Position numbers and translations under genes: made by a program | Notes under the pieces: model-generated | Seen by the model: the letters and a program-made list of their open reading frames with translations, nothing else | Databases searched by the model: none | Told to the model about the DNA's origin: nothing | Virus record (IMG/VR): IMGVR_UViG_3300022602_000026 | Reading direction: 5' to 3' (one strand) | Length of the DNA stretch: 64,000 nucleotides | From: a virus | Taxonomy: Duplodnaviria > Caudoviricetes | Shown: positions 1 through 64,000 of the stretch, piece after piece | How the letters are laid out: the number at the start of each line of letters is the position of its first letter | Numbering within the stretch: the first letter of the stretch is position 1

Positions 1-1
1 G

Positions 2-271
2 GATTTGGGTATGAATATTGATCCTAGATTCGCAGGGGTTATTATGCAGACTGCGGGCACTATGTTGGGCCATGCAATCACTGCCAAAACTGCCAAAATG
101 GACAAGAAGTTGAGAATGATCAATCTACAGTTGGCCAAAGCTCGATTAGATCATCAAATTAAAAAAGATGCTAAAGTAATTGACGACCCTGAAGAAGCAG
201 TTGACGGCAAAGGCATTGTGCTTGATCGTAATGAACTGCTAAAACAAATCTTAGCAGGCCAAAAGAAATAA
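2..271 (+). CDS. 3' part of a hypothetical protein, possibly small-terminase-like (open at window start)
   Basis: Frame open from window edge; helical with C-terminal LDRNELLKQIL; lies in head/packaging region. Confidence 0.35.
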   Translation, partial: DLGMNIDPRFAGVIMQTAGTMLGHAITAKTAKMDKKLRMINLQLAKARLDHQIKKDAKVIDDPEEAVDGKGIVLDRNELLKQILAGQKK

Positions 272-304
272 ACTTTAATAAATATAGTAATAGGATAACA
301 CACT

Positions 305-955
305 ATGCCAGTAACACAATCATACCAAAATTACTACTTCAATGCAAAGAAATTGTATGAATTTCGCATCAAAGTAGCTAATTTAGACATCACTAACAAA
401 GCAATAATGGAAGCCATTAAAAATGCTTTGAATGCCTACGAAGTAGAATCAATTTCTGCACCAAAACGTTTGCCCATACAAGAACACAAGGACTTTGGAA
501 AATTAGGTCCCTGTGAAGTTTATGTGGTTGATGTAGCAGTAAACTACCCAACTATAGCCGAACAAGTTCGTCAGTTAGTTATCAATCGTGCACGGGTTCC
601 TAACCATTGTGTATGTGTTGAAACATTAAATCAAGCCGAACAAGAAGACGAAGTCAATGCTAAAATTTTAGAGCAAGGCGAAGGTGGCCCTATAATTGAA
701 AACCCAGAACTAAAAGAAGCTCCTGGAGGTCAAGAAATCGCTGGACAACGACGAGTGGACAGTCTACTAAAAGATCTAGCCAAACGACCACAAATGTCAA
801 GAGCATACGAGGTGTCGGGCACAGATACTACCATTGGTGGCGACAAGCAATCATCATATGGCAAGACAACAAACGATTTACCAATGGGAGATAAGACTCC
901 TATGACACAACAAAACAAAGTTTACCAAGGCAGTAAAGGATTGAAACTAAAATGA
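305..955 (+). CDS. Hypothetical protein (head module)
   Basis: 216-aa ORF, TAAATA late motif and AGGA upstream. Confidence 0.75.
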   Translation: MPVTQSYQNYYFNAKKLYEFRIKVANLDITNKAIMEAIKNALNAYEVESISAPKRLPIQEHKDFGKLGPCEVYVVDVAVNYPTIAEQVRQLVINRARVPNHCVCVETLNQAEQEDEVNAKILEQGEGGPIIENPELKEAPGGQEIAGQRRVDSLLKDLAKRPQMSRAYEVSGTDTTIGGDKQSSYGKTTNDLPMGDKTPMTQQNKVYQGSKGLKLK

Positions 956-2889
956 GCAGCAACAACATGTACAACATTCTAAACACATTAAAAAGTTTAG
1001 AGCCCACTCCCGAACAAACAGTTAAAGAAACTGCTCGTCGTATCTATGAAAGCGTGGAAGCGCAGGGCAGTATTACTGCAGGTGTTACATCTGTTGAACA
1101 AACACTAAGCGAAAAGTACATGGGCTTTAAAAAAACTGCAGCCGCAGTGGCAAAAAATCCCAAGGTACGTGATCCTGAAGCAGTGGCTGCCTCAATTGGT
1201 CGTAAAAAATATGGTAAGGACGCATTCCAAAAGGCTGCTGCCAAAGGCAAAAAGATGCACGAATCACAACATGTTCCAATTGGTCAACAAATGGCAAATG
1301 ATGGTATTACATACAGTCGTGAAAAAGAACGGGAACTTATTGATTTAATGGCTCAATACATGAAGAAAGATGGAATGAGCCCAAAATCAATTCGTTATTA
1401 CCTAAGCTATGACGAAGATTATATTCCTGATCAATTAGGTTACTTGCCAAGAGAGCAAGGTATGGCAGAAGGCGCAAAGCCCGACTTCCTTGATTTAGAT
1501 CACGACGGTAATGAAAAAGAGTCAATGAAAAAAGCTGCTAAGGATAATGTACGTGTGCACAAAGGCACATACGGTACAAGTTATGATCCTAGCGACGAAG
1601 AGAAAAAAGACAAGCCCAAACGTGAAATCAAACACGGACAAAAAGGTCGCCCAAAAGCCGAAAAGCCACTAGATTCTAAATCAGCCCCAAAAGGCGATAT
1701 CTTTGGACGTACTACAGGTGATGTGCCAAAAGGTAAAAAAGGCACACGTGTCAAGGGCAAAGACATGGTGGACGAAGTTATAACAAAGAAAACACCAGCT
1801 GGTGATATTATACATGACTTCATGCATAGCAAAAACAAAAAGTTTGCTGGCAAGAGCAAAGAGCAACGTAAGAACCAAGCACTAGGTGCTTACTATGGTA
1901 TGCATCCTGAAAAGAGCAACGAAAGCGTGACCGAAAGCACCAAGTACAAAAAGCAAAACTTCATGTTTGAAAGTTTTAACTTTGCCAACATGATGAAAGA
2001 AACAGATCAAACTGTTCAAGAAATGTTGACCGAGTTACAAAGCGACATTGCTAACTTTAAACTAACTGGCGAGTGCAGTCCAAAACTAGATGCGTTCTTA
2101 CGTGTACATGGACATAGCAAAAAGCAATTGGCCGATGAAGCCAAAATGCCCAAAGTATTGGACAAAATTGGTAGCGCAGTTAAAACAGGTTGGGAAAAAG
2201 TAAGCCATCCCGATGATGACGCAATGCTGGACAAACTGTACAAAGATACATTACCACCCGGAGCAAGTAGTGCTCCTGACAACGCACATGATGAGTTGGA
2301 TGAACTAGCACAACTAGCTGGTATCACTGATGAAGGTAATGCGTTTACTGGCAAGCTGGCCAAGACTGCACACGGTGACAGTTTTGACCTAGATGGTAAA
2401 ACTTACAAAGATACAAGTCAACTTGATGAAGAAACATGCAACGAATGTGGCATGTACGAAAGCCAATGTAGTTGCACAGAAGGTAACTTGTTTACTAAGA
2501 AATTGGCACAAACACCCAAAGGTGGCGAATTTGAGCTAGATGGTAAACAGTACAAAGACACAAGCAATTTAGATGAAACTTCAATGAAGTTAGAAGACAT
2601 TGCTCGACTAGCAGGTATTGCAGTAGAAGGTAAAGACTACGGTGATACAAGTTTCAATGAAGCACCCACATATGACAATACTCCCAACGAAGAAGTGCAA
2701 GGTGAAGATGTATTGTTAAAAGGTGGCGATGGCGAAGTTGCTGGCCAAGAAAAGAAAATGGCCAAAGATGGTGCAGCACGCTTCAGTGACAACCCACTTG
2801 CAATGAAAGAAGCCGCAACTTTTGATCCAATTGAAGCAATGGGCCGTAAGTTGATGAAACAATACGAGAGTATTAAACTACAAAAATGA
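952..2889 (+). CDS. Large charged hypothetical protein, candidate internal head/ejection protein
   Basis: 645 aa, K/E/D rich, 33-aa internal duplication (2332-2430, 2479-2577), two LxxLAGI motifs. Confidence 0.7.
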   Translation: MSSNNMYNILNTLKSLEPTPEQTVKETARRIYESVEAQGSITAGVTSVEQTLSEKYMGFKKTAAAVAKNPKVRDPEAVAASIGRKKYGKDAFQKAAAKGKKMHESQHVPIGQQMANDGITYSREKERELIDLMAQYMKKDGMSPKSIRYYLSYDEDYIPDQLGYLPREQGMAEGAKPDFLDLDHDGNEKESMKKAAKDNVRVHKGTYGTSYDPSDEEKKDKPKREIKHGQKGRPKAEKPLDSKSAPKGDIFGRTTGDVPKGKKGTRVKGKDMVDEVITKKTPAGDIIHDFMHSKNKKFAGKSKEQRKNQALGAYYGMHPEKSNESVTESTKYKKQNFMFESFNFANMMKETDQTVQEMLTELQSDIANFKLTGECSPKLDAFLRVHGHSKKQLADEAKMPKVLDKIGSAVKTGWEKVSHPDDDAMLDKLYKDTLPPGASSAPDNAHDELDELAQLAGITDEGNAFTGKLAKTAHGDSFDLDGKTYKDTSQLDEETCNECGMYESQCSCTEGNLFTKKLAQTPKGGEFELDGKQYKDTSNLDETSMKLEDIARLAGIAVEGKDYGDTSFNEAPTYDNTPNEEVQGEDVLLKGGDGEVAGQEKKMAKDGAARFSDNPLAMKEAATFDPIEAMGRKLMKQYESIKLQK

Positions 2890-3329
2890 AAACATTTTTA
2901 GATTACTTGGCCGAAGCCGAAGGACGACAACTGACCGAAAGCAACGGTCCCGACGATATTCCAGCGGATCCGGACAAGCTACACGGGCCACATGTGTCGG
3001 CATTGAACGGAGCAATATCAACTCCTGACATCAGTAACAATAAGTCATTTGGCCGTCAATACACTCAAATGCGTTATTTTATTGCCTTAGCTGGTGCACA
3101 CAGTGACAAAGACAAGAGTGAAGAAATGGATCCGATTGGAGCATTTGCTGGCGATCCTTTGGCTCTAGGCTACACCGATGAAGAAGATCGAATGATTCAA
3201 AATGCTCTCGACATGGTCAATGGTGGACGTGCACTACCAATGGGCAACAATCGTAGTACCGAACATTCAGATGTTTATAAAGTAAGTCCACATCGCAATC
3301 CTGGACCAATTAAACTAAATCGCAAATGA
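2886..3329 (+). CDS. Hypothetical protein, paralog of next ORF
   Basis: 147 aa, ATGA-coupled, ends SPHRNPGPIKLNRK. Confidence 0.75.
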   Translation: MKTFLDYLAEAEGRQLTESNGPDDIPADPDKLHGPHVSALNGAISTPDISNNKSFGRQYTQMRYFIALAGAHSDKDKSEEMDPIGAFAGDPLALGYTDEEDRMIQNALDMVNGGRALPMGNNRSTEHSDVYKVSPHRNPGPIKLNRK

Positions 3330-3709
3330 AAATAAACGAGATCATTCGAGAAGGTAGAGGCCCGGTTGGCGAACATCCCGACCATGCCAAACATGCCAAT
3401 ACCGGCGAGTGGCAATTTCGTGACGTTGGCGGTTGGTATCCCACGTATAATCTAAATCGTGTCATGATGGCAGCCGGCATGTCTGATGGAAGCAACAAAA
3501 AGATAGAAATAGATCCGGCCAGTTGGGTCAGTGTGTTCAACGTGGCTCGTCCCTATAGCGATATCGAACACAAAATGATGCAACAGGCATTCAAAGCCAT
3601 TGGCAGTGAAGTTTATCATACCGAAGCAGACCACAAGAGCAAAGAACATCCCGAGACACATAATCGAAGCCCACATCGCAATCCCGGCCCTATTAAATTA
3701 CGAAAATGA
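3326..3709 (+). CDS. Hypothetical protein, paralog of previous ORF
   Basis: 127 aa, ends SPHRNPGPIKLRK. Confidence 0.75.
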   Translation: MKINEIIREGRGPVGEHPDHAKHANTGEWQFRDVGGWYPTYNLNRVMMAAGMSDGSNKKIEIDPASWVSVFNVARPYSDIEHKMMQQAFKAIGSEVYHTEADHKSKEHPETHNRSPHRNPGPIKLRK

Positions 3710-4095
3710 AACAGATACGCATAACTTCTGAACACTTTGTGCCCCGGGGCGAACAAGGTTATCCCGACGCCGGCATGGATCCTGCAGATTTGCGTAGACT
3801 AAAGCAACTGGCCGGAGTTCCTGTTAACGAGGACTATTATCAAGCCGGTGGGCACGATCCTGCAATAGATACTCCCAACAATAACGATCAAGCAATGCCA
3901 AGTGTATTAGGCGGCATTGGCAATAAGAACGTCACTGACAAACGCAAAATAGAAAAAGAAAAAGGCATCAAGCCTGGTAGTGATGAATGGTTTAAACTTT
4001 GGTTTGCAAAGCCATTATTAACCGGAGAAAAGCCGGTGGGTGATGCACCGGCTCCGCGTATAGATCGAATGACTAAAAAACCCTCTAGCGACTAG
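3706..4095 (+). CDS. Hypothetical protein
   Basis: 129 aa, ATGA-coupled, LKQLAGV motif. Confidence 0.7.
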   Translation: MKQIRITSEHFVPRGEQGYPDAGMDPADLRRLKQLAGVPVNEDYYQAGGHDPAIDTPNNNDQAMPSVLGGIGNKNVTDKRKIEKEKGIKPGSDEWFKLWFAKPLLTGEKPVGDAPAPRIDRMTKKPSSD

Positions 4096-4621
4096 CTACT
4101 TTTTTGTCAGTACCCAAGTATTGATTCCATGACTCTTGCCGTACTGTAAATGGCATTTCTTTCCACTTTTTAACTAAAGCATAGTAGTCGGGCTTGTAGG
4201 GCCTAATACGAGGCAGGATGTTGGTCTTACTGCCCTTATTAAAGTTACAGGTCTTGCAAGCAGTCACACAGTTAGTCCAATTGGTCTTACCACCACTAAC
4301 ACGTGGTAAAACGTGATCAATAGTTAAATCTTCAAAATCAAACACATCATTACAGTACTGGCATTGAAACAGGTCACGCAGGTACATGTTGTAACGACTA
4401 AATCTAACTCCTTTCTTGAAATGAAAGTAATCTTTGGTAACACATACGCTGGGAACATTGATGGTCAAATGCTCAGAACGGATTAACCAATCTGGGTAAG
4501 TTTCCAGTACATTAACTCTGCCCAAAAACATAAGTTTAATGGCATGTTGCCAGTTGATTACACTCAGAGGCAGGATTGAAATTGGTTCGTAGTTGCTGTT
4601 GAGCAACAAAGTATCACTCAT
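4085..4621 (-). CDS. HNH endonuclease (McrA-like)
   Basis: RDLFQCQYC...LTIDHVLPRVSGGKTNWTNCVTACKTCN; GAGG RBS. Confidence 0.9.
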   Translation of the reverse strand: MSDTLLLNSNYEPISILPLSVINWQHAIKLMFLGRVNVLETYPDWLIRSEHLTINVPSVCVTKDYFHFKKGVRFSRYNMYLRDLFQCQYCNDVFDFEDLTIDHVLPRVSGGKTNWTNCVTACKTCNFNKGSKTNILPRIRPYKPDYYALVKKWKEMPFTVRQESWNQYLGTDKKVASR

Positions 4622-4682
4622 TTTGATTACCTCTTTTTGAAATGGTGTTAAATATACTTATATTATATAGCAAAAATCATTT

Positions 4683-6245
4683 ATGAGCAAAGAATTAGAA
4701 ACCGCAATTATACGTAGCCCTTATAAGGCCTTGAGTATGACTGAGGAACAGATCCTTGAGTTTGCTCGATGTGCCGATCCAGTAACCGGTCCCAAATACT
4801 TCATGACCAATTACTTTTATATCCAACATCCTACCAAGGGAAGTATCCAGTACAAGCCGTACGAATATCAGGTACGCCTAATAGATGCTTATCATAACAA
4901 TAGATTCTCAATAAGTCTAATGCCTAGACAAACAGGTAAGACCATCAGTGCCGCAGGATACTTGTTGTGGTTTGCTATGTTTGTTCCGGATAGTACCATT
5001 CTTGTTGCGGCGCACAAGTATTTGGGTGCACAGGAGATTATGCAACGTATAAGATACAGTTATGAAAACTGTCCGGACTTTATACGTGCCGGTGTTACCA
5101 GTTATAACAAAGGTAGCCTGGACTTTGAAAACGGTAGTCGCATAGTAAGTCAAACAACAACCGAAAACACCGGTCGTGGTATGTCCATATCGCTCCTGTA
5201 CTGTGACGAGTTTGCGTTCGTACGGCCCACTATTGCAAGTGAATTTTGGACTGCGATTACACCAACATTATCAACTGGTGGTAAGTGTATTATTACAAGT
5301 ACCCCCAACTCAGATGAAGATCAGTTTGCACAGATATGGCGAGTTGCCAACGACACATTTGATGCCAATGGCAATACAACTGCTTTGGGCAAAAACGGAT
5401 TCAAAGCATTTACCAGCAAGTGGCAGGAAACTCCCGGCAGAGATCAAGCCTGGGCCGACCAAATGAAATCCCAACTTGGCGAAGAACGTTTCCGTCGTGA
5501 AATGGAATGTGAATTCATTATTTTCGACGAGACCTTGATCAATCCGCTTAAACTTGTAGAGATGTCGGGTATAGAGCCTATAGAAAAACAAGGACAAGTG
5601 CGCTGGTACAAGAAGCCCACTAAGGGCAACATATATGTAGTGGCATTAGATCCCAGTTTGGGTACAGGTGGTGATCCTGCAGCAATGCAGATTGTTGAAT
5701 TGCCCAGTATGATGCAAGTTGGCGAATGGCGTGACAATAAAACTCCGGTTCAACGACAAGTTAGAATATTACAAGAAGTAACACAACATATCTTTGACTG
5801 CACCGGAATAGAAACCGATATCTATTACAGTGTAGAAAATAATACCCTAGGTGAAGCTGCCTTGGTAGAAATTAGCAATATCGGCGAAGAAAAGATTCGT
5901 GGTATATTTTTACATGAGCCAGCCAGAAGCGGAACAGGAAGAAGTTACCGCAAAGGATTTACAACACTAAACAAGTCAAAAATTGCGGCCTGTAGTAAAT
6001 TAAAAAATTGGGTAGAAACCACCAAGCTCAAACTAGCAAGTAAGATGTTAATCAGCGAGCTAAAGAATTTTGTAGCCAAAGGTACCAGTTTTGAAGCAAA
6101 AATTGGAGAAACTGACGATTTGGTAATGGCCATGTTGTTGGCAATTAGAATGATGCAACTGATACAGAACTTTGACTCGGCAATTGATGAAAAATTACGC
6201 AGCGATGAAGAGTTCGTTTCCCCTATGCCTTTTATAATGATGTAA
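4683..6245 (+). CDS. terL: Terminase large subunit (T4 gp17-like)
   Basis: Walker A PRQTGKT, TTTENTGRG, Walker B DEFAF, nuclease ALDPSLGTGGD and DDLVMA. Confidence 0.95.
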   Translation: MSKELETAIIRSPYKALSMTEEQILEFARCADPVTGPKYFMTNYFYIQHPTKGSIQYKPYEYQVRLIDAYHNNRFSISLMPRQTGKTISAAGYLLWFAMFVPDSTILVAAHKYLGAQEIMQRIRYSYENCPDFIRAGVTSYNKGSLDFENGSRIVSQTTTENTGRGMSISLLYCDEFAFVRPTIASEFWTAITPTLSTGGKCIITSTPNSDEDQFAQIWRVANDTFDANGNTTALGKNGFKAFTSKWQETPGRDQAWADQMKSQLGEERFRREMECEFIIFDETLINPLKLVEMSGIEPIEKQGQVRWYKKPTKGNIYVVALDPSLGTGGDPAAMQIVELPSMMQVGEWRDNKTPVQRQVRILQEVTQHIFDCTGIETDIYYSVENNTLGEAALVEISNIGEEKIRGIFLHEPARSGTGRSYRKGFTTLNKSKIAACSKLKNWVETTKLKLASKMLISELKNFVAKGTSFEAKIGETDDLVMAMLLAIRMMQLIQNFDSAIDEKLRSDEEFVSPMPFIMM

Positions 6246-6277
6246 AAGCATAAATAACAAATATACCAGAGACTAAT

Positions 6278-7771
6278 ATGGCCCGTGAAGTAGAAGCAAT
6301 AGCATCAGCATTATTTGATAAAATTCGTACCAGATTCGACGACGTGAGACTGGGCGACGAAAAAAGCAAAGCCACCACAGATCCGGAAAAAGCTCGTTTT
6401 GTTAATTTTGATTACAAAGTTGATGGTAACAAAGTTGGCACTATCACAATCAGTTTAATTGACGAAAACAGTTTAAAAGTCTACTATGGACAGAACATTG
6501 TTGACAATCTCAAGAAGATTGACGATGGCACGGCCGAAATACAATGGTATAAATTTTTACGAGGTTTACGTGGATTTGCCAAACGTAACCTATTGAGCTT
6601 TGATGCACGTGATATTGCCAAAAAGAATTTGCAAATCAAAGATGTCAAACAACAGAGCAAGGCCGACTCTACATTGGACACCGATGATATAGCAGTGAAC
6701 GAAAGTCGTATGCACGGCACTAGTCGTAGTAGCTATCAAGAGTGTGGTCCGGTTAGAATTATTGTGCGCCACACTGACAATGTTGATGAAGAAAAGCGCG
6801 GAGCACGAGCACGTAATATCGAGTCGGTATTTATCGAAACACACCTAGGCGAGCGCAGACTGTTGCCGTTCAAGAACTTGCACGGTGCCAGAGCAATGGC
6901 ACAACACATGAGCCAAGGTGGCGATGTGTATGACGAGCTAGGTGAAGGCATTACCAACATGGTAACAGAAATGGAAGCCATGCGACATTTTGTACGTGGA
7001 GCGGTCCGTAGACAATTTGAAGATGCCGAAACTGGTGAAATGGCACATGCTGCTGTCGGCAGATATAATCAATTAAAGCATCAACTTAGACACATTGGCG
7101 GACGTCGTGGTTATGGGGATTATAAATTAGAATCTTATAGCTCAGAATCACACGATGACGAAGATATAAATTTACAAGAGCTACGTGATCGTTTTGCCAA
7201 AAAAGTTTACAATGATCGATTTGACGAAGCGTTACCATACGTATATAGAGCTTATATGAAACACAAACAACAAGAAACACCAATGGCCGAAGAATTTGAG
7301 TCTTGGGCCAACGAAGTCACTGAGGGAAGTTGGGCATTGCCCGATCAAGATGAAGAAGTTCAAGATCTAGATAAAATCATGACTCAACCTTTGGAAGTTG
7401 GCTCCGAAGCAGAAAATGCCACCGGTGTACTATACAACATAATTGGCGACGATACTTTGTTTGACAAATTGCACATGCTGGCCAGCGCCGAAGGCCCCGA
7501 TGCCGATGCACGCGGAGTGGTAATCGAGTGGTTACGTGACCACAGTTATACCGAATTAGCCGATAGATACGATCAACAGTACACTCAAAATACTGCACCG
7601 TTGCAGGCCCAAGCACAACAAAACCAACAAGATGCAGCCATGCAACAGGCCCAAGCACAGGGACAGGGCATGGTTGGCGCTCCTGGAACCGACCCCAGTG
7701 CAGTTAAGCCCGCAGCCGAAAGTGCAGATCCACTCGAATTCATGCGTAGATTGGCTGGATTAAATAAATAA
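6278..7771 (+). CDS. Conserved hypothetical phage protein
   Basis: 497-aa ORF, Q-rich tail, ends MRRLAGLNK. Confidence 0.75.
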   Translation: MAREVEAIASALFDKIRTRFDDVRLGDEKSKATTDPEKARFVNFDYKVDGNKVGTITISLIDENSLKVYYGQNIVDNLKKIDDGTAEIQWYKFLRGLRGFAKRNLLSFDARDIAKKNLQIKDVKQQSKADSTLDTDDIAVNESRMHGTSRSSYQECGPVRIIVRHTDNVDEEKRGARARNIESVFIETHLGERRLLPFKNLHGARAMAQHMSQGGDVYDELGEGITNMVTEMEAMRHFVRGAVRRQFEDAETGEMAHAAVGRYNQLKHQLRHIGGRRGYGDYKLESYSSESHDDEDINLQELRDRFAKKVYNDRFDEALPYVYRAYMKHKQQETPMAEEFESWANEVTEGSWALPDQDEEVQDLDKIMTQPLEVGSEAENATGVLYNIIGDDTLFDKLHMLASAEGPDADARGVVIEWLRDHSYTELADRYDQQYTQNTAPLQAQAQQNQQDAAMQQAQAQGQGMVGAPGTDPSAVKPAAESADPLEFMRRLAGLNK

Positions 7772-7786
7772 ATAAATAAATAAATA
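7761..7786 (+). repeat. (TAAA)6 microsatellite forming stacked TAAATA late-promoter motifs
   Basis: Six TAAA units plus TA, upstream of AAGGA RBS and ATG 7803. Confidence 0.85.
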
Positions 7787-7802
7787 TATAAAAGGAATAA
7801 AA

Positions 7803-8378
7803 ATGGACCCAAGATTTTTTAGAAAATATTCAAACTTAGTTGAGGCTGCAGAAAAAGATTTATCAGTTCAACAACTGGACGAAGGCTTAATGGACACGTT
7901 ACAAGCGCCAATGAAAAAATTGGCAAATGCTATCATGAGCAAACTTGATCCACAAACTTTACAAGGCTTGCAACAAGCATACCAGGCCAGCGGTGGCGAT
8001 CGTGACAAAATGATGGCAACAATTGGTATTACCAAACAAGACCTGGCACCATTGGTCAAAAAAGCCCAACCCGGTCAAGCCCCTGGTCAACCCGCACCGG
8101 TCAACGAAGATTGGAACAATAGCTCGTTGAAAGGAAAAATTCTAACAGTGCTCATGAATGTTTTACCATTAACTGGAGTACTAGATTTATTATCTGGTGG
8201 ACATATTGGCTTTGGAATGATGGGAGACGGCATCATGACTGCTATATGGTATGTGGTAAGTGCTGCTTTGGTTTGGGGTTGTGGACACTATGACTTTACC
8301 GACAACGCAAATGCCAAACCTGGTCAAGCACCTGCTGCAGGCGGATTGTCTACTGGAATGGGACAAGGTAGCTTCTAA
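7803..8378 (+). CDS. Hypothetical protein with C-terminal hydrophobic hairpin
   Basis: 191 aa; two hydrophobic segments flanked by PGQAP repeats. Confidence 0.7.
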   Translation: MDPRFFRKYSNLVEAAEKDLSVQQLDEGLMDTLQAPMKKLANAIMSKLDPQTLQGLQQAYQASGGDRDKMMATIGITKQDLAPLVKKAQPGQAPGQPAPVNEDWNNSSLKGKILTVLMNVLPLTGVLDLLSGGHIGFGMMGDGIMTAIWYVVSAALVWGCGHYDFTDNANAKPGQAPAAGGLSTGMGQGSF

Positions 8379-8400
8379 ACTATTTTTGAGCATTCGTCCA

Positions 8401-8425
8401 AAGGCACAAAAATTTGTGCCTTTTT
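8401..8425 (+). terminator. Intrinsic terminator
   Basis: aaggcacaaa-aa-tttgtgcctt hairpin followed by T run. Confidence 0.7.
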
Positions 8426-8427
8426 CC

Positions 8428-8456
8428 TTGACTAGGCATAAATATTATTATACAAT
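8428..8456 (+). promoter_or_regulatory. Sigma70 promoter with nested TAAATA late motif
   Basis: TTGACT-17-TACAAT. Confidence 0.75.
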
Positions 8457-8516
8457 GCGGGAGTGCATTGTATATTTAGGCACAAAACATTAAGGCACAT
8501 TATTAAGGAGAACATT

Positions 8517-9515
8517 ATGGCCATGACATTAGCAGAAATTCGCGCAAAACTACAAGCGAACGAGAACCGCGGTAGCGGTAAAACACAAGGCGACAACGCC
8601 ATTTACGCACACTGGAACATTCCAGAAAACACAACGGCTCGCGTAAGATTCCTTCCCGACGCAAATACAAAAAATTCCTTCTTTTGGGTAGAACGTGCAA
8701 TGATTCGTTTACCATTTGCCGGCATTAAAGGCCAAGCAGATAGTAAAATGGTTAATGTACAAGTACCTTGCATGGAAATGTGGGGCGAGGCATGTCCAAT
8801 CTTGGCCGAAGTACGTCCTTGGTTTAAGGATCCCAATCTTGAAGAAATGGGACGTAAGTATTGGAAGAAGCGTAGTTACTTGTTCCAAGGCTTTGTAAGA
8901 GAAAACCCAATTGGAGATGACAAGACTCCAGAAAATCCAATACGTAGATTTATCATCAGCCCACAGATCTTTAACTTGATCAAGAACGCCCTGATGGATC
9001 CCGACATGGAGAACTTGCCCACAGACTATAGTGCTGGACTTGACTTTAACATTAAGAAGACAAGCAAGGGTGGCTATGCAGACTACAACACATCAACATG
9101 GGCACGTAAAGAAACTGCTCTTAATGCTGATGAAGCTGAAGCAATTGAAAAGTTTGGTTTGTATGACTTACAAGACTTTTTGCCCAAGAAGCCAACAGAC
9201 GTTGAATTGAAAGTAATCAAGGAAATGTTTGAAGCCAGTGTAGATGGACAACCTTACGATCCCGATCGTTGGGCCAACTACTACAAGCCAAGTGGCTTTA
9301 AAGGCGGTGACGGTGTAGATGCCGACGCATTGCCAGCAGCAACTCCAGTTGCTCAAGCCAAGCCTGCAGTGGTAGCATCTGCTCCAGTAGAGCCAGATGA
9401 TATAGAGGATGATGTTCCGGTAGCAACTGCTCCGGTAGCAACACCAGCAGCAAAGCCATCAAGTCAAAAAGCCGAAGACATTTTGGCAATGATTCGAAAC
9501 CGTAAATCTACATAA
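8517..9515 (+). CDS. ssDNA-binding protein (T4 gp32-like)
   Basis: ARVRFLP, YWKKRSYL, GLDFNIKKTSKGGYADY; start set at 8517 by AAGGAG RBS. Confidence 0.9.
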   Translation: MAMTLAEIRAKLQANENRGSGKTQGDNAIYAHWNIPENTTARVRFLPDANTKNSFFWVERAMIRLPFAGIKGQADSKMVNVQVPCMEMWGEACPILAEVRPWFKDPNLEEMGRKYWKKRSYLFQGFVRENPIGDDKTPENPIRRFIISPQIFNLIKNALMDPDMENLPTDYSAGLDFNIKKTSKGGYADYNTSTWARKETALNADEAEAIEKFGLYDLQDFLPKKPTDVELKVIKEMFEASVDGQPYDPDRWANYYKPSGFKGGDGVDADALPAATPVAQAKPAVVASAPVEPDDIEDDVPVATAPVATPAAKPSSQKAEDILAMIRNRKST

Positions 9516-9573
9516 ACAGTAGATGCTTGTGTCGGGTAGGGTACGGTCCCTACCTATTTCTTGTTTTACTTAA

Positions 9574-10449
9574 ATGATTATATCAAATAACGGCATTCAT
9601 GTATTTGTATTTTGTTGTGCAGAATACGAACACTTTCTTGACGAATGCATTGATTCAATCAAGCTAAATGTACTTGATACCGTGCTATCACTTAACATAG
9701 TAACAAACACATCGATAACACGTACTGGATGTAACACAATTAAAGATCCCGACTTTTGGGCACGAATCGATCCCGACTTTAAGTTTAAAAATTTATACAA
9801 TCACAATTGGATTAAACAACAAATTTTTAAACTTGCAGTTGACGAATATGTCAATGGTAATGCATTGATTGTCGACGCCGAAGTTTTATTCGTCAATAAA
9901 ACTCAATGGATTGTTGACGGACGAGTAGATATGTACACCGAAGACATAATGCCACAATTGGACCGTGACACTAGAAACATGTTACGAGATGTTGTAGATC
10001 TAGAACGACAACTTGATGCCAGTTTTGTAACCGAAAGTATGATTTTTGTTACCGACGTATTAAAAGAAATAAAAACTCAAATAGAACAAAAACATCGCCA
10101 ACCCTGGCTTGAAGTGTTTGCCGATCTGCTACTAGTAGGAATAGAAAGAAATCCTTTGTACATCATGTCCGAGTATGACATATACGGGAATTACTTTTAC
10201 AAAAATTATAGGCCATTGGTCAATCAAATTAAACAAAAACGTTTCGACAATTATATTAGTCGACCTCGAGCCAACGCAACCAGCAACACCGGCGGCAAAA
10301 CCAAATGGTTGACTTTTTATCAACAAATACGTGGCCAGGAGTGGCCCGACTGCAACAACGAAGAAGATTTTAAAAATCTTCCGTATCATATACAACAAGA
10401 ATGTATCAATGAATTTGGTTACAACCCCGAATTACACGGTAACAAATAA
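9574..10449 (+). CDS. Glycosyltransferase-like protein (DUF6492-like) with C-terminal WPDC module
   Basis: WIKQQIFKL, LIVDAE, MSEYDIYGNY. Confidence 0.6.
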   Translation: MIISNNGIHVFVFCCAEYEHFLDECIDSIKLNVLDTVLSLNIVTNTSITRTGCNTIKDPDFWARIDPDFKFKNLYNHNWIKQQIFKLAVDEYVNGNALIVDAEVLFVNKTQWIVDGRVDMYTEDIMPQLDRDTRNMLRDVVDLERQLDASFVTESMIFVTDVLKEIKTQIEQKHRQPWLEVFADLLLVGIERNPLYIMSEYDIYGNYFYKNYRPLVNQIKQKRFDNYISRPRANATSNTGGKTKWLTFYQQIRGQEWPDCNNEEDFKNLPYHIQQECINEFGYNPELHGNK

Positions 10450-11411
10450 TGTCTATTAACAATCTTTACATAACAACAGTTGACTATCATTGGAAAGACG
10501 CCAGCATCAAATTGTTGGATAAAGGAAATTTGAATCAAGCATTAATATTACGAAATCTAGTAGACTACCATACCACCATTGATGACATAACAACTCAAAA
10601 TTTACAAAAAGTTTGCCAATCCGCTAACAAAATACATCTAGTAGACATTGATTTGAACACAGTGGTGCAACAAGACTATAAAAATAACGACCAATACAGT
10701 TATGGTCGATTATTTTACGAATTGATCAAGGTACGACACAAAGTACAAAATTTTGATTTCATTGACGGTTTTAATCTAGATAAGTTTGATAACCTAGATA
10801 GCGTTAGAGCAACTGATGATCCAGTATTGTGGACCATTGGATGTTCGTTTACTGCCGGCGAAGGTGTCACCAATGAACAACGTTATGGATATTTGTTGGG
10901 CAAACAACTAAATCGTCCCGAGATTACACTGTCACGTAACGGAGCCAGTCAAGCCTGGGCTGCCGATCAGTTGTTAAGATCAGATGTCAGGGCCAACGAC
11001 ATTGTGGTTTGGGGACTAACCAACATACAACGATTTGAATATGCACTAGATTGGGATCTATACTCGATGCCGGCGGCACGTTACAATCAAATACCAAAAG
11101 AACTTAGATATTGGCCTTTGGAATACTTTGACAGTACCACAATGATAACTCAATCTGTCCGTAAAGTTTTACAAGTTATGAACTTTTGTAGTAAAATAAA
11201 CGCTAAACTATATCTAGTAAATTTATATGATATAACTTGGATGTCGACGGTGCTCAAGGACAACGAATCGTTCTTGGATCTAACCAAAGACTTTCCAATA
11301 AGTGAATGTCTAAACAAGTATTTTGATATTGGAACAGATGGATTACATCCGGGACCTATTACACAAAAATGGTACTCGGAACAAATATACAATTTTATTA
11401 AGGAAAAATAA
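10449..11411 (+). CDS. SGNH/GDSL-like hydrolase or acyltransferase
   Basis: IGCSFTAG block I, NGAS, terminal DGLHPG. Confidence 0.7.
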   Translation: MSINNLYITTVDYHWKDASIKLLDKGNLNQALILRNLVDYHTTIDDITTQNLQKVCQSANKIHLVDIDLNTVVQQDYKNNDQYSYGRLFYELIKVRHKVQNFDFIDGFNLDKFDNLDSVRATDDPVLWTIGCSFTAGEGVTNEQRYGYLLGKQLNRPEITLSRNGASQAWAADQLLRSDVRANDIVVWGLTNIQRFEYALDWDLYSMPAARYNQIPKELRYWPLEYFDSTTMITQSVRKVLQVMNFCSKINAKLYLVNLYDITWMSTVLKDNESFLDLTKDFPISECLNKYFDIGTDGLHPGPITQKWYSEQIYNFIKEK

Positions 11412-11413
11412 TT

Positions 11414-12490
11414 ATGGCAAAAGCATTTGACGTTAGCAAATTTAGAAAAGGCATTACTAAAAGTATTGACGGTATCAGTATAGGTTTTACTGACCCAACC
11501 GATTGGATTAGTACAAACAACTATGCGTTGAACTATCTTATCTCGGGTGACTTTAACAAGGGAATTCCCATGGGCAAGGTCACTGTATTTGCCGGAGAAT
11601 CGGGCGCAGGTAAAAGTTTTATTTGTTCGGGTAACTTGATTAAAAATGCACAAGCACAGGGCATTTATGTTATCCTAGTAGATACAGAAAACGCACTAGA
11701 TGAAGCTTGGTTGCAGGCACTGGATGTAGACACCAGTGAAGACAAGTTACTAAAATTGAACATGGCCATGATCGATGATCTTGCCAAAATGATCAATGAC
11801 TTTGTAAAAGAATACAAAACCATTCCCGAAACCGAACGTCCCAAGGTGTTGTTTGTTATTGACAGTTTGGGCATGTTGTTGACTCCCACTGACGTAAATC
11901 AATTTGCAGCTGGTGACTTGAAAGGTGACTTGGGACGCAAGCCCAAAGCACTTACTGCCCTAGTTCGTAACTGTGTTAATATGTTTGGTGATTTAAACAT
12001 TGGCTTGGTGGCAACCAATCACACCTACGCCAGCCAAGACATGTTTGATCCAGAAGACAAGATTTCGGGCGGACAAGGATTCATTTATGCATCAAGTATC
12101 GTTGTTGCTATGCGTAAGTTGAAACTAAAAGAAGACGAAGATGGTAACAAGATTAGTGAAGTCAAAGGTATCCGTGCTGCATGTAAGATCATGAAAACAC
12201 GTTACGCAAAACCGTTTGAAAGTGTACAAGTCAAAATTCCTTACGAAACTGGTATGAATCCTTATTCGGGCTTGACTGATCTAGTTGAAGGTAAAGATCT
12301 TTTAAAGAAGGAAGGCAATAGTTTGGTATATACAACAGTGGATGGCGAAATCATTAAAAAGTTCCGCAAAGCATGGGAACGCAATGATGATGGATGTTTG
12401 GATCGGATTATGAGTGATATCACTGCACATCCGCATGTACTATCAAAGACCACACCAATTGAACAAACAGAAGAGGAAGCAACAGAATGA
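11414..12490 (+). CDS. uvsX: RecA-like recombinase (UvsX)
   Basis: GESGAGKS, VIDSLGML, TNHTY, ISGGQG. Confidence 0.95.
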   Translation: MAKAFDVSKFRKGITKSIDGISIGFTDPTDWISTNNYALNYLISGDFNKGIPMGKVTVFAGESGAGKSFICSGNLIKNAQAQGIYVILVDTENALDEAWLQALDVDTSEDKLLKLNMAMIDDLAKMINDFVKEYKTIPETERPKVLFVIDSLGMLLTPTDVNQFAAGDLKGDLGRKPKALTALVRNCVNMFGDLNIGLVATNHTYASQDMFDPEDKISGGQGFIYASSIVVAMRKLKLKEDEDGNKISEVKGIRAACKIMKTRYAKPFESVQVKIPYETGMNPYSGLTDLVEGKDLLKKEGNSLVYTTVDGEIIKKFRKAWERNDDGCLDRIMSDITAHPHVLSKTTPIEQTEEEATE

Positions 12491-12711
12491 GTATAGATGT
12501 AGACGTACTTGGCGAAGTATATACTATTTTAAAACAGTATATCCCGGTAAAAGACAGACAAGAAGCTGCAGACAATTTAATGAGCGTGCTAGTAGATATG
12601 TTGAACGACATTGATCTGCAAGAGTTTGGTGGCACCGACAGTAATCTTAAAAAGGCACTTAAAGAGTATGTGGTTGACGAAGACGACAACTACAACGAAG
12701 AAGATGAATAA
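12487..12711 (+). CDS. Small acidic hypothetical protein
   Basis: 74 aa, ATGA overlap with uvsX. Confidence 0.75.
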   Translation: MSIDVDVLGEVYTILKQYIPVKDRQEAADNLMSVLVDMLNDIDLQEFGGTDSNLKKALKEYVVDEDDNYNEEDE

Positions 12712-13943
12712 TGCTACCCAATTATTTTCCGATTCAAACAGAAACTGCTTGTAAATTAAAATGGAGTTGGAGTACTATTTATTTAAATTCTGGAACAACT
12801 GCATCCTGTCATCGAGCTTCCAAAAGCGATATTGATACAGATAATTTCCATAATTTTCATAATACGGAAACAAAATTACAAGCACGTGAGTTGATGTTTG
12901 ACGGAAAATGGCCTGCGGGCGGTTGCGAGTACTGCCAAGGTATAGAAAATTCTGGCGGTTTCAGTGACAGGATGTTGCATAATTCTATTCCGGGACTGCA
13001 CCCCGGTTCATTGGACTCTACTACAGTAGATCCTGCGATATTAGAAGTATATTTTAATAACACCTGCAACTTGTCTTGTTTGTACTGCAAGCCAGAACTA
13101 AGTTCTAGTATAGATCAAGAAAATAATAAATTTGGTGTTTTTAACAAAAACGGAATAATTTTATCGCCCTTGAGCAAAAAGCATATTGGAGAACTAGAGC
13201 CAAAATTTTGGCAGTGGATGAAAGATAATTTTTCTAAACTTCAAAGATTTCATTTTTTAGGTGGCGAACCTTTTTATCAAAAACAATTAAACACATTGAT
13301 TGATTTTATTCAAGACAATGCCAATCCCAATCTCGAACTTAACCTTGTAACAAACCTCATGATTTCCCATGATACACTGGTTAAAAAAATTGATGAAATT
13401 AAACAATTAATTATTAAAAGAAAAATTAAAAGATTTGATTTAACTGTCAGTATTGACTGTTGGGGCCCGGAACAAGAATATGTGCGTTACGGATTAGACT
13501 TAAACACTTGGTTAGAAAATTTTACATATCTATTGGATCAAAAATGGATTAAATTAAATATCAATCAAGCAATATCGGTACTAACAATTAAAACCATGCC
13601 AGAGTTAATTGTAAAATTAAATGAATGGAACTGTAAAAGGCCAGTGGGACATTTTTTCAGTGTCGTACAACCTGGTCCCAGTTACATGAGACCAAATATA
13701 TTTGGCCCCGGAGTATTTGACAACGATTTCGAAAATATATTAAAATTAATGCCAAGCAACACCGCCGACGAACAACGAGCAGTTCATGCCATGTCCGGTA
13801 TAGCAAACGAAATTAAATCAAACAACATCAACGCCGTTGAAATTAATAAATTGTTTACATTCTTAAACGAAAAAGATCGCCGACGCCAAACCAATTGGCG
13901 CACAACCTTTCCATGGTTAACCGAGTACGAAAATGTGGTATAA
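12711..13943 (+). CDS. Radical SAM protein with N-terminal SPASM/twitch-like Cys cluster
   Basis: NTCNLSCLYC, FLGGEPF, SIDCWG. Confidence 0.9.
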   Translation: MLPNYFPIQTETACKLKWSWSTIYLNSGTTASCHRASKSDIDTDNFHNFHNTETKLQARELMFDGKWPAGGCEYCQGIENSGGFSDRMLHNSIPGLHPGSLDSTTVDPAILEVYFNNTCNLSCLYCKPELSSSIDQENNKFGVFNKNGIILSPLSKKHIGELEPKFWQWMKDNFSKLQRFHFLGGEPFYQKQLNTLIDFIQDNANPNLELNLVTNLMISHDTLVKKIDEIKQLIIKRKIKRFDLTVSIDCWGPEQEYVRYGLDLNTWLENFTYLLDQKWIKLNINQAISVLTIKTMPELIVKLNEWNCKRPVGHFFSVVQPGPSYMRPNIFGPGVFDNDFENILKLMPSNTADEQRAVHAMSGIANEIKSNNINAVEINKLFTFLNEKDRRRQTNWRTTFPWLTEYENVV

Positions 13944-14385
13944 TAAAATAGTCAGCAACTTGGGCGAAATCCCGGCATTTATTGATTACTACGAGCACGA
14001 ATTAATCGGTGCCAAATCTGAAATTAAAATATCGGGTAATGTAGAACGAGCACTAAGTAATCTGCCGGGAGTCACCGAACACCGATTTAATCAGCTGCAA
14101 GAAATTGAAGCAGTATTGAATTATCTCAATATTCAATTACGCAAGATCAAACAAACACACTACAAAAAATATTTAGAAGCCTATGCACGAGCACTAACAA
14201 GTCGTGACGCAGAAAAGTATGCCGAAGGCGAGGACGAAGTTATTGATATGGAAACTATCATCAACGAAGTGGCATTGTTACGTAACAAATGGCTAGGGGT
14301 AATGAAAGGCATAGAGAGCAAAAACTTCATGCTGGGACACGTGGTTCGTTTGCGAACTGCCGGAATGGAGGACGTGGTAGTCTAA
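13933..14385 (+). CDS. uvsY: Recombination mediator (UvsY-like)
   Basis: 150-aa helical protein, ALTSRDAEKYAEGEDEV; next to uvsX. Confidence 0.75.
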   Translation: MWYNKIVSNLGEIPAFIDYYEHELIGAKSEIKISGNVERALSNLPGVTEHRFNQLQEIEAVLNYLNIQLRKIKQTHYKKYLEAYARALTSRDAEKYAEGEDEVIDMETIINEVALLRNKWLGVMKGIESKNFMLGHVVRLRTAGMEDVVV

Positions 14386-14651
14386 TGGATTGGCAACAAC
14401 GTGCAACTGAATTGCTAGAAGAATACGATGCTTGTTGTCGTGCACGGCCTTATCACAATGCTCTTGATGTTGAGATAGCCAAAGAAAGTTGTGCAACTTG
14501 GGCTAGTCATTTGGCAACACAACGTGCCTGGGGCGAGCCAAACGATATAGCCGAGGCCTGCTATCAACTAGAACCCCGCCTTAAAAAATTTAAAGAAACA
14601 GTAGTATTGGATATATTAACAGATGAATCAATTCAAAAACGCATTAGCTAG
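14385..14651 (+). CDS. Hypothetical protein
   Basis: 88 aa from TAATG-coupled ATG (MDWQQRATE). Confidence 0.65.
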   Translation: MDWQQRATELLEEYDACCRARPYHNALDVEIAKESCATWASHLATQRAWGEPNDIAEACYQLEPRLKKFKETVVLDILTDESIQKRIS

Positions 14652-15375
14652 TCACGAACACAGTCTAAAAATTCTAGATTTATTATACACCTACGATAGT
14701 TTCATGGATGGTATAAAAGTGGTAGCAGACATGGGATGCGGCGCAGGACTAGACACACATTGGTGGGCAAACGTGCTGACACGAGAAGAGCCATACGAAC
14801 CTAGAAATTATGTATGCTACGCTATAGATAAAAATATAGATCAAATCGAACCCGAAGTACTAGCAAATAAAAATGTTGTCGCAATACAAGGAGATTACAG
14901 TGAACGTATTATTCCCAGACAAGTGGATTTACTATGGAGTCACAATAGTTTTCAGTTCAGTCTTGACCCGTTAAAAACTTTGCGTGCCTGGAATTCAACA
15001 ATGAATGTCAACGGTATGTTGGTTCTAAGCGTGCCACAACATCAAACATATCAATACGATCGTATTCAAACTAGAAGTTATAATGGTTGTTACTATCATT
15101 ACAATGTGTGTAATTTAATGTACATGTTGGCAGTGTCGGGATTTGATTGCAGAGATTGTTACCTGTTCATGGAAGAAAACAATCCTTGGATACAGTTTGC
15201 AGTATATAAAAACAGCAATCCGTTAGATCCCGAAACAACATCCTGGCACGATCTAGTAGATCTAAGAGTAGTAAATGACAGTGTAATTGCCAGTTTGAAC
15301 ACCTACGGGCATGTACGACAAGAAGACTTGGTGTTTAATTGGCTGGATCGCGATTGGAGATTGGCAAAGAACTAA
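14623..15375 (+). CDS. Class I SAM-dependent methyltransferase
   Basis: VADMGCGAG, VDLLWSHNSFQ, MNVNGML. Confidence 0.85.
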   Translation: MNQFKNALASHEHSLKILDLLYTYDSFMDGIKVVADMGCGAGLDTHWWANVLTREEPYEPRNYVCYAIDKNIDQIEPEVLANKNVVAIQGDYSERIIPRQVDLLWSHNSFQFSLDPLKTLRAWNSTMNVNGMLVLSVPQHQTYQYDRIQTRSYNGCYYHYNVCNLMYMLAVSGFDCRDCYLFMEENNPWIQFAVYKNSNPLDPETTSWHDLVDLRVVNDSVIASLNTYGHVRQEDLVFNWLDRDWRLAKN

Positions 15376-15388
15376 TAAATACAGTACT

Positions 15389-16951
15389 ATGACCGATTTA
15401 CGCAAACTAATAGATCTAATTGAAAATTTATCTGCCCCTATCACTGAAGGACGTGGGCTAGCCGCTAGAAAACCCGGCGAGCAATACGCCAACGCCAATG
15501 GCGATGTTATCACATTTCAATCAATTGAATTTTATCCCGCACGAGGACAATTTGCCACTCCCGAAGAGATGGATCAAGCCATACAGGCCTTGGGCTTGAA
15601 TATACACTGGGTCAACCGGCGCAACGCTGGTACTCTGGGATTTGGCATAGCCACATTTGATATACAGGGCGGACAATATTATTTAGGCAAGTATTTTAAA
15701 CAAATCAGTCCCAATAAAACCGACAACAGTTTTGCCACCGACGACATTCCCGGAGGATTCAAATTACAAAGCGGCCTGGGCAAAAAAGAAAGTGCCGGTT
15801 ATAAGGCCAGTGAAATATTGACCACGTTTGAAGATTTAAGCCCAGTGGACATTGTTAGACAAATTACCGATCACTTTGGGCAAGACAGTGACGAAGCAAA
15901 TGCCGCAAGAATATTTCTAGCATCAAGATCGTTCCCGGTAACAGTGCCCAAAGGCAACATGAATCTTGAAGCATTTAGAGATTACTTCTGTGAAATGCTA
16001 CAACCCATTGCACTAGTCAAAGGCATGAATGTAGAAGGCGATGCCGGCAAAGCTGCCGACATATTCTTTGGCAAAGGTACCGATTATCGAAATTGTAAAA
16101 TCAAATTTCATCAAGGAGTCAGCGGCGGCCTGTATGACAGTTTGCTGACCAGCCCCGATGGCGGGCGTATTAAATTAAGCAGTAAGGGCAAGTCAGGTGC
16201 CAGTGCCAGTGTCAGCAACCTATTGACCAGTGTTAGAGAATTAGAAGTTGCTCCTGATGGTAAAAAACTAGTAAGTGATTTCAAAGAAGAAATTGAAATT
16301 TTACAAACCATCTTTGAACGTGGCCATACCGATGCACCGCTGGATCTTGCGGTCAAATACGGTATAATCAACGCAGTAGAAGCAAAACAAGTCAAGGGCT
16401 TGAAACAGTTTGCACCCACAGATGATATTATTGGATCAGGAGTATTGACCAAGCGTCTAGAAAAGTTCTATACTGATCGTAAAGCCAAGGACATGAGCAA
16501 GATTATTCCACTAGAGCATTTGTTAGCAGCCATTGCGTATCGAGTGGCCGACTATGTCAATGCCAACACACAATTTGGCCTAGCAGCCAGTAAAATTTTA
16601 AATCGCAGTGCCTTGGTACAGATGTATACCACTGCAAAAGAAATGAACAACAACATTGTAATTGAAAGTTTCAATGCAGTATATCCCAGTGACACTGTTA
16701 CTGGTGTTTTGCTTGATGCCAGCAAGGCATATATGAGCACACAAGGCAAAGGCAACTTTACATTTGAAATTTTGAAGGGCGGGGCCAAGCCCACCAAGAA
16801 AGGTAAAGAAGACGAAGCTCCGGCAGTGGACACAGTTGCAGTCAATCAAAAAATCAGCACAATAGGCCAACAACACTCAATTGGTGCAGACGTTATTGCA
16901 CGTCCCGGAAAGAAAGCCGCCAGTGGTGGCATAGGACGAGAACGCCGTTAA
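15389..16951 (+). CDS. Hypothetical protein, possible virion-packaged nuclease-fold protein
   Basis: 520 aa after TAAATA motif; MTDLRKLIDLIE N-terminus; GLYDS...IKLSSKG. Confidence 0.65.
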   Translation: MTDLRKLIDLIENLSAPITEGRGLAARKPGEQYANANGDVITFQSIEFYPARGQFATPEEMDQAIQALGLNIHWVNRRNAGTLGFGIATFDIQGGQYYLGKYFKQISPNKTDNSFATDDIPGGFKLQSGLGKKESAGYKASEILTTFEDLSPVDIVRQITDHFGQDSDEANAARIFLASRSFPVTVPKGNMNLEAFRDYFCEMLQPIALVKGMNVEGDAGKAADIFFGKGTDYRNCKIKFHQGVSGGLYDSLLTSPDGGRIKLSSKGKSGASASVSNLLTSVRELEVAPDGKKLVSDFKEEIEILQTIFERGHTDAPLDLAVKYGIINAVEAKQVKGLKQFAPTDDIIGSGVLTKRLEKFYTDRKAKDMSKIIPLEHLLAAIAYRVADYVNANTQFGLAASKILNRSALVQMYTTAKEMNNNIVIESFNAVYPSDTVTGVLLDASKAYMSTQGKGNFTFEILKGGAKPTKKGKEDEAPAVDTVAVNQKISTIGQQHSIGADVIARPGKKAASGGIGRERR

Positions 16952-17007
16952 TTAATTTTTCCTATAAACGCAATTAAAAAATATTTGGTAAAAACCTATT
17001 ATTTTCA

Positions 17008-17036
17008 TTGACTTAATTGTTAAATACTATTACAAT
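17008..17036 (+). promoter_or_regulatory. Sigma70 promoter of ahpC operon with nested TAAATA
   Basis: TTGACT-17-TACAAT. Confidence 0.75.
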
Positions 17037-17093
17037 AAGAACATTAGTGAAAACACTAATATAGTTTTCAAACAACATTTAAAGGAGAAAAAC

Positions 17094-17636
17094 ATGAAAA
17101 CAATCGGCGATAAATTAACTCACTTTGCAGTAACCGGTGTCAAGCCCGGACAACCAGAAGATGCTTTCTTCACTATTGACGAAACAAGTTTTGCGGGCAA
17201 GTGGAAAGTAATTGTATTCTATCCCAAGGACTTTACATTTGTATGCCCAACAGAAATTGTAGCATACGACAAACTAAATCAAGACTTTGCGGATCGTGAT
17301 GCAGTATTGCTTACAGGTAGCACAGACAACGAATTCTGCAAATTAGCATGGCAAAAATCACACGAAGACTTGATCAAGATCAAGCACAATCAGTTTGCTG
17401 ATACACAACGTGGTGAATTAAGTCTTGCTGAACAGTTGGGTGTATTCTATGCTCCAGCCGGTGCTGCACTACGTGCCACATTCATTGTTGATCCCGACAA
17501 CACAATCCAACACGTTACTGTCAACAACTTGGACGTGGGTCGTAGCCCAGAAGAAACATTGCGTATCCTTGATGCATTGCAAACTGGTGAATTGTGTGCA
17601 TGTAACCGCACAGTTGGCGGAGCAACACTGGGATGA
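17094..17636 (+). CDS. ahpC: Peroxiredoxin AhpC
   Basis: FYPKDFTFVCPTEI, RATFIVDP, GELCAC. Confidence 0.95.
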   Translation: MKTIGDKLTHFAVTGVKPGQPEDAFFTIDETSFAGKWKVIVFYPKDFTFVCPTEIVAYDKLNQDFADRDAVLLTGSTDNEFCKLAWQKSHEDLIKIKHNQFADTQRGELSLAEQLGVFYAPAGAALRATFIVDPDNTIQHVTVNNLDVGRSPEETLRILDALQTGELCACNRTVGGATLG

Positions 17637-18034
17637 TTGATTGCTTGATCATTGGCGACAGTATCGCAGTTGGCACAAAAATGTTCAGACCTGAATGTAG
17701 GGACTATGCCAAAGGCGGTATTACTAGTCATGGTTGGGACAAGCGATTTGGCATGAATGACTTGTCTGCTGAAACCGTTATTATCAGTTTAAGTACCAAT
17801 GATTGGGAACAAGCAGACACTCACGCAAAACTGATTGAAATTCGTAACAAAGTCCGGGGCAAGCGAGTATTTTGGATTGAGCCCAATCCCGAAAGCAAAC
17901 CCCGAGCAGTCGAGAATGTGAGATCAGTTGCTGAACAGTTTGGTGATGTAGTTATACCTACAACACGTTGGCAAGCAGACAAGATTCATCCAAGTTGGGC
18001 AGGATATAAACAAATAGCGGAGAAAACAAAATGA
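17633..18034 (+). CDS. Small SGNH hydrolase
   Basis: IIGDSIAVG, ISLSTND, DKIHP. Confidence 0.8.
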   Translation: MIDCLIIGDSIAVGTKMFRPECRDYAKGGITSHGWDKRFGMNDLSAETVIISLSTNDWEQADTHAKLIEIRNKVRGKRVFWIEPNPESKPRAVENVRSVAEQFGDVVIPTTRWQADKIHPSWAGYKQIAEKTK

Positions 18035-18537
18035 ATTTTATAGAATCAGTAAAAGGTGCTTTACCGGACTATGCAAAAGACACCAAGTTAAACATGGATG
18101 CGGTATTACTACGTAGTACCTTAGATGCAGATGTGGCTATAGGATGTGCAGTGGCTGCCTTGGCTGCAACTGGCAATGGTAAACTTTTAAGCGTACTACT
18201 AGCAGATGCTCCTGTTTATGCAGATGCAGCAATGACTGCAGCGTCAATCATGGCCCAAAACAATGTATGGTATCCCTACGTTGAAATGGCCGATGATCCT
18301 GCACTTGCCGGACTACCTGCAGGCTTACGCATGAACGCTATTGCCTCACATGGCGGAACAACCAAAAGCAATTTTGAAGCATTTAGTTTGGCTGCCTCAA
18401 TTGTGGGCAAGTGTCACTTCTGTGTCAAGGCACATTATGAAACACTGAAAAAAGAAGGCTATACTGTAGAGCAACTACGCGACATCGGACGTATTGCCTC
18501 AGTTATCAACAGTGCCGCAAAGGTGTTGAACAGTTAA
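18031..18537 (+). CDS. ahpD: Alkylhydroperoxidase AhpD
   Basis: GKCHFCVKAH CxxC motif, NNVWYPY, follows ahpC. Confidence 0.9.
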   Translation: MNFIESVKGALPDYAKDTKLNMDAVLLRSTLDADVAIGCAVAALAATGNGKLLSVLLADAPVYADAAMTAASIMAQNNVWYPYVEMADDPALAGLPAGLRMNAIASHGGTTKSNFEAFSLAASIVGKCHFCVKAHYETLKKEGYTVEQLRDIGRIASVINSAAKVLNS

Positions 18538-19439
18538 ACTCTAACCGCAGTTACTCGAGTATTACAAGCAACGGCTACAAACCTATCCTGTCCAAATGTG
18601 ATGGCAGTCCAAGGTTGTGTAGCCGGCATCGCTTCGGTGTGCCAAGTTATGCCATCACTACTGACTGCTGCCACATTGCTGTTATGTGCAACCGATATAA
18701 AAGTACCATTCCCGTAAGCAATACTGGTCCATTGTTGTGCACCGGGCAACGTAGAAGCAGTCCAAGTATGTCCATTTAGACTGTATGCAGCAACATTGCT
18801 ATTGGCAGCAACTGCAACAAATCGATTATTGCCAAATGCCAATCCAGTCCAATTTTGTGCCACGGGCATGGCATTACTGGTGACCCAACTTGCTCCAGTG
18901 GTACTGCTAGAACTACTGTTACTATTTGAAGTTATAGCAACAAATTGACCAAGACCATATGCTACCTCGGTCCAAGGCAAACTTATGTCCATCAAGCTAT
19001 TGGCCCAATCATGTGGATCTGGGGTAACTCCCACAGTTTGATTTCCGTAAGGGTAACCAAATTTTGTAGTAAATCCCGACCCTACTGCAACAAAGTAATC
19101 AGAACCGTAAGCAACACTCTGCCAATTTTTTGATTTTGGTAAGTTAACAAAAGTCCAATTGGCACCGTCAATGCTGATAGCCGAATACGCACCTGTAGCA
19201 ACAGCAACAAACTTGCCGTTACCGTATGTGATATTTTGCCAATACGCATTGACCGGCATTATACTGGTTAAGTATCTACTGGGACTAGAAGGTTGTGTAA
19301 CTCCCGGAGTCCAAGTTATTCCGTCGGTACTGTACGAAGAGTTAGAGCTTATATTGGCAACAGTGGCAAATATACCGGCACCGTATGCGATTCCTGACCA
19401 AGCGTCGGGGGTGTTTATTGTTCCTGTGGTCCAGGTCAT
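18534..19439 (-). CDS. Beta-propeller repeat protein (late)
   Basis: Repeats WxxxAYGxGxFVAVA; TAAATA and AAAGGA upstream of ATG 19439. Confidence 0.8.
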   Translation of the reverse strand: MTWTTGTINTPDAWSGIAYGAGIFATVANISSNSSYSTDGITWTPGVTQPSSPSRYLTSIMPVNAYWQNITYGNGKFVAVATGAYSAISIDGANWTFVNLPKSKNWQSVAYGSDYFVAVGSGFTTKFGYPYGNQTVGVTPDPHDWANSLMDISLPWTEVAYGLGQFVAITSNSNSSSSSTTGASWVTSNAMPVAQNWTGLAFGNNRFVAVAANSNVAAYSLNGHTWTASTLPGAQQWTSIAYGNGTFISVAHNSNVAAVSSDGITWHTEAMPATQPWTAITFGQDRFVAVACNTRVTAVRV

Positions 19440-19459
19440 TTTGAGTCCTTTTGAGTATT

Positions 19460-19521
19460 TATTGTAAAAATACAACAATTTATCCAAAGAGCTTTACAAC
19501 GAATCATAAATAAACTATAAT
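19460..19521 (+). promoter_or_regulatory. Operator-like palindrome plus sigma70 promoter; predicted TSS at the leader ATG
   Basis: TATTG-N8-CAACA (19460-77); TTTACA(19493)-17-TATAAT(19516); nested TAAATA. Confidence 0.75.
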
Positions 19522-19527
19522 ACGAAC

Positions 19528-19662
19528 ATGATGCAAAACATTACGAAACATTCGCAACTACAACTGATAGCCAATTTAGGTGGGACAACCTATTGGTCAC
19601 AGTTCGATGCAATGCCCGCATCAATTAATAGTGATCGTGAACCAAGAGAGGGTTTAAGTTAA
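19528..19662 (+). CDS. 44-aa putative attenuator leader peptide
   Basis: MMQNITKHSQLQLIANLGGTTYWSQFDAMPASINSDREPREGLS*; last codons and stop form the 5' arm of the antiterminator. Confidence 0.7.
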   Translation: MMQNITKHSQLQLIANLGGTTYWSQFDAMPASINSDREPREGLS

Positions 19663-19720
19663 CGTATAATATCAAATCATATTTTAACTTAAACCCTGGA
19701 CTAAACACCCAGGGTTTTTT
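19649..19720 (+). terminator. Attenuator: antiterminator versus intrinsic terminator
   Basis: Perfect 14-bp IR 19649-62/19684-97 overlaps terminator aaaccctgg(19691-99)/ccagggttt(19709-17) plus T6. Confidence 0.85.
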
Positions 19721-19735
19721 AATGAGGAAAGAAAT

Positions 19736-19888
19736 ATGAGAACAGAAAAGAAAAAGTTATTGGAGCAAGTGCCTGCTGTTCTTACACAGGAACAAAGGCT
19801 AGCTCTAATAGAAGCCAAGTTGGCAAGGGCCGAGCACTATGTGCAGGCTCTAGCCAAACAGGCAAAACGATTAGCTGAAAAACGCTGA
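19736..19888 (+). CDS. 50-aa basic helical protein, first gene after attenuator
   Basis: GAGG RBS; MRTEKKKLLEQVPAVLTQEQRLALIEAKLARAEHYVQALAKQAKRLAEKR. Confidence 0.7.
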   Translation: MRTEKKKLLEQVPAVLTQEQRLALIEAKLARAEHYVQALAKQAKRLAEKR

Positions 19889-19890
19889 TC

Positions 19891-20030
19891 AAAAGTGTTA
19901 AGGAAACGAGGTCCTAGCATCACTTTAAAAATGCAAACGGGCGGACAGGATACATGAATGGCATGGCGACAACTTGCCGAGTAAGACTCCTGGGTAGGGT
20001 ATCAACCCTATCATATCCTCTACCAAGAGG
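19891..20030 (+). ncRNA. Possible structured RNA
   Basis: Hairpins aaagtg/cacttt, cagga/tcctg, taggg/cccta, atatcctct/agagggtat; no ORF. Confidence 0.4.
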
Positions 20031-20125
20031 GTATTCTAAAACACACCAGATGACAATTCCTGGGGGCAATGAGAGCCCACTAAGGCAGGCACGGATCCCG
20101 TGATAACTGGTGTGTTTTAGAATAC
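20031..20125 (+). ncRNA. Stem-closed structured RNA (AAAACACA family)
   Basis: Perfect 19-bp IR gtattctaaaacacaccag/ctggtgtgttttagaatac with inner hairpins. Confidence 0.65.
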
Positions 20126-20219
20126 AACACCCAGACGAAAGAAGCCGATAGATTGATAAACTATGACGGGGCAGTTCGCAAGATAAGTGTTCCAACTGTG
20201 GTGTTGTGTTACTTACAAT

Positions 20220-20310
20220 GGAAGGCCAATCCAAATGGCGATGGAACCGGTCTTGAAAACCGTCGAGCGTTAATAACGCCTTTAGAGTTCGACTCTCTAG
20301 CCTTCCGCCA
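20220..20310 (+). tRNA. tRNA-Ser(TGA)
   Basis: Cloverleaf, loop CTTGAAA, long variable arm, CCA. Confidence 0.9.
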
Positions 20311-20331
20311 AAATCTCACCGCTTCCGCCAA

Positions 20332-20601
20332 TGTTGTATTTGTGCAACACCGCAGTTGTTCAGAAATGACAACTCAGTTATAATAGATACAAGTTAAGCA
20401 ATTAACTGAAGTTAAGCAATTAACAAGTGTTGTATAACAACAACATCAAATTTGCAAAGAAATGATGTCTAAGTTATAATAGATACATGTTAAGAAATTA
20501 ACTAAGTTTAATTGATTAGCAAGTGTGTAGTGTAAATGCAACATCAAATTTGCAAAGAAATGATAAAGCAGTTACAATACATATATGTTAAGAAATTAAC
20601 A
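20332..20601 (+). promoter_or_regulatory. Three tandem operator-promoter units
   Basis: TGTTG(or TGTAG)-N8-CAACA, 6 nt, -35 TTGTTC/TTGCAA, 17 nt, TATAAT/TACAAT, then GTTAAGMAATTAAC; units start 20332, 20428, 20526. Confidence 0.8.
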
Positions 20602-20677
20602 GTAACAAATGATTGAGTTAGTTACAGAGTTCATTAAAAAATTATTTAGGTAGTGCTAGTTTTGCTTGGCAACAAGC

Positions 20678-20938
20678 ACTACTTTAAAACACATTTGAGG
20701 TTACCTACACCGTTAGGTTCTCTAGGAGAGGAGCAAGGGTGCCGACTCACGCAATCCTAGGGCAACATGAAACAGAGCAGTAATGCTTGGCGATAGCGGC
20801 GGACAGGTAGGCAGTAATGACGAACTGAAGTCTGTGCAGACGGTGCACCGGGATGTTATCGAGCGTAAACCCTTATTAGGTAACGAACGGGTTGTGAGAC
20901 GACAGAGGGGAGTTCCTCAAGTGTTTTTTAAAGTAGTT
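20678..20938 (+). ncRNA. ~260-nt structured RNA, unclassified
   Basis: 23-bp closing stem (one mismatch, one G-U), GUAA-capped hairpin, several internal complementary blocks, no ORF. Confidence 0.7.
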
Positions 20939-21008
20939 GAAACTCTAGATTAAATCCACTGGTAATAAAGAGAGAAGTGAGTGGTACTCTCCAACTACTA
21001 ACAATTTT

Positions 21009-21086
21009 GGTCTCATAGTATAGTTGGCCTAATATGCCTGCCTGTCACGCAGGAGATCACGGGTTCGAATCCCGTTGAGACCGCCA
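21009..21086 (+). tRNA. tRNA-Asp(GTC)
   Basis: Cloverleaf, loop CTGTCAC, CCA. Confidence 0.95.
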
Positions 21087-21156
21087 AAGTTTTCTGGCAT
21101 TTTAACAAGGCGAGCCGTCAATGCAGAGTCTAGTTAAATGTAAGTCCAATCTAATT

Positions 21157-21232
21157 GCATCGTTCTTCTAGAGGCCAAGGAAAACCGCCTTTCACGCGGT
21201 CAACACCGGTTCGAATCCGGTACGATGTACCA
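21157..21232 (+). tRNA. tRNA-Glu(TTC)
   Basis: Cloverleaf, loop CTTTCAC, CCA. Confidence 0.9.
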
Positions 21233-21238
21233 AAATTT

Positions 21239-21327
21239 GGGGGCTAATCCACACGGGAGACTGTAAATCTCTTGCCATAATATGTGTGGTGGCTGGCAGT
21301 TAGGTTCGATTCCTTTAGTCCCCACCA
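21239..21327 (+). tRNA. Atypical tRNA-Tyr(GTA)-like RNA lacking a D-arm
   Basis: Acceptor GGGGGCT/AGTCCCC + ACCA, loop CTGTAAA, T-loop TTCGATT, only 10 nt in D-arm position. Confidence 0.65.
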
Positions 21328-21338
21328 TTTGTAGTTGT

Positions 21339-21492
21339 TATTGATAAGTGTTTGAGATGAACATGGGGTATCGTGGACTGATCATCCGCTATGCGGGCCT
21401 AACTGGCGTGGAACAGGTCCTGACATAACCCGCCATACGCTGTTGCCGGAAACGATCCGACGCATAAATTGGCACTCAAGCACTTTTCAATA
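21339..21492 (+). ncRNA. Stem-closed structured RNA abutting tRNA-Arg
   Basis: 18-bp closing stem, inner tatgcg/cgcata and tggcg/cgcca helices. Confidence 0.6.
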
Positions 21493-21567
21493 GTCGCTAT
21501 AGTATAATGGATAATACGCCGTGCTACGAACGCGGTGATTGTGGTTCGATTCCATATAGCGGCACCA
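21493..21567 (+). tRNA. tRNA-Arg(ACG)
   Basis: Loop CTACGAA, CCA. Confidence 0.95.
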
Positions 21568-21573
21568 AACAAT

Positions 21574-21648
21574 GGAGTTGTTAGTTTAGTGGTAAAACCG
21601 CGGGTTGTGATTCCGCTATCACGAGTTCGATTCTCGTACTTCTCCCCA
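21574..21648 (+). tRNA. tRNA-His(GTG)
   Basis: Loop TTGTGAT, G-1, CCA. Confidence 0.9.
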
Positions 21649-21662
21649 GTGTAAAAGTTTTT

Positions 21663-21738
21663 GGGGGTATAGCTCATTTGGTAGAGCAGGACCTTTGCAA
21701 GGTCAAGGCGGCGGGTTCGAATCCTGTTACCTCCACCA
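21663..21738 (+). tRNA. tRNA-Ala(TGC)
   Basis: G3:U70, loop TTTGCAA. Confidence 0.95.
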
Positions 21739-21744
21739 GAATAC

Positions 21745-21836
21745 GGAGACTTGGATGAGTGGTTTAAATCGGCACCCTGCTAAGGTGTTGTATATAGTAA
21801 TATGTACCGAGAGTTCGAATCTCTCAGTCTCCGCCA
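21745..21836 (+). tRNA. tRNA-Ser(GCT)
   Basis: Loop CTGCTAA, long variable arm. Confidence 0.95.
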
Positions 21837-21839
21837 AAT

Positions 21840-21868
21840 TTGACAGTAAATGATGTTACTGTTACAAT
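21840..21868 (+). promoter_or_regulatory. Sigma70 promoter
   Basis: TTGACA-17-TACAAT. Confidence 0.8.
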
Positions 21869-21879
21869 AAGAAATCAGT

Positions 21880-21953
21880 TGGGGATTAGTTAAATGGTAT
21901 AACAGTGGATTTTGATTCCATCGTCGAAAGTTCGATTCTTTCATCCCCTGCCA
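21880..21953 (+). tRNA. tRNA-Gln(TTG)
   Basis: Loop TTTTGAT, CCA. Confidence 0.9.
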
Positions 21954-22100
21954 AAGTTTGTTAGTTATTAAAAAGGAAGTTAACATGAAAGACACTGCTA
22001 AACACTAGTGTCAATCTTGATCCCGTATTGGTCAGGGTTGGCACATTAAAGAACTCTTTAATATAGTATTAAGACATTAAAGAAACTTTTAATACACCAA

Positions 22101-22176
22101 CCCTCTGTGGCGCAATTGGTAGCGCAACGGACTCTTAATCCGCTGGTTGGCAGTTCAAATCTGCCCGGGGGGACCA
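22101..22176 (+). tRNA. tRNA-Lys(CTT)
   Basis: Loop CTCTTAA, CCA. Confidence 0.9.
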
Positions 22177-22179
22177 TAT

Positions 22180-22255
22180 GGGACGTTAGCTCAGTAGGTA
22201 GAGCAAGAAACTTTTAATTTCGAGGTCATGTGTTCGAATCACATACGTCCTACCA
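22180..22255 (+). tRNA. tRNA-Lys(TTT)
   Basis: Loop CTTTTAA, CCA. Confidence 0.95.
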
Positions 22256-22867
22256 TATAAAAACACATTAAGTAAGTCCCGGGCAAGATTCGTTTAATAG
22301 GCATTAGTGTGTTTCTATATGGTAAGTAATGATACAAGAGGGAGTAATTACCCTTCAAGTATGACCTAGAAGCGAGTGGACGAACGTGACTGTGGGCCAC
22401 TAAGGTAGTCAACATTACAATCCATATAAAAACACATTCTTGTGGGTAAGTGACTTGGTTAACGCCGATATCGACCGCCCGTTTGTAGTGTGTTTCTATA
22501 TGGTAAGGGCAAGGTGTGCTGTTGGTATCTGGCTTAGACCTCCGGACTGTCACTAGAATCATTACCGCTCTACTGCTTGGTCGGCAGTACCATATAAAAA
22601 CACATTAGAGTAGCGACTATTGCTGGAGGCGGTAACACGTAATTAGTGTGTTTTTATATGGTATATCAGTTTTTAGTAAGTCATACACGGGACTGCTACC
22701 TACGGGATAGATATCGAGGCTCGGAATCTCGGATACTAATTACAGACTCAATGACGGATGCATACGGCATTGTTGATACGCCATATAAAAACACATTATC
22801 TAACCTGTAGTGCGGTCACAGGACATCGTAAGGTGTGGTAGCCGTGTTAGTGTGTTTCTATATGGTA
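22251..22867 (+). repeat. Array of four conserved inverted-repeat stems with variable loops and variable CCA-ended spacers
   Basis: CCATATAAAAACACATT at 22253, 22422, 22590, 22781; AGTGTGTTTYTATATGG at 22306, 22487, 22645, 22849. Confidence 0.95.
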
Positions 22868-22939
22868 ATATAGCATAGTGGCTAATGCAGTTGCTTCATA
22901 CGCAACCTATCGTTGGTTCGAGTCCAACTATTACCACCA
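22864..22939 (+). tRNA. tRNA(CAT), Met or Ile2
   Basis: Acceptor GGTAATA/TATTACC, loop TTCATAC. Confidence 0.85.
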
Positions 22940-22941
22940 AG

Positions 22942-23048
22942 TTTCGGGATAGACGGCGCGATTGAGTCCCTTGACGGTCTTAGTGCTACAGGCTGTAGCA
23001 TGACACACCAGTAGACCATAAGGTAGCATAAACTCTTGCGTTCGAGAC
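22942..23048 (+). ncRNA. Possible long irregular hairpin RNA
   Basis: Nested pairs gcgcga/ttgcgt, gagt/actc, ggtct/agacc, tgctaca/tgtagca. Confidence 0.45.
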
Positions 23049-23053
23049 AAAGA

Positions 23054-23239
23054 CTAATCTTCTACACCGGGAAGTGGCGGTGTAGTCCTCTCTAGATCAG
23101 TTTCCCGAAAATCTTTATGTTGCGGGGGTTGTGCGTCTGGCACAAACTCCGCTGGAAGACACGTAAACATCTTTTGTTTATAAGGTCGATTTGAGTGTAC
23201 TTTGTACAACATTTGAAATTCTGTGTAGATGTCTTCCAT
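23054..23239 (-). CDS. 61-aa antisense late micro-protein
   Basis: TATAAATA (23244-51, minus strand) 4 nt before ATG; MEDIYTEFQMLYKV... Confidence 0.5.
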   Translation of the reverse strand: MEDIYTEFQMLYKVHSNRPYKQKMFTCLPAEFVPDAQPPQHKDFRETDLERTTPPLPGVED

Positions 23240-23251
23240 ACAGTATTTATA

Positions 23252-23328
23252 GCCCCGATAGCTCAGTTGGTAGTAGCACCGTCTTGATAAGGCGTAGGTC
23301 CCTGGTTCGAGTCCAGGTCGAGGCACCA
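23252..23328 (+). tRNA. tRNA-Ile(GAT)
   Basis: Loop TTGATAA, CCA. Confidence 0.95.
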
Positions 23329-23342
23329 AATTAAAAATTTAT

Positions 23343-23425
23343 TCCACGGGAGCCGCCGGGTGTGGCAGCGGACTGTTAATCCGTGTCGAAAGACTAGCTA
23401 GGTTCGAGCCCTAGCCGTGGAGCCA
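23343..23425 (+). tRNA. tRNA-Asn(GTT), long variable arm
   Basis: Loop CTGTTAA, GTC-GAAA-GAC arm. Confidence 0.9.
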
Positions 23426-23440
23426 ATCATAAATAACTAT

Positions 23441-24046
23441 ATGTATAATTGTATAGTTTGTGAAAAATCTTTTGTCAGCATTATGTCCTTAACCGGTCAT
23501 AAAAGAATGCACGGTCAATCTAATGGCAAATCTAAAAAGATATTGTGTTCGTGTTTAATTACACGTAAGGTAATGCCGCATCAATATTTAGAAAAATATC
23601 AAGACAGTTTAATGGGTTGTAAGCAATGTAAAAAATTGTTTAAACCAACTGCACAAAGAACTACTTTTTGCTCTCAATCTTGTTCGGCAACATATAACAA
23701 TACAGTTTACATAAAACGTAAGAAAAAAGAAAAACTGCCAAAGATTATTAGAGAGAAAAAAGTTTACTCAGAAGCCGAGAAAAAGGCTGCAAATGTTTCA
23801 GCAGTACAAGCCTACAGAGCTCGAAAATATAGTGCGACACTACCAGATACAAATCGCAAACTTATTAATGAGATTTACAAAATGTGCCCAAAAGGTTATG
23901 AAGTAGATCATATTATTGCGTTAAGCGAAGGTGGTCCGCACCATCAAGACAATTTACAGTATCTTCCTGCTATAGAAAATAGACGGAAGAACCGAACACA
24001 AAATTACGACAAAAGTCTTGCTATCAAATGGCAAGATGTGTTATAA
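23441..24046 (+). CDS. HNH endonuclease with Zn-finger-like N-terminus
   Basis: CxxC pairs; YEVDHIIALSEGGPHHQDNLQYL; start reset from 23417 to 23441. Confidence 0.85.
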   Translation: MYNCIVCEKSFVSIMSLTGHKRMHGQSNGKSKKILCSCLITRKVMPHQYLEKYQDSLMGCKQCKKLFKPTAQRTTFCSQSCSATYNNTVYIKRKKKEKLPKIIREKKVYSEAEKKAANVSAVQAYRARKYSATLPDTNRKLINEIYKMCPKGYEVDHIIALSEGGPHHQDNLQYLPAIENRRKNRTQNYDKSLAIKWQDVL

Positions 24047-24142
24047 TAAAAACAAATACAAGTCAGTTCCCGGATGACTCGAAAAATGCGGGCTGCTCAA
24101 TCGCCAACGGAGCGAGCGTAAGGTAACAGTTGGACAAATTTC

Positions 24143-24227
24143 GCCCCTTTGCGCCGAATGGGATGGCAACGGATTTGTAATCCGTCTTCGTAAGATAGAG
24201 AGTGTTCGATTCACTCAGGGGGCACCA
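24143..24227 (+). tRNA. tRNA-Thr(TGT), long variable region
   Basis: G1-C72/C2-G71, loop TTTGTAA, 14-nt variable region. Confidence 0.85.
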
Positions 24228-24234
24228 AACAACA

Positions 24235-24483
24235 ATGTGGACATACTTAGAAACTTTTTTATTAGTATTTGCAACCGACATACTTTATATCTATTATGTT
24301 AAAGCCGTAACAGATCATAAAATATGGCGTGCAACCTTTTGGAGTATGGTAGTTACATTTACTGCTAGTATAGCAGTGATCAACTACACCGAGAACCATT
24401 GGACACTGATATCAAGTTTACTGGGTGCCGGAGCCGGCACTTATATAGGTATGCGATTCATTAAAAAGAATAACGGAGTATAG
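24235..24483 (+). CDS. Small three-helix membrane protein
   Basis: 82 aa, hydrophobic, GAGAGTYIG; stop lies inside tRNA-Pro. Confidence 0.7.
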   Translation: MWTYLETFLLVFATDILYIYYVKAVTDHKIWRATFWSMVVTFTASIAVINYTENHWTLISSLLGAGAGTYIGMRFIKKNNGV

Positions 24484-24551
24484 CGCAGTCTGGCTAGCGC
24501 ATCTGCTTTGGGAGCAGAGGGTCCAAGGTTCGAATCCTTGTACTCCGACCA
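24474..24551 (+). tRNA. tRNA-Pro(TGG)
   Basis: Loop TTTGGGA, CCA. Confidence 0.95.
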
Positions 24552-24563
24552 ATTAAATATAGT

Positions 24564-25634
24564 ATGAAAAGAATAGTTTGGCCATTAAAGATTTATGGTG
24601 ACAAAGATTTATCGGGCAAAATTTGCACGATCCCTTTTAATACTGTAGCAATATCAATTGAAGGTGATGTTCGTATATGTATGTGTACTGATTGGATGCT
24701 ATCCACAGTTGGCAACATTTATGAAAATTCCTTACAAGATATTTTAGTTAATGCAAGATCCACAACAATAAGACAATCTATTGTTGATGGTAATTTTAGA
24801 TACTGTGACGAAACCAGATGCGGAGTATTGCTTAATTCAGACACAGGATTAATTACAGTAACGCAAGAAGATCAATTATTAAAAAATTTACTTGATCCTG
24901 CAAATTTTACAATACCATCTGAGATATGGATAAGTGGTGACATGACCTGTAACCTTTCTTGTCCATCTTGTAGAAAAAGCATAATTCGAGAAACAGAAGC
25001 ACAACAACGACAAAATCAAGAGCTATTAGATAATTTAGTTCAACATATTTTTCCTGGCTCCAGCGATAAAGAAATTACCTTGTACATGAGCGCAACTGCT
25101 GAAGTATTTGCTAGTTCACTGTTACTGGGTTTGTTGGAAAAATTGCCCATTGATCGATACCCTAACATTAGATTAAGTCTACAAACAAACGGGTTATTGG
25201 CCGAACGTAGATGGTCTAGGATCCAACATTTAGAAAAGAATATACATCGTATCACAGTTACCATAGATAGTTGTACCAAACAAAACTATGAACTATTGAG
25301 ACGAGGTGGTAAATTTGAAGATATGGAAAGTAGCTTAGAGTTTTTTTCAAAGAAAAAACGCGAGCTAGGGTTTCAGTATTATATTAGATCAGTAACGCAA
25401 CAAACAAATTGCAACGAGATCGAACAATTTTATGATTATTGCAAACAACACGACGCTGATCGAGTTGAATACTGTAAGTTGGCCAATTGGGGAACTTTCA
25501 CCGAGCAAGAATTTTTAGCACACGATGTGCTTGATAACGCACACCAACAGTACCAATCAACAATTGATACTTTTAATCGACTCAAAGAAAAATACAACGA
25601 TGTATTTTTTATAGGCTTCGCAAGTATGGCGTAA
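24564..25634 (+). CDS. Radical SAM protein with N-terminal SPASM-like domain
   Basis: TCNLSCPSC, LQTNG, ITVTIDS; stop lies inside tRNA-Leu. Confidence 0.9.
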   Translation: MKRIVWPLKIYGDKDLSGKICTIPFNTVAISIEGDVRICMCTDWMLSTVGNIYENSLQDILVNARSTTIRQSIVDGNFRYCDETRCGVLLNSDTGLITVTQEDQLLKNLLDPANFTIPSEIWISGDMTCNLSCPSCRKSIIRETEAQQRQNQELLDNLVQHIFPGSSDKEITLYMSATAEVFASSLLLGLLEKLPIDRYPNIRLSLQTNGLLAERRWSRIQHLEKNIHRITVTIDSCTKQNYELLRRGGKFEDMESSLEFFSKKKRELGFQYYIRSVTQQTNCNEIEQFYDYCKQHDADRVEYCKLANWGTFTEQEFLAHDVLDNAHQQYQSTIDTFNRLKEKYNDVFFIGFASMA

Positions 25635-25705
25635 TCGGTAGCCGCAGCAGACTTAAAATCTGCCGAGTTTGACTCGTCCCGGTTCGATTCCGGGTACTTG
25701 CACCA
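25620..25705 (+). tRNA. tRNA-Leu(TAA)
   Basis: Loop CTTAAAA, long variable arm. Confidence 0.95.
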
Positions 25706-25707
25706 AC

Positions 25708-25784
25708 ACCACTGTAGTCTAACTGAATAAGGCACCGCTCTTCTAAAGCGTACGATGTGAGTTTGAATCTCGCCAGTGGTACCA
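25708..25784 (+). tRNA. tRNA-Arg(TCT)
   Basis: Loop CTTCTAA, CCA. Confidence 0.9.
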
Positions 25785-25826
25785 TTTATCATAAATACTT
25801 CTATGTAAAGACTAGGAGTAGAAGTA

Positions 25827-26528
25827 ATGGATTATAAGAAAATATACGAAAATTTAATAGATCGTGCTAGAGATCGATGTTTAATAGATGGTGAATATTA
25901 TGAATCGCACCACATTGTTCCTAGATGTTTAGGTGGTAATGATAGTATTGATAATTTAGTAAATCTAACAGCTAGAGAACATTTTATAGCACATTTATGC
26001 CTAGTTAAGAATAATCCGGGTAATCATAAACTTGTGAAAGCGGCCGTTATGATGACTGTTAGTGGCACAGTTCATAATAGAATAGGGAATAGAGTTTATG
26101 AATGGTTAAGAAAAAAGCATTCAGTTGCAATGAGTATTTCACAATCCGGAAAAGGTAATAGCCAATTTGGATCTGTCTGGGTATTTAACGATATCTTAAA
26201 AGAAAATAAAAAAGTTAAAAAATCTGAATTATCTACGTTTATTGCCGCCGGGTGGCATGAAGGAAGAGTTTATGATTTTGATAGCGTATATCAAAATTGT
26301 GCAGTTTGTGGAAAAGACTTCAGAAACCATTTTAAGAAAAAGACTTGCAGTTACACATGTCAAGAAATCTTAAAAGGCAAATTTAAAAGTTTTGAAGGCA
26401 AAGAAGAAGAATTAAAAATGCATTATGCAAATACTAAGAGTATGAATAAAGCATTAAAGGCAATGGGATATCCTGGAGCAGTTAGCCATTATTATCAATG
26501 GGCTAAACGTATCCTAAAGCAAACATAA
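25827..26528 (+). CDS. HNH homing endonuclease
   Basis: YYESHHIVPRCLGGNDSIDNLVNLTAREHFIAHLCL. Confidence 0.9.
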   Translation: MDYKKIYENLIDRARDRCLIDGEYYESHHIVPRCLGGNDSIDNLVNLTAREHFIAHLCLVKNNPGNHKLVKAAVMMTVSGTVHNRIGNRVYEWLRKKHSVAMSISQSGKGNSQFGSVWVFNDILKENKKVKKSELSTFIAAGWHEGRVYDFDSVYQNCAVCGKDFRNHFKKKTCSYTCQEILKGKFKSFEGKEEELKMHYANTKSMNKALKAMGYPGAVSHYYQWAKRILKQT

Positions 26529-26531
26529 TTT

Positions 26532-26606
26532 GCGACTATAGCATAGCGGTAGTGCCGCGAACTCATAATTCGTACGGGGGTGGTTCGAATCCACCTGGTC
26601 GCACCA
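26532..26606 (+). tRNA. tRNA(CAT), elongator Met or Ile2
   Basis: Loop CTCATAA, CCA. Confidence 0.9.
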
Positions 26607-26611
26607 AATTT

Positions 26612-26687
26612 GCAACTTTAGCTGATGTGGTCATAGCGGTGGCGTGAAGAGCCATTGAACTAGGTTCGATTCCTAGAGGTTGCACCA
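26612..26687 (+). tRNA. tRNA-Phe(GAA)
   Basis: Loop GTGAAGA (unusual G32). Confidence 0.9.
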
Positions 26688-26691
26688 AATC

Positions 26692-26769
26692 GCCCCCGTG
26701 GACAAATTGGCAAAGTCATTTCTCTCAAAAGGAAAAGTTTTCTCCGTTCGACTCGGAGCGGGGGTACCA
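26692..26769 (+). tRNA. tRNA-Leu(CAA), short variable region
   Basis: Loop CTCAAAA, 6-nt variable region. Confidence 0.85.
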
Positions 26770-26771
26770 AG

Positions 26772-26845
26772 GCTCTTGTAGTTAAGTGGCATAACACAGT
26801 CTTGGTAAGACTGAATAGAAAGTTCGATTCTTTCCTAGAGCACCA
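26772..26845 (+). tRNA. tRNA-Thr(GGT)
   Basis: Loop TTGGTAA. Confidence 0.9.
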
Positions 26846-26846
26846 G

Positions 26847-26875
26847 TTGACAAATAAATAGAATGATAGTATAAT
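26847..26875 (+). promoter_or_regulatory. Consensus sigma70 promoter with nested TAAATA
   Basis: TTGACA-17-TATAAT. Confidence 0.85.
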
Positions 26876-26885
26876 AGATACTAAT

Positions 26886-26959
26886 GCGGGATTAGTTTAA
26901 TGGTAAAACAGAACCTTGCCAAGGTTCGGACAGGAGTTCGATTCTCCTATCCCGCTCCA
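26886..26959 (+). tRNA. tRNA-Gly(GCC)
   Basis: Loop TTGCCAA. Confidence 0.95.
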
Positions 26960-26966
26960 AGAGTTC

Positions 26967-27040
26967 GCCTCGGTAGTTTAATGGTAGAACGGCATCCTTA
27001 CACGGTGCATACGGGAGTTCGATTCTCCAACGAGGTACCA
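26967..27040 (+). tRNA. tRNA-Val(TAC)
   Basis: Loop CTTACAC. Confidence 0.9.
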
Positions 27041-27048
27041 AGAAAGAT

Positions 27049-27122
27049 GGGTCATTAGTATAATGGTAGTACAAGAGTCTCCAAAACTTTTAGCGGTGGT
27101 TCGATTCCATCATGACTCGCCA
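27049..27122 (+). tRNA. tRNA-Trp(CCA)
   Basis: Loop CTCCAAA. Confidence 0.9.
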
Positions 27123-27128
27123 AACAAT

Positions 27129-27206
27129 GTAAGGGTGGCAGAGTGGCCCAATGCAACGGATTGCAAATCCGTAAAACCGTCGGTTCAAATCCGACCCCTT
27201 ACTCCA
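27129..27206 (+). tRNA. tRNA-Cys(GCA)
   Basis: Loop TTGCAAA, U73. Confidence 0.95.
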
Positions 27207-27213
27207 ACAATTT

Positions 27214-27945
27214 ATGCACAATAGATCATTTAGACCCGAACAAGAAAAAAAATTGCGGGAAAATATTGGTCCCAGCGGAGTTGTAGAAAACTTTTTAACC
27301 CATGATGAATTCGAGTTGTGTAGAAAACTACATGCCGAAAACATAGACAAAATAAAAATGGGATTTGTGTTTAGGCAAGCAGCATTTGATTGGGAGTCCG
27401 AATACGGGGCCATGTTTAAATGGATACAGCCCAAGATTGATGCAATAGTTCCTGCTGAATGGGAATTGGATTTTATTGCTTTGCAGGATACTCCGGATCC
27501 TTGGAGGATACATATTGATCTTGCCTGGAACGCAGACAAGTTGCCGTATAAGGTATTGCTAGTTCCAGTAGATGTACTACCTGAATCAGGACCAGTAGAT
27601 CCCGTCAATTGGCCTGCGGTTTACACAATAATTTTTAATCAAAGAAACTTTTTATCAAATTGCAAGCCGTTGCCTCCGGGGGCTAGTTGGATACGATCCA
27701 TTGATGATCCCAGTGTTGAAAATCTTGAAACAGGGTTTTGTATAACTAGAGAATTTTGGCAACAGTATCTAACACATGTCGACTATGAAGCTTTAGAAGG
27801 ATTAACAGTAGAAACTTTGCTTCCTTGGAAACCAAAGTCTGTATTGTATTGGGATACTTCGGTATTGCACATAGCAGACAATTTTGTCAAGAATAAAGTT
27901 AAAACAAAGAAGTCAGTGATATTTTTTATACGACATAAACTATGA
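27214..27945 (+). CDS. Putative 2OG-Fe(II) oxygenase-fold protein
   Basis: WRIHID (HxD) plus distal LHIAD. Confidence 0.5.
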   Translation: MHNRSFRPEQEKKLRENIGPSGVVENFLTHDEFELCRKLHAENIDKIKMGFVFRQAAFDWESEYGAMFKWIQPKIDAIVPAEWELDFIALQDTPDPWRIHIDLAWNADKLPYKVLLVPVDVLPESGPVDPVNWPAVYTIIFNQRNFLSNCKPLPPGASWIRSIDDPSVENLETGFCITREFWQQYLTHVDYEALEGLTVETLLPWKPKSVLYWDTSVLHIADNFVKNKVKTKKSVIFFIRHKL

Positions 27946-28135
27946 GCATAATTAAAGATGCGAGAAAACTGCAATAGCCGGCGGCCCAACTGCTAGGGAA
28001 CCATTTGTGTCCCGGAGGCCATGTACCCGTTGGCAACAACGCTGGCGTACCTGTTGGCTACAGGATGAACACACTCCGGGAAGGGGACGACGATGTTGAA
28101 CCCCTTTAAACGTACAGCAGTATCTTTAATTATGC
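27946..28135 (+). ncRNA. Stem-closed structured RNA abutting tRNA-Arg
   Basis: Perfect 14-bp closing IR gcataattaaagat/atctttaattatgc; tcccggag/ctccggga; cgttg-GCAA-caacg; cctgt/acagg; agggg/cccct. Confidence 0.7.
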
Positions 28136-28212
28136 GGGTCCGTAGCTCAGCAGGATAGAGTACTGGTCTTCGAAACCAGCTGTCGGCGGTTCGAACCCGT
28201 CCGGACTCACCA
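28136..28212 (+). tRNA. tRNA-Arg(TCG)
   Basis: Loop CTTCGAA. Confidence 0.95.
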
Positions 28213-28232
28213 ATTACCAGATAAGTAACTTA

Positions 28233-28988
28233 ATGTTATCAATCATTATTGCAACCTTTAACGCACCTGACTTATTGAAGTTGGCCATTGACTCGGTGTT
28301 GCGACAAACTAGTCCCAATTGGGAAATCGTTGTCAGTCCCGATGACGGGCAAGACTATTCTCGTCTCAGGGACTTGGATAAAAGAATTCAAGTGGTTGAA
28401 TCCAATGCCATTGCTACAGGACCTGGGGCCGCTAGGAATAGAGCATTGGAGTATGTGAGGGGCACCGCAGTGGCCAGTCTGGATGACGATGACGAGTTGT
28501 CAATGACCTACGTAGAGGATGCGTTGACGGCCTTGGCCTCAACCCCTGTTGTAGTGTTTCCCACTCGTTATTCCGACATTCGTGTTATTGCACAACACCT
28601 AGACAGTATCAACATAGAACAATTTAGCCAACTGCTTGGCAGTTTGCATGTGGTAGCACGTAGAGAATGTTTTCCGCCTTGGCCCAATTGTTTTGCTGAA
28701 GATGTGATTCACACCTGCAAAGTAATTGAACAACAAGGCGGTAGTATTCCGGTCATTAACACCGCTGAATATATTTTAAATGTGCGTGATGCCAGTATGT
28801 GTGCAACTTATAAAAACATAGATGCCGAATACGCCGACATTATTTGCAACACTACTAGTACTGCAATGGCCAATCTATTTAGATACAGACAACACATTAA
28901 TCGTCTTTATCAAGGTAGCAGTTTAAATTATCATGCGTTTGTTGAACAGTTGACAACAAATGAAATAAACAGTATAATACATTTTTAG
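28233..28988 (+). CDS. Glycosyltransferase family 2
   Basis: MLSIIIATFN, GPGAARNRAL, LDDDD. Confidence 0.9.
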   Translation: MLSIIIATFNAPDLLKLAIDSVLRQTSPNWEIVVSPDDGQDYSRLRDLDKRIQVVESNAIATGPGAARNRALEYVRGTAVASLDDDDELSMTYVEDALTALASTPVVVFPTRYSDIRVIAQHLDSINIEQFSQLLGSLHVVARRECFPPWPNCFAEDVIHTCKVIEQQGGSIPVINTAEYILNVRDASMCATYKNIDAEYADIICNTTSTAMANLFRYRQHINRLYQGSSLNYHAFVEQLTTNEINSIIHF

Positions 28989-28994
28989 GAGGCA

Positions 28995-29585
28995 ATGATG
29001 CCAGCAACATTTTTGGTAAGTGACACACATTTTGGACATAGCGGTGTATGTCGTTTTACTCGTAATGACGGCATAACAAAATTGCGTCCATGGGACAATG
29101 CAGATGAGATGGATGAAGCTATGGTCCGGGCTTGGAACGAACGTGTCCGTCCCACAGACAAAGTTTACCATCTTGGGGATGTTGTGATTAATCGTAAAGC
29201 ACTCGCGATCATGCACAGACTTAACGGCGACAAGGTTTTGATTCGTGGTAATCACGATATCTTTAAAGACACCGACTACCGTGAACACTTTAGAGAACTT
29301 AGAGCCTATCACGTTATGAACGGCATGATCCTTAGTCACATACCGCTCCATCCTGAAAGTTTGGGCCGCTTTGGTACGAACATACACGGACATTTGCATG
29401 CCAATCGTGTTATGATAACAAAGCATAAAGGTGCTGCTCCTGAAGTTGATGTACGCTACCATTGTGTATGTGTGGAACAAACTCCGGACTTTGCACCTAT
29501 CTTGTTTGAAGACGTTAAAAAGCGTATCATAGAAGAAGGTGGCAGCATTGACTTTAAAAATAACGGCAATGGCCCTGCGATGTAA
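28995..29585 (+). CDS. Calcineurin-like metallophosphoesterase
   Basis: SDTHFGH, HLGDV, RGNHD, HGHLH. Confidence 0.92.
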   Translation: MMPATFLVSDTHFGHSGVCRFTRNDGITKLRPWDNADEMDEAMVRAWNERVRPTDKVYHLGDVVINRKALAIMHRLNGDKVLIRGNHDIFKDTDYREHFRELRAYHVMNGMILSHIPLHPESLGRFGTNIHGHLHANRVMITKHKGAAPEVDVRYHCVCVEQTPDFAPILFEDVKKRIIEEGGSIDFKNNGNGPAM

Positions 29586-29595
29586 ATAGTATAGT

Positions 29596-29679
29596 GCCCC
29601 GGTGGTGTAATGGTAGCCACGCTAGTCTTAGGAACTAGTGCCGCAATGCGTGTCGGTTCGAGTCCGACCTGGGGCACCA
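29596..29679 (+). tRNA. tRNA-Leu(TAG)
   Basis: Loop CTTAGGA, long variable arm. Confidence 0.95.
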
Positions 29680-29689
29680 AATAAAATAA

Positions 29690-31555
29690 ATGAAAAATAT
29701 ATACTTAATACAACCCAATGAGATGCAGGAGTTCCAAGGTAAAAAAATATTTTGGTTGCCCTACACCTCGGGGGTGTTGTGGGCCTATGCACTACAGTTT
29801 CCCGAAGTAAGCAATAATTATTGTTTACAGGATTTGATGTTCCATAGAGAAAAAATCAGTTCGGTGGTTGATCGCGTATTGCCCAATTCTATTTTTGCAT
29901 TCAGTTGTTATATATGGAATTGGGAATACAATAAAAAATTAGCACAAGCAATCAAAGAACGATATCCCGACTCGTATATTGTTTTCGGTGGGCCGCAGGT
30001 GAGTGACCGTCCATTGGAAACTGACTTTTTTAAAAAACACAAATACGTTGATACTATTGTACTAGGCGAAGGTGAAGAATCATTTACACGACTATTGATA
30101 GACTATGTTGATGGTAAAAAAACAAAGATATACAATAGTAAACGTTTAGAAAATGTCAACACTCCCAGTCCATACCAAGTTGGTGTATTTGATAAAATAA
30201 TTGCCGACAATCCCGAGTTCCACTGGAATGGAGTACTAGAAACAAATAGAGGATGTCCGTTTGCTTGTACCTTCTGTGACTGGGGAGGACTAACATACAG
30301 CAAAGTTAAACAACTGCCTATTGATCGTGTTGATCACGATATTGAATGGTTTGGTATAAATCAAATCGAATACATAGCTGTAGCCGATGCAAACTTTGGA
30401 ATTTTCAAAGATCGAGATTTAAAGATTGCTAAAAAGATCACAGACGTTAGATTAAAGTATGGATATCCGGCAAATTTAAATATCAACTTTAATAAAAATC
30501 AAACCTCGGACATAGTAAACATAGTAAAGGTACTTGCCGAAAGCGGACTTAACCGCGGATTAACTATTAGTTTTCAAAGTCTTGATGACGATGTACTAGA
30601 AGCTATCAAGCGCAAGAACATGGCCATTAGCAAAAGCGAAGAAATATTTCGACTGCTCGAAGAGTCCAATCTAACTCACTATTCGGAAGTTATTTGTCCT
30701 TTGCCTTTAGAAACATACGATACTTGGCGAGCCGGTTTAATCAAATTAATAACTGCCGGACAACATCAATGTATTGATGCTTTCTTTACTGCTGTATTAG
30801 AAAACAGTGAAATGAATCAACCCGAATATAGACGCAAATACGATATTAAGTCTATAGAACGAGAATACATATTCTTCTTTCACTTTGGCGCCGAAGACGT
30901 ATTAACCGAAGAAGCCACAGAAAAAATAAACTTAATTGTCTCGACCAGTACAATGAGTCTTGATGATCATATACGCAGTTGGATGTATACTTGGCTTATT
31001 ACAAATTTCCACATATATGGTTGGACACAGATCTATGCTAGATTTTTAAATGCACACAACATCAAGTATGATGTGTTCTACGATTGTCTCTTAGATGAAA
31101 TTGCAAATCAACGCATGGGATTTTTAAGCGAACAATATCTAGAAGTAAAACGCATGATAACATTGTTACTAACCGAAGGTAGTAACTTAAAGGATGTGGG
31201 ACTCAGTCCTGATGTAATTAGATTTAGTCAACGATATTTCCATCGTAATCGAAAATTGGTTGAGCAGTTGTTGGCCGACTATGTCAAAACTCAATTTGAT
31301 CCAGAGAACTTTGTTAATCTACATCGGTACCAAATCAATTTTGTATCTCACATGGATCAAGGCGAATCAAGACACGAGGTACTGGACCTGGGAATAAAGG
31401 ACACAATAACAAAAGGTGTGCCCTACCAAGAAAACCTAAAGGAATGCACAGTAGCACCAGTGGGAACTTATTCCAGCCAAGAAGAATTTTTAGCTAAAAC
31501 AATCATGCATAGAAGAAATGGTTTTGGCAAAAATCTAATACTTGACAAAGAATAA
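29690..31555 (+). CDS. Cobalamin-binding radical SAM protein
   Basis: FSCYIWN, VFGGPQ, GEGEE, ETNRGCPFACTFCDWG. Confidence 0.92.
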   Translation: MKNIYLIQPNEMQEFQGKKIFWLPYTSGVLWAYALQFPEVSNNYCLQDLMFHREKISSVVDRVLPNSIFAFSCYIWNWEYNKKLAQAIKERYPDSYIVFGGPQVSDRPLETDFFKKHKYVDTIVLGEGEESFTRLLIDYVDGKKTKIYNSKRLENVNTPSPYQVGVFDKIIADNPEFHWNGVLETNRGCPFACTFCDWGGLTYSKVKQLPIDRVDHDIEWFGINQIEYIAVADANFGIFKDRDLKIAKKITDVRLKYGYPANLNINFNKNQTSDIVNIVKVLAESGLNRGLTISFQSLDDDVLEAIKRKNMAISKSEEIFRLLEESNLTHYSEVICPLPLETYDTWRAGLIKLITAGQHQCIDAFFTAVLENSEMNQPEYRRKYDIKSIEREYIFFFHFGAEDVLTEEATEKINLIVSTSTMSLDDHIRSWMYTWLITNFHIYGWTQIYARFLNAHNIKYDVFYDCLLDEIANQRMGFLSEQYLEVKRMITLLLTEGSNLKDVGLSPDVIRFSQRYFHRNRKLVEQLLADYVKTQFDPENFVNLHRYQINFVSHMDQGESRHEVLDLGIKDTITKGVPYQENLKECTVAPVGTYSSQEEFLAKTIMHRRNGFGKNLILDKE

Positions 31556-31570
31556 CAAAGAGTATATAAT
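31542..31570 (+). promoter_or_regulatory. Consensus sigma70 promoter
   Basis: TTGACA-17-TATAAT. Confidence 0.85.
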
Positions 31571-31576
31571 AGCTAT

Positions 31577-31651
31577 TGCAGGGTGGAGAAGTGGCAACTC
31601 ACCGGGCTCATAACCCGGAGATCACAGGTTCGAATCCTGTCCCTGCTACCA
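31577..31651 (+). tRNA. Initiator tRNA-fMet(CAT)
   Basis: 1:72 mismatch, GGG/CCC anticodon stem, loop CTCATAA. Confidence 0.92.
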
Positions 31652-31662
31652 AATATAAAATT

Positions 31663-32718
31663 ATGAAACATAGAGTAGAACGTGGTATAGGAGTTTACAT
31701 TACACATACCTGTAATTTAAACTGCACTGACTGCAATACGTTTAATAATTTTTCTTTTTCAGGACATCAACGTTGGAGTGATTACCAAGCTCTATATACC
31801 GAATGGTCCAAGCGAATAGACACTTATACATTTTTTATAATTGGCGGCGAGCCAATGACCAATCCTGATTTTTTATCTTGGGTACATGGTATTGCTGGAC
31901 TATGGCCCGACTCTGAAATAAAAATAACAACCAACGGCACACAATTTAAACGTTGGCCCACACTGTATCAGGAATTGTTGCCGTATCGTGGACGAGTTAG
32001 ATTGTTTATCAGTGTACACAACGAAGACTCGATACAACACTATGTTGATATAGCACGAGAATTTTTACAAGGCGACATATCCGAATACACCGATCGTGCA
32101 TTTGACGAGTTTCATTGGCAACGCAGTTACAATCGCATTAGAGGCAGTGATTGGCCCGATTGTAACAGTATAGAAGAATACCAAAATCTTCCCGAGCACA
32201 TCAAACAAGAATGTGAACAAGTACATAACATAAAGATACAGGATTTTGTAGAACAAGCCGAAATTACTCCAGGCAGTCGAATTTTCATTGACTCTAATCA
32301 TGTTAGGCTATCGTTTTCGTTAAACGACAAGTTTGCCAGTTCGTCCGTTAGACTTGACAACAATCAATTATCGTTATACAATAGTGATCCCAACAAAGCA
32401 ATTTCGGCATGTTATTTAAAAGCCTGTCATCGTTTTTATAAAGGAAAATTATACAAGTGTCCGGTAGTACCAGTATTGCCGGACTTTGCGGAACAGTTTT
32501 CTTTACCGCTCAGTGACAGTGATCAAAAACTAATTAACTCTTACCGTGCCGGAGAAGCCGATTGGGACGACGTTCAATTAGCAGAATTGATCGATAACTT
32601 TGAAAAAGAAACAGTAATTGACCAATGCAAATTTTGTCCCGAACAGTTGAAAACAGTTACAATAAAATCGTCGGCTAAAAAGATCAAGATTCACAATACA
32701 ACACCAAGGAGACTTTAA
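31663..32718 (+). CDS. Radical SAM protein with inserted WPDC module
   Basis: HTCNLNCTDC, IGGEP, TTNG, GKLYKCP; start reset past the tRNA. Confidence 0.9.
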   Translation: MKHRVERGIGVYITHTCNLNCTDCNTFNNFSFSGHQRWSDYQALYTEWSKRIDTYTFFIIGGEPMTNPDFLSWVHGIAGLWPDSEIKITTNGTQFKRWPTLYQELLPYRGRVRLFISVHNEDSIQHYVDIAREFLQGDISEYTDRAFDEFHWQRSYNRIRGSDWPDCNSIEEYQNLPEHIKQECEQVHNIKIQDFVEQAEITPGSRIFIDSNHVRLSFSLNDKFASSSVRLDNNQLSLYNSDPNKAISACYLKACHRFYKGKLYKCPVVPVLPDFAEQFSLPLSDSDQKLINSYRAGEADWDDVQLAELIDNFEKETVIDQCKFCPEQLKTVTIKSSAKKIKIHNTTPRRL

Positions 32719-32942
32719 TGTCATATACAAGTAGAGGCACTTTTATCGATACCGAAAAATGTGTAGAAGCCGTAGGCGGAAACAGATTTAATTTAATCGT
32801 AATTGCCAGTATGCGAGCACGAGAAATTGCACAACAAAATCGTCACAGTCATCACCACGCACATTGGCATACTCCGGTTACTGCACTACTTGAAGTACAA
32901 AATGGTGAGTTAAATTACACCGACTTAAAACGTCTTAGATAA
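32718..32942 (+). CDS. rpoZ: RNA polymerase omega subunit homolog
   Basis: GNRFNLIVIASMRAREI...PVTALLEVQNG matches RpoZ pattern. Confidence 0.8.
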   Translation: MSYTSRGTFIDTEKCVEAVGGNRFNLIVIASMRAREIAQQNRHSHHHAHWHTPVTALLEVQNGELNYTDLKRLR

Positions 32943-32952
32943 GTAAAAATAT

Positions 32953-33026
32953 GCGAGGTTCGTATAGTGGTAATACCTTAGCCTTCCAAGCTAATGCTGA
33001 GAGTTCGATTCTCTTACCTCGCTCCA
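32953..33026 (+). tRNA. tRNA-Gly(TCC)
   Basis: Loop CTTCCAA. Confidence 0.95.
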
Positions 33027-33046
33027 CAATTTAATAAAGGAAACAC

Positions 33047-33316
33047 ATGAGAGTTAAAGCAAGCCATATTTTGGTTCCAACATTGAACGAAGCAGTTACA
33101 CTAAAAGCAAAAATTGATGCTGGTGAAAGTTTTGCAGATCTAGCACGAGTACATAGTAAATGTCCAAGCGGACCACTTGGTGGAGACTTGGGCGAGTTTG
33201 GTCCCGGACAAATGGTACCAGCATTCGAACAAGCCACACATAATACACCAGTGGGTCAAGTAAGCCAGCCGGTGCAAACACAATTTGGATATCATTTAAT
33301 TCACAGGATCGCGTGA
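33047..33316 (+). CDS. ppiC: Parvulin peptidyl-prolyl isomerase
   Basis: ASHILV, FADLA, SKCPS, GGDLG, TQFGYHLI. Confidence 0.92.
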   Translation: MRVKASHILVPTLNEAVTLKAKIDAGESFADLARVHSKCPSGPLGGDLGEFGPGQMVPAFEQATHNTPVGQVSQPVQTQFGYHLIHRIA

Positions 33317-33480
33317 TGACCGATGTCAAGAAACCAAATTCTCTAGTAGAAGTATTAAAAAACGCACAAAAGAATCCCAAAGTACCAGCAAGTACCAGCG
33401 CCAAAGTTCAACAGGCCAAATTCAAAAATCAAGTAGCCAGTAACAGGCCCACCAAAAAAGCCGCTGGACGTGGTGGATAA
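33316..33480 (+). CDS. 54-aa basic hypothetical protein
   Basis: TGATG-coupled to ppiC. Confidence 0.55.
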   Translation: MTDVKKPNSLVEVLKNAQKNPKVPASTSAKVQQAKFKNQVASNRPTKKAAGRGG

Positions 33481-33549
33481 TTCCAAAACACTTGATTTAT
33501 CAGTATAAATACTATACAATACAAATACTTTTATAAAAGGAGATTCTCA

Positions 33550-34098
33550 ATGAAAAAAGTACTAGCATCTGCAATCTTAGCAGTTTCAGCAGCCGTTGCA
33601 TTTGGCGCAGACTATGCAACCGTAGAAGTCGACCACGTGCGTGACACAGTTACCAAGCAATCATACGCAGCAGAATATGTGCGTTTTGGTGCAGAAGTAG
33701 CCGGCTTGCAACTTGGTTTACAAGACCGTACCGGCGACTATCGTGATGGCACTGGCTTGTTCCATAGTACAGAAGCCACAGCAGGTAAAACAGTATTTGG
33801 TATTACACCTTATGTTGGTTTAGGTTTTGATGACGGCAAAAATGGCGGAGCAGGCAATGCTTACCAATATGGTTTAGTTGGTATCAACGCTGGCTTGAAG
33901 GCAGGACCAGGTTATGCGTTCGGTGGAGTTAAGACTCGTGCCAACGAAGCTCATAGCACAAATCCCAAGCAAACAGTGGCCTATGGTACATATTCAATTC
34001 CAGTTGTTCAGAAAGTTAGTTTTGATTTAAATCTAAGCAAAAGCTATCAAGACATTCATGAAAATTCATATGGCTTAGGACTAACTGTAAACTTCTAA
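33550..34098 (+). CDS. Small outer-membrane beta-barrel protein
   Basis: Signal peptide MKKVLASAILAVSAAVAFG, amphipathic strands, C-terminal Phe; promoter TTGATT-17-TACAAT at 33492. Confidence 0.75.
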   Translation: MKKVLASAILAVSAAVAFGADYATVEVDHVRDTVTKQSYAAEYVRFGAEVAGLQLGLQDRTGDYRDGTGLFHSTEATAGKTVFGITPYVGLGFDDGKNGGAGNAYQYGLVGINAGLKAGPGYAFGGVKTRANEAHSTNPKQTVAYGTYSIPVVQKVSFDLNLSKSYQDIHENSYGLGLTVNF

Positions 34099-34119
34099 TC
34101 CGATTAGGATAAAACAATT

Positions 34120-34141
34120 GCCCACTTAGGTGGGCTTTTTC
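34120..34141 (+). terminator. Intrinsic terminator
   Basis: gcccac-ttag-gtgggc plus T run. Confidence 0.8.
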
Positions 34142-34198
34142 TTGACTTATCGTTCTTGATGTGTTATACTAATACTTTACAACCCTTAAAGGAACATT

Positions 34199-34360
34199 AT
34201 GTTTGAAAGTTTAGAAATCCGCAGAGCCGCAAATGGTTTTATACTTGTAGTCAACACCGAAGACGAAGCACGGGAATATGTATATGATACCGAGCGTAAA
34301 CTCATGCGAGTAATTAAAAGTCACTTGGGTGAAAAGATAACTACCGAAGACCAAGACTAA
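34199..34360 (+). CDS. 53-aa hypothetical protein
   Basis: TTGACT-17-TATACT promoter, AAGGA RBS; MFESLEIRRAANGFILVV. Confidence 0.7.
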   Translation: MFESLEIRRAANGFILVVNTEDEAREYVYDTERKLMRVIKSHLGEKITTEDQD

Positions 34361-34373
34361 TAAATATTCTACA

Positions 34374-35816
34374 ATGACAAATATTATCTCCCGACATATC
34401 ATAAATCCAAAAATTACGTTTCAAGACACGAGACACGATGAAGTTTTTGGATACGATGATTTTGGGCACATGATTGACATTTGGAAAGCATTTCTTGTAG
34501 AAAAATACGATGTTAGACCCGGGCAAACAATATTCATCAATGCCGGACCAACCTTGCATTTTTACTTTTCGCTGGCTTTTGCAGCGGCTGAATTGGGCCT
34601 GGTTCTAATAGTCGAATGGGTCAACTGTTACACCGACGACGATATTGATAACACGAGATCGACAATTTATGGCACAGTTGATTATGTTGTGATTGACTCA
34701 AATCAAATCAACGAATGGACCTTAAAGCGAAATCTAAAGCACAGTACACATGCTATATATCTAGAAGAGTTTAAAGCCTACACAGTGAGCAGTCCGGAAA
34801 AATACGAATACGCTAGGAATTTGTTTCGTTGCGCTCCCGAAATTGATTTTGCAATTGTTACCAGTAGCGGAACTACCAGTGCTCCAAAACCAATTCGAGT
34901 GAGTCATGAAAAGATGTTTAAAATGTCGGCTCGAACAGCTCGTGTGCTTGGATTTGAACCCTGGGAAAAAATAATGCATCGTGTCAGCTTTCAGCATGGC
35001 AGTACCATGAGCCTGCATTTTCTTCCAAGCATAATGGTATGTGACCAACACCACATAAACAACGACGCTCCGGCCACAGGTGCATTTGCAAAATATGCAC
35101 AAAGCATCCAAGCCAATCGAGTATTTTTACACACACATGATCACTTGTACGATTTTTTGACAGCGATTGATCCTGTGGATTTTCCTTTGCAGATTCTTTC
35201 ACTGAATCATCTCACAACCGATATTGTCAAGTTGGCGCAACAAAAGAATATAGCACGATTGATAACCAGTTTTGGAGATACTACAATTGGCGATGCATTT
35301 TTCCTCAAGGAAGTGTTGCCTGACACTGCGATAGAATCCTACGAAGTATTGAATCAAGGTCCGGCCTTGGACGACTTTTATCAATTTCGAATTGAAGATG
35401 GCAAGTTGTACATAGCATCACGCGAGTTGAATCAGGACTGGAAGACCAGTAATGATCGATTTGAATTACGTGATGGCAACTACTATTTCCTAGGTCGTGC
35501 ACACGTTTTTAGAATTGGTGAGGAATGGGTCGAGTTCCGTACATTAGAATCAAAAGTCAACGAGCTATTTTTTAAAGATGCGACCTTGGTGTTTGATTTT
35601 GAAGAACAGGCCATTTACTTGGCAATATGGCGAGAAAATCCCGTTGCCGAAGCAACACTTGACCAATATCTCAAAGACAATTTTAAAAATATTAGGATTT
35701 CGTACACAATGAGAAATCAAAAATATCTACAGTTTTATACCGGCAGAAAAATTGACAGTTCCAAGATACGCGACACTTGCCGACGTCTGCTCGACGAACA
35801 AAAAGAAAAACAATGA
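34374..35816 (+). CDS. ANL-superfamily adenylate-forming enzyme (divergent)
   Basis: P-loop-like TSSGTTSAPK, FGDT, SNDRF, FLGR. Confidence 0.75.
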   Translation: MTNIISRHIINPKITFQDTRHDEVFGYDDFGHMIDIWKAFLVEKYDVRPGQTIFINAGPTLHFYFSLAFAAAELGLVLIVEWVNCYTDDDIDNTRSTIYGTVDYVVIDSNQINEWTLKRNLKHSTHAIYLEEFKAYTVSSPEKYEYARNLFRCAPEIDFAIVTSSGTTSAPKPIRVSHEKMFKMSARTARVLGFEPWEKIMHRVSFQHGSTMSLHFLPSIMVCDQHHINNDAPATGAFAKYAQSIQANRVFLHTHDHLYDFLTAIDPVDFPLQILSLNHLTTDIVKLAQQKNIARLITSFGDTTIGDAFFLKEVLPDTAIESYEVLNQGPALDDFYQFRIEDGKLYIASRELNQDWKTSNDRFELRDGNYYFLGRAHVFRIGEEWVEFRTLESKVNELFFKDATLVFDFEEQAIYLAIWRENPVAEATLDQYLKDNFKNIRISYTMRNQKYLQFYTGRKIDSSKIRDTCRRLLDEQKEKQ

Positions 35817-36757
35817 AATTCAAATCTTTATTATTTGCATTATTGGCAACAACTGTGCTATTGGCCAATGCCGATACTTTCCCGCAACACACAGTAAAAA
35901 TTGTTACTAATTTACCAGTAGGCTCTCCTCCCGATGGAATAACACGTAAAGTAGCCGATGTATTAAGCGCCAAATGGCATGTGCCAGTGGTTGTTGAAAA
36001 CAGACCCGGCGCCAACGGTGTAGTTGGACTTGAAGCATATCTCAAAGAACCTGCAGATGGATATGCTATTTACATAGGCGACTTTGGCAGTTTTGTCACT
36101 ATGCCGACATTGTACAACAAAGATAAATTAGTTAGTCGTGTGCGTACATTGGTGCCAATGTATCAAAATTATTGGGTTATTGTTACGCCCAAATCTATTA
36201 AAAATCTAGATGAACTAAAGGCCGCGGCCAAAATAAAACCCTATTATGGATCTTGGGGAGTTGGCACATCGGGCAATATTTGCGGAGCCGAACTAAGCCA
36301 AGAATTCAAAATTGACGGAGTTCATGCACCATACAAAGAATACGGTCAATGGTTCAGTGATGTCATCAATGGTAATTTGACTTTCTCGTGTGCGTCGGTT
36401 GGAGCAACCGAACAGTACAGAGAAGCAGGTAAATTAAACTACATAGCCATTACTGCTGATACTAGAGATCCCGAATTACCCGGAGTACCGACTATTAAAG
36501 AACTAACAGGAAAACCATTTGATGCCAAAGAGGGATGGATCGGATTTTTTATCAATCGCGATGTTCCGGAAAAGTATATAACACAATTAGAAGCTGACTT
36601 AAGATCGGCAGTGGCCGACAAAGAAACTCAAGAATCTATTGCAATCGTGCGTGGAAAACCCTGGAGTGCTAGTAAAGAGGAATTTGAACATTCGCGAGTA
36701 ACTAGCTATAATAAATACAAAAAGCTCATTAACGAGCTACATATCACAGTAGAATAA
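35813..36757 (+). CDS. Bug/TctC tripartite tricarboxylate transporter substrate-binding protein
   Basis: Signal peptide, VENRPGANG, ADGY, PGVPT. Confidence 0.9.
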   Translation: MKFKSLLFALLATTVLLANADTFPQHTVKIVTNLPVGSPPDGITRKVADVLSAKWHVPVVVENRPGANGVVGLEAYLKEPADGYAIYIGDFGSFVTMPTLYNKDKLVSRVRTLVPMYQNYWVIVTPKSIKNLDELKAAAKIKPYYGSWGVGTSGNICGAELSQEFKIDGVHAPYKEYGQWFSDVINGNLTFSCASVGATEQYREAGKLNYIAITADTRDPELPGVPTIKELTGKPFDAKEGWIGFFINRDVPEKYITQLEADLRSAVADKETQESIAIVRGKPWSASKEEFEHSRVTSYNKYKKLINELHITVE

Positions 36758-37605
36758 TGTTAAATTCAACCCTAGAAATTACAACCATGATTGGTTGTCC
36801 CCTGATGTGCACATTTTGCCCGCAAGACAGCTTGCGTGACGGATACGGCAACGATGTAAAATACATGAGTTTAGAAACTTATAAACAAGTCATTGACGAA
36901 TTGCCCGAGCACTATAGAATAGACTTTTCGGGCATGGCTGAACCCTGGGTCAATCCCGACTGCACTGCCATGTTAGAGTATGCACTGACCAAAGGACGAC
37001 GTGTGGCTGTTTATACAACGTTGTATAATTGGACTCGCGAAGATGTTGATGCAGTTGCAGAACTAATGGTCGAACATGCAGAACAGTTTGATGTGTTTAG
37101 TGTTCACTTTCCCGACGAGTTTGGTAACATGAAGGGATGGAAATACAGTGAAGATTGGGAATATGCCCTACGAGTTGTTTCGGCAGTGGCACAACATGCC
37201 AAGATTAAATTTGAAGGCATGACAATGAGCAACAACGGAGAAGTACACAAGGACCTAGCACACCTTAATGTCAAACTTTGGAATTGGGTCGGACATGATC
37301 GTGCTGGTAGTTTGCCTGCGGATCAAGTAAAAGAAAAACCCTTGTTACAAGCACCTAGACATGATACACCTATCAGATGTGGGAAAACACCACGTTATGA
37401 TCAAAACGTAGTATTGCCAAACGGAGATGTTGTGTTGTGTTGTATGGATTATGACCGAAAGCACATACTGGGCAATTTAAAACAAAACACCATAGAAGAA
37501 ATACGTCGACAAGAACCTTTCAAGGCACTACTAAAAGAAAATGCACAAAGCTGTTTTAGTAATAACAGTTTGTGCAGAACTTGTACTGACGCAGTACCGC
37601 AGTAA
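36757..37605 (+). CDS. Radical SAM/SPASM protein
   Basis: GCPLMCTFCPQ, FSGMAEP, NGDVVLCCMD, CRTC. Confidence 0.9.
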   Translation: MLNSTLEITTMIGCPLMCTFCPQDSLRDGYGNDVKYMSLETYKQVIDELPEHYRIDFSGMAEPWVNPDCTAMLEYALTKGRRVAVYTTLYNWTREDVDAVAELMVEHAEQFDVFSVHFPDEFGNMKGWKYSEDWEYALRVVSAVAQHAKIKFEGMTMSNNGEVHKDLAHLNVKLWNWVGHDRAGSLPADQVKEKPLLQAPRHDTPIRCGKTPRYDQNVVLPNGDVVLCCMDYDRKHILGNLKQNTIEEIRRQEPFKALLKENAQSCFSNNSLCRTCTDAVPQ

Positions 37606-38289
37606 TTAATCCTCGTCAATGCCCCTTAGTTTGATTCTAAAAGATTGAAAACTAAAGGGGCATTTCAACGAGTTCTCAATATGCCACCACAACAAGGTTT
37701 CGGGATGAAATCTTGAACCCGCATCGGCATATTCATTTATGTGATCTACATAAGTTGTAATTTTGCTCATTACATTGCTTCGGGCAGCAAACCATTGGTC
37801 ACATAGCATTTTTTGTCCAACTTGTGCAACAGTGACATTTCGTCCAGGATGCCGAGTCACATAGTCTTGATTGTTCCACCAATGTTTAAAATGCCAATTG
37901 GCCGGAAATAATACGAGATCGGGACTGGCAGTCAATAAACTATCACAGTGCCGAAGATCTATATCGCTATTGATATCAATGTCGGCACGCGACCTAATCA
38001 CAATGTCGTATTTAAAATTGTTTTGTTGTTCAATGGATTGTCTAAACCGGTCGCAATTTTTTATACCTCCGGCCTGCATAAACATAGCCTCGGGAGGCAG
38101 GCCTTTTGTTTGAGTCAGCAGTTTCAATTTACGAGTGGTATTGAGCCCGTCAAAGGTGCTTAAATGTTCTTCTCGAGAGATAACATATTCGGGGCCTTGT
38201 TCTAATAGAGCTTGATTTAATGCTTGGTAGTGTAGTTCTCTACTGTCAATCAGCACTCCGTCAAGATCAAATATAACTAACTTGTTCAT
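37606..38289 (-). CDS. Chimeric ORF: truncated HAD phosphatase N-terminus fused to GT-like C-terminus
   Basis: IFDLDGVLID motif I only; KYDIVIRSRAD and DQWFA after aa ~67. Confidence 0.7.
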   Translation of the reverse strand: MNKLVIFDLDGVLIDSRELHYQALNQALLEQGPEYVISREEHLSTFDGLNTTRKLKLLTQTKGLPPEAMFMQAGGIKNCDRFRQSIEQQNNFKYDIVIRSRADIDINSDIDLRHCDSLLTASPDLVLFPANWHFKHWWNNQDYVTRHPGRNVTVAQVGQKMLCDQWFAARSNVMSKITTYVDHINEYADAGSRFHPETLLWWHIENSLKCPFSFQSFRIKLRGIDED

Positions 38290-38768
38290 CGTTTGCGTTT
38301 TAAATTCATATACGCAGGACCCACTGTGTTAATAAAATCCGGGAACTGCTCTCTAAGCTCGTCAACTGTGGCCGGCTTGTAAATTCGAATGTTTGGCAAA
38401 CTGGCCAATACTGCTTCGTCATCGTGTGCCCAATGGCTAATGCCGTCGTGCTCGTAATCTTGATCTCGGCCCGAACCTACCAGTTTAACGTTGGTGCCTT
38501 CGTGATTGAGATAGTTGCGTAAGATTTCAAACGGACGATACAGTACAAAACTGCTCATGCTATAACATACCGGAATCAGGCCCTCTTGTGCCATGCCCAC
38601 TGCCATGCCCACCATGAGTTGCTCGGCTGCTCCCACATTGTAAAAACTTTCGATATGATGGTCTTTGATATGATCTAGAATACCATAGCCCAGGTCTGCA
38701 GTGATCAATTTGATTTTTTTATTGGTGTACATTTCTTCACCAAGTAATGCTGCAAAGGTATTTCTCAT
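38286..38768 (-). CDS. Transketolase-like, pyrimidine-binding half
   Basis: TADLG, NVGAAEQ, FVLYRPFE, ISHWA. Confidence 0.9.
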   Translation of the reverse strand: MRNTFAALLGEEMYTNKKIKLITADLGYGILDHIKDHHIESFYNVGAAEQLMVGMAVGMAQEGLIPVCYSMSSFVLYRPFEILRNYLNHEGTNVKLVGSGRDQDYEHDGISHWAHDDEAVLASLPNIRIYKPATVDELREQFPDFINTVGPAYMNLKRKR

Positions 38769-39376
38769 TTTAGTGCCTTGTATTCTTGTTCGCTGAGTAC
38801 ATGATAGTGTGTCTTGAGTCCAGTGACTGCACCCAATGGTACGGGATCACTGATTCTAATATTGATACGTGGAAGGAATGCTCGTAATCGCATGGCCAAT
38901 CGATTGCTATCGATCATGTCGTATGCGCCCATACCGTTTATGTTTGCGTAGACATGTAAATTATTTACATAGTTGTCGTTGATAAATCTCAATGCTTCCC
39001 AAACACTGCCTTCGGCGCATTCGCCATCGCTGATCATACAGTATACATTCTTTTCGGGTGTAGCACAAGCATGGCCTACAGCAATGGTTAGGCCCAGTCC
39101 CAAACTGCCGGTACTGACATACAACTTGTTTTCTAAATCTCTATTGGGATGTATACCATGTTTGTGTAACAACATAACAGGATCAATACCGTATAGCTCT
39201 TCTAATTTACAATATAGTGCAAGCCCGGCATGCCCGTTACTGAGTACAAATACCTCGTCATCTTTCTTTACGGAATATATTTCATCTATAATAGGAGCTG
39301 CACTTAGGCAACTGCTCAAATGACTTTGCCGTTCTTGATAGGTAATATCAATTATTCTTTGTTGTAGTTTATTCAT
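38765..39376 (-). CDS. Transketolase-like, TPP-binding half
   Basis: HLSSCLS, LSNGHA, STGSLG, SDGECAEG. Confidence 0.9.
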   Translation of the reverse strand: MNKLQQRIIDITYQERQSHLSSCLSAAPIIDEIYSVKKDDEVFVLSNGHAGLALYCKLEELYGIDPVMLLHKHGIHPNRDLENKLYVSTGSLGLGLTIAVGHACATPEKNVYCMISDGECAEGSVWEALRFINDNYVNNLHVYANINGMGAYDMIDSNRLAMRLRAFLPRINIRISDPVPLGAVTGLKTHYHVLSEQEYKALK

Positions 39377-39929
39377 GTTTAAAAATTACAAGTAATCCTC
39401 GTTGGCAACGCTCGTCGTCTCTACTGTTCAAATTGAACAAATGATGTGACAATCCATACTCTCGGCATTTATCATATATTTGTAAAAGATTCGGAAACGA
39501 ATCGGGTTCGTTATAGGTGTTGATATCGTGATACACCAGTATGCCATTGACGTTTAACAAGGTATCAAACACATGCTCGAACCATTTTTCGGCATTGTGA
39601 TGATCTCCATCGCTCATGATAAAATCAAATGTTTTATCAGTACCAAATACAAAATCTCGTTCATCACTGTCAACAATCGTAATACAACTAGCATATTTTT
39701 CATCTACTCCTGCAGGACGTTTACGACCCCAGTCCAGCCAATTATCGACTAATGTGTACTCGAACTTTTGCTGATTAAAATCCAAAGCATCTAAAATTGC
39801 GTCAGTGGCTTGTCCGCCACCTAATCCAATTTCCAGTATTGTTTTTGGTTTGTTGCTTTGTACTAGTCCTACTAATAGATTAGCATGTGCAACATCGATT
39901 TTGACCAATGGATGACTATCATGTGCCAT
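39369..39929 (-). CDS. Class I SAM methyltransferase
   Basis: ILEIGLGGG, FIMSDGDH, GILVYHD. Confidence 0.85.
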   Translation of the reverse strand: MAHDSHPLVKIDVAHANLLVGLVQSNKPKTILEIGLGGGQATDAILDALDFNQQKFEYTLVDNWLDWGRKRPAGVDEKYASCITIVDSDERDFVFGTDKTFDFIMSDGDHHNAEKWFEHVFDTLLNVNGILVYHDINTYNEPDSFPNLLQIYDKCREYGLSHHLFNLNSRDDERCQRGLLVIFKHE

Positions 39930-40758
39930 TATTTTTTTCCTTATTATTAATAAATCCTCTTATACCCTGTGCCAGTGTGTACTGTGTTTTAAATCCGTAT
40001 TGATTAAACGCATAAGTGGTATCACAACACCAAAAAGCAGCATCACGTTGGGCATGTTGCATTTGGCCACCTTGGTAGTCTACCGGAGCATCGGTTCTAC
40101 CGGTGACCTGTTGCCATGCTTGTAGTACTTCCAAGTTAGTGGTCGGCGTACCACTACCAAAGTTGATGATGTCGCCCTGCACAAAACCTTTTGTGACAAG
40201 AGTATCTATACCACGTACAAAATCATCTATATAGATAAAGTCATGTACGCCATCAAACAACCGCATGGGTTCGTCGTTAAAAAAGGCGCGATACAGAGTA
40301 GGAAACAAGCGTCTTTCTTTCTCGTAGGCGCCATAACCGCTGTAAATTCGTGCCACACATACGTCTAAATGATAGTGTCTAGCATAGCCTTGGCACAGTA
40401 ATGTACCTGCGCCTTTAGTGGCTTCGTATACATTTAAGGGATTGATTCTGTCGGTTTCACGACTGGGACGATCCAGTGCACCATACTCACTGCTACTACC
40501 CACGTGTATCATTCGGGTACGAGGATTGCGGCGCACCCATTCCAATATGTTTTCTACCATAACAACATTGGTCTTAAACATATTTTCTGGATTATAAATT
40601 TCACCAGCACAATGGATAATTAAATCGGGCTGCTCTACTATCAGTTGCGTGACAATATCCGTGCCACGAACATACTCGACAATGGTATGATTGGACTCGT
40701 AATACTCTTTAAGACTACGTCCCAAGAAGCCACTAGTGCCGGTTATAAATATCTTCAT
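39919..40758 (-). CDS. NAD-dependent sugar epimerase/dehydratase
   Basis: ITGTSGFLG, GSSSEYG, YEATK, HDFIYIDD. Confidence 0.92.
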   Translation of the reverse strand: MKIFITGTSGFLGRSLKEYYESNHTIVEYVRGTDIVTQLIVEQPDLIIHCAGEIYNPENMFKTNVVMVENILEWVRRNPRTRMIHVGSSSEYGALDRPSRETDRINPLNVYEATKGAGTLLCQGYARHYHLDVCVARIYSGYGAYEKERRLFPTLYRAFFNDEPMRLFDGVHDFIYIDDFVRGIDTLVTKGFVQGDIINFGSGTPTTNLEVLQAWQQVTGRTDAPVDYQGGQMQHAQRDAAFWCCDTTYAFNQYGFKTQYTLAQGIRGFINNKEKNNGT

Positions 40759-41396
40759 CTAACTATTTGAGTTAACATTTTTGCGGCCTGATCCATGCGT
40801 AATGGCTTGTGCAGTCCGGGCCAATGCACAATCCAATCTCCTGGAGTCCATTCGCCACTATTGCCCAATACGTCTGTGCGTACATCGCAATAGTCGTATG
40901 GAGCTTGAATATAACTGTTCATGTACTTTTGTGGGACAATTTTTACAATGTCCATGTGATCTTGAATTGTATCAATAATCACTTGTTGTTCGGCCCATTC
41001 GGCATCTTTGTAAGCGGGCTCGGCCGCCATAATCATTTGCAAGTATGCACGACCCTGTTTACTGTTACGTGCCAAGAAGTTTCCGGCATTTAAGTTTAGT
41101 CTATCTACTGGAATAATAAAATGGTAATCGTTGTCGATTTTATCTTCAATTGTGATAGTTAAATTGGTAACAGTTGCGTCACACTCGGTGAACAACAACC
41201 AATCAATATCGGGATATTGATCAAATAAATCAAGCACAAACCCAATTTTGTTAAAGCCCATACATTCACTGTATTTCTTTTCTTTGAGCACAAAGAATTT
41301 ATATCCATGTAGATCGCAGTACTCTCGTTTGGGAGCATCAGTTAAGTCAGCGAGGTCTTGATAATTATCCAAATTGATTGAAGCTACAGCGTGCAT
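40755..41396 (-). CDS. Glycosyltransferase, GT34/Mnn10-like
   Basis: FNKIG, WLLFTECD, LNAGNFL, AEQQ, GDWIVHWPG. Confidence 0.8.
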   Translation of the reverse strand: MHAVASINLDNYQDLADLTDAPKREYCDLHGYKFFVLKEKKYSECMGFNKIGFVLDLFDQYPDIDWLLFTECDATVTNLTITIEDKIDNDYHFIIPVDRLNLNAGNFLARNSKQGRAYLQMIMAAEPAYKDAEWAEQQVIIDTIQDHMDIVKIVPQKYMNSYIQAPYDYCDVRTDVLGNSGEWTPGDWIVHWPGLHKPLRMDQAAKMLTQIVR

Positions 41397-41420
41397 TGGG
41401 TTCCTTGAAAATTTGTGTCA

Positions 41421-41443
41421 AGTATTTATCATGCTTAAATACT
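41421..41443. promoter_or_regulatory. Back-to-back late promoters
   Basis: AGTATTTA-N7-TAAATACT inverted repeat between divergent GT operons. Confidence 0.65.
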
Positions 41444-41446
41444 CGT

Positions 41447-42304
41447 ATGAAAAATAAAATATACGATTGTTTTACATTTTATAATGAACTTGATCTATTA
41501 GAAATACGTTTACGTGAATTATACACTCTAGTAGACGAGTTTGTCATTGTGGAATCTAACCAAACATTTACCGGCAATAAAAAGCCCTGGAACTTTGAAG
41601 CCAATGTAGATAGATACAGCAACTACATGGACAAGATCACTTATGTTCGAGTCAAAGACATGCCCAATACCGGCAATCCCTGGGACAACGAAATACACCA
41701 AAGGAATGCAATACTACGCGGAATCAAAGACGCTAAAAAAGATGATTTGATCATGATATCGGATGTGGACGAGATCGTTCGTCCTCGAGCAGTGGAATAC
41801 ATGCGCGACAGTGATCAAACACTGTTTGCTCTAAGAATGCCAATTTATAATTTTAAATTTAACTATATGAAATTAAATCCAGACCGTTATAATATCTGGG
41901 CAATGGCAGCAAGGAAAAGTACATTCAGCGACATCACTCCCAATAGTCTAAGAGATTTACGATTCAGCTTCTTTCAAACTCCGTACCAATTCAAAAACGA
42001 CGGGTGCGAAGTCATTGAACATAGCGGATGGCATTTTGGTTATTTGGGCGATAACGACATGCTAAAAAACAAAGCTCAAAATTTTAGCCATCAAGAAGTT
42101 AACCGTCCCGACTTCCTAGAACAAATTGATGTTGAAACCAGCATACGAAATCGCAAGAGCTGGGATCAAAGCAGTCAGGATCAGTATGTAATAGTCAAAT
42201 TAGACAATTACTTTCCTAAATCACTAGTTGATTATCCCGAGTTCGTACTAGAAGAATTTGAACATACTGCATTTGACTTACTACCAGAATTTCCATATAA
42301 TTAA
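41447..42304 (+). CDS. Glycosyltransferase family 17
   Basis: YDCFTFYNELDLLEIR, EIHQRN, ISDVDEI, GWHF. Confidence 0.9.
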   Translation: MKNKIYDCFTFYNELDLLEIRLRELYTLVDEFVIVESNQTFTGNKKPWNFEANVDRYSNYMDKITYVRVKDMPNTGNPWDNEIHQRNAILRGIKDAKKDDLIMISDVDEIVRPRAVEYMRDSDQTLFALRMPIYNFKFNYMKLNPDRYNIWAMAARKSTFSDITPNSLRDLRFSFFQTPYQFKNDGCEVIEHSGWHFGYLGDNDMLKNKAQNFSHQEVNRPDFLEQIDVETSIRNRKSWDQSSQDQYVIVKLDNYFPKSLVDYPEFVLEEFEHTAFDLLPEFPYN

Positions 42305-42307
42305 CCT

Positions 42308-43024
42308 ATGACACACAAATTCGCATTCATGGTAACCAGCGCCATTAACACCAAGTTTGGCGTTTACGACACCGACACTAGACTAAAACAAACACTAGAA
42401 ACCGTTGTCAGCATTAAAAAATATGTACCCGATGCTCGAATCATTTTAGTTGAATGTGGGGCAATACCTTTAACCCCTGTACAGGAAACAACTCTTGAAG
42501 CCGAAGTAGATGAAATTATCAGCTATAACGATGACGAAGACGTCAAGGCAATCTTTGTATCAGACAACTGGGACGTGGTTAAAAATACCACAGAAGTAAT
42601 GTGCTTTAGACGTGCATTGCAACATTGTTTGGATTATAATTTATTTAATGACGTTGACCGTGTATTCAAAATGTCGGGACGTTATAGACTAAATGACAAC
42701 TTTGATCCAGCACAATACGTTATGGCTCCGCACAGTATTGTTACAACACATAAACATGCCAGTCAATTTCCCTATCAAGTCACACTAGTAGAATATCAAT
42801 ACATGAGCCGACTGTGGAGTTGGCCTGCCGACATTACACAACGCATCATTGATGAAGTGTACGATGCTGGCTTAAACTACATGGCCGAACGTTTGAGCCA
42901 AGGTGGCTACTGTGATATTGAACACATGCTTTACAAATTCCTACCGGCCGATTTAATATTAGAAGTTGCCAAAGTGGGACTAGAAGGCAACATTGGACCA
43001 AATGGAGCAACAGTAAGTGATTAA
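42308..43024 (+). CDS. Hypothetical glycan-cluster protein (GT-like)
   Basis: VTSAIN, FKMSGRY, DIEH. Confidence 0.6.
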   Translation: MTHKFAFMVTSAINTKFGVYDTDTRLKQTLETVVSIKKYVPDARIILVECGAIPLTPVQETTLEAEVDEIISYNDDEDVKAIFVSDNWDVVKNTTEVMCFRRALQHCLDYNLFNDVDRVFKMSGRYRLNDNFDPAQYVMAPHSIVTTHKHASQFPYQVTLVEYQYMSRLWSWPADITQRIIDEVYDAGLNYMAERLSQGGYCDIEHMLYKFLPADLILEVAKVGLEGNIGPNGATVSD

Positions 43025-43913
43025 CATAGATCAACCCATTAACATATTAGTACAACGTCGTGGAGCAATTGGTGATTGTGTAATGACCACTGGCGTAATA
43101 AGAGAACTAAAACAACAATACGGCCCAACTGCCAATATCGATGTGGCCAGTGATGTACTAGAAGTGTATCGCAACAACCCGCACATTCGAGCAGTGATTC
43201 CGGTAGATGCAGTTACCGATCCGCGAGTATACGACAAGTATGTTAATTTGGATTTGGCCTACGAACTAAATCCTCGTAATCATCTCATAGACAGTATGTT
43301 TTATCGTGCATTTGGCCGCCATACATTTAATCAAGCCGTAGAGTTGTTTCCTGATCATCAGGACCGTCAAACTGTAGATCGATTGTTAATGGACATCGAC
43401 TCGCAGTTTGTTGTGGTTCATATGCGTAATTGGCATTGGCAGGCCAAAAACATCTCGATGGATGTTTGGTTTAGTGTATTTGTAGAGTTATTTGAAACAC
43501 GCACCGATTTTAAAATTGTCTGTGTTGGTGGAGCCAGCGATGGGTATTTAGAAGAACATCCCAACTTTGTTGATGCCAGAGACCGACTCAACATACAACA
43601 ACAAAAATATCTTTGTGATCATGCACAATGTTTTGTGGGCATAGACTCTAGTCCGTATTGGGCAGCCGCTGCCAGCAAAACACATATCGTGAGTCTAAGC
43701 ACATTGTTTAGAAACGAACAAGTAATGCCCTATCGGGATAGAGAAATGGGACACGACTGTACTCCGATTGCTACACTGGAAGATTGTGCCGGATGCTGGG
43801 AAACACTGCCAACACCAGTACGCCAACCTTATTGTCGAAAAGGTACAACACCTTGCAACAACAACTTTGACACTGCGGCAATTGCAACAGCAATACTAGG
43901 AACATTAAAATGA
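43017..43913 (+). CDS. Glycosyltransferase family 9-like
   Basis: GAIGDCVMTT, FVGIDSS, Cys-rich C-terminus. Confidence 0.8.
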   Translation: MINIDQPINILVQRRGAIGDCVMTTGVIRELKQQYGPTANIDVASDVLEVYRNNPHIRAVIPVDAVTDPRVYDKYVNLDLAYELNPRNHLIDSMFYRAFGRHTFNQAVELFPDHQDRQTVDRLLMDIDSQFVVVHMRNWHWQAKNISMDVWFSVFVELFETRTDFKIVCVGGASDGYLEEHPNFVDARDRLNIQQQKYLCDHAQCFVGIDSSPYWAAAASKTHIVSLSTLFRNEQVMPYRDREMGHDCTPIATLEDCAGCWETLPTPVRQPYCRKGTTPCNNNFDTAAIATAILGTLK

Positions 43914-44290
43914 TAGTAATGGCACCAATATCAGTGGGCGAATTAATTGACAAAATCACAATACTAGGTATCAAGAAAGAACTGCTTACCGATTCCAACA
44001 AGTTACACAATGTGGATATAGAGTTAAACGAATTAGGGGTTATCCTACGTGCTCTTAAACTGCCCGATATAGCCGACTTGCAACATCAACTGAGAATGGT
44101 AAATCGAGAGTTGTGGCACATTGAAGACTACAAACGCAACTGTGAACGCACACAAGAGTTTGGTGATGGATTTGTTAATGCTGCAAGACAAGTTTATCTC
44201 AAGAACGATCTCAGAGCCAAAATAAAACGCGACATCAACACTCGATGTGGCAGCACCATAGTAGAGGAAAAAAGCTATGGCAACATTTAA
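43910..44290 (+). CDS. DUF6165-like protein
   Basis: APISVGELIDKITIL, LWHIED, RAKIKRDIN, EEKSY. Confidence 0.8.
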   Translation: MIVMAPISVGELIDKITILGIKKELLTDSNKLHNVDIELNELGVILRALKLPDIADLQHQLRMVNRELWHIEDYKRNCERTQEFGDGFVNAARQVYLKNDLRAKIKRDINTRCGSTIVEEKSYGNI

Positions 44291-45062
44291 ACACTCGGGA
44301 ACACTGGGCGACTTGATCTACAGCCTAAGTGTTGTTAAAAAAATGGCAGTGGACAACAATGCTGTATTTTTGGTTGCACTAAACAATTTAGAAGACACAG
44401 TAGCAAAGTACAGTAGAAATCCTTTGGTACCAGAATCTGTAGATCCTGCACATGCGGGACGTTTTACCTACCAAGACTACGAGTGGTTAAAGCCATTGCT
44501 TAATCGTCAACCCTACATACACTACTCGGGTACATGGACACAGGGCACACCCGAACCTGATGTGGATCTAGATCATTTTCGCACTGTGTTGTTTCGCACA
44601 CTAGAAGGCAACTATGTACAGGCCTATCATCAGGCATTCAATTTACCATTTACAATGAGCGATTATGACACTCCGTGGTTGGAAGCAGATGCTATTAAAA
44701 CACGACCGATAGTTGTCAGTAGAACATTTAGATATCGTAGCACAGAACCTGCAGCCACTGCCAGTCATATGCAAATGGCCCAAGATGCTGATTTGGAAAA
44801 CAATGGCATTTTTGTGGGCACGTATGCTGAACACGAAGACTATGTTCGATCCACGCAAGTTAATATTCCCTATCGTCCAGTACGAGACTTTTTGGAACTT
44901 GCAGGCATTATTGCTGGAGCTGAAATGATTGTGGCCAATCAAAACTTTGTTTATAGTCTTGCAATGGGACTGGGAAAAAGCACAGTATTAGAAACAATAA
45001 AAATCAAACCCCTGCAAATGAACGAGTGCTTCTTTCCTCGCACTAACTGCCAGTATTTCTAG
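44277..45062 (+). CDS. GT9-like protein
   Basis: HSGTLGDLIYSL, IVANQ. Confidence 0.65.
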   Translation: MATFKHSGTLGDLIYSLSVVKKMAVDNNAVFLVALNNLEDTVAKYSRNPLVPESVDPAHAGRFTYQDYEWLKPLLNRQPYIHYSGTWTQGTPEPDVDLDHFRTVLFRTLEGNYVQAYHQAFNLPFTMSDYDTPWLEADAIKTRPIVVSRTFRYRSTEPAATASHMQMAQDADLENNGIFVGTYAEHEDYVRSTQVNIPYRPVRDFLELAGIIAGAEMIVANQNFVYSLAMGLGKSTVLETIKIKPLQMNECFFPRTNCQYF

Positions 45063-45145
45063 TGTTGCGTTTGTACAACTCCTAATTTGCCCAAAAATGG
45101 CAAAGTTGCTATAATAGATGTATAGTAAATAAAAAGGAGTTAGTA
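45063..45145 (+). promoter_or_regulatory. Early promoter cassette copy 1
   Basis: TGTTG-N8-CAAC, TTGCCC-17-TATAAT, AAGGAG. Confidence 0.85.
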
Positions 45146-45391
45146 ATGCGCTACACATCAATTTCCCCCTCAACTCTTTTTGTAAAACTTGTGCTCGTAA
45201 AGCGTCCTTATAGCGAGGAGCCTGTTAACTATCTCTTAATTGCAGATACACATCGTGCAATTAAAGTTACTACAGCTCCGTATCGTATGCACATTCCGCT
45301 AGAATCTTTTAATGCAGAACTTGTACCTTTGCAAGTAGAATCTATGCGTAAAAAGTATAATTTTGCAGAAGTGCAGTTTGTTGCAAAATAA
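45146..45391 (+). CDS. Early hypothetical protein
   Basis: 81 aa behind cassette RBS. Confidence 0.75.
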   Translation: MRYTSISPSTLFVKLVLVKRPYSEEPVNYLLIADTHRAIKVTTAPYRMHIPLESFNAELVPLQVESMRKKYNFAEVQFVAK

Positions 45392-45463
45392 CAACAGGCA
45401 ATTTGCCCAGAAATGGGCATTTTGCTATAATAGAAGCATAAGTTAATAAATCAGGAGTTAAAA
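45379..45463 (+). promoter_or_regulatory. Early promoter cassette copy 2
   Basis: Same consensus. Confidence 0.85.
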
Positions 45464-45712
45464 ATGCGTAGAAAAGCAATCGTCCCCGGACTCAAAAACA
45501 GTCAAAAAATTCGTGTAATTGTAAACGGTGTAAACTTTGTTACTACTGTTGAGGGCATGACCCAAATGGGCAATACCGAGCAAAGAATTGCAGTTTGGAA
45601 TGCATTAGAAACTATCGCTCGTGAAAAGATTACAGGATTCGCTGGTAGTACTCGTGTATACGACTACAAAATGATCGCTAAAATTGTAGATTTCCAAGTT
45701 GACTTGTTGTAA
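45464..45712 (+). CDS. Early hypothetical protein
   Basis: 82 aa behind cassette RBS. Confidence 0.75.
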   Translation: MRRKAIVPGLKNSQKIRVIVNGVNFVTTVEGMTQMGNTEQRIAVWNALETIAREKITGFAGSTRVYDYKMIAKIVDFQVDLL

Positions 45713-45787
45713 AAGTACAACACCAGATTTGCCCAAAAATGGCGGTTTTGCTATAATATGAGTATAGTAAATAACAAGGAGTTACAG
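45705..45787 (+). promoter_or_regulatory. Early promoter cassette copy 3
   Basis: Same consensus. Confidence 0.85.
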
Positions 45788-46801
45788 ATGTCAAGTTTTG
45801 TTCAAATTGTTTCCGGTAACTATCGTAAAAACGACTGTTCAGGTAAAGTGTTCGAGCTAGTTGAACAATATAAAACAGGCGCCAAAGGCGGTTATGTTAC
45901 TGTAAAAAATGGTGACACATTTCCCGGCTTTAGCGACACAATCCGTATTAATGTAGAGGGCCCAATGGCGTATCAATTTGTTGCAGGTGGCGAGGTAGAG
46001 AATACGGCTCCCGTAGTAGAAACAAACGAGTCAGACGAAGAAGTAATGGTTCGTATCAAAGAGCGTTTTGAGATACTAGATCAAATGGCAACGGCTGCCA
46101 CTAACGGCGACATTCGTGCTATGATTGTTAGCGGACCGCCCGGCGTAGGTAAAAGTTTTGGTGTCGAGCAAGTTGTTGAGAAGGCAGTATTATTTGACAA
46201 GATTGCTGGCAAGCGTTTACGTGCCGAGGTTGTAAAAGGTTCAGCTACCGCACTAGGTCTGTATCAAATTCTTTACAAGTATTCAGATGCCAACTCAGTT
46301 GTTGTATTTGACGACTGTGACGAGATCTTTTATGATCAAACTGCTCTTAACCTGTTAAAAGGTGCATTGGACACAGGTAAGAATCGCAAGATCAGCTGGT
46401 TGAGTGAGTCACACAGTTTACGCAGAGAAGGTATTCCGGATAGTTTTACTTTCAAAGGTGCTGTAATCTTTATCACCAACATCAACTTCACCGAGTGCAA
46501 ATCCAAAACACTCAAGCCTCACTTGGAGGCATTGCAATCTAGATGCCACTATGTTGATTTAACAATCAACAGTTTGCGTGACAAACTGTTGCGTATTAAA
46601 CAGGTTATTGCAGATGGCATGCTTGACGAGTACGACTTAGACACAGTTGCCAAGAACGAAGTTGTTGAGTTCTTGACTGCTAATGCCGCTAAATTGCGTG
46701 AAGTCATCAGTTTACGCAGTGCAATCAAGATTGCAGAATTGCGTAAAGCATTTCCTACTAAATGGGAAGGATTTGCACGTACAAGTTTATTGAAAGGCTA
46801 A
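45788..46801 (+). CDS. AAA+ ATPase
   Basis: GPPGVGKS, VVFDDCD, FITN, LQSRC. Confidence 0.9.
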   Translation: MSSFVQIVSGNYRKNDCSGKVFELVEQYKTGAKGGYVTVKNGDTFPGFSDTIRINVEGPMAYQFVAGGEVENTAPVVETNESDEEVMVRIKERFEILDQMATAATNGDIRAMIVSGPPGVGKSFGVEQVVEKAVLFDKIAGKRLRAEVVKGSATALGLYQILYKYSDANSVVVFDDCDEIFYDQTALNLLKGALDTGKNRKISWLSESHSLRREGIPDSFTFKGAVIFITNINFTECKSKTLKPHLEALQSRCHYVDLTINSLRDKLLRIKQVIADGMLDEYDLDTVAKNEVVEFLTANAAKLREVISLRSAIKIAELRKAFPTKWEGFARTSLLKG

Positions 46802-46860
46802 CTCCGAGGTCCGCAAGGGCTTCTTTACAATAAGGCAATGTCAATAAGCCCTTATTCTTT

Positions 46861-47475
46861 TTAATTTAGAGTGTGCTTACAATTAGGACCGTGCCACTTA
46901 GTGTAGTTTCCTTGAGAACACATTATATTGCAATATTCGCAGACTCTTTTGCTTTTTTCAATTCCGGCAAGAGTTTTTAATTTGTGTTCAAATGTTTGTG
47001 GCTTCTTTTTTCCGCGGTTAGCATCGGCTTTCTTTTTCTTATGCTCTTCTGATTGCGGTCCATACTTTTTACCAATTTTATTCTTTGAAATATTTTTACA
47101 ATGCTCGGGTGAATATTTTTTACCGGTTTGTGCGGCTATTGCAGACTCTCGGCGTTCCTTACGTAAAGTTTCAAATAATCTTCCAGTAATTCGAACTCTT
47201 TTCTGATAAGGATTTACTAGTGTTACCATACAATAGGCTGCAAAAGACATTTTTCGTTTTGCTACCCCAGTAGTCATTTTTCTTAGTAAAAGATGACATA
47301 CAAGATGCTCGTGTCCTGTCAATGTAGCAAGATTATCTTTAGAATCGTTGCCGCCTAAACATCTCGGGATAATATGATGTGTTTCGGTGTATACGGCGGG
47401 ATCAAGTTCCCGTGTTTTTGAACGGTTGACGATGGCATAATACCATCGGGTATACTTGTTATCTATAAATATCAT
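46861..47475 (-). CDS. HNH homing endonuclease with NUMOD3-like repeats
   Basis: ETHHIIPRCLGGNDSKDNL; GKKYSPEHCKNIS, QSEEHKKK. Confidence 0.9.
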   Translation of the reverse strand: MIFIDNKYTRWYYAIVNRSKTRELDPAVYTETHHIIPRCLGGNDSKDNLATLTGHEHLVCHLLLRKMTTGVAKRKMSFAAYCMVTLVNPYQKRVRITGRLFETLRKERRESAIAAQTGKKYSPEHCKNISKNKIGKKYGPQSEEHKKKKADANRGKKKPQTFEHKLKTLAGIEKSKRVCEYCNIMCSQGNYTKWHGPNCKHTLN

Positions 47476-47550
47476 TGCTGGTGCTCCTTAATAGCATTAG
47501 AGTGGGTGGGTATTATCAGTACCGCGACTCACATTTTTATTTATCATTCT

Positions 47551-47632
47551 TGTTGTTTTAATACAACATCCGATTTGTTCGATAATGACATTTACGCTAT
47601 AATAGAAGTATAGTAAGTAATAAGGAGCAAAT
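47551..47632 (+). promoter_or_regulatory. Early promoter cassette copy 4
   Basis: TGTTG-N8-CAACA, TATAAT, AAGGAG. Confidence 0.8.
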
Positions 47633-49635
47633 ATGTTTGAAATATGGGAGGGAGATCTATTGTTGTTTACCGTGGATACCGAATACGAAGCCGACGAAGC
47701 ACGTGAACAAGGCTTTACAGTAATACATTACATGATGGAGAGTGTAGAATGAATGAACGTCTTGAACAATTGATGTACGAGTCAGGCTTGACTGCACAAG
47801 GCAGTTGGGATGAAATGGACAGTTATGATCAAGAAGCTATACTCAAACTTGCCGAGTTGATTATTAGAGATTGTGGTCGAGCATTACATCCTGAGTTACG
47901 TGACATGATCAGTCGTGGCCAAGCACACAGATTAATTAAAGAACACTTTGGAGTTGCCAAATGAAAGACGACAAACTTGTACCCCTATTGCTTTTATGCA
48001 CAGGCATAATGGCGACTACAGTAGGCATACTATTGGTTATGTTTGGTTATTGGTTAGCAAGTGTGCTATGATTTACATTAATTTATTTTGCATATTCTTT
48101 TCGGCTTGGTGTGCTTGGTATTGCTTCGAACACGACAACCAAGGATGTGGTTGGTTTAATGTATGTGCAAGTTCAGCCAACTTGGCAGTATTACTTCATC
48201 ACTTATTATGAATCAAGAAATTTTAGGTTATCGCAAAACAGGCAAAGACACTTGGGTACCAATAGTACAACCACGTGGTGGTATGTATACTGCGGCCATG
48301 CTGACGTGTGGTGATTGCCACCGTATCATGAGTGGCTCGGGTGGCCCGGGTAATCGTAATACACTTTGCCCTACATGTTTTGACAAGTTCAAATTGGTAA
48401 ACTTTGCACAAGGTAATGATCCCGTATGATAGTATTTGTGTTAATGCTAGGGGCTCTAATGTTGTTGATGACTATTGTAGGCGATAGGCTTGCTCAATAT
48501 CGAGAAACAATAGCAAATCAACAACTTTGGATTGAGAATTTAGAACAAACTGTTGCATTTAAGTCACAGGCCATTGACCAACTTGATGTTATAATAAACA
48601 CATTGGAGCAAGAACTAAAGGAATTACGAGATGCGAGATTACACGATTGAGTGGGACGTTCGACTATGGACCTATGTGTTAATTTACAATGGTAAGACAT
48701 ATCCGTTGAATGTTAGTAGTGCGCCAGTAGCATACGAGCGGGCGCAACTTACATTGTCTAGACTCAAACGAGAAGTAGAACAAAATTAGATATTACGGAG
48801 ACAAACAATGGCAATAGTGGCAATTGTATTTTTTGAATACTGGACCGAATGGAGACATGGATAATGTTTAGCCGCAAAATAGAACTACCCCCAATCCCCG
48901 AAATCACTCCGTTAAAGGTACCACATATGGAAAATGAAAACACCGCAGTTGGCTTTATGGTGGGTATCACTACCGATGGCAGAACACAATTACGAGTTGG
49001 GTATGACACGGCATTGACACTGACAATGACCCGGGACACAGTTCGTGCACTTATTGTATTGTTGGAAGCCACACTTCCACAGGAAGAAGAATAATGGAAC
49101 TGGCCTGGCTTTGTGTGGCATTTTTAATATTGACCGGAAGTCCAGGTTGGGCATTTTTATTGGCATTTGTAATATGCGTATGCCTAAGTTAAAGGAAGAT
49201 AAATGGACTCAGATGAATTTTTAAAGGATATCCAAATTGGATTAAAAGGCGTACAAGAGTTTGAAGTACAAGTCACGGTACCTAAAGATTTTTGTTGGCC
49301 CGGATATGTGCCCTATGACATGCACGTACTACGTGATCAAGCATTTGTAACTGTGCCTGCAAAAACTGTGGAACAAGCACGTCAACTAGCCGAGGAGTAT
49401 TTCAATGGCCAACCAGACTGATTATTTTAACAACAAAGAACAACCCAAAGCCAAATTCAAATATGGCGATAGAGTATTTGGTCATAAGGAACGTGTGCCT
49501 TTTATCGGTACTGTACAACGTGAAGTTGGTGCGCTGGTTATGATTCTCACAGACTTACCTGTGGTGTTTGAGGGCAACATTTGTAATGTGTTGTCAGTTA
49601 AGCAATCGGATATTATTCGTTTAGTGGAGATGTAA
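47633..49635 (+). other. Run of small coupled early ORFs
   Basis: 47633-47752, 47749-47964 (MNER...HFGV family), 47961-48071, 48068-48211, 48208-48429, 48426-48650, 48631-48789, 48849-49094, 49203-49421, 49405-49635; several hydrophobic. Confidence 0.7.
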
Positions 49636-49636
49636 A

Positions 49637-50026
49637 ATGGGATTAGATCAATATATGTATGTCGCTACCAAAGCAGGGGCACAAGAAGAATATTATGAAG
49701 AAGTCAATGCCAATAGGACTGCTACTCCACCACGCGAAATAGCATATTATCGTAAACACCCGAATTTGCACGGCTGGATGGAAGAGTTGTATTATGCCAA
49801 GGGCGGAGACGTGGATACTTTCAATGGTGTTGAAGTAGAGTTGACTTGGCAGGATATTGACTTGTTGGAACAGGCGATACTCAACAATCAACTACCCAGC
49901 ACCACAGGATTCTTTTTTGGCAATCCCGCAGACGACTACTATCGAGAAAAGGACCTGGAGTTTGTCAAAAACGCACGTGCCGAATTGTTTGTGGGGCTGA
50001 AAGTATTTTACAATTCAAGTTGGTAA
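49637..50026 (+). CDS. Conserved phage hypothetical protein
   Basis: MGLDQY...YYRKHPNLHGWME...TTGFFFG...VFYNSSW. Confidence 0.8.
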   Translation: MGLDQYMYVATKAGAQEEYYEEVNANRTATPPREIAYYRKHPNLHGWMEELYYAKGGDVDTFNGVEVELTWQDIDLLEQAILNNQLPSTTGFFFGNPADDYYREKDLEFVKNARAELFVGLKVFYNSSW

Positions 50027-50031
50027 AAGAA

Positions 50032-50438
50032 ATGAACAAAAAAATTAAACAGATTGCTGAACAGGCTAGCAAAGACAACAGCGATGGTTATCCTGTTACA
50101 CTTGAGTATAACAAGCGTTTTGCCGAAAAGTTTGGAAAAATGATTCTCAGAGAATTTGCCTATGATTGTTTAGATATTACCGGCGGCAATGAACGCATTT
50201 TAATGGTTGCCAAAAAATGGAAGGTTGATTTATGAACGAACGAATTGGACAACTTGCCGAACAGGCTGGACTATTAGGTCCTAGTAGCCGAGTGGGAAAT
50301 TCACACCAAGCGACAGAAAGGTTTGCCGAGTTGATTGTTCGGGAATGTATGAAGGCTGCTGATGAAGGCATGGCACAAGTGACTATGAAAGTTGAATGGC
50401 CAAGTTATCATATCAAGAAACATTTTGGAGTTGAATAG
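50032..50438 (+). CDS. Two tandem small ORFs of the MNER...HFGVE family (50032-50235, 50232-50438)
   Basis: FAELIVREC and HFGVE motifs (first member divergent). Confidence 0.7.
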
Positions 50439-50520
50439 TGTTGTTTTTGCACAACACCCGATTTGCCCAGAAATGACTATTTTGCTATAATAGAAGTATA
50501 GTAAGAAACAAGGAGTTTGA
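50439..50520 (+). promoter_or_regulatory. Early promoter cassette copy 5
   Basis: Same consensus. Confidence 0.85.
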
Positions 50521-50521
50521 A

Positions 50522-51400
50522 GTGCTTGGATATTACGATTATGACATTCACGATGTGGTCAATGCTGTGTGTGCGACAGTGATCCTAATCGTACTGATTG
50601 TTATCCCTTTTGTTTTTACCTTTGGAGCATAAAATGAACGAACGAATTGACAAACTGTTTGGACAGGCTATGGATCAAGTTGTACCAGAAACTTGGACTA
50701 CACTGACCCATTCTCAGTTATCAATACTAAAGGACAAGTTCGCCGAGTTGATTGTTCAGGAATGCTTAACTTTTGTCAGACCAAACAGTTATTTTCAAGC
50801 ATACCCAGAAAACATGATTGGTGGCGAGGATGGTGTTAAACTTTTACAAACCATTACGAATCAGATTGAAGAACATTTTGGAGTTGAAGAATGAATGAAC
50901 GAATTAAAGGACTGGCCAAAAAGGCTGGCATAAATCTAACACCTGCTCAATTTTCAGGTGTACTAGAGGACGAAGTTGATGAATTTACGCTGGAAGATTT
51001 TGCCAAGTTGCTGATTCAGGAATGTGCTGGTCGGGTAGATAACATCTTGCGTGAACGGAAAGATGGTGGCGGGACTATGGGTGATGATATTAGAGAACAT
51101 TTTGGATTACGAGAATGAACCTAACAAATTTCCAAGATGACTTCACGAGAATTAGAAACACCCCAGACCAATACCGGCCCGAAGTTGAGCATAGAGAATT
51201 AAAACAAGTAAAGGTTGGTACATGGTTGTTTGGCCTGTTACCCGTTTACAGATACGAATTTACCCCTTGGGAAAAGCACAGGCATGAATGAATTCGATTG
51301 GGGACCGGTCATTGGCACCGCAATCGCTATTGCGGGCATGTTGTTCACCCTAGCGTTGGGTTACGTTATTGGCTACAGTGATGCCCGGGAGGGCAAATAA
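50522..51400 (+). other. Small early ORFs
   Basis: 50522-50632 (TM peptide, GTG start), 50634-50894 and 50891-51118 (HFGVE family), 51115-51291, 51284-51400 (TM). Confidence 0.7.
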
Positions 51401-51403
51401 TAG

Positions 51404-51487
51404 TGTTGTTTTGACGCAACACCCGAATTTGCTCAGAAATGATGTTTTTGCTATAATAGAAGTATAGTAAGAAACAAGGAGCAGACG
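51404..51487 (+). promoter_or_regulatory. Early promoter cassette copy 6
   Basis: Same consensus. Confidence 0.85.
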
Positions 51488-51685
51488 ATGTCAATTATTA
51501 AAGCAACGAGTTACGGTGAAATTGGTGTTGACCCTGAAGCCAGTCCAGGAAATGGACAGTTCTATGCTAAGACCTACGATGGAGAACTTGATGCTTGTGG
51601 TTATGAAACTGCTGAGGAAGCATGGGCCGAACTTGAGTATGTGGCTTGTGGAATTGTAGATGCTGTATTGGGAGAAGAATATTGA
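51488..51685 (+). CDS. Small acidic early protein
   Basis: 65 aa behind cassette RBS. Confidence 0.75.
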   Translation: MSIIKATSYGEIGVDPEASPGNGQFYAKTYDGELDACGYETAEEAWAELEYVACGIVDAVLGEEY

Positions 51686-51821
51686 AAGTTTATATTGTCT
51701 TCCGCAACGACCGGATTGATTCTGTATTCCCGACAGAAGAACAGGCCCAAGCACACATCAAAAGCACCAAGGGTTGGAATCTTTGGAAAATTGTTGAAAA
51801 ACAAGTTGAAGGAACATTGAT

Positions 51822-52097
51822 ATGAACATCTACACCGTGCGAGACAATTTAATCCAGACTATTGAAGGCAAGGAAGATCAACTTGCTAAAATGTTTGAGG
51901 ACATTGCCAAGTATAAGCAGGATCAGCACTATACCACTGCCGCATTTGCCTTAGTCCGGATGCTTGAAATTAACATTGACGAACTCAAACGGATCCTAAG
52001 GGATGTGAGAATCTGTTGTGACCAAGCAACAGAAGCCAGTCTTGTGCCGTTGACAGACAGGGTGGTACAATTGAAAAAACATTTTGGAGTTGAATAA
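51822..52097 (+). CDS. Coiled-coil hypothetical protein ending in HFGVE
   Basis: 91 aa, AAGGA RBS. Confidence 0.75.
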   Translation: MNIYTVRDNLIQTIEGKEDQLAKMFEDIAKYKQDQHYTTAAFALVRMLEINIDELKRILRDVRICCDQATEASLVPLTDRVVQLKKHFGVE

Positions 52098-52573
52098 TGA
52101 CCCCAAAAATTAAACAACTAGCAGAAAAGGCCCATCTTCACGTGTTTATCAATCCGGATGGCAGTCTTCCTCCCGAACTGGCCAAGTTCGCTGAGTTGAT
52201 TGTTCAGGCCTGTGCTGATATAGCCGATAATAGACCTTCGGTGCTCATTGGTAAAACAACAGGCGATTTAATAAAAGAACATTTTGGAGTTCACGCTATG
52301 AATTATCGCGTCGTGGAGCATGATGCTGAACACAACATCGTGTACTTAGAGGATACTAGTGGTCCCAATGAACGTACCATAACAAACGATGCTGAAAGGG
52401 TCATGCGAGACATATTTCGGGACTATGGATCAAGAGTACTCATAGTGTATCGAGATACCAATAACGAGTGGTGGCAGATGCGTTTGAAGATATCAGGGCC
52501 CTATGATGAGCATGAGGACATAGTGTTTGAACCCTGGAACGGGCTAGCATGGGACATATTAAAAAGGAAATAA
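52097..52573 (+). CDS. HFGV-family module read through into a second domain
   Basis: HFGV-HA-MNYRVVEHD junction. Confidence 0.65.
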   Translation: MTPKIKQLAEKAHLHVFINPDGSLPPELAKFAELIVQACADIADNRPSVLIGKTTGDLIKEHFGVHAMNYRVVEHDAEHNIVYLEDTSGPNERTITNDAERVMRDIFRDYGSRVLIVYRDTNNEWWQMRLKISGPYDEHEDIVFEPWNGLAWDILKRK

Positions 52574-52574
52574 A

Positions 52575-52796
52575 ATGTCAAAAACAGTGTATAAAGAAGT
52601 TGAAATTGATGTTGAATTAACGGACTTTGATGATGATGACTTACTGGAAGAAATGGAATCACGCGGTCTTGTTGTCAGCACCTATGGTGATACTAAACAA
52701 CTACTGGAAACAATTTGGCTAAAGCGTAGACAAGGTCAAGCATTTGATACTGAATTGGATCAATTAATCTATGCCGCATTGGGTAAAGTCGTATGA
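52575..52796 (+). CDS. Small acidic hypothetical protein
   Basis: 73 aa, AAGGA RBS. Confidence 0.75.
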   Translation: MSKTVYKEVEIDVELTDFDDDDLLEEMESRGLVVSTYGDTKQLLETIWLKRRQGQAFDTELDQLIYAALGKVV

Positions 52797-53290
52797 ACAT
52801 TTATCTAGACATGGATGACGTTGTAGCCGACTGGATGGGCGAAGCACGACGTTTGGTGCAACGCAATTGGAACTATGGCGAACGTATTCCGGATAGTGAT
52901 TGGAACAAAGTCAAAGCCAAGGAACGTTTCTATAGAGACCTGCCCGTAAAAGAAGGTGCAGAAGAATTGGTGCAATGGTGTAGAGCGTATGCTAACAAAC
53001 ATCCTGAAACCAAATTGGCCTTCTTGACTGCGCTGCCACATGACTACAGTGTGCCCTGGGCCGCAAGTGACAAAGTGTTTTGGGCCGATAGACATTTTCC
53101 CGGCATACCTGTTTTCTTTGGGCCATTCAGTTTTGACAAGTACAGACATTGCCAAACCCCCAACGACATCCTAATAGATGATCGAAGTAGTAACTGTCAT
53201 GAATTTATTACGGCAGGTGGTAGGGCACACATATACCGAACGTGGACCGAATGCAAATCGTGGCTGGAAAGCACATTGGGTACGGCGTAA
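52793..53290 (+). CDS. 5'(3')-deoxyribonucleotidase-like HAD phosphatase
   Basis: IYLDMDDVVAD, FLTA, ILIDDR. Confidence 0.88.
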   Translation: MNIYLDMDDVVADWMGEARRLVQRNWNYGERIPDSDWNKVKAKERFYRDLPVKEGAEELVQWCRAYANKHPETKLAFLTALPHDYSVPWAASDKVFWADRHFPGIPVFFGPFSFDKYRHCQTPNDILIDDRSSNCHEFITAGGRAHIYRTWTECKSWLESTLGTA

Positions 53291-53295
53291 TTTTT

Positions 53296-53346
53296 GCCCC
53301 AATTGGGGCTTTTTCTTTTGACACAACTTGTAAATACTGTTATAAT
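53296..53346 (+). promoter_or_regulatory. Terminator followed by sigma70 promoter with nested TAAATA
   Basis: gcccc-aatt-ggggc + T run; TTGACA(53318)-17-TATAAT(53341). Confidence 0.85.
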
Positions 53347-53351
53347 ACACT

Positions 53352-54530
53352 ATGAACCGATACACCACAGTTGAAGATTACTTAGAAGTCATTGCAGGAA
53401 TTCGAGATCCTGTGACACTAAAAACCAAACCTCATTCTTGGCTAAATGATTTTGATCCCATAGTCAGTTTGGCACGTTATGATACCGATGTGCTAAACAG
53501 TATGAGCACAACTGCCAGTGAAGGTCGTGCACTGACAGAAAAACAAGGCGAACTAGCAGTCAAGATTGTGTTAAAGTACAAGCGACAATTGGCCGCAAAA
53601 GACGTAGATGTATCCCCAGTTGAGGAACGAGCTATGTGGCGCTTGCCGTTGCGTAAAATGGATTATACTCGCAAACTTGATGTTGTAAACGATATGTTAC
53701 AGGTTACATTTCCTTTTAACAATCAGTTAATTGAAGGACTACGTGACTTTAGAAAAGAAAGTCAAGGACATGGATCTTGGGACAAAGAAGCCAAAGTTTG
53801 GAGTTTTGCACTCACCGAATATAATCTGGTTTGGCTCTCGACCTGGGCCGATCAAAATCAATTTGACATTGGCCCAGAAGTACGTAGACTAAACAATTTA
53901 GTCAGCGAGGTTGAATCCAGCCCGTTTGCAATTGAACTAGTATTCAAAGATGATCAATTAAGCATCACCAATTGTCCCGAAAGTTTACATGAGTATATTG
54001 AAAACAACCTGGGCGGATTTGGCGCGGACAATTTGTTGCGTTTGATTGACATGAGTGCAGTATTGGGTTATACAGTCAGTCGAGCAATAGCAGATCAAGT
54101 AGTAGCCGCCAGCACTCCTCGTTTTTACAATCTTGCAGTCAGTAGAGAAGTCAAGTTAGATCCTACTGCAATTGAAGAAAATCTTACAAGTGTGCTAGAC
54201 TACGCAGATGAAATGCAACGTTGGCCAGTTGTGATCTATGAACCCGATCTCAGCGACAAACTGTTTGAAAAATTTAAACAACTACGAGAAGGTGTAGTTA
54301 AAGTTCCAAGAGCTACCCCAGTGCAATCCTTAGACGCAGGATTCAAATATTATCACGTACAAGCGCCAATAACAAAAGTGCCAATACCATTACTGATCAG
54401 CAGTGCCGGTATGATGTTTGGCGGAGATAAAGCACTAATGGTTCAGAACGCAGAAAAGGTTGTTTACTGTGCTGCAGAAGTGTATAATAAGAAAATAGAA
54501 ACTAAGGTAGAAAAACTTGCAGACTTGTAA
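53352..54530 (+). CDS. Conserved hypothetical protein upstream of helicase
   Basis: 392-aa ORF coupled to uvsW. Confidence 0.75.
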   Translation: MNRYTTVEDYLEVIAGIRDPVTLKTKPHSWLNDFDPIVSLARYDTDVLNSMSTTASEGRALTEKQGELAVKIVLKYKRQLAAKDVDVSPVEERAMWRLPLRKMDYTRKLDVVNDMLQVTFPFNNQLIEGLRDFRKESQGHGSWDKEAKVWSFALTEYNLVWLSTWADQNQFDIGPEVRRLNNLVSEVESSPFAIELVFKDDQLSITNCPESLHEYIENNLGGFGADNLLRLIDMSAVLGYTVSRAIADQVVAASTPRFYNLAVSREVKLDPTAIEENLTSVLDYADEMQRWPVVIYEPDLSDKLFEKFKQLREGVVKVPRATPVQSLDAGFKYYHVQAPITKVPIPLLISSAGMMFGGDKALMVQNAEKVVYCAAEVYNKKIETKVEKLADL

Positions 54531-55977
54531 ATTAATAATACGTGACGAAGTCAACGTCAAGCTGGAAGGGCTTGATGTCAGTGTACGAAAAAAACTAGTG
54601 GACAAGTTTAAATACGAAGTTCCGGGAGCACGTTATCAGCCAGCAGTACGACTAGGACGTTGGGACGGCAAAGTCAGTTTCTTTCAATTAGGTGGTAGCA
54701 CTTATATCAATCTCTTACCCGAAATACTAGAACATCTTGAGAACTTGAATTATGATGTTGAACTAGAAGATCAGCGTGACTATACAACAAAGTTTGAATT
54801 TGACCCTATAACCGAAGATACATTTAGTGATAAGAAGTGGCCCAAAGGACATCCTCGAGCGGGCGAACCAATCTATCTACGAGATTATCAACCCGAGATC
54901 TTGAACAGATTTTTAGAAAATCGACAAAGTGTGCAAGAAGTTGCAACAGGTGCAGGTAAAACAATCATGACTGCTGCACTGAGTAAAAGTGTTGAGAAGT
55001 ATGGTCGCAGTATTGTTATTGTGCCCAACAAAAGTCTAGTAACACAAACCGAAGACGACTATATCAATCTTGGGCTGGATGTAGGCGTGTACTTTGGTGA
55101 TAGAAAAGAGTACAATCGAACACATACCATATGCACTTGGCAAAGTCTAAACAACATGATGAAGATGACCAAGTCGGGCGAAGCCGAAGTCGAGATCGGA
55201 GACTTCATTGAAGGTGTTGTTTGTGTAATGGTAGACGAAGTGCATATGGCCAAAGCTGATGCGCTTAAAAGTTTGCTCACCACAGTGTTTGCACACGTGC
55301 CGATTCGCTGGGGACTTACCGGAACAATTCCCAAGGAGGAACATGCGAGGATAAGTATACTATGTAGTCTGGGACCAGTAGTTGGAAAACTTACAGCCAG
55401 TGATCTTCAAGAAGCAGGACATCTTGCAAATTGCCATGTTAATATAGTGCAACTCGTTGATCATGTTGAGTATAAAGAATACCAACAGGAATTAAAATAC
55501 TTGTTAGAGACCACAGGAAGGTTAACTTACATGCGGAATTTGATTCTTCGAGTTAACGACACAGGCAATACCTTGGTGCTGGTAGATCGAGTGGCAACAG
55601 GTAAATTATTAACAGAATATTTAGGTGATAAGGCGGTATTTGTAAGTGGAGCAACTAAAGGAACAACAAGGCAAGCAGAGTACGATGCAGTGGCGAGTGC
55701 TACTGGGAAGATTATTGTGGCGACTTACGGTGTGGCCGCAGTGGGTATTAATATCCCTCGTATTTTTAATCTGGTTCTTGTGGAACCCGGAAAGAGCTTT
55801 GTTCGCGTTATACAAAGCATTGGACGAGGTATACGAAAAGCAGAAGACAAAGACCACGTAGAAATCTGGGACATAACCAGTACCTGCAAATTTGCAAAAC
55901 GACATTTAACAGCCCGGAAAAAGTTTTATACCGAGGCCAATTACCCATTTACTATAGAAAAGGCTAACTGGCAATGA
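54517..55977 (+). CDS. uvsW: SF2 DNA helicase (UvsW-like)
   Basis: LRDYQ, ATGAGKT, DEVH, GLTGT, QSIGRGIR. Confidence 0.93.
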   Translation: MQTCKLIIRDEVNVKLEGLDVSVRKKLVDKFKYEVPGARYQPAVRLGRWDGKVSFFQLGGSTYINLLPEILEHLENLNYDVELEDQRDYTTKFEFDPITEDTFSDKKWPKGHPRAGEPIYLRDYQPEILNRFLENRQSVQEVATGAGKTIMTAALSKSVEKYGRSIVIVPNKSLVTQTEDDYINLGLDVGVYFGDRKEYNRTHTICTWQSLNNMMKMTKSGEAEVEIGDFIEGVVCVMVDEVHMAKADALKSLLTTVFAHVPIRWGLTGTIPKEEHARISILCSLGPVVGKLTASDLQEAGHLANCHVNIVQLVDHVEYKEYQQELKYLLETTGRLTYMRNLILRVNDTGNTLVLVDRVATGKLLTEYLGDKAVFVSGATKGTTRQAEYDAVASATGKIIVATYGVAAVGINIPRIFNLVLVEPGKSFVRVIQSIGRGIRKAEDKDHVEIWDITSTCKFAKRHLTARKKFYTEANYPFTIEKANWQ

Positions 55978-56477
55978 GAATACTCACCCTTGAGAATCGT
56001 AGTTATGAAATGAACGAGATTCCAAACGAAATTGAAGAACTTAATTTTTGTGTGCTAGATAATAGCAATCCACGAGAACCCGATTACTTTTACATTCCTT
56101 TAATCTTTATGGAAAGTTTTAATGCTCCGGCCTTGGTACTACGCATTGGAGAACACGTAATCAAAATGCCAGTGGATTGGCAATTGTTGATCGGGGAAAA
56201 GGAACAGGGCGATTTAGAAGTTGTGCCCTTGACCAGTATTAATGATCGAGGATTTAGTGCGTTTGCTTTTAATCCCAAAACCAGTTTTCGCCCAGATTTT
56301 TATCCAGTAGAAATAGTAGATATATATCAAGATATCAAATGGTATTTCCCCAAACTAAAACCCGGACAGATGTTGGCAGTACCACTTGAGGAAGGTGTTG
56401 ACGGACCCATGTGTGTTTACTTTGTCAAAGATATTTCGAGACAAAGTGAAGTAGTGGACTATAACAAAGTTTGGTAA
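55974..56477 (+). CDS. Conserved hypothetical protein
   Basis: 167 aa, beta-rich, ATGA-coupled. Confidence 0.75.
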   Translation: MRILTLENRSYEMNEIPNEIEELNFCVLDNSNPREPDYFYIPLIFMESFNAPALVLRIGEHVIKMPVDWQLLIGEKEQGDLEVVPLTSINDRGFSAFAFNPKTSFRPDFYPVEIVDIYQDIKWYFPKLKPGQMLAVPLEEGVDGPMCVYFVKDISRQSEVVDYNKVW

Positions 56478-56478
56478 C

Positions 56479-56718
56479 ATGAGCGATATATTTGAAAGTC
56501 CTGACAAAGGCCGAACCGTTTACCGACGCTTGCCCGGGACCAGTCAACGTGAGCTATATTCGGATATGACCAGCGATGGTGAATCACTTCACGAACAATT
56601 ACAGGAAGCTCAAATGTGGGGCGAGATTCGCAGAATGGCCAGGCGAGATGCGGGCTTGCAAGAACTGCTAGAACGTGCTATAGTATACTACAACTTAAAA
56701 AAAGATCATGGTAGATAA
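56479..56718 (+). CDS. Hypothetical protein
   Basis: 79 aa, FESPDKGRTVYRR. Confidence 0.75.
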   Translation: MSDIFESPDKGRTVYRRLPGTSQRELYSDMTSDGESLHEQLQEAQMWGEIRRMARRDAGLQELLERAIVYYNLKKDHGR

Positions 56719-57178
56719 ATTAAACATTGGTTACGAGATGGAACAGTTTGACGCAAAGAATCGTGATTTCTTTGACGACTTGACCGAAGAAGAACGAAAA
56801 AAGTTTAGCCCGTTCTTAATGATACGTTGGGGAAGTGTAGTCTCGGGCGACTACGACACACAGGCCTATTACTTGTTGAGTGTCAACGAGCGATTAAACA
56901 AACATTTCTTTGATATCAGCACCACTCAACATAAAAAGTTGCAGTGGTTGTTGGCCACAACAGTCAGTCCCGGCATTGGCCGGTTTAGGCATCAATGGTT
57001 AGCTGGACCCAAACGTGCCACTGGCAATAGCAAAGCCGAAAAGTTTTTTGCTGAAATATATCCCCATGCCAAAAGTGATGAAATTAAATTAATGGCACAG
57101 TTAAATGATAAAAAAGATATCAAAGAACTGGCACGTGCACACGGTTGGGACGATAAACGTATAAAAGAATTTGTATGA
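56708..57178 (+). CDS. Clamp-loader small subunit (T4 gp62-like)
   Basis: FSPFLMIRW, VNERLNKHF, HKKLQWLL, RHQWL; replication context. Confidence 0.65.
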   Translation: MVDKLNIGYEMEQFDAKNRDFFDDLTEEERKKFSPFLMIRWGSVVSGDYDTQAYYLLSVNERLNKHFFDISTTQHKKLQWLLATTVSPGIGRFRHQWLAGPKRATGNSKAEKFFAEIYPHAKSDEIKLMAQLNDKKDIKELARAHGWDDKRIKEFV

Positions 57179-57831
57179 AGTTATTGGTCAATGGCGACAG
57201 CTATTTGGCAAATAAAATCAATTACAACTTTGCCACACGATTAAATTGTTCTGAATTGGTTAATTTAGCCTTGCCTGGCAACAGCAATCGTGCTATAATT
57301 AGAACTACTGTTAACTATTTAGAATCTAATCCTGTTGAATTTGTACTAATAGGACTAACATTTTTAGATAGATTTGAGTTATCAGTTGATGGCAGCAACT
57401 GGATCAATTGTGGAGTACAAGGTGTTATCAATCAAACAAGTCTTGCCAATATCGATATTGAACAACTCAATCAACACATACGAGAAAGATACAAGTTTGA
57501 TTATCAATATCTAACCAGTGTAGAACAATTATTTTGTGATATCATTATGTTGTCGGGATACTTAACCAGCCGAAATATAAAGTTTTGTATTTTTAATTGG
57601 GTACATACATTTAAGGACTTTAATTTTCCATTAAAGCAAAGTGTAAACAACATTAAAAATATTGTGTCCTTGGACGAGTTTTCCGCAAATCAATTTTTAC
57701 ACGATAATGGAGTTGCACCAGTGGCTCCAGATAAAGATTTGCCGGCGGTTATACGTCATCATCAACATGAATATTACTACTTACTAGAAAATTACTTGTA
57801 CGATTATTGTGTCCGAAACCAACTTATATAA
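57175..57831 (+). CDS. SGNH-like hydrolase
   Basis: LVNGDSY, NLALPGNSN, LIGLTF, terminal HH. Confidence 0.7.
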   Translation: MKLLVNGDSYLANKINYNFATRLNCSELVNLALPGNSNRAIIRTTVNYLESNPVEFVLIGLTFLDRFELSVDGSNWINCGVQGVINQTSLANIDIEQLNQHIRERYKFDYQYLTSVEQLFCDIIMLSGYLTSRNIKFCIFNWVHTFKDFNFPLKQSVNNIKNIVSLDEFSANQFLHDNGVAPVAPDKDLPAVIRHHQHEYYYLLENYLYDYCVRNQLI

Positions 57832-58504
57832 TTGCCGTTACTGTGAAAAGCCTTTTAGAAAAGAAACGACCCTATTGGCGCACCTCTGCGAGGCCAAGCG
57901 TCGCTATATGCAACGAGATGAAACAGGTGTACAATGGGGCCTTAAAGCGTATCTTAGATTCTATGAATACACACAGGGCAGTGCAAAACTCAAGTCTTAC
58001 GAGGATTTTGCTAAGAGCCCTTATTATAATGCCTTTGTTAAATTTGGCAGGCATTGTGTCAATATACGTTGCATTCATTTTGTTAGTTTTACGGATTTTT
58101 TATTAAAGAATAATAAGAAGTTAGATAATTGGTGTAGTGATCGGCTATATACTGAGTGGCTTCCCGAATACCTAAAACGCGAAGCCACACAGGATGCACT
58201 AGAACGTGCCTTGAAGGAAATGTCAGAATATGCAGAAACACACCCAGAACTTAAAAATGGCTTTAGCGATTACTTTAGATACGGTAATGCAAATCGTATT
58301 GTTTACCATATTAGTACTGGGCGGATCAGTCCTTGGGTTGTATTTAATTGCAACAGTGGCATTGAATTTCTTGAAGGACTCAATGCGGATCAAGCCGCGA
58401 TTGTGATGCCCTGGATCGATCCGGACTTTTGGCAAAAGAAGTTTCGCGACTACCTAGCCGACACCGAATGGGTCAAAGACATATTGAGCAAAGCCGGACT
58501 ATGA
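57809..58504 (+). CDS. Conserved hypothetical protein with C2HC zinc finger
   Basis: CRYCEKPF...LAHLC. Confidence 0.75.
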   Translation: MSETNLYNCRYCEKPFRKETTLLAHLCEAKRRYMQRDETGVQWGLKAYLRFYEYTQGSAKLKSYEDFAKSPYYNAFVKFGRHCVNIRCIHFVSFTDFLLKNNKKLDNWCSDRLYTEWLPEYLKREATQDALERALKEMSEYAETHPELKNGFSDYFRYGNANRIVYHISTGRISPWVVFNCNSGIEFLEGLNADQAAIVMPWIDPDFWQKKFRDYLADTEWVKDILSKAGL

Positions 58505-59091
58505 AATTTAAAAGCGATATTGATATTGATTTTGGCGATAGAGAAAGTGCATTAAAGTTACTGAAGCATAATCCTGCGGGCATTGTTCGAGATGGTAAAC
58601 TGGTCAAGCACAATACCGGTGTTTATGTAACCGATATTCCCACAGATCCCTTTACCGGTATTGCAACTCTAGATCACAAAGTTGCAGAAGAGTTTGGGTA
58701 TAACAAACTAGATTTTTTAAATGTATCTTTATATACACAGATAAAGAACGAAGAACATTTGGTAGCATTGATGCAACAAGAACCCATATGGGATTTGTTA
58801 CAAGATCCAGACTTTTGCAGCTTGCTGATACACATTGGCGCACATCATGATTTACTATTAAAATGTCCAGAACCGGTTAACAGTATTCCTCGTATGGCTA
58901 TGTTTTTGGCCTTGATACGTCCGGGCAAGCGACATTTGGTGGGACGCTCTTGGCGCGAAATTGCAGAAACTGTGTGGGATACCACCGAAGAAGGCTACAG
59001 TTTCAAGAAAGCACACGGGGTAGCTTACGCACATCTTGTGGCAGTACACATGAACCTGATCTGCGAGCAAATCAGTTCGGGATACAATTAA
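58501..59091 (+). CDS. Stand-alone DNA polymerase III alpha (DnaE) catalytic-core fragment
   Basis: SDIDIDF, KHNTGVYV, KLDFLN, ALIRPG, FKKAHGVAY. Confidence 0.8.
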   Translation: MKFKSDIDIDFGDRESALKLLKHNPAGIVRDGKLVKHNTGVYVTDIPTDPFTGIATLDHKVAEEFGYNKLDFLNVSLYTQIKNEEHLVALMQQEPIWDLLQDPDFCSLLIHIGAHHDLLLKCPEPVNSIPRMAMFLALIRPGKRHLVGRSWREIAETVWDTTEEGYSFKKAHGVAYAHLVAVHMNLICEQISSGYN

Positions 59092-59459
59092 CTGACTTTT
59101 CTTACCAGGGTTATTGAACGACGTTTGCTACGTTTCATGGCCATTTCTTTAAGGCTAACTTGAGGGCCTACCTTAATCTCAACGTCTTTTGAGTTCATTG
59201 TTTTAACACAAAACTTGAAGTCAGCCCATTCTTTTTTCAAAAATACATTGATGGGTATGATTCTATTGCTTTCCCACCACCAAACATCACCCAGTTGCAA
59301 GAACAATATCTTTTGTTCGGGAGTACGCAGGACAGCATAATCGTATATGGTGGTTATTTGCTCGTCGGCGTTTTGTATGATCCCGATGTATTCGTTACCA
59401 CCGTAGGTAAGAAGTGTCAGGTACGGATACTGTTCTAGTAGTTGTTTGATTTCTTGCAC
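59088..59459 (-). CDS. Conserved hypothetical protein (start uncertain)
   Basis: YPYLTLLTYGGNEYIGII...KRRSITLVRK; probable GTG start. Confidence 0.7.
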   Translation of the reverse strand: MQEIKQLLEQYPYLTLLTYGGNEYIGIIQNADEQITTIYDYAVLRTPEQKILFLQLGDVWWWESNRIIPINVFLKKEWADFKFCVKTMNSKDVEIKVGPQVSLKEMAMKRSKRRSITLVRKVS

Positions 59460-59490
59460 AATTCTCGCTAAATATGTTAAAGACAATAAA

Positions 59491-59988
59491 ATGATCACTG
59501 TCAAAGCGTATTTATATCCAAATTGTGCCGAGGTTCAAGTTTTTGACCCCACGATCTTCACTACAAGGAATCGAGTTGTGTATAGCCGTCCCATTAAAGT
59601 CTATCAAGGCATAGACAATCCCATACAAGTTATAGTTAAAAATCAGGATCAAAAGCCTGTGGATCTAACCGGCAGTAGTGTGACCGCAAGTATACAAGAT
59701 CCCACAAATCAAGTCACAGTAAAGAGTTATGTTGTTACTTGGGCCAACATACAATTGGGACAGGGCACATTTACTTTTGATGCCAATACCATAAACAGTT
59801 TGGAAAATCGTTTTTACAAATTGGCTTTTAGCACCACAGTTACCAGTACTGATACCACAAGTCCTGTTTACATCGATGACAACTACGGAGTGCCTTTAGA
59901 TTTAGAAGTGTTGCCTGCTTATTACGGAACTAGCTACACCCCACCAAGTTCGGGTACTACTTACTCATTAGACGGTGGAACACTGTAA
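59491..59988 (+). CDS. Ig-like baseplate/tail adaptor (BppU-like)
   Basis: IKVYQGIDNPIQVIVKNQDQKPVDLTG, ends LDGGTL; precedes fibre. Confidence 0.6.
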   Translation: MITVKAYLYPNCAEVQVFDPTIFTTRNRVVYSRPIKVYQGIDNPIQVIVKNQDQKPVDLTGSSVTASIQDPTNQVTVKSYVVTWANIQLGQGTFTFDANTINSLENRFYKLAFSTTVTSTDTTSPVYIDDNYGVPLDLEVLPAYYGTSYTPPSSGTTYSLDGGTL

Positions 59989-62900
59989 ATGAGCAATTTA
60001 ATCAACATATCAACAATCCTGATCAAGCGTGGCAATACTGCCTCGGCTTCGGCCTACGTGGGCCCACTGGGCGAACTATTGGTAGATACCGGACTACAAA
60101 CTCTACGCTTACAAGACGGATCAACTCCGGGTGGTATGAGCACTTTGGTTAACTCGCAACAACTATCAAACGTTATTGTTGCTATTGAAGGTATTCAAAG
60201 CAATACAGCCAATATTAGTGCATTAGTTGCAAACATACACGGAGCAAATATCAGCGGACTTACCAGCAATGTCGCTGCACTACAACATCAACTCAGTGCC
60301 AATGGCACTGCTACAATTGGCGGGCTAACAGTCGGTAATATTCGTTTTGAAAGCAATAGTTATATTTGGAGCGTTGAAGATAGCCAGATACAATTCAGTG
60401 CCAATGGATATAATGACCAGACTGGAATTTTCCTAAACAATCAAAACCTTGCAGTATTGTATGCTAATACTGAATTACAATTGGTCGCCGGATCAACTAG
60501 CAGCGGGGAAACTTGGGTCTTTGACCAGTACGGTAATTTGACTTTACCGGGTAATGTTATATTTGCTGACAATACAATTCAAAGTACTGCTTACCAAGGA
60601 CCTGCAGGACAAACCAGTTTTGCTACAGTGGCCAATGTAACTACTGCCAATATAGCACTAAAAAGTTATGTAGACAGTAAGATTGCTACATTAGCAAATG
60701 CTCCGGCAATACTAGATACCCTGGGACAAATTGCCACTGCTATACAAAATGACGAAGGCAATATTAGCACCATTCTAACCAATATTACTGCTACTAATGC
60801 CAATGTAGCAGCCGCTAACGTAGCATGGCAAGCAAATGCAGTTGCTCAACAAGGACTAATAAAAACATTACAGGGTCAAGTATATGCCAACGCCAACGCC
60901 AGTGCATATCTAACAACATACCTACCTACGTACACTGGTAATATAACTGCTGGTAATTTAGTCGTTAGTGGTAATATTAATTATGTTGGCAATGTAAACA
61001 GTATTACTATTGCTACTGGTACATTCCAAGGTAACGCTGCTGGCTTTGGTGCACTCTATGCAGGTATTTTAAGTGGGTACACTTATCAAGCACAAACAGT
61101 ATTACAAAACTCAACAAACTTTAATGGTTACGCACAGGTAAATCACCAAAATATCAACAGTGGTTCTAGTGCAAGCACAGACTATGTTGCAACTGCCGAT
61201 ACTGGAACTGCTGGCGCTGGCTATATTGACATGGGTATTAACAGTTCGGGATTTGTTAACGGAACTGGCAACGAATTAAACTATCCCCTAGATGGATACT
61301 TGTATGCACAGGGCACAAGCGGCACAAATGGTAACTTGATTTTAGGTACCGGTGGCACTGCTGATATTGTGTTCACAACCGGTGGATTCAGTACAACCAA
61401 CAACTACCAAGGTAGATTTAAAAACAATGTTGGTTTGATTTTAGCTCAAACAACTCAGAGCACCGGCACTACAAGTGGTGCACTACAAGTTGCTGGTGGT
61501 GTTGGCATTGTAGGTAATACTTACATCGGTGGAAATTTGATCGTAAATGGATCAAATGTAATCGCATCAATCAACAGTATTAACGCAAATGTTACTGCCG
61601 CTAATTTAAATATTACCAATTTACAAAGCAACATTGGCGGTTTTTACACTTATGCCAACTTGACTTATGGTACGAGTAGTTATGCCAATGCCAACGTAGC
61701 AGGATATCTAGCAGGTAATGTAACAATTGGCAACGTTACTTCTACTTATTTTATTGGCAATGGTAGTAAATTAACCAATGTCACTGCTCAATATTTGGGC
61801 GCATCGCAGGTTACTGGTGGATACAACAGCGGACTCAACGCTGGGTATATTACTTTGGCCGCTGCCGGTTTAATACAGTCGGCCAGTTATGCGCTAACTT
61901 TGGCCACAAGCAGTAGCTATCCTGGATCAAACAATATCAACATTAGCCCAGGCACAGGCGGAAATGTTGTATTGCAAGGTAACATTGTAGCTGCAGGCAA
62001 TATTTTCTATGGTAGCAGTTTTAATGCTACGGCTAATGTTACATCACCAAACTTCTTATATCCAAACGGTGTTAGTATTTTAACTGGCATCAGCGGAACA
62101 TACAGTAATACTCAAGTTGCTGCATATTTGTTAAGTAACATCAGCACCAACAATGTTGGGATCACCAGTGGTAGTTGGGTTGATTTTAGAGGCTCTGACA
62201 CTAACTGGAGAATGGGTTACGGTGTTAATGCTTACTCTAAAACCACTGCGATAACAAGTTTAGATGTTGTAGTTGGGTCGGGATCAGCTGGCCCAGATGG
62301 ATTCACAGTTGGACAAACTGGAGGTGCAAGTATATTTGAATTAGTCGGATATACTCGAAACGCTTGGTTTGCAAACAACATTACCGCAGTCGGTAATGTG
62401 ACATCTGGTAACGTGTTAGCAACAGGATTCTTCTACGCAAACGGAACACCATTTACCAGTAGCAGTTATGGCAATACACAGGTTGCTGCTTATTTGGTCG
62501 CCAATCCACAAGCAGGTACGTATAGCAATACCAATGTAGCTGCATATTTAACAACACAAACATTCTACAGTAACAGCAATGTGGCAGCATACCTTGTTGC
62601 AAATCCACAAAGTGGAACATACTCAAATACTAATGTATCCGCATACTTAACCTCGGCTACAATTAATACAACTGGCAATATCACTGCCGGTAACTTGACT
62701 ACTAGTGGAACATACACAGTTGCTAATATTACTACAACTGGTGCGTATGGTAACATTACTGGTGCAAACGTAATATCTGCAAATAGTTTACAAGTTAGTA
62801 ATGGTATATTCTGGGCCAATGGTGTTGCTTGGAGTTCGACTAGTGGCGGAACAACTTATAGTAATGCCAATGTGGTTGCTAACTTAGCTAACTTTGTAAC

Positions 62901-64000
62901 AAACATTAGCACAACTGCCAATATTACAACAACAGCAAATATAATATCACCAAACTATTTGTTTGCGAATGGTGTCAATATTTTATCAACTGTAACCGGC
63001 GGTAGTGGGACTTACAGTAATACAAACGTAGCAGCGTATCTAACTGCTAACCCAATCTCAAGCATTGCAAATGGTGGTAGTAGTGTTACTATTGCTTCTA
63101 GTGGTGGCAATGCAGTAGTACAAATTGGTGGGGTGTCAACTGCCACATTTAGTCAAAGCCAACTTAATGTTATTGGTAATGTCGTTGCTAGTGCTAATAT
63201 TCAGGGTACTAATATTATCGCTACTCATTATGGTAATAGCATTGGTACTACTGCCTCATACAGTGGTAATGTATCGGCCAATTACTTTGTTGGTAATGGT
63301 GTTGCATTGACCGGACTAACCTACAACAACATAGGTAACATCTACGGATCAAGTAGTAACGTAACCTTACAAGCCGGATCTTATAGTTGGACATTTGATA
63401 ACACTGGTAACTTGACGATTCCAACAACCGGCAACATTGTTTATGCCAATGGTGCAGTATTCACAAGTGGCTCTGGTGGTGGCGGAACATATAGCAATAC
63501 CAACGTGGTATCAATGTTGGCCGCAAATAGCGCAGTCTTTATTGGTAACACAGGTAACGTTGCTACAGTGTACCCGATACAAAGTAACATTACACAATTA
63601 TTCATTGGTGGAAATACTGCAATTACATCAGGTAACGCTGCTTCACCGAACTCAACGTTCTTGATGTATAACGGATACTTTGCGGCCAATGGTGCAATCG
63701 TGGCACGCAATACAACTACCGGCTTGGGTTATATGGTAATAGACTCAACTGGTATTGCATTTAATGGATACACTGGTGCAGTTACTGCGAACACAGTACC
63801 AACGTTCAACCAGTTCTTGAAGATGAACGGCAGTATTGGCGCTCAGTTCAGTGGTGCCGTAACGGCGGTTGGGTTAACATCAACCAGTACAGTGGCAGTT
63901 AACGCTGCTACAGGTATTACAACCAGCCAAACGTCTATTCCAATTGTTAATACCACCGCAACATCAGTTCAGTTTGCTGGTGCTGCAACTACTACAACAA
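59989..64000 (+). CDS. Long tail-fibre/adhesin, open to window end (absent from ORF track)
   Basis: Frame open wherever I translated it (about the first 1.3 kb, plus spot checks at 62.5 and 64 kb); Mtd_N-like start IKRGNT...GELLVDT...DGSTPGG; repeated YSNxNVAAYL. Confidence 0.88.
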   Translation, partial: MSNLINISTILIKRGNTASASAYVGPLGELLVDTGLQTLRLQDGSTPGGMSTLVNSQQLSNVIVAIEGIQSNTANISALVANIHGANISGLTSNVAALQHQLSANGTATIGGLTVGNIRFESNSYIWSVEDSQIQFSANGYNDQTGIFLNNQNLAVLYANTELQLVAGSTSSGETWVFDQYGNLTLPGNVIFADNTIQSTAYQGPAGQTSFATVANVTTANIALKSYVDSKIATLANAPAILDTLGQIATAIQNDEGNISTILTNITATNANVAAANVAWQANAVAQQGLIKTLQGQVYANANASAYLTTYLPTYTGNITAGNLVVSGNINYVGNVNSITIATGTFQGNAAGFGALYAGILSGYTYQAQTVLQNSTNFNGYAQVNHQNINSGSSASTDYVATADTGTAGAGYIDMGINSSGFVNGTGNELNYPLDGYLYAQGTSGTNGNLILGTGGTADIVFTTGGFSTTNNYQGRFKNNVGLILAQTTQSTGTTSGALQVAGGVGIVGNTYIGGNLIVNGSNVIASINSINANVTAANLNITNLQSNIGGFYTYANLTYGTSSYANANVAGYLAGNVTIGNVTSTYFIGNGSKLTNVTAQYLGASQVTGGYNSGLNAGYITLAAAGLIQSASYALTLATSSSYPGSNNINISPGTGGNVVLQGNIVAAGNIFYGSSFNATANVTSPNFLYPNGVSILTGISGTYSNTQVAAYLLSNISTNNVGITSGSWVDFRGSDTNWRMGYGVNAYSKTTAITSLDVVVGSGSAGPDGFTVGQTGGASIFELVGYTRNAWFANNITAVGNVTSGNVLATGFFYANGTPFTSSSYGNTQVAAYLVANPQAGTYSNTNVAAYLTTQTFYSNSNVAAYLVANPQSGTYSNTNVSAYLTSATINTTGNITAGNLTTSGTYTVANITTTGAYGNITGANVISANSLQVSNGIFWANGVAWSSTSGGTTYSNANVVANLANFVTNISTTANITTTANIISPNYLFANGVNILSTVTGGSGTYSNTNVAAYLTANPISSIANGGSSVTIASSGGNAVVQIGGVSTATFSQSQLNVIGNVVASANIQGTNIIATHYGNSIGTTASYSGNVSANYFVGNGVALTGLTYNNIGNIYGSSSNVTLQAGSYSWTFDNTGNLTIPTTGNIVYANGAVFTSGSGGGGTYSNTNVVSMLAANSAVFIGNTGNVATVYPIQSNITQLFIGGNTAITSGNAASPNSTFLMYNGYFAANGAIVARNTTTGLGYMVIDSTGIAFNGYTGAVTANTVPTFNQFLKMNGSIGAQFSGAVTAVGLTSTSTVAVNAATGITTSQTSIPIVNTTATSVQFAGAATTTT

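Follow-up and report, generated by a model that had tools for sequence, protein, structure and literature searches.

The amino-acid operon leaders trpL, hisL, and pheL of Escherichia coli carry a translated leader ORF upstream of an intrinsic terminator, one strand of which is shared with an antiterminator; a ribosome at the end of the leader favors the terminator, and an earlier hold-up favors readthrough. Leaders of this class have four RNA segments, use a run of codons for the cognate amino acid, and control biosynthetic enzymes. In the arrest peptides TnaC, SecM, and SpeFL, the conserved part adjoins the end of the ORF and acts inside the exit tunnel. Long leader ORFs without an amino-acid codon run are found in BmrB-bmrCD of Bacillus subtilis (53 aa in BmrB; PMC4191407) and toiL-topAI of E. 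coli (PMC12121999), in which alternative stem-loops respond to the ribosome as a general sensor of slowed translation. Both are cellular genes led by a Shine-Dalgarno (SD) sequence, with resistance or toxin cargo. The bmrB terminator is located within the ORF, where loss of translation lowers expression (PMC4191407), and toiL works by occlusion of the ribosome binding site (RBS) and by Rho (PMC12121999). The leaderless polycysteine short ORFs of mycobacteria are first-cistron sensors in which the position of the ribosome remodels the downstream RNA; they are cellular, use Cys codon runs, and control RBS access (bioRxiv 10.1101/834739). In the literature that we searched, ribosome-mediated transcription attenuation was described for cellular operons only, with no phage example, and that literature held neither a leaderless attenuator with an intrinsic terminator nor one with a structured RNA and a tRNA as cargo.

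Here we analyzed a 64,000-nt stretch of DNA from a virus of the Caudoviricetes (Duplodnaviria; IMG/VR record IMGVR_UViG_3300022602_000026), hereafter the window, in which a comparable layout precedes a small group of genes (Table 1). The phage leader shares with trpL, hisL, and pheL the order of leader ORF and intrinsic terminator as well as the strand common to two competing hairpins. It has three segments instead of four, and the hairpin inside its ORF does not overlap the putative antiterminator, HP1; because a fourth segment is lacking, an untranslated phage leader is predicted to read through and not to super-attenuate. Unlike the trpL class, it has no codon run and no SD sequence, spans 39-45 codons, encodes a conserved peptide, and precedes a small ORF, a structured RNA, and a tRNA. 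An earlier note on this DNA had likened the geometry to trp/his-type attenuation; the likeness extends to the (predicted) translated leader and the exclusive folds, and fails for the number of segments and the codon run. With BmrB and toiL the element would share the general sensing of slowed translation, but its predicted response to lost translation is the opposite of that of bmrB, and it would use neither the RBS occlusion nor the Rho of toiL. If it is indeed leaderless, the phage leader is placed like the first-cistron ORFs of mycobacteria, but it faces an intrinsic terminator. Its C-terminal SDREPxxGLS motif adjoins the stop codon as the conserved parts of TnaC, SecM, and SpeFL do; it contains no known arrest motif, and any stalling there would be hypothetical. 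The Rfam rnk leader (RF01771) likewise combines a hairpin with a terminator, and positions 19625-19726 match it with 21.1 bits (E = 0.65), which is far below the gathering score of 50 and was treated as chance.

Table 1. Positions of the leader element, its downstream genes, and other promoters of the window that abut a start codon or a tRNA.
Feature	Coordinates	Strand	Details
Sigma-70-type promoter	19493..19521	+	TTTACA 19493-98, 17-nt spacer, TATAAT 19516-21
Leader ORF	19528..19662	+	44 codons + TAA (19660-62)
ORF-internal hairpin	19570..19597	+	RNAalifold
HP1 hairpin (putative antiterminator)	19649..19697	+	arms 19649-62/19684-97, inner stem 19664-67/19679-82
Intrinsic terminator	19691..19720	+	AAACCCTGG 19691-99 / CCAGGGTTT 19709-17, 9-nt loop, T6 19715-20
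First cargo, 50-aa ORF	19736..19888	+	SD GAGGA 19724-28; product basic, helical
Second cargo, structured RNA (~300 nt)	19890..20219	+	starts near GGGCGGAC; perfect 19-bp stem 20031-49/20107-25
tRNA-Ser(UGA)	20220..20310	+	ARAGORN; last gene ahead of the tandem promoters 20332-20621
Promoter abutting ATG, 238-aa gene	42296-42310, ATG 42308		without SD
Promoter abutting ATG, 392-aa gene	53312-53354, ATG 53352		without SD
Promoter abutting tRNA-Met	31536-31577		
Promoter abutting tRNA-Gln	21840-21880		
Promoter abutting tRNA-Gly	26841-26886		

Relatives of the element were collected via the downstream 50-aa ORF, by DNA patterns, by searching protein collections for the leader peptide, and by looking up the encoding contigs. 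This gave 17 distinct versions of the leader from lake and bog metagenome contigs, down to ~50% peptide identity. The DNA-pattern searches are biased to an unchanged 5′ arm of HP1; the protein-based searches are free of that bias and supplied the diverged members. For example, an exact search of viral contigs for a diverged arm variant returned no match, and the variant was recovered by protein-profile search and contig look-up. Among cultured-phage records the tRNA-Ser alone was matched; neither the leader nor the 50-aa ORF nor the 317-aa neighbor upstream had a relative there. In Rfam, nothing over the element reached threshold, and the miRNA-like hairpin matches were noise.

The promoter matches the consensus at 11 of 12 positions and is the best match in the region 19300-20700. 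Its -35 and -10 elements and the 17-nt spacing are kept among the relatives (TTGACA or TTTACA; TATAAT or TACAAT), and it is kept where the genes upstream of it vary. An ATGATG begins at the seventh nucleotide past the -10 element, with 6 nt between them. In the relatives this distance is 6-7 nt, and the whole range to an ATG across the 17 is 6-10 nt; three diverged relatives have kept only the second ATG, with the -10 element 9-10 nt ahead of it. No SD sequence was found upstream of the leader ATG in the window or in any relative. The same layout occurs elsewhere in the window, where consensus promoters end 5-6 nt ahead of the ATG of two long genes. In relatives of the 392-aa gene (48-81% identity), a scan of viral contigs found differing promoter sequences at the same 5-7 nt distance from the ATG. 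Leaderless long genes were also sought in the contigs related to the window, and none was found because these contigs are fragments. Given the promoter-abutting ATG at the leader and at both long genes, leaderless expression is a credible habit of this phage group, and we predict that the leader ORF is leaderless, with transcription starting at or near its ATG.

An SD sequence was present in only 16 of the 40 window genes checked. Promoters of the form TTGACA-17-TAYAAT, perfect or near-perfect, end 6-11 nt ahead of the 5′ ends of tRNA-Met, tRNA-Gln, and tRNA-Gly, and some tRNAs may thus be transcribed with almost no 5′ leader. Upstream of the leader promoter lies a repeat-rich 317-aa gene (18534-19487, minus strand) that is absent from most relatives and looks like an insertion. 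In L005/L006 and L063 an AhpD/CMD-like gene stands immediately ahead of the promoter, and in L007, L013, and L028 only the upstream repeat is seen there. All of these relatives have a perfect 13-bp inverted repeat (GGATAAATTGTTG...CAACAATTTATCC) just ahead of the -35 element, of which the right half alone survives in the window.

The leader frame is open in all 17 relatives over 39-45 codons. About eight indels separate the relatives within the leader and every one is in frame, the two remaining frames contain 2-6 stops, and pairwise dN/dS is 0.2-0.7. This comparative evidence identifies the leader as a short ORF that is presumably translated, and its peptide as being under purifying selection. 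The C-terminal motif [IV]xSDREPxxGLS is kept via synonymous third-position changes (GAT/GAC, CGT/CGC, CCA/CCG/CCC, TTA/CTC/CTT, and TAA/TAG in the stop codon), and Leu43 is kept by synonymous codon switches even where they break a pair of the stem. Conserved residues are spread along the length of the peptide (H8, G18, W23, D36, E38, and GLS), and the middle varies freely in length and composition. The motif itself admits R-to-C and P-to-S variants, and in L069 one codon between it and the stop is deleted. No protein family was found for the leader peptide or for the 50-aa ORF in PHROGs, Pfam, or a protein atlas. A pure translation sensor needs no selection on its peptide, so the conservation counts against such a sensor and points to a functional small protein or to a nascent-chain (arrest) effect.

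As counted in the earlier note, the leader uses 32 distinct codons and 18 amino acids and has no run of regulatory codons or of a single residue. The weight that the note gave to this diversity has to be reduced: 44-codon background windows from the phage's own genes contain 27.6 ± 2.5 distinct codons and 6% of them reach 32, so the figure is correct and only marginally unusual (P about 0.06). Broad codon sampling was rejected as a design feature for this reason. Serine codons UCA and UCG make up 3 of the 44, compared with 1.19% in the phage (5.7-fold enriched, P = 0.016); every relative has 1-4 of them, scattered along the leader. The whole leader folds better than shuffled sequences (z = -3.3). 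Its internal hairpin has two compensatory pairs, where a synonymous change on one side is balanced by a non-synonymous change on the other, and the outer CCAAU/AUUGG pairs recur in most, not all, diverged relatives; this hairpin possibly acts as an RNA polymerase pause hairpin.

The last four codons of the leader, together with its stop codon, make up the 5′ arm of HP1. The two arms pair perfectly over 14 bp and extend inward to imperfect arms of 22 nt with a 5-nt loop, whose sequence is not conserved. Two perfect 14-bp hairpins with loops of 3-30 nt occur in the window versus 0.017 expected from Markov-1 simulations; the other one, at 9781-9834, has a 26-nt loop and lies inside a 291-aa ORF (9574-10449). 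Across the 17 sequences, 98.7% of the HP1 cells are paired, compared with at most 57% in slid-register controls. Compensatory changes were found at 7 of 18 pairs, a number reached by none of 500 shuffles, and these counts rest on a handful of events, the 17 relatives representing few lineages. In 17 of 17 relatives the 14-nt 5′ arm ends with the stop codon. Among the findings that would refute its model, the earlier note had listed a stop position that is not conserved relative to the stem; the relatives show the opposite.

The 3′ arm of HP1 and the 5′ arm of the terminator have 7 nt in common (19691-97). A GC-rich terminator stem and a tract of T5-T8 follow in all 17 relatives, with the canonical 3-nt loop in L070. 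The 9-nt loop in the window is atypical, and a scan with an 8-nt loop limit missed the terminator for that reason. The free RNA has HP1 as its minimum-free-energy fold in 15 of the 17 relatives. Masking of the 5′ arm and the next 12 nt, which mimics a ribosome on the stop codon, let the terminator form in 17 of 17 (-12 to -21 kcal/mol). Where the shared strand has changed, it can still pair with both partners: the basal HP1 pairs change from A-U to G-C alongside terminator stems CCCCGGG/CCCGGGG or CCCCAGG/CCTGGGG, and G residues that replace A at 19691-93 pair with C in HP1 and form G-U pairs with the U tract in the terminator. With 7 nt in common, a covarying HP1, and these computed folds, the antiterminator and the terminator are mutually exclusive. 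At equilibrium without masking, antiterminator occupancy is 66-100% in 10 of 11 relatives. The balance is fine, with full HP1 at -18.6 kcal/mol and the combination of upper HP1 and terminator at -18.5 kcal/mol; the difference is 0.1-2.4 kcal/mol in all relatives but L013 (5.9), and L064, L065, and full-length L028 favor the terminator state even when no ribosome is present. From these near-isoenergetic folds and the lean of the three relatives, the switch may have a narrow dynamic range, or its terminator may just be leaky. The end of the stop codon is 28 nt from the terminator stem; in E. coli, a terminator 28 nt past a stop codon is ~90% efficient, and one 5 nt past it is blocked by the ribosome (PMC4824070).

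The anatomy in the earlier note was therefore correct in its coordinates, namely the TTTACA-17-TATAAT promoter with the ATG at 19528, the perfect 14-bp stem, and the T6 terminator sharing 7 nt with it. The relatives add to it the conserved leaderless geometry, the covariation of the stem, and two exclusive folds that covary and respond to masking of the 5′ arm as predicted. Two other readings of the hairpins were rejected. HP1 as a stimulator of frameshifting or stop-codon readthrough is contradicted by the sequence upstream of it, which has no slippery site, and a bidirectional terminator by the lack of a convergent minus-strand gene.

The reading that we prefer, and to which we assign about an even chance of being right, treats the element as a transcription attenuator that is gated by the ribosome, consists of three segments, and heads a small transcription unit of the phage. 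In this reading, host RNA polymerase would start at or within 3-4 nt of the AUG to produce a leaderless leader mRNA, on which a 70S ribosome would load once the 5′ end emerges and then trail the polymerase. A ribosome at the last codons or on the stop (19649-62) would cover the 5′ arm of HP1 and leave 19691-97 free to pair with 19709-17, so that the terminator would form and transcription would end at ~19720; because the stop ends 28 nt ahead of the terminator stem, the ribosome would not obstruct it. If the leader is untranslated, or if the ribosome lags or stalls before approximately codon 38, HP1 would form first, only 2 nt of toehold would remain for the terminator, and readthrough would allow transcription of the 50-aa ORF, the structured RNA, and tRNA-Ser(UGA). 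The coupling kinetics and the response of termination to translation in this scheme are predictions from the conserved architecture. The earlier note had proposed that a stall at any codon gives readthrough, which cannot be maintained: a ribosome stalled from about codon 38 onward would cover the 5′ arm in the same way as one that terminates at the stop.

A more specific sensor can be imagined on the same scaffold, in which the SDREPxxGLS nascent chain keeps the ribosome at the stop codon, or rare UCA/UCG codons read the supply of tRNA-Ser(UGA); we think this unlikely. As regulators of tRNA-Ser(UGA), the UCR codons were set aside because serine codons can arise neutrally from NCA, some of them are too near the stem to favor readthrough, and tRNA-Ser is not always downstream.

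A consensus scan found no sigma-70-like promoter between 19521 and 20451, so the cargo needs readthrough of the terminator, although it may have a promoter for a phage-encoded polymerase downstream of the terminator. The 50-aa ORF is 74-92% identical in relatives and 46-56 aa long in the diverged ones; it is missing in L022, L065, and L067, where the structured RNA begins ~25 nt past the T tract. An alignment of the structured RNA from eight relatives folds at -77 kcal/mol, compensation is visible in its helices and includes several hairpins, and the GGGCGGAC motif was found downstream of the terminator in 9 of 10 added loci checked, the exception being L069. No Rfam family matched 19890-20219 at E≤10. 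tRNA-Ser(UGA) occupies the same position in most relatives. It is replaced by tRNA-Pro in L064, and ARAGORN found no tRNA downstream of the leader in L067, L068, L069, L070, and L071 over ~900 nt of locus. Since the ORF and the tRNA-Ser are absent or swapped in some relatives, the structured RNA is the cargo found most consistently. Three independent promoters in tandem (20332-20621, tandem repeats) drive the main tRNA array, as the earlier note had cautioned with respect to independent promoters; the controlled cluster that it proposed accordingly comprises the small ORF, the structured RNA, and tRNA-Ser, and does not include the array. The metatranscriptome evidence comes from contigs of one run, covers the tRNA-Ser stretch only, and is silent on where the leader RNA starts and ends and on how abundant it is. 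The 3′ end of tRNA-Ser (CTTCCGCCAA) recurs exactly 20 nt further downstream (20302-20331), which may be the footprint of recombination or insertion at the tRNA end.

The conserved peptide can also be taken at face value. The leader would then be an ordinary small early gene followed by a constitutively leaky terminator, which sets a fixed ratio of short to readthrough transcripts or stabilizes the 3′ end, and its translation would have no regulatory effect. Purifying selection, conserved residues along the whole peptide, and the retention of Leu43 at the expense of a stem pair all agree with this explanation, and the near-equality of the folds makes fixed partial termination plausible. Yet a simple weak terminator would yield the same fixed ratio, and the explanation accounts neither for a stop codon held at the same 3 nt of the arm in every relative nor for a 14-bp hairpin with a 7-nt overlap kept by compensatory changes on both partners; we regard it as a real but rather unlikely possibility. 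The earlier note had favored a sensor that would register the loss of any tRNA, for instance to host anticodon nucleases, and would release the phage tRNAs and RNAs by virtue of its broad codon sampling. The geometry of such a sensor is that of the attenuator, its codon diversity is in the upper 6% of the background, its cargo includes a tRNA, and phage tRNAs are known to counter tRNA-targeting defenses (PMC11555353). However, the diversity is not significant, no particular codon set is kept in the freely varying middle, and a single tRNA stands behind the attenuator (tRNA-Pro or none in some relatives), the main array having its own three promoters. Moreover, phage tRNAs can read 40 of the 44 leader codons, an ordinary share given 84% for other genes, and the conserved peptide suggests that the product or the nascent chain matters. 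Hence the tRNA-loss claim is unsupported, and we consider it quite improbable.

Two further possibilities concern the RNA itself. The terminated transcript of ~190 nt might be the product, as a dual-function small RNA that both encodes a peptide and base-pairs with targets, like rnTrpL. The superior folding of the leader and the compensatory changes in the internal hairpin, which override amino-acid identity, would suit this function, and attenuator RNAs that act in trans have a precedent (PMC6614838). No target or seed region is identifiable, however, and coding and switching explain much of the conservation, which makes such a small RNA very improbable; it would not exclude the attenuator model in any case. 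HP1 could instead be a processing or protein-binding site without antiterminator function, such as an RNase III substrate separating the leader mRNA from the RNA genes. Its arms of ~22 bp with internal mismatches have the size of an RNase III substrate, and it heads a unit whose stable RNA and tRNA need processing. On the other hand, its apical loop is not conserved, cleavage would deprive the leader of its stop codon, and neither the 7 nt that HP1 shares with the terminator nor the coordinated changes in three strands would be explained, so that this role is hardly to be expected.

If the ribosome-gated attenuator is real, the virus would time the release of RNA-level cargo by monitoring translation in real time through the host ribosome, and the model would give a starting point for working out what an unclassified conserved phage RNA does. 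Were the specific sensor also true, synthesis of the unclassified RNA, the basic protein, and tRNA-Ser(UGA) would be coupled to the translational state of the cell, and RNA genes of a virus would be under the control of a ribosome-mediated attenuator, with possible autoregulation of a tRNA. Because the element is compact (~230 nt) and the comparative data specify which mutants to make, it is directly testable in vitro, though the phage and its host are uncultured.

The window contains a T4-type large terminase, a UvsW-like helicase, and 29 tRNAs. The related contigs are fragments of 56-120 kb, rated 16-34% complete; the 120 kb of L029 at 34% completeness suggests a genome of roughly 350 kb, that is, a jumbo phage. 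L029 and related records carry peroxiredoxin, AhpD-like, radical-SAM/B12, and other metabolic genes. The nearest cellular relatives of AhpC are mostly from Burkholderiales (65-70% identity), a weak hint of a host in this order.

What the first reader, a model, noticed from the sequence alone, without database searches (positions are those of the whole stretch)
20678..20938. ~260-nt unclassified structured RNA leading the main tRNA transcript
It has a 23-bp closing helix with a G-U pair favouring + strand RNA, a GUAA-capped hairpin (agca/tgct), and ttaccta/taggtaa, ctagg/cctag, aacat/atgtt and a potentially crossing ctcac/gtgag pairing. A competing upstream hairpin gtagtgct/agcactac overlaps its 5' arm. 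I could not match it by eye to tmRNA, RNase P, SRP, 6S or group I cores. Large orphan RNAs such as GOLLD and ROOL are known from phage tRNA clusters.
Basis: partly seen in the sequence, partly recalled or inferred. Interest (0 to 1): 0.7.

Follow-up and report, generated by a model that had tools for sequence, protein, structure and literature searches.

The report
New folded RNA of lake jumbo phages
The 260-base stretch is a real gene for a compactly folded non-coding RNA that matches no catalogued RNA family, occurs once per genome in giant freshwater phages right behind strong promoters (often at the head of their tRNA genes), and whose job is still unknown.

Summary
Window 20678-20937 (+) is closed by a 12+10 bp helix and matches no Rfam 15 family, even at E<=10. 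It belongs to a large phage-only family. I found 121 loci in IMG/VR and freshwater metagenomes, giving 46 clusters at ~90% identity. There were no true hits in 185,579 bacterial and archaeal species genomes or in GenBank phages.

A covariance model aligns 45 distinct members. 93% of cells pair, against 38-44% when partners are slid, and 40 of 55 pairs change on both sides.

The fold is: closing helix P1, long-range helix P2, a three-way junction (P3, P4 with a GNRA loop, invariant joining strands), and a 3' arm with a seven-base loop. That loop covaries with the P3 tip, giving a loop-loop contact.

The gene is single-copy in 5 of 5 near-complete 280-356 kb genomes. It always follows sigma-70-type promoters. 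In about two thirds of loci a tRNA starts about 5 nt after P1.

My best reading (0.55) is a stable, trans-acting early RNA trimmed out by host tRNA/dsRNA processing enzymes. Its target is unknown. This scan had already met the family in other genomes.

The parts
20356..20578 (+). Three tandem sigma-70-type promoters: 20356-20384 TTGTTC-N17-TATAAT, 20452-20480 TTGCAA-N17-TATAAT, 20550-20578 TTGCAA-N17-TACAAT. They sit inside three ~96-nt direct repeats (20332-20621).
   Evidence: (family D3). The same layout of 2-3 tandem promoters precedes the RNA in relatives.
20629..20643 (+). Conserved A/U-rich box GUUCAUUAAAAAAUU (consensus GUUCUUUAAAAAGUU) between the promoters and P0. It may be an RNase E-type 5' processing site (inference).
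   Evidence: Present upstream of P0 in all nine tRNA-embedded relatives inspected.
20664..20677 (+). P0: GNRA-capped hairpin GCUUG-GCAA-CAAGC abutting P1 with no spacer. The alternative longer form is 20650-20657/20675-20682.
   Evidence: A hairpin ends 0-1 nt before P1 in 13 distinct tRNA-embedded members. G-C/C-G swap against L001/L026.
20678..20937 (+). The RNA proper, P1 5' strand to P1 3' strand, 260 nt.
20678..20700 (+). P1 5' strand. It pairs with 20915-20937 as 12+10 bp. It is A-rich and carries the AAAACACAU core shared with other closing stems of this phage group.
   Evidence: P1 is 22-26 bp with many compensatory changes in most members.
20704..20714 (+). P2 5' strand: CCUAC(A) pairs with GUAGG 20807-20811, and CCGUU pairs with GGCGG 20798-20802.
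   Evidence: (helices 2 and 3: 97-100% paired; C-G to U-A swaps at two pairs).
20720..20762 (+). P3 arm: P3a 20720-20726/20756-20762, a conserved internal loop, P3b 20737-20740/20745-20748, and tip GCCG 20741-20744.
   Evidence: (helices 4-7).
20763..20797 (+). Junction strand CAACAUGAAACA, P4 hairpin 20775-20788 (GUAA loop), and junction strand GGCGAUAGC.
   Evidence: helix 8: 97% paired, 5 of 5 pairs change on both sides. AUGAA is near-invariant.
20798..20818 (+). P2 3' strand (GGCGG, bulge ACA, GGUAGG) followed by the near-invariant single strand CAGUAAU.
20834..20848 (+). P6 hairpin GUGC/GCAC with the seven-base loop AGACGGU. Loop bases C20841-G20843 are complementary to P3 tip bases C20742-G20744.
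   Evidence: The loop-loop pairs covary (G-C to A-U; C-G/A-U/G-C).
20849..20910 (+). Extra 3' hairpin(s) specific to the window's subfamily (window, L004/L005, L006, L026). The fold here is not resolved.
20915..20937 (+). P1 3' strand (U-rich).
21009..21086 (+). tRNA-Asp, the first tRNA downstream. In most tRNA-embedded relatives the first tRNA starts 5-6 nt after P1; here it starts 71 nt after.

Best explanation
This is the gene for a stable, compactly folded, trans-acting non-coding RNA of a lineage of freshwater jumbo phages.

Shown:
- It is transcribed on the + strand from strong sigma-70-type promoters.
- It is either the first product of a tRNA transcription unit or its own early-gene cassette.
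- It folds into a long closing helix (P1), a long-range helix (P2), a three-way junction with invariant joining strands (P3, P4), and a 3' arm whose seven-base loop pairs with the tip of P3.
- There is one copy per genome.

Inferred:
- Host enzymes cut the RNA out of the longer transcript. RNase P acting on the tRNA about 5 nt downstream would make the 3' end. RNase E or RNase III would act at the A/U box or in P1 on the 5' side.
- P0 stacked on P1 would leave no free single-stranded ends, so the RNA would accumulate.
- It would act early in infection by binding a protein, as a decoy, scaffold or RNP subunit, rather than by controlling the gene next to it.

The target is unknown.
For: Family and fold:
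- 121 loci, 72 distinct 5' domains, 46 clusters at ~90% identity.
- Model R1 aligns 45 distinct members. 93.2% of cells pair, against 38-44% when partners are slid. 40 of 55 pairs change on both sides. 0 of 500 shuffles reach the observed values.
- The loop-loop pairs covary.

Strand: U-G is invariant in 44 of 44 sequences at one P2b pair, and G-U occurs in 40 sequences at one pair of helix 9 (the GACC/GGUU stem next to P1).

Expression signals: 2-3 tandem TTGAC-N17-TATAAT promoters lie directly upstream in every locus inspected.

Signs of a free-standing gene:
- One copy in each of five 280-356 kb genomes.
- In G004 and G005 it lies tens to hundreds of kb from the main tRNA array.
- In promoter-type loci it sits among shuffled small early-gene cassettes with no fixed neighbour.
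- A second promoter often separates it from the next ORF.

Processing:
- A tRNA starts 5-6 nt after P1 in 11 distinct loci, and P0 ends 0-1 nt before P1.
- Stems of the same AAAACAC/GUGUUUU type close other small cargos in the same tRNA regions.

No conserved ORF: the longest closed ORF per member has a median of 20 aa.
Against: No expression, end-mapping or binding data exist. Trans action and the processing enzymes are inferred from layout alone.

The RNA is always the first transcribed element after promoters, which a cis-acting leader would also explain. Eight members have only a 4-13 bp P1, so a long processing stem is not universal. No terminator follows the RNA in most promoter-type loci, so it is not a classic self-contained sRNA gene.
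Confidence: 0.55

Rival explanations
1. It is a cis-acting leader RNA. While still tethered to RNA polymerase, the nascent folded RNA would make elongation resistant to intrinsic or Rho-dependent termination, or would organise processing, across the long untranslated tRNA array or early operon. This is what the HK022 put RNA or the Bacillus EAR element does.
For: It is the first transcribed element behind strong promoters in every locus, both in front of tRNA arrays and in front of early ORFs. tRNA arrays are long, untranslated and full of hairpins followed by U-rich spacers.
Against: A tRNA only 5 nt downstream means RNase P would sever the tether almost at once. A second promoter often lies between the RNA and the next gene. 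In G004 and G005 the main 29-33-tRNA array has no copy. The fold is about three times larger and unlike the two-hairpin put RNA. Further consensus promoters lie inside the window's own tRNA region.
Confidence: 0.15
2. It is a ribozyme, either self-processing or acting on pre-tRNAs or other RNAs. The invariant junction strands would form the active site.
For: The fold is compact and tertiary-stabilised, with near-invariant unpaired nucleotides concentrated at two three-way junctions. It is linked at genome level to phages carrying 26-33 tRNAs.
Against: No Rfam ribozyme family matches, even at E<=10. The helix order (P2 closes before the 3' arm) differs from RNase P. No conserved cleavage-site context was identified. 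Activity cannot be tested here.
Confidence: 0.1
3. It is a riboswitch or other ligand-sensing leader that controls downstream expression.
For: The aptamer-like three-way junction has conserved joining strands, and the RNA sits 5' of genes.
Against: The downstream genes are unrelated (tRNAs of different identities and various small ORFs). There is no terminator or RBS-sequestering platform. A 22-26 bp P1 is far too stable to switch. Independent promoters lie downstream.
Confidence: 0.04
4. It is a DNA-level element (origin, recombination or mobile-element inverted repeat), or a chance inverted repeat, with no RNA function.
For: It has a long terminal inverted repeat, and similar inverted repeats recur in the region.
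Against: Conserved U-G and G-U pairs would be A-C mismatches on the other strand. GNRA loops, nested compensatory changes in 11 helices and promoter placement all point to RNA.
Confidence: 0.01

Closest known systems
ROOL and GOLLD RNAs (Rfam families; cryo-EM in PMC12286853)
   Same: They are orphan, elaborately folded RNAs of phages and prophages, often next to tRNA islands, with function unknown. Their folds include kissing loops first seen as covariation (PMC12286853).
   Different: They are 500-800+ nt against about 185-280 nt here. No sequence or model similarity was found. They are known from bacteria and prophages, whereas this family was found only on viral or metagenomic contigs from fresh water. 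Multimer formation is untested here.
T4 RNAC and RNAD (stable small RNAs of the T4 tRNA region)
   Same: They are non-tRNA RNAs transcribed from a phage tRNA gene region, and their roles are still unknown (PMC3014915).
   Different: This RNA also occurs away from tRNA arrays, under its own promoter.
HK022 put RNA / Bacillus EAR (cis-acting antitermination RNAs; from my own knowledge, not checked here)
   Same: They are folded RNAs placed just downstream of strong promoters at the head of long operons.
   Different: put is about 70 nt with two hairpins. There is no similarity of sequence or fold. The tether here would be cut by RNase P within a few nucleotides.
manA / wcaG motifs of T4-like cyanophages (PMC2864571)
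   Same: They are multi-stem-junction RNAs carried by large aquatic phages and known mainly from metagenomes.
   Different: They lie in the 5' UTRs of defined metabolic gene classes and are riboswitch candidates. Rfam holds models for them and neither matches here.

Membership tests
Any Rfam 15 family (tmRNA, RNase P, SRP, 6S, Y RNA, group I/II, GOLLD, ROOL, OLE, raiA, HEARO, manA and others) | Covariance-model match at or near the family's gathering score | tested here: not met
   There was no match in 20678-20938 at the gathering threshold or at E<=10. Two typical members, L083 and L016, gave only noise at 9.7-13.4 bits against eukaryotic lncRNA/miRNA models.
RNase P RNA | P4 long-range pseudoknot flanked by the CR-I/CR-V consensus; order P1-P2-P3-P4...P4'-P2'-P1' | tested here: not met
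   No RNase P model hit. In this fold P2 closes before the 3' arm, and no CR-I or CR-V strings are present. The consensus strings were recalled from my own knowledge.
GOLLD / ROOL class of large ornate phage RNAs | Phage or prophage origin and proximity to tRNA islands | tested here: met
   28 of 43 loci lie inside same-strand tRNA arrays. All contigs are viral or metagenomic.
GOLLD / ROOL class of large ornate phage RNAs | Homology to the GOLLD or ROOL consensus; size above 500 nt | tested here: not met
   No model match. Length is about 185-280 nt.
GOLLD / ROOL class of large ornate phage RNAs | RNA-only multimeric assembly through intermolecular kissing loops | not testable with these tools
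   A covarying loop-loop contact exists. Covariation cannot tell an intramolecular contact from an intermolecular one.
Riboswitch | Consistent class of downstream genes, plus an expression platform that competes with P1 | tested here: not met
   Downstream elements are tRNAs of varied identity or unrelated small ORFs. P1 is 22-26 bp. No platform was seen.
6S RNA | Rod-like duplex with a large central bubble that mimics an open promoter | tested here: not met
   The fold is multi-branched with two three-way junctions. There is no 6S model hit.
put-type antiterminator RNA | Position immediately downstream of a promoter, at the head of an operon | tested here: met
put-type antiterminator RNA | Cis-acting modification of RNA polymerase that suppresses termination | not testable with these tools
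   This needs transcription assays.
Y RNA / Ro60 system | Ro60 (TROVE) gene in the genome, and a Y RNA or YrlA model match | tested here: inconclusive
   There is no Y_RNA or YrlA hit. No TROVE domain appeared among 10 neighbouring ORFs, but the rest of the genome was not scanned.
T4 RNAC/RNAD-type stable RNAs of phage tRNA operons | Co-transcription with tRNAs and release by tRNA-processing enzymes | not testable with these tools
   The layout fits, with a tRNA 5-6 nt after P1. No RNA data are available.

The most novel reading that the evidence does not exclude
The covarying contact between the P3 tip and the P6 loop may be intermolecular. In that case this ~200-nt RNA would assemble into an RNA-only multimer, a small relative in principle of the ROOL and GOLLD nanocages. 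Alternatively, the invariant junction strands may form the active site of a new ribozyme class acting in tRNA metabolism of jumbo phages.
Probability: 0.12. Interest if true: 0.88.

Novelty: new variant of a known kind. Interest (0 to 1): 0.66.

Why it matters
Structured RNAs of this size, with strong covariation, invariant junctions and a tertiary loop-loop contact, have usually turned out to be ribozymes, riboswitches, RNP cores or self-assembling RNAs.

This one has several features that make it a good candidate for study:
- It is conserved as a single-copy gene across a diverse lineage of 280-356 kb lake phages.
- It is driven by the phages' strongest-looking promoters.
- It is small enough (about 200 nt) for direct structural and biochemical work.
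- It adds a third, much smaller class to the unexplained tRNA-island RNAs of phages (GOLLD, ROOL, T4 RNAC/D).
- It shares a recurring AAAACAC/GUGUUUU closing stem with other small cargos, which hints at a common way these phages package stable RNAs inside tRNA operons.

Its value is limited for now by the lack of a cultured host-phage pair and of any expression data.

Tried and rejected
Searches that found nothing useful:
1. blastn of the window copy and of a typical member against 50,697 GenBank phage records gave no match.
2. The model R1 found nothing in PA5oct, Phosso, Atu_ph07 or Vibrio phage 2.275.O, the nearest cultured relatives by terminase at 44-53% identity. The same search finds 5 of 5 positive controls.
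3. The 16-base core pattern gave 112 hits in GTDB species genomes. All are chance hits; the best nhmmer E-value was 0.006.
4. The sequencing-run search listed only DNA runs from lake, freshwater or pond metagenomes and no RNA holder. This says nothing about expression.
5. Literature: a catalogue of about 10,000 candidate viral RNAs from IMG/VR exists (PMC10690425), but its supplement is not held, so I could not check whether this family is among its unnamed candidates. A 2026 preprint on noncoding space does not mention phages.

Readings I considered and dropped:
6. Protein-coding: the ORF 20783-20953 (56 aa) is not conserved. The median longest ORF in members is 20 aa.
7. Resemblances I noticed by eye to E. 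coli/B. subtilis RNase P S-domain strings and to 5S rRNA. They occur only in the window's subfamily or are a few letters long, and no model supports them.
8. Pairing of the AGACGKU loop with the ACCGU of P2. It does not hold for the GUU and GCG loop variants.
9. A fixed protein partner among neighbours. None was found.
10. The terminator-like hairpin 20905-20918 flagged by the scan. It is weak and specific to the window.

Full report
**1. The observation**

The window is part of a novel jumbo phage. It has a large terminase at 4683-6245, 53% identical to PA5oct-type terminases. It carries 29 same-strand tRNAs between 20220 and 33026.

The flagged stretch, 20678-20937, is closed by a helix of 12+10 bp with one mismatch and one U-G wobble. 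It is richer in G+C (0.51-0.54) than the promoter region before it (0.23-0.31). The + strand folds at z = -2.76 against shuffles.

Rfam 15 gives only tRNAs in the window. Nothing overlaps 20678-20938, even at E<=10.

**2. A large family**

The nearest held virus record carries a copy at 74% identity, with blocks of identity separated by variable hairpins.

- The 17-base core pattern GGTTACCTACNNNGTTAGGT found 36 IMG/VR stretches, and nhmmer confirmed nearly all as homologues.
- A second block, GTAGGNAGTAATGAC, and a metagenome scan added more.
- In total, 121 loci pass nhmmer at E<1e-10. They hold 72 distinct 5' domains in 46 clusters at ~90% identity.
- The same core pattern in 185,579 bacterial and archaeal species genomes gave only chance hits.
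- GenBank phages gave nothing by blastn.
- The model finds nothing in four cultured jumbo phages with the most similar terminases, although it finds all five positive controls.
- Runs that hold the window's words are lake, freshwater and pond metagenomes.

**3. The fold**

I built a covariance model from 13 near-gapless members with an RNAalifold structure. It aligns 45 distinct members.

| Measure | Result |
|---|---|
| Cells forming standard pairs | 93.2% |
| Same, with 3' partners slid by 1-3 columns | 38-44% |
| Pairs changing on both sides | 40 of 55 |
| Shuffles reaching the observed values | 0 of 500 |

The alignment is fitted to the model, which favours the structure. However, the closing helix was scored independently by duplex folding. 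It is 22-26 bp with quite different sequences in different subfamilies.

The architecture, with window coordinates checked:

| Element | Coordinates and sequence |
|---|---|
| P1 | 20678-20700 / 20915-20937 |
| Joining strand | UUA |
| P2 | CCUAC(A)/GUAGG and CCGUU/GGCGG, 20704-20714 / 20798-20811, with a 3' bulge |
| P3 arm | 20720-20762, with a conserved internal loop and a four-base tip |
| Joining strand | (C)AUGAAAC |
| P4 | 20775-20788, with a GNRA loop in most members |
| Joining strand | GGAGAAGCG-type |
| Single strand | CAGUAAU, near-invariant |
| 3' arm | Its P6 hairpin (20834-20848) carries the seven-base loop AGAYGKU |

Invariant U-G and G-U pairs would be A-C on the other strand, so the RNA is on the + strand, like the tRNAs.

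**4. A tertiary contact**

A mutual-information scan of the alignment put the modelled pairs on top. It also singled out two further contacts:

- The P3 tip against the P6 loop. Alignment columns 66-240 read G-C in 33 sequences and A-U in 5. Columns 65-241 are always C-G. Columns 64-242 read C-G, A-U or G-C in 26 of 38.
- An isolated pair at columns 134-183, a standard pair in every sequence that has letters at both columns (42 of 45) and of five types.

In the window this contact is C20742-G20744 with C20841-G20843. The G-C to A-U swap may be a single evolutionary event, because the two lineages that carry it share their P3 and P6 modules. I therefore treat the contact as likely, not proven.

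Nor are ttaccta/taggtaa and aacat/atgtt.

**5. Setting**

In 28 of 43 loci the RNA lies inside a same-strand tRNA array. The layout there is stereotyped:
- an upstream tRNA and a hairpin;
- two or three tandem TTGAC-N17-TATAAT promoters;
- a conserved box GUUCUUUAAAAAGUU;
- a small hairpin, P0, ending 0-1 nt before P1;
- the RNA;
- a tRNA starting 5-6 nt after P1 in 11 distinct loci.

The window has the three promoters (20356-20578), the box (20629-20643) and P0 (20664-20677). It differs in having a conserved 70-nt element between P1 and tRNA-Asp.

In the other loci a promoter sits so that transcription would start at the base of P1. The RNA is followed by another promoter or by an RBS and a small ORF. 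The neighbouring small ORFs are homologous between loci but shuffled in order, like early-gene cassettes, and none keeps a fixed position relative to the RNA.

Five near-complete genomes of 280-356 kb each hold exactly one copy. Four of them carry 26-33 tRNAs. In G004 and G005 the RNA is far from the main tRNA array.

Long A/U-rich stems with the same AAAACAC/GUGUUUU core also close other small cargos in the tRNA regions. In the window these are at 20031-20125 and in four units at 22251-22867. They also occur in L028 and L083.

**6. How it most likely works**

Shown:
- It is a conserved, single-copy, + strand, promoter-proximal RNA.
- It has a compact, covariation-supported fold.
- It has no conserved ORF.

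Inferred: the RNA is excised and stabilised. RNase P cutting at the tRNA 5 nt downstream would create its 3' end. The A/U box, or P1 itself (two helical turns, the size RNase III needs), would give the 5' cut. P0 stacked on P1 would leave no free ends for exonucleases.

Four observations favour a free-standing, trans-acting RNA that binds a host or phage protein early in infection (0.55):
- The gene is single-copy.
- It moves about like an independent cassette.
- It has unrelated downstream neighbours.
- It can sit far from the tRNA array.

The target is unknown.

Rival readings:

| Reading | Confidence | Main point |
|---|---|---|
| Cis-acting leader of the put/EAR kind | 0.15 | Favoured by its being first after promoters. 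Disfavoured by the immediate RNase P site, by intervening promoters and by arrays without a copy. |
| Ribozyme | 0.10 | — |
| Riboswitch | 0.04 | P1 is too long, there is no platform, and the downstream genes are unrelated. |
| DNA element | 0.01 | — |

**7. Comparison with known systems, and novelty**

In setting and status, the closest systems are ROOL and GOLLD (phage and prophage RNAs near tRNA islands, function unknown; PMC12286853) and T4 RNAC/RNAD (PMC3014915). There is no homology to any Rfam family, and the RNA is several-fold smaller than ROOL or GOLLD.

A 2023 catalogue of about 10,000 unnamed candidate viral RNAs from IMG/VR may or may not include it. I could not check.

This scan had already noted the same family in four other genomes. 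One earlier follow-up reached the same verdict. I reached mine before reading it, and I tested its main claims here: no catalogued family, one copy per genome, often between tRNAs.

I class it as a new family within the known kind 'orphan structured phage RNAs of tRNA islands'.

**8. Limits**

- There is no expression evidence. Promoters are consensus matches only.
- The covariation counts come from a model-fitted alignment of related sequences.
- The window subfamily's extra 3' hairpins (20849-20910) are not resolved, because only three sequence variants exist.
- Both collection scans were truncated, so family size is a lower bound.

Noticed in passing
window 20938-21005: A ~70-nt element lies between the RNA and tRNA-Asp. 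It is almost identical in L001, L004 and L026, although the RNA core differs there. Its layout is pseudoknot-like: CCACU...GAGAG...AGUGG...CUCUC. In L006 the first stem covaries (CCUUAC/GUAGGG). AGUAGUUG/CAACUACU could enclose it and overlaps the end of P1. It has no Rfam hit.
   Followed up: partly
window 22251-22867: An array of four short units (about 70-86 nt) between tRNA-Lys and tRNA-Met. Each is closed by nearly the same 17-20 bp stem, CCAUAUAAAAACACAUU / UAGUGUGUUUCUAUAUGG, with different cargo inside and ~100-nt G+C-richer spacers between. Stems of the same type occur at 20031-20125, in L028 and in L083, and resemble P1 of the RNA family.
   Followed up: partly
window 21239-21325: A tRNA-like gene that ARAGORN missed. 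It has a class II shape with a long variable arm, the anticodon loop reads CUGUAAAUC (GUA, Tyr), and it ends CCACCA. It appears only as a weak tRNA-Sec model match (22.5 bits, E = 0.11).
   Followed up: no
window 21340-21490: A second G+C-rich non-coding stretch with its own closing stem, UUGAUAAGUGUUUGAG / CUCAAGCACUUUUCAAUAG. A related core (GGGCCUAACUG...ACAGGUCCU.ACAUAAC) follows the RNA in L091. It is probably another conserved small RNA.
   Followed up: no
window 21095-21155: The spacer between tRNA-Asp and tRNA-Glu (AAGGCGAGCCGUCAAUGCAGAGUCUAG...UGUAAGUCCAAUCUAAUU) is conserved in L001 and also occurs downstream of the RNA in L110, a locus without nearby tRNAs.
   Followed up: no
window 23417-35816: The tRNA region is interleaved with other genes: three radical-SAM proteins (24564-25634 with SPASM, 29690-31555 with a B12-binding domain, 31576-32718), a family-2 glycosyltransferase, a metallophosphoesterase, an AMP-binding-type enzyme and two HNH endonucleases. 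They may be a nucleic-acid or tRNA modification module.
   Followed up: partly
window 20332-20621 and relatives (L083, L028, L023 upstream regions): The promoter repeats share a conserved initially transcribed box, AGA.AC..GUUA(A/G)GAAAUUA(A/G)C, after the -10 element. In promoter-type loci (L007, L016) a similar sequence forms the 5' strand of P1 itself.
   Followed up: no
L034 13890-14010; L069/L045 downstream of the RNA: In some loci without called tRNAs, the RNA is followed by tRNA-like sequences ending in GCGCCA or ACCA. ARAGORN calls these only sometimes. In L034 a clear intrinsic terminator follows.
   Followed up: no

Follow-up and report, generated by a model that had tools for sequence, protein, structure and literature searches.

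An 89-nt RNA encoded at 21239-21327 on the plus strand of the window, meaning the whole 64,000-nucleotide stretch of viral DNA analysed here, is interpreted as a working elongator tRNA-Tyr (anticodon GUA) with a rewired, non-cloverleaf core. A probability of about 0.8 is assigned to this interpretation, in which expression, processing and charging are inferred from sequence alone. No D hairpin is present, and the nucleotides at its position are predicted to pair with a strand in the loop of an enlarged variable arm, producing a pseudoknot. To our knowledge, all cytoplasmic, bacterial and phage tRNAs are regarded as cloverleaves, and exceptions are known only among the shrunken tRNAs of mitochondria. 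If the interpretation is true, a core with different wiring is tolerated by bacterial RNase P, TyrRS, EF-Tu and the ribosome, and the tRNA sets of phages and arrays have been reported without Tyr because ARAGORN and Rfam miss the gene. It would also connect tRNA architecture, in a testable way, with the tRNA-centred conflict between phages and bacterial defences, and would supply engineers with a natural tRNA scaffold of distinct structure.

Location and detection

By direct reading, the element lies 6 nt downstream of a tRNA-Glu gene, in a cluster where ARAGORN called 29 tRNA genes covering 19 amino acids between 20.2 and 33.0 kb, with Tyr alone absent. Rfam backed 26 of the 29 calls; those below its tRNA threshold, Ser(TGA) at 20220-20310 (91 nt), Asn(GTT) at 23343-23425 (83 nt) and Leu(CAA) at 26692-26769 (78 nt), may also be unusual. 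No ARAGORN call was obtained over 21239-21327, mitochondrial modes included, and the tRNA cloverleaf model RF00005 gave nothing there at its gathering threshold (29 bits), nor at E ≤ 10. The sole Rfam match at a permissive threshold was to tRNA-Sec (RF01852; 22.5 bits, E = 0.028), in an alignment with a long acceptor stem and a short T stem; membership of RF01852 is failed both by the score, which is below the gathering score of 47, and by the anticodon, which is GUA rather than UCA. A pattern search for a second Tyr-type anticodon loop followed by a T loop found none in the 64-kb window, the rest of the phage being unseen. An earlier note on this DNA had described the element as the only Tyr decoder in the window, which is borne out by the absence of Tyr from the ARAGORN calls together with the pattern search, and 21239-21327 is very probably the only tyrosine tRNA of the cluster.

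Secondary structure

General tRNA features are present throughout the element (discriminator and CCA, 5-bp anticodon stem, 7-nt loop with U33, UUCGAUU T loop), and in the window copy every helix is made of standard pairs, apart from a U.U in the T stem. The 5′ strand of the acceptor stem, GGGGGCUA (nt 1-8, 21239-21246), is paired with 21316-21323, with 8/8 standard pairs: the first seven join GGGGGCU (21239-21245) to AGUCCCC (21317-21323), and the eighth is A8-U78 (21246 with 21316). The 3′ strand, UAGUCCCC, is followed by A73 and an encoded CCA (21324-21327), the whole segment spanning 21316-21327. The anticodon arm, GGAGA/CUGUAAA/UCUCU, occupies 21256-21272, with the anticodon GUA at 21263-21265, and the T arm (21301-21315) consists of a short stem (U.U, A-U, G-C, G-C) and the UUCGAUU loop.

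Between the acceptor and anticodon stems, the earlier note had seen ten nucleotides in place of a D arm, and these are indeed found as AAUCCACACG (21246-21255). Beyond the acceptor stem they comprise a two-nucleotide connector, A9 U10 (21247-21248), the strand CCACAC (nt 11-16, 21249-21254), and G17 (21255). The connector is mostly UU in the family (U in 73/88 members at position 9 and in 79/88 at position 10), and no pairing partner was found for either position among 88 distinct sequences. The exact complement of CCACAC, also noted earlier, is confirmed as GUGUGG (nt 46-51, 21284-21289), which lies within the 16-nt loop of the variable-arm stem UGCCA/UGGCA; the helix formed by these two strands is referred to below as the D-replacement helix. 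The 5′ strand of the variable-arm stem, UGCCA (21273-21277), starts immediately 3′ of the anticodon stem, and is connected to GUGUGG by an A/U-rich linker, UAAUAU (21278-21283; 3-10 nt in the family), the last base of which, U45 (21283), can pair with G17, joining the D-replacement helix to the anticodon stem. Directly 3′ of the helix are a conserved UGG and then C55 (21290-21293), a candidate counterpart of D-loop G18 G19 whose role is inferred, followed by the 3′ strand of the variable-arm stem, UGGCA (21294-21298), which closes a stem that crosses the D-replacement helix and so makes a pseudoknot.

The same wiring was found in all relatives analysed: 9 nt separate the 8-bp acceptor stem from the anticodon stem in 88/88 members, no D hairpin carrying G18 G19 is present, and the partner strand of the D-position nucleotides lies 3′ of the anticodon arm in all 88. 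The RNA fails the D-hairpin criterion that defines the cloverleaf family, and most probably still works as a tRNA-Tyr.

Covariation analysis

Relatives were collected by scanning IMG/VR with two patterns, (1) a Tyr anticodon arm plus a T loop, and (2) a Tyr anticodon loop, 30-40 nt, and a T loop. Since the Tyr anticodon loop and the T-loop consensus were fixed in both patterns, the invariance of these two features is partly by construction. Scoring was performed with a nested-helix covariance model, R1, and a model-guided alignment; family members scored 66.9-99.7 bits, the best other match 48.6 bits, and canonical class II tRNA-Tyr 30-41 bits. A structural parser identified 49 distinct members, all sharing one fixed plan, with member sizes of 85-94 nt across the family.

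The D-replacement helix appeared in a first comparison as the compensatory variants CCACAC/GTGTGG, CTCTAC/GTAGAG, CCCTAC/GTAGGG and CTCTGC/GCAGAG, and a further variant in the family is CCCGUC/GACGGG. Among 50 distinct viral sequences, 99.7% of cells in this helix were paired and 6/6 pairs were changed on both sides, and double-sided changes at 6/6 pairs were also found in the combined viral and bacterial set (88 distinct sequences). Covariation in related phages had been named in the earlier note as a check on the CCACAC/GUGUGG pairing, and the check was passed. The anticodon stem covaried at 5/5 pairs and the acceptor stem at 7/8 pairs in the viral set (n = 50 distinct), and the same held in the combined set (n = 88). 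For the nested structure as a whole, 95.8% of cells were paired in the 88 distinct sequences, compared with 69.0% after shuffling (0/500 shuffles reached the observed value) and 40-59% in a control with slid partners; double-sided changes were seen at 21/24 pairs, with a covariation score of 0.717 versus 0.180.

The variable-arm stem was assessed using an anchored-helix script with mismatched-partner controls, since linker lengths differ between subfamilies and the model alignment slipped register at the 3′ strand. Of the 88 distinct sequences, 86 have an anchored helix with 4 bp or more, in 18 core types (including GCC/GGC, GGC/GCC, GUC/GAC, GCU/AGC, GAC/GUC, ACC/GGU and CGCG/CGCG), compared with only 29% of cases in the mismatched-segment control. 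The stem is 4-6 bp long and stands at the usual class II position, with its loop engaged in the pseudoknot, and the gap between it and the T stem is 1-2 nt, matching ordinary class II tRNAs. A GG lies within 4 nt 3′ of the D-replacement helix in 88/88 sequences (TGG in 77, CGG in 6), and none of the 45 distinct viral variable regions lacks it, though the viral search patterns did not demand it.

Pair 8:78 covaries and is never unpaired (GC 64, UG 10, UA 9, AU 3, CG 2; n = 88), and the acceptor stem is for this reason taken as 8 bp; the alternative of a 7/5 branch, whose T stem would contain two U.U pairs, is ruled out by the same pair. Within the T stem, pair 64:76 covaries, and pair 63:77 is standard in 68/88 sequences (GU 38, GC 20, AU 7, other 20), with U.U in the subfamily of the window. 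The 8-bp acceptor stem and the short four-layer T stem together are a predicted 8/4 acceptor branch of 12 layers. The T stem had been called weak in the earlier note, and this holds insofar as the window copy has only 3 bp plus the U.U, but the stem is better described as the short one of an 8/4 branch, in which the acceptor stem has 8 bp.

Nucleotides 17 and 45 were paired in 74% of the viral set (GU 25, UA 7, AU 5, other 13) and in only 51% of the combined set, and this position appears to resemble the 26:44 layer of ordinary tRNAs, which is often non-Watson-Crick. With 17:45 paired, the anticodon stem and the D-replacement helix can therefore stack continuously, giving about 12 layers.

Since the D-replacement helix and the crossing variable-arm stem both covary, both helices of the pseudoknot are supported, and the earlier suggestion that the pairing replaces the D arm in a novel architecture gains the backing of compensatory changes that keep each of them. 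Covariation does not show that the two helices coexist in one molecule. A tRNA in which they alternate, between a form with a variable-arm hairpin and one with a long anticodon-branch helix, for example in regulated processing or charging, would also preserve each helix without simultaneous formation; each nested half is stable alone in the window copy (-22.8 and -25.1 kcal/mol), and some members have linkers of only 3 nt ahead of the helix strand and 0 nt behind the GG. Such a switch is nonetheless considered quite improbable, with linker lengths falling in narrow ranges that fit a compact pseudoknot, no tRNA-like core arising from either single form, and no conserved alternative pairing partner. 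When added to the scaffold of the window copy, the variable-arm stem contributes -5.6 kcal/mol and the D-replacement helix -7.9 kcal/mol.

In the pseudoknotted arrangement that is preferred here, the D-replacement helix would take the place of the D stem, stacked on the anticodon stem through the 17:45 layer. The strand that follows the acceptor stem would enter the anticodon stem directly, at the topological place of the 3′ strand of a D stem, while the variable-loop strand and the GG would stand at that of the D-stem 5′ strand and D-loop G18 G19; half of the D arm would in effect be shifted behind the anticodon arm. The two-nucleotide connector would extend to the helix top, close to the acceptor/T-stem junction, and the GG may dock on the T loop as G18 G19 do, keeping the L shape, a step that is uncertain, with 0-3 nt from the GG to the variable-arm stem and no 3D model.

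Occurrence in viruses and bacteria

The family layout was found in more than 80 viral contigs, several of them above 300 kb, and in 38 bacterial contigs, and these span a wide range of G+C content. With the anticodon loop unconstrained, scanning returned 28 further viral contigs, scoring 90-99 bits except for one cut by the contig end, and CTGTAAA was present in 27/27 distinct sequences, all from one subfamily. A scan of one genome per bacterial species gave 39 hits, all at 75-92 bits, of which about 30 are in Planctomycetota, the hits including the complete chromosome of Lacipirellula limnantheis. The Planctomycetota copies sit in dense arrays, for example 27 tRNAs in 4 kb without another Tyr; such chromosomal arrays (in L220, L202, L233 and L212) have 22-27 genes per approximately 4 kb and carry the pseudoknotted Tyr, and Neorhodopirellula pilleata has two of this kind on one contig. 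A canonical tRNA-Tyr with a short variable arm was found elsewhere in 5/5 bacterial genomes tested, and the element was accordingly rejected as the housekeeping tRNA-Tyr of Planctomycetota. Because the element lies in dense arrays and the tested bacterial genomes have a canonical tRNA-Tyr elsewhere, the design is inferred to be a feature of accessory tRNA arrays, in phages and on bacterial chromosomes, and not of a housekeeping tRNA.

The window derives from a jumbo phage, whose large terminase shares 53% identity with its counterparts in Pseudomonas phage PA5oct, Sinorhizobium phage Phosso and Agrobacterium phage Atu_ph07. No family member was found in the terminase relatives PA5oct, Phosso, Atu_ph07 and 121Q, and among such relatives only Vibrio phage 2.275.O has a related RNA. 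Similarity searches of cultured phages with megablast and blastn brought up no member of the family. Candidate sites without annotation in Xanthomonas phage RTH11, Limnohabitans phage DC31, Aeromonas phage CC2 and Citrobacter phage CF1 were rejected, being ordinary tRNA genes (30-36 bits), most of them for Tyr.

When syntenic relatives were sought with proteins as anchors, a single record was obtained, G001, a 33.6-kb viral fragment that is the nearest relative among the records compared and has the gene order of the window; the element is absent there, and between Glu and Arg(ACG) a tRNA-Met(CAT) replaces the element and its following 165 nt. The presence of tRNA-Met at the same position in a close relative would suit a decayed tRNA-Tyr pseudogene, in which the D arm was recently lost and the complementarity is coincidental, as would rejection by tRNA finders and a nested minimum-free-energy fold no better than that of shuffled sequence (-28.2 kcal/mol for the element alone, z = -1.12, with the anticodon stem broken). 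The fold energy is uninformative, because nested folding cannot represent a pseudoknot. The pseudogene reading, which the earlier note had also left standing, is effectively excluded by covariation and the conserved layout, with compensatory changes in every helix, spacing that is strictly conserved, and one design shared by viral and bacterial contigs that differ widely in G+C content. Relatives with a normal D arm would, by the earlier note, have spoken for recent decay; those found share the layout without a D hairpin.

Tyrosine identity and decoding

The tyrosine identity elements of bacteria are A73, G1-C72, and G34 U35 (PMC9976931), and this set is met by 21239-21327. A73 and G1-C72 are each present in 88/88 members and were forced by neither search pattern, and CCA is encoded in 45/88. 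By canonical count, the window and three further family loci (L048, L091, L130) each have 19 specificities, with Tyr alone missing, and a canonical Tyr is absent from 23/26 family loci with at least 10 tRNAs; the remaining three (L095, L127, L133) have a canonical Tyr beside the pseudoknotted gene.

A look-alike of tRNA-Tyr that acts outside translation, as a decoy or sponge for a nuclease targeting tRNA-Tyr or for another tRNA-binding factor, with host tRNA-Tyr carrying out the decoding, was also put forward in the earlier note as a nuclease decoy and is not excluded. It would account for the canonical tRNA-Tyr genes that accompany the element in those three loci and in the five bacterial genomes tested, its core resembles no tRNA known to function on bacterial ribosomes, and Septu and retron-Eco7 are known to target tRNA-Tyr, with a decoy role of phage tRNA-Tyr having been discussed (PMC13096335). 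A bait for a nuclease of the variable loop would, however, be expected to retain a canonical variable loop and not to remodel it. The features for charging and EF-Tu binding are conserved (A73, G1-C72, a 12-layer acceptor branch, and CCA where the array encodes CCA), and in four arrays the element provides for the sole amino acid not otherwise covered. Retention of the Tyr identity elements, and the completion by this gene of tRNA sets that lack nothing else, make a decoy less likely than a decoding tRNA, and on the whole unlikely. As a decoding tRNA-Tyr, the RNA would be cut from the array transcript, charged by host TyrRS via A73, G1-C72 and G34 U35, and used to read UAY codons for the phage, all three steps being inferred.

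Related and neighbouring RNAs and genes

The related RNA of Vibrio phage 2.275.O (MG592671.1:169943-170031, equal to L166:3944-4032) is unannotated and has the same rewired layout (65.5 bits), with a Trp anticodon (CUCCAAA), A1-U72, G73 and CCA. Its helices are weaker, with 4/6 pairs in the D-replacement helix and a variable-arm stem of about 3 bp; no other tRNA-like candidate for Trp exists in the record, and the Tyr gene of this phage is canonical. A second RNA with the same layout, at L018:12531-12621 (-), has a UAU anticodon, a CUCGAUU T loop, an 8-bp acceptor stem, a CCCAC/GUGGG helix, AGG and a UCCAG/CUGGA stem (48.6 bits), on a contig that has a canonical tRNA-Tyr. On a contig of a Leptospiraceae MAG, a divergent second copy beside the Tyr copy, at L197:1607-1700 (-), has kept a CUCUCG/CGGGAG helix followed by UGG and has no regular anticodon arm (47.2 bits).

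Long tRNAs of 91-92 nt with a UAU anticodon, called tRNA-Ile(tat) by ARAGORN, recur in contigs with the pseudoknotted Tyr (L013:3303-3394, L016:5170-5261, L017:3932-4023, L019:10039-10129, L031:3198-3289). They have a D arm and a long variable arm, and were rejected as examples of the pseudoknotted fold since they are cloverleaves with a D arm. Two further genes, L014:11151-11238 and L020:11443-11530, were returned by ARAGORN as 'tRNA-???' with a two-base anticodon, and stand at the place of tRNA-Ala(TGC) in the window.

In the window itself, the gap between the Tyr gene and tRNA-Arg(ACG) is filled by a structured RNA at 21339-21492 (+), with a folding energy of -52.9 kcal/mol (z = -2.77) and a closing stem of about 18 bp; the single tRNA-Met(CAT) of G001 stands for both this RNA and the Tyr gene. 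Radical-SAM genes lie among the tRNAs at 24564-25634 and 29690-31555, with a SPASM domain in one and a B12-binding domain in the other, and the gene at 24564-25634 is 100% identical in G001.

Variable-arm nucleases

Septu and retron-Eco7 PtuAB defend against phages by cleaving tRNA-Tyr within its variable arm; the tRNA-Tyr of T5 is reportedly resistant owing to its distinctive variable loop, and T6 escapes by amplification of its tRNA-Tyr gene (PMC13096335, PMC11555353). With the variable loop buried in a pseudoknot, the RNA described here might by analogy be protected from defence nucleases that cut tRNA-Tyr at that site. Nuclease escape as the selective reason for the design is a tentative suggestion, held at somewhat less than even odds, as it draws on E. 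coli systems only and nothing links these to the present hosts. A broader proposal, that the family is a new structural class of elongator tRNA with a D helix rebuilt by a pseudoknot, which arose in phage or mobile arrays as a nuclease-resistant tRNA-Tyr still charged by host TyrRS, and whose chassis was occasionally re-used for Trp (Vibrio phage 2.275.O) and UAU (L018), is possible but, taken in full, doubtful.

Comparison with known systems

Full-text literature searches found no paper describing a pseudoknotted, D-armless tRNA-Tyr design, and neither phages nor pseudoknots figure in a 2020 review of non-canonical tRNAs. In papers on tRNA arrays, long arrays have been noted in Planctomycetes, and a survey of such arrays placed Tyr among the rarest isotypes (PMC4758250), a rarity that fits detectors missing the pseudoknotted gene.

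Canonical class II tRNA-Tyr(GUA) (RF00005; phage copies in L025 and L034, Planctomycetota housekeeping copies in L244 and L236) shares with the pseudoknotted RNA the GUA within CUGUAAA, G1-C72, A73, the T-loop consensus, the start of the variable-arm stem (UGCC/UGGC), and the setting in a tRNA array. The pseudoknotted RNA differs in having no D hairpin, an 8/4 instead of a 7/5 acceptor branch, and an enlarged variable loop that pairs with the strand following the acceptor stem.

The (8/4) and (9/3) tRNAs described by Mukai et al. in 2017, among them allo-tRNAs, tRNA-Sec-like species, and phage (8/4) tRNA-Ser and tRNA-His, are all cloverleaves, with no tyrosine species and no pseudoknot reported (PMC5389517). 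Like the pseudoknotted RNA, they have a 12-layer branch, a 6-bp helix at the D position and a long variable arm, and they occur in phage clusters; the (8/4) criterion is met by the RNA described here, with an 8-bp acceptor stem and a four-layer T stem (in the window, three standard T-stem pairs plus the U.U). Whereas the (8/4) and (9/3) tRNAs have a local D hairpin with a long stem and a small loop, the pseudoknotted RNA draws the 3′ strand of the corresponding helix from the variable loop.

The D-armless tRNAs of mitochondria (mammalian mt-tRNA-Ser(AGY), nematode) are shrunken, with a short unpaired connector and adapted partner proteins (PMC7609411), whereas the pseudoknotted RNA is full-size, has a covarying 6-7-bp helix, and is found in phage and bacterial arrays. 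The tRNA-like structures of plant RNA viruses (TYMV TLS-Val, BMV TLS-Tyr) are likewise viral, build a tRNA-like shape with a pseudoknot and keep identity elements, but in these the pseudoknot forms the acceptor arm at the genomic 3′ end and no decoding takes place (PMC9976931). The pseudoknotted RNA has instead an ordinary acceptor helix, a putative pseudoknot in the core, and a gene within a tRNA array, and on its predicted structure it is most aptly classed as a structurally new tRNA variant.

What the first reader, a model, noticed from the sequence alone, without database searches (positions are those of the whole stretch)
22251..22867. Inverted-repeat cassette array alternating structured loops with CCA-ended non-tRNA modules
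Seen in sequence: four units of CCATATAAAAACACATT-[36, 48, 38, 51 nt]-AGTGTGTTTYTATATGG. The arms pair over 17 or more bp with a constant U-G wobble and an A-C mismatch in three of four units, implying + strand RNA. The first arm begins in the CCA of tRNA-Lys and the last ends in the 5' GG of tRNA(CAT), so each stem joins a CCA end to the next element's GG start. The three intervening segments (22321-22424, 22502-22592, 22660-22783; 104, 91 and 124 nt) start GGTA, end CCA, and fold (gtaatg/cattac; tactgc/gcagta; tatcag/ttgata), but are not cloverleafs. Some loops are themselves structured (cctgt/acagg, acatc-GUAA-ggtgt). GTAAG occurs six times. Inference: a processing scaffold that releases a library of small RNAs in tRNA slots (tRNA mimics or decoys for anticodon nucleases or synthetases, RNA antitoxins, or guides for an unknown effector). 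It is not CRISPR, because the repeats alternate in orientation.
Basis: partly seen in the sequence, partly recalled or inferred. Interest (0 to 1): 0.9.

Follow-up and report, generated by a model that had tools for sequence, protein, structure and literature searches.

The report
Swappable hairpin RNAs linking phage tRNAs
Between two tRNA genes of a large freshwater phage lie four copies of a long-stemmed RNA hairpin with an interchangeable top, a type not found in Rfam or the papers searched but present in at least 120 lake-virus contigs, which most likely is cut out of the tRNA transcript by the cell's tRNA-trimming enzymes and releases small structured RNAs of unknown function.

Summary
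Four hairpins with near-identical 17-20 bp arms (22253-22865) alternate with three non-tRNA modules between tRNA-Lys(UUU) and tRNA(CAU). It is not unique to this assembly. The exact arm pair occurs in at least 120 IMG/VR viral contigs, always inside tRNA arrays, and essentially never in 185,579 cellular genomes. A relaxed scan gives 286 elements with 110 distinct arm pairs. They are 91% co-oriented with tRNAs. They show compensatory base changes and a G.U over A.C excess, which indicates pairing in the tRNA-sense RNA. Half of them start in the CCA of a tRNA; 78% of tRNA-Lys(UUU) genes are followed by one.

In related phages the same hairpin forms the intervening segment of permuted two-piece tmRNA genes, which is by definition removed during maturation. 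It also follows GOLLD RNA. The tops (cargos, 29-240 nt, more than 100 types) are more conserved than the stems, have their own covariation, and are exchanged between contexts.

Best reading: excised CCA-to-G linker hairpins that display exchangeable small RNAs on a common helix. Cargo function is unknown. The cargo sits in the hairpins as well as in the modules. Other phage tRNA-island RNAs have been noted earlier in this scan.

The parts
22101..22176 (+). tRNA-Lys(CUU), joined to the next tRNA by the short palindromic junction CCA-TAT-GG
   Evidence: ARAGORN; Rfam; CCATATGG is the commonest short tRNA-tRNA junction in related arrays
22180..22255 (+). tRNA-Lys(UUU); its encoded CCA (22253-22255) is the first three bases of hairpin 1
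   Evidence: 87 of 111 tRNA-Lys(UUU) genes in related loci are followed directly by a family hairpin
22253..22322 (+). Hairpin 1: left arm 22253-22269, 36-nt cargo 22270-22305, right arm 22306-22322
   Evidence: the same cargo precedes module M1 in L126; junctions seen in independent metagenome contigs
22321..22424 (+). Module M1 (104 nt), a conserved non-tRNA RNA closed by GUAAUG/CAUUAC; it carries a variable inserted hairpin with an AGUAAUUA loop
   Evidence: No tRNA or Rfam hit; homologues in L047, L093, L020, L110, L043, L125, L126, with ACAAUG/CAUUGU compensation in L043
22422..22503 (+). Hairpin 2: left arm 22422-22438, 48-nt cargo 22439-22486, right arm 22487-22503
   Evidence: cargo homologue in L110 in another context; the cargo interior also appears in a metatranscriptome contig with other flanks
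22502..22592 (+). Module M2 (91 nt), a conserved non-tRNA RNA
   Evidence: Homologue in L093 at 84% identity; present, flanked by arms, in contigs of two metatranscriptome runs
22590..22661 (+). Hairpin 3: left arm 22590-22606, 38-nt cargo 22607-22644, right arm 22645-22661 (the one unit without the A.C mismatch)
22660..22783 (+). Module M3 (124 nt), a conserved non-tRNA RNA
   Evidence: 99% identical copies in L073 and L077, there also between family hairpins
22781..22865 (+). Hairpin 4: left arm 22781-22797, 51-nt cargo 22798-22848 (two sub-hairpins, one with a GNRA-type loop), right arm 22849-22865
   Evidence: The cargo is nearly invariant in 10 contigs, while the stem changes at 7 pairs with compensation
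22864..22939 (+). tRNA(CAU); its G1G2 are the last two bases of hairpin 4
   Evidence: tRNA(CAU) is the commonest downstream neighbour of family hairpins (31 cases)
20031..20125 (+). Diverged solo family member: perfect 19-bp stem with the AAAACACA/UGUGUUUU core and a 57-61-nt cargo
   Evidence: 91-94% identical copies in L055 and L042
20679..20936 (+). Large-cargo family member: stem with the AAAACACAUU/AGUGUUUUUU core closing a 214-224-nt multibranch RNA
   Evidence: cargo homologous to L055, L040 and L109; no Rfam match

Best explanation
The array consists of four members of a widespread, virus-restricted family of helix-closed linker RNAs that live in phage tRNA operons. Each element is a 17-21 bp helix (P1) capped by an exchangeable cargo domain. 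The loop-proximal part of P1 has a conserved sequence, AAACACAUU paired with AGUGUGUUU, including a characteristic U.G. The cargo is usually 29-90 nt, up to about 240 nt.

The element fills exactly the space between the encoded 3' CCA of one RNA (tRNA, tmRNA acceptor piece, GOLLD, or a non-tRNA module) and the 5' G of the next.

Proposed mechanism. The array is transcribed with the tRNAs, and each hairpin folds as it is made. RNase P cuts at the 5' G of the downstream RNA, which defines the hairpin's 3' end. An endonuclease then cuts, either an RNase E-type cut in the AU-rich base of the stem or an RNase III-type cut of the two-turn helix. Exonucleolytic trimming back to CCA follows and defines the hairpin's 5' side. 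This is the same route by which the intervening segment of a permuted tmRNA is removed.

The product is a blunt, exonuclease-resistant hairpin RNA of about 65-100 nt that displays its cargo on a common handle. The three modules M1-M3 are separate conserved small RNAs released from the same precursor.

Shown here: the anatomy, the distribution, RNA-level pairing, the exact CCA-to-G placement, identity with tmRNA intervening segments, and cargo conservation and exchange. Inferred: the actual cleavage events, the stability of the released hairpins, and any trans-acting role of the cargo.
For: Distribution. It is absent from 185,579 cellular genomes except a 1.5-kb tRNA-array contig binned in a MAG and one chance hit.

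RNA-level pairing. There are 286 elements with 110 distinct arm pairs. 260 of 286 are co-oriented with the tRNAs. Basal pairs swap AU/UA/GC/CG. At core positions 11-14, G.U occurs 46 times against A.C 5 times. Alignments show compensatory double changes in 17 of 29 and 7 of 29 pairs.

Placement. 143 of 286 elements begin in a tRNA's CCA.

Empty versus filled orthologous site. L008 has Lys-CCA, a 6-nt spacer, then GG-His. L022 has Lys-CCA, the hairpin, then GG-His. The whole spacer is replaced, and nothing is duplicated.

tmRNA link. In L004, L018, L105 and L041 the family hairpin lies between the acceptor piece's ...CCACCA and the coding piece's GGG... PMC11915505 states that this segment is absent from mature tmRNA and that the transcript is cut by tRNA-processing enzymes. 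Family hairpins also follow the GOLLD 3' end directly.

Cargo. The cargo-4 core is nearly invariant in 10 contigs while P1 diverges. A CAUAGU-loop cargo family has covarying helices and conserved unpaired motifs.

Transcription. There is no + strand terminator-like site inside 22100-23300, and promoter-like sites lie upstream. Metatranscriptome contigs hold arm-M2-arm-cargo-arm-tRNA as one continuous stretch.
Against: No read-end data are available. The RNA-library evidence is contigs only, and DNA carry-over cannot be excluded. No nuclease or stem-binding protein was identified. The window encodes HNH endonucleases, radical-SAM enzymes and glycosyltransferases but nothing obviously RNA-processing, and no protein family is universal near the elements. 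Cargos taken alone are only marginally more stable than shuffles (mean z -0.47). Many adjacent tRNAs in the same arrays are separated by only 3-9 nt without any hairpin, so the hairpin is not needed for tRNA processing in general. The conservation of the canonical arms is partly an ascertainment effect, because the search pattern was exact.
Confidence: 0.6

Rival explanations
1. Pure punctuation. The helix is only a processing or insulating signal, for example an RNase III site like those between T7 early genes or the rRNA processing stalks. The cargo is functionless filler that drifts and is replaced by recombination.
For: P1 is about two helical turns with a tolerated mid-helix mismatch. The same hairpin serves as a discarded tmRNA intervening segment. 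Cargos are extremely diverse and on average barely more structured than shuffles. Other phage tmRNA intervening segments are closed by unrelated helices.
Against: Cargo-4 is nearly invariant, including its loops, across 10 contigs whose stems changed at 7 pairs. A second cargo family keeps helices by compensation and keeps unpaired motifs. Filler would be expected to shrink, yet cargos stay at 29-90 nt. Most tRNA junctions need no hairpin.
Confidence: 0.2
2. Selfish mobile DNA. This would be a miniature inverted-repeat element (TIR plus TA target duplication, IS630/mariner style) that has colonised CCATATGG-type tRNA junctions.
For: There are terminal inverted repeats flanked by TA on both sides. 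The same cargo occurs in different flanks in 175 element pairs. Identical 34-nt arms lie next to tRNA-Lys genes that are only 72% identical on average. CCATATGG is a common empty junction.
Against: 91% of elements are co-oriented with the tRNAs, although the ends are almost symmetric. G.U is tolerated and A.C is not, and arms change by compensation, which indicates selection on RNA pairing. The interiors are not homologous to each other. The empty/filled comparison shows the whole spacer replaced, with no duplication. CCA and GG inside the arms belong to the flanking tRNAs, so a simple insertion with TA duplication would leave truncated tRNAs. No transposase was seen in the window or among common neighbours.
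Confidence: 0.06
3. A DNA-level cassette system. The arms would be recombination sites (attC-like folded sites, or simply short homologies) that let phages shuffle tRNAs and small-RNA genes.
For: 28 element pairs have both 70-nt flanks at least 90% identical but unrelated cargos. 175 pairs show the reverse. The number of units at the Lys-to-CAU slot varies from 1 to 4. attC sites are likewise imperfect inverted repeats with a variable centre (established knowledge).
Against: No integrase was found near the elements. Only a few of 20-30 tRNAs per array are flanked. Exchange is as easily explained by ordinary homologous recombination within the conserved flanking tRNAs. The wobble statistics point to RNA, not DNA, pairing.
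Confidence: 0.05
4. One reading: the released RNAs are tRNA mimics or decoys (for anticodon nucleases, synthetases or other tRNA-binding defence proteins), or guide or antitoxin RNAs.
For: Hairpins preferentially follow tRNA-Lys(UUU), Gln(UUG) and Glu(UUC). In model bacteria these three tRNAs carry xm5s2U34 and include known anticodon-nuclease targets (established knowledge; counts). 14 of 195 cargos carry a T-arm-like hairpin, against 2.5 in shuffles, and some look like a D arm plus a T arm. High cargo diversity and turnover resemble counter-defence loci.
Against: More than 90% of cargos, including all four in the window, have no tRNA-like feature. No anticodon-loop mimicry was seen. Antisense matches to tRNAs are at chance. 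There are no direct repeats as in type III antitoxin RNAs, and no effector gene was identified. The neighbour preference may be inherited synteny.
Confidence: 0.09

Closest known systems
Intervening segment (IVS) of circularly permuted, two-piece tmRNA genes (Rfam RF04321, RF01849, RF01850)
   Same: It lies exactly between an encoded CCA 3' end and the 5' G of the next RNA piece, and it is removed by tRNA-processing enzymes. In related phages (L004, L018, L105, L041) the IVS is literally a member of this hairpin family (PMC11915505).
   Different: In the window the hairpins join unrelated RNAs (tRNA, modules), not the two halves of one RNA. They come in tandem. They carry conserved, exchangeable cargos, which are not a described property of tmRNA IVSs.
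RNase III processing stalks of rRNA operons and the conserved RNase III hairpins between phage T7 early genes
   Same: Long helices built from flanking complementary sequence enclose or separate RNAs in a polycistronic precursor. The T7 sites share sequence and contain internal mismatches (established knowledge). P1 is about 20 bp with a tolerated central mismatch.
   Different: Cleavage by RNase III is untested here. The helix abuts tRNA ends to the nucleotide. The enclosed RNA is small and hypervariable between genomes.
Small stable non-tRNA RNAs of phage tRNA clusters: T4 species 1 and 2 (rnaC, rnaD) and the T5 tRNA-island RNAs
   Same: They are non-decoding RNAs co-transcribed and co-processed with phage tRNAs, and their function is unknown (established knowledge; also raised by earlier scan notes).
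   Different: No sequence relationship was found (phage collection search). Those RNAs are not built on one shared closing helix with swappable tops and are not known as tmRNA IVSs.
MHV68 TMERs (viral tRNA-like element followed by pre-miRNA hairpins, freed by tRNase Z)
   Same: A virus uses tRNA-end processing to liberate hairpin RNAs placed directly after a tRNA-type structure (established knowledge).
   Different: That system is eukaryotic, transcribed by Pol III, and needs Dicer. Here the setting is bacterial, the CCA is encoded, and the downstream cut is presumably made by RNase P.
Integron attC sites and MITEs
   Same: Imperfect inverted repeats with a variable centre separate cassettes. 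The same unit is found in different contexts.
   Different: Selection acts on RNA pairing in one orientation. No integrase or transposase was found. There is no target duplication.
Bacterial Y RNAs (YrlA) bound by Rsr/Ro60
   Same: A long terminal stem carries a variable, sometimes tRNA-like, apical module (established knowledge). A minority of cargos have T-arm and D-arm features.
   Different: There is no Rfam Y-RNA hit. No TROVE-domain protein is among the window's ORFs. The stem sequence is unrelated.

Membership tests
tRNA (Rfam RF00005 / ARAGORN cloverleaf) | Cloverleaf with acceptor, D, anticodon and T arms that scores above threshold | tested here: not met
   No hit for the hairpins or for modules M1-M3 by ARAGORN or by Rfam at gathering score or at E<=10. 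Only about 7% of family cargos carry a T-arm-like hairpin.
Permuted tmRNA intervening segment | Located between the acceptor piece's CCA and the coding piece's 5' G of a permuted tmRNA gene | tested here: met
   This is met for family members in L004, L018, L105 and L041. It is not met for the four window copies, which lie between tRNAs and modules, so the window array works like an IVS but is not one.
Permuted tmRNA intervening segment | Absent from the mature RNA (excised) | not testable with these tools
   This is established for bacterial two-piece tmRNA (PMC11915505). No read-end data exist for these phages; only contigs were available.
RNase III processing site | About two turns of double-stranded RNA | tested here: met
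   The helix is 20-21 bp including the flanking UA pairs, with one U.G and one central mismatch.
RNase III processing site | Staggered cleavage by RNase III | not testable with these tools
   This needs an in vitro assay or end mapping.
CRISPR array | Direct repeats separating spacers, with cas genes or a leader nearby | tested here: not met
   Successive arms alternate in orientation. No cas domain is present among the window's ORFs. Cargos match nothing outside other hairpins in the loci.
MITE (IS630/mariner type) | Terminal inverted repeats with a target-site duplication and an empty site that lacks only the element | tested here: not met
   TIR-like arms are present. However, the filled site replaces the entire 6-nt spacer, nothing is duplicated, and the arms include the tRNAs' own CCA and GG.
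MITE (IS630/mariner type) | Insertion in either orientation; related interiors among copies | tested here: not met
   260 of 286 elements are co-oriented with tRNAs. 103 unrelated loop clusters were found among 194 copies.
Integron cassette array | IntI integrase, an attI site and attC sites with RYYYAAC/GTTRRRY cores | tested here: not met
   No integrase is among the window's ORFs or the common neighbour families. The arm sequence lacks the attC core.
Y RNA / YrlA | Ro60 (TROVE) partner and a Ro-binding helix; Rfam model match | tested here: not met
   There is no Rfam match and no TROVE domain in the window. Complete genomes of relatives were not searched.
Known self-cleaving ribozymes and riboswitches (Rfam) | Covariance-model match | tested here: not met
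   Only microRNA-model noise appears at E 0.3-5 over hairpin 3. In 12 related loci, only tRNA, tmRNA and GOLLD headed the listed matches (top 150 of 249).

The most novel reading that the evidence does not exclude
Freshwater jumbo-type phages may carry an 'RNA cassette display' system. In it a common helical handle, cut out of tRNA operons by host tRNA-processing enzymes, presents a horizontally exchanged library of more than 100 small structured RNA domains. These domains would act in trans on host or phage factors, for example as RNA aptamers or decoys in counter-defence. The handle sequence would be kept nearly constant because a dedicated protein or nuclease reads it. This would be an RNA-level analogue of an integron or of anti-defence gene islands.
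Probability: 0.2. Interest if true: 0.85.

Novelty: new variant of a known kind. Interest (0 to 1): 0.65.

Why it matters
Phage tRNA islands are increasingly seen as counter-defence loci, and they also hold large enigmatic RNAs such as GOLLD. This finding adds an abundant element that sits at the seams of those islands and was not found in Rfam or in the papers searched. It gives a concrete processing logic: anything placed between a CCA and a G is released by the tRNA machinery. It ties tRNAs, two-piece tmRNA and GOLLD into one precursor architecture. It also supplies more than 100 candidate small structured RNAs, some nearly invariant across divergent phages, whose function could now be tested. 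The standard handle could also serve as a natural design for expressing arbitrary small RNAs from tRNA operons in bacteria.

Tried and rejected
- Rfam at a permissive threshold over the array and over 19900-21500 gave only tRNA hits and microRNA or plastid noise.
- A BLAST search of the region against 50,697 phage records matched only tRNA-Lys.
- Cargos searched against all loci with hairpins masked found no protospacer-like targets. They found only further hairpins with diverged arms.
- Antisense complementarity of cargos to 1,695 phage tRNAs is at chance.
- Cargo-only folding energies are only marginally below shuffles, so 'all loops are strongly structured' is not supported as a general statement.
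- Pfam and PHROGs scans of about 50 window ORFs and of the ten commonest neighbour protein families gave no RNase III, RNA ligase, CCA-adding enzyme, Ro60, Cas, transposase or integrase.
- The cellular-genome scan gave only a binned phage fragment and a chance hit, so no host was identified.
- Sequencing-run searches gave only contigs, so read ends could not be examined. The RNA-library contigs are compatible with transcription but do not prove it.
- The minimum-free-energy fold of the whole array pairs distant arms and is uninformative about the register in vivo.
- Five literature searches, including the arm sequences as text, found no description of the element.
- The ORFs overlapping the array (22239-22562 on the - strand, 22646-22810 on the + strand) were judged spurious. 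They run across arms and cargos whose lengths differ by non-multiples of three in relatives.
Full report
**1. The observation**

The window carries 29 tRNA genes on the + strand between 20220 and 33026. Between tRNA-Lys(UUU) (22180-22255) and tRNA(CAU) (22864-22939) the sequence shows four inverted-repeat units, as described. The left arm is CCATATAAAAACACATT and the right arm is AGTGTGTTTYTATATGG. The loops are 36, 48, 38 and 51 nt.

The 15-nt core occurs nine times in the window, against 0.59 expected by chance. The first arm begins with the CCA of tRNA-Lys, and the last arm ends with G1G2 of tRNA(CAU).

The three segments in between (104, 91 and 124 nt) are not tRNAs by ARAGORN or by Rfam, even at E<=10. 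GTAAG occurs six times on the + strand of the array.

Short contigs from four independent lake or pond metagenomes cover every junction of the array. They also show alternative forms with a single hairpin and another cargo. The array is therefore neither an assembly artefact nor fixed in unit number.

**2. It is one instance of a large family**

All of these loci are tRNA arrays, with 2,178 tRNAs in 121 sequences.

A relaxed scan required the loop-proximal core (AAACACATT and AGTGTGTTT, up to two mismatches each) plus basal pairing. It found 286 elements with 110 distinct arm pairs. The window holds two more, diverged members: 20031-20125 with a 57-61-nt cargo, and 20679-20936 with a 214-224-nt cargo.

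A scan of one genome for each of 185,579 bacterial and archaeal species returned only two hits. One is a 1.5-kb contig made of nine tRNAs, binned in a Candidatus Planktophila MAG. The other is a chance match in a Clostridium promoter region. The family is, for practical purposes, restricted to viruses of fresh water (habitats).

The window's terminase is nearest (53%) to PA5oct-like jumbo phages within the T4-type terminase group.

**3. The helix acts in RNA, on the tRNA strand**

The complementary strand would have the mirror-image pair of defects. Family-wide evidence does settle the strand.

- 260 of 286 elements have the same polarity as the tRNAs.
- Among distinct arm pairs, the basal positions exchange AU, UA, GC and CG.
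- At core positions 11-14, G.U occurs 46 times and A.C or C.A only 5 times.
- Position 16 is U.G in 63% of pairs, and C-G or U-A otherwise.
- Position 8 tolerates mismatches.

Two alignments made with the tools show compensatory double changes in 17 of 29 and 7 of 29 predicted pairs. Cargos also fold better as + strand than as - strand RNA (58 versus 22).

No terminator-like site interrupts the + strand between 22100 and 23300, and promoter-like sites lie upstream. Contigs of two metatranscriptome libraries contain right arm, M2, left arm, a different cargo, right arm and tRNA(CAU) as one stretch. This is compatible with a polycistronic precursor, but DNA carry-over cannot be ruled out.

**4. 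Placement is exact**

Half of the elements (143 of 286) begin in the encoded CCA of a tRNA. 63 of them end in the first bases of a tRNA.

- The upstream neighbour is tRNA-Lys(UUU) in 87 cases, which is 78% of all such genes in the loci.
- Next come Gln(UUG) with 18 cases, Glu(UUC) with 11 and Leu(UAG) with 8.
- The commonest downstream neighbour is tRNA(CAU), with 31 cases.

An orthologous empty and filled site could be compared. In L008, tRNA-Lys ends in CCA, followed by a 6-nt spacer and the GG of tRNA-His. In L022 the same two tRNAs are joined by a family hairpin that replaces the whole spacer. Nothing is duplicated. This argues against transposition with a TA target duplication, even though CCATATGG is the commonest short tRNA-tRNA junction in these arrays.

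**5. The key comparison: tmRNA and GOLLD**

Rfam searches of twelve related loci found GOLLD RNA in three and permuted (two-piece) tmRNA genes in three. ARAGORN added further permuted tmRNAs.

The printed alignments show where the hairpin sits. The segment between the acceptor piece (ending ...CCACCA) and the coding piece (starting GGG...) is a member of this hairpin family in L004, L018, L105 and L041. In each it has the AAACACAUU/AGUGUGUUU core, or a compensated variant of it. Two other phage tmRNAs have intervening segments closed by unrelated helices.

For permuted tmRNA it is established that the transcript is cut by tRNA-processing enzymes into two pieces and that the intervening sequence is absent from the mature RNA (PMC11915505).

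Family hairpins also follow the 3' end of GOLLD directly.

So the family is a general CCA-to-G linker of these phages' stable-RNA operons, and in at least one setting it is by definition excised.

**6. The tops are not filler**

The 194 copies with near-canonical arms fall into 103 loop clusters.

Several observations show that the cargos are conserved.

- The same cargo recurs with diverged, compensated stems.
- The cargo of window hairpin 4 is nearly invariant, loops included, in ten contigs whose stems differ at seven pairs. Only its GNRA-type loop varies (GUAA, GAAA, AUAA, or an extended stem).
- A second cargo family has a hairpin with a CAUAGU loop, conserved unpaired motifs and covarying helices.
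- Members with cargos of 180-240 nt, including the window's 20679-20936, form a family of their own with no Rfam match.

About 7% of cargos carry a T-arm-like hairpin, against about 1% in shuffles. These cargos share sense-strand 13-14-mers with tRNAs, whereas antisense matches are at chance. A few look like a D arm, a mini-hairpin and a T arm on the long stem.

On average, however, cargos alone are only slightly more stable than shuffles.

**7. Exchange**

28 pairs of elements have both 70-nt flanks at least 90% identical but unrelated cargos. 175 pairs have the same cargo in different flanks.

The genomes concerned are 75-90% identical overall. This is therefore exchange over evolutionary time. 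It is readily explained by homologous recombination in the conserved flanking tRNAs, and no dedicated mechanism is required.

Identical 34-nt arms sit next to tRNA-Lys genes that are on average only 72% identical to one another. That figure is inflated by the exact-arm search, but it still indicates either sequence-specific constraint or spread.

**8. The modules**

M1, M2 and M3 are conserved RNAs in their own right.

- M1 occurs in eight contigs. Its closing helix covaries (GUAAUG/CAUUAC versus ACAAUG/CAUUGU). It also has a variable inserted hairpin whose loop keeps the palindromic UAAUUA.
- M2 occurs in L093 and in the metatranscriptome contigs.
- M3 occurs at 99% identity in L073 and L077.

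In L110, L125 and L126, M1 is followed by other sequence rather than by a left arm. The modules therefore do not depend on the arms.

Their terminal CC can pair with their own 5' GG. The arms could also zip up around the modules in the alternative register.

**9. Mechanism and rivals**

The best-supported account is that the hairpins are co-transcribed with the tRNAs and cut out by the tRNA machinery. RNase P cuts on the 3' side. An endonuclease and exonucleolytic trimming back to CCA act on the 5' side. The product is a stable small RNA that presents a cargo on a common helix. I give this a confidence of 0.6.

The main rival is that the helix is only punctuation and the cargo is filler (0.2).

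A MITE (0.06) and an integron-like DNA cassette system (0.05) are disfavoured for four reasons: the orientation bias, the wobble statistics, the missing target duplication, and the absence of any transposase or integrase.

The preference for the Lys(UUU), Gln(UUG) and Glu(UUC) tRNAs is suggestive, but it may simply be inherited synteny.

**10. Novelty**

Non-tRNA stable RNAs in phage tRNA clusters (T4 species 1 and 2, the T5 island RNAs), excised tmRNA intervening segments and RNase III stalks are all known. Earlier notes of this scan describe other phage tRNA-island RNA arrays on other DNA.

The following was not found in Rfam 15 or in the literature searched:

- one conserved helix shared by hundreds of elements;
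- nucleotide-exact placement between CCA and G;
- use of the same helix as a tmRNA intervening segment and next to GOLLD;
- more than 100 conserved, exchangeable cargos.

I class it as a new variant of a known kind, with interest 0.65.

Noticed in passing
L001:503-965 (-), L105:8501-8962 (-), L018:2633-3098 (+): GOLLD RNA (Rfam RF02032, 202-212 bits) sits in the same tRNA arrays, with a tRNA nested inside it in L001. In each locus a family hairpin follows it directly. The window itself has no GOLLD hit.
   Followed up: partly
L004:13913-14302, L018:812-1112, L105:10483-10783, L041:6931-7338, L083:11753-12256, L100:8323-8716: Phage-encoded permuted two-piece tmRNA genes with tag peptides ending in ALAA. 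All have helix-closed intervening segments. The one in L083 is about 190 nt long.
   Followed up: partly
window 20679-20936: A multibranch RNA of about 220 nt closed by a family-type stem. It is conserved in L055, L040 and L109, with shared motifs such as GGCAGUAAUGACGAA, and has no Rfam match.
   Followed up: partly
window 22940-23251: The 312-nt gap between tRNA(CAU) and tRNA-Ile is conserved in L055, L042 and more distantly in five other loci. It folds to -96 kcal/mol and is probably another non-coding RNA.
   Followed up: no
window 27946-28135: A perfect 14-bp closing stem of unrelated sequence encloses 162 nt and ends exactly at the start of tRNA-Arg(UCG). This suggests that helix-closed RNAs abutting tRNAs are a general theme of this array.
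   Followed up: no
window 21239-21327: A tRNA-like element after tRNA-Glu gives only a weak tRNA-Sec model hit (22.5 bits) and is not called by ARAGORN.
   Followed up: no
L073:5971-6104, L072:172-306, L013:377-509, L002:6493-6643, L120:1684-1837: A conserved module of 134-154 nt lies between family hairpins. It has two 5' hairpins whose loops hold palindromes (UAAUUA, UCAUGA), followed by a tRNA-like part (D-like arm, T-like arm, extended acceptor helix, GCCA end). The same AGUAAUUA-loop hairpin is inserted in the window's M1.
   Followed up: no
window 23417-24046, 25827-26528, 4085-4621, 46861-47475: Four HNH-endonuclease ORFs, two of them inside the tRNA array. Several radical-SAM/SPASM enzymes and a metallophosphoesterase (28995-29585) are interspersed; homologues of the latter lie in 30 of 121 related loci.
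   Followed up: partly
window 22043-22094: Two copies of a 21-nt palindromic word (ACATTAAAGAACTCTTTAATA type) lie just upstream of tRNA-Lys(CUU) and overlap a promoter-like site. They may be an operator.
   Followed up: no
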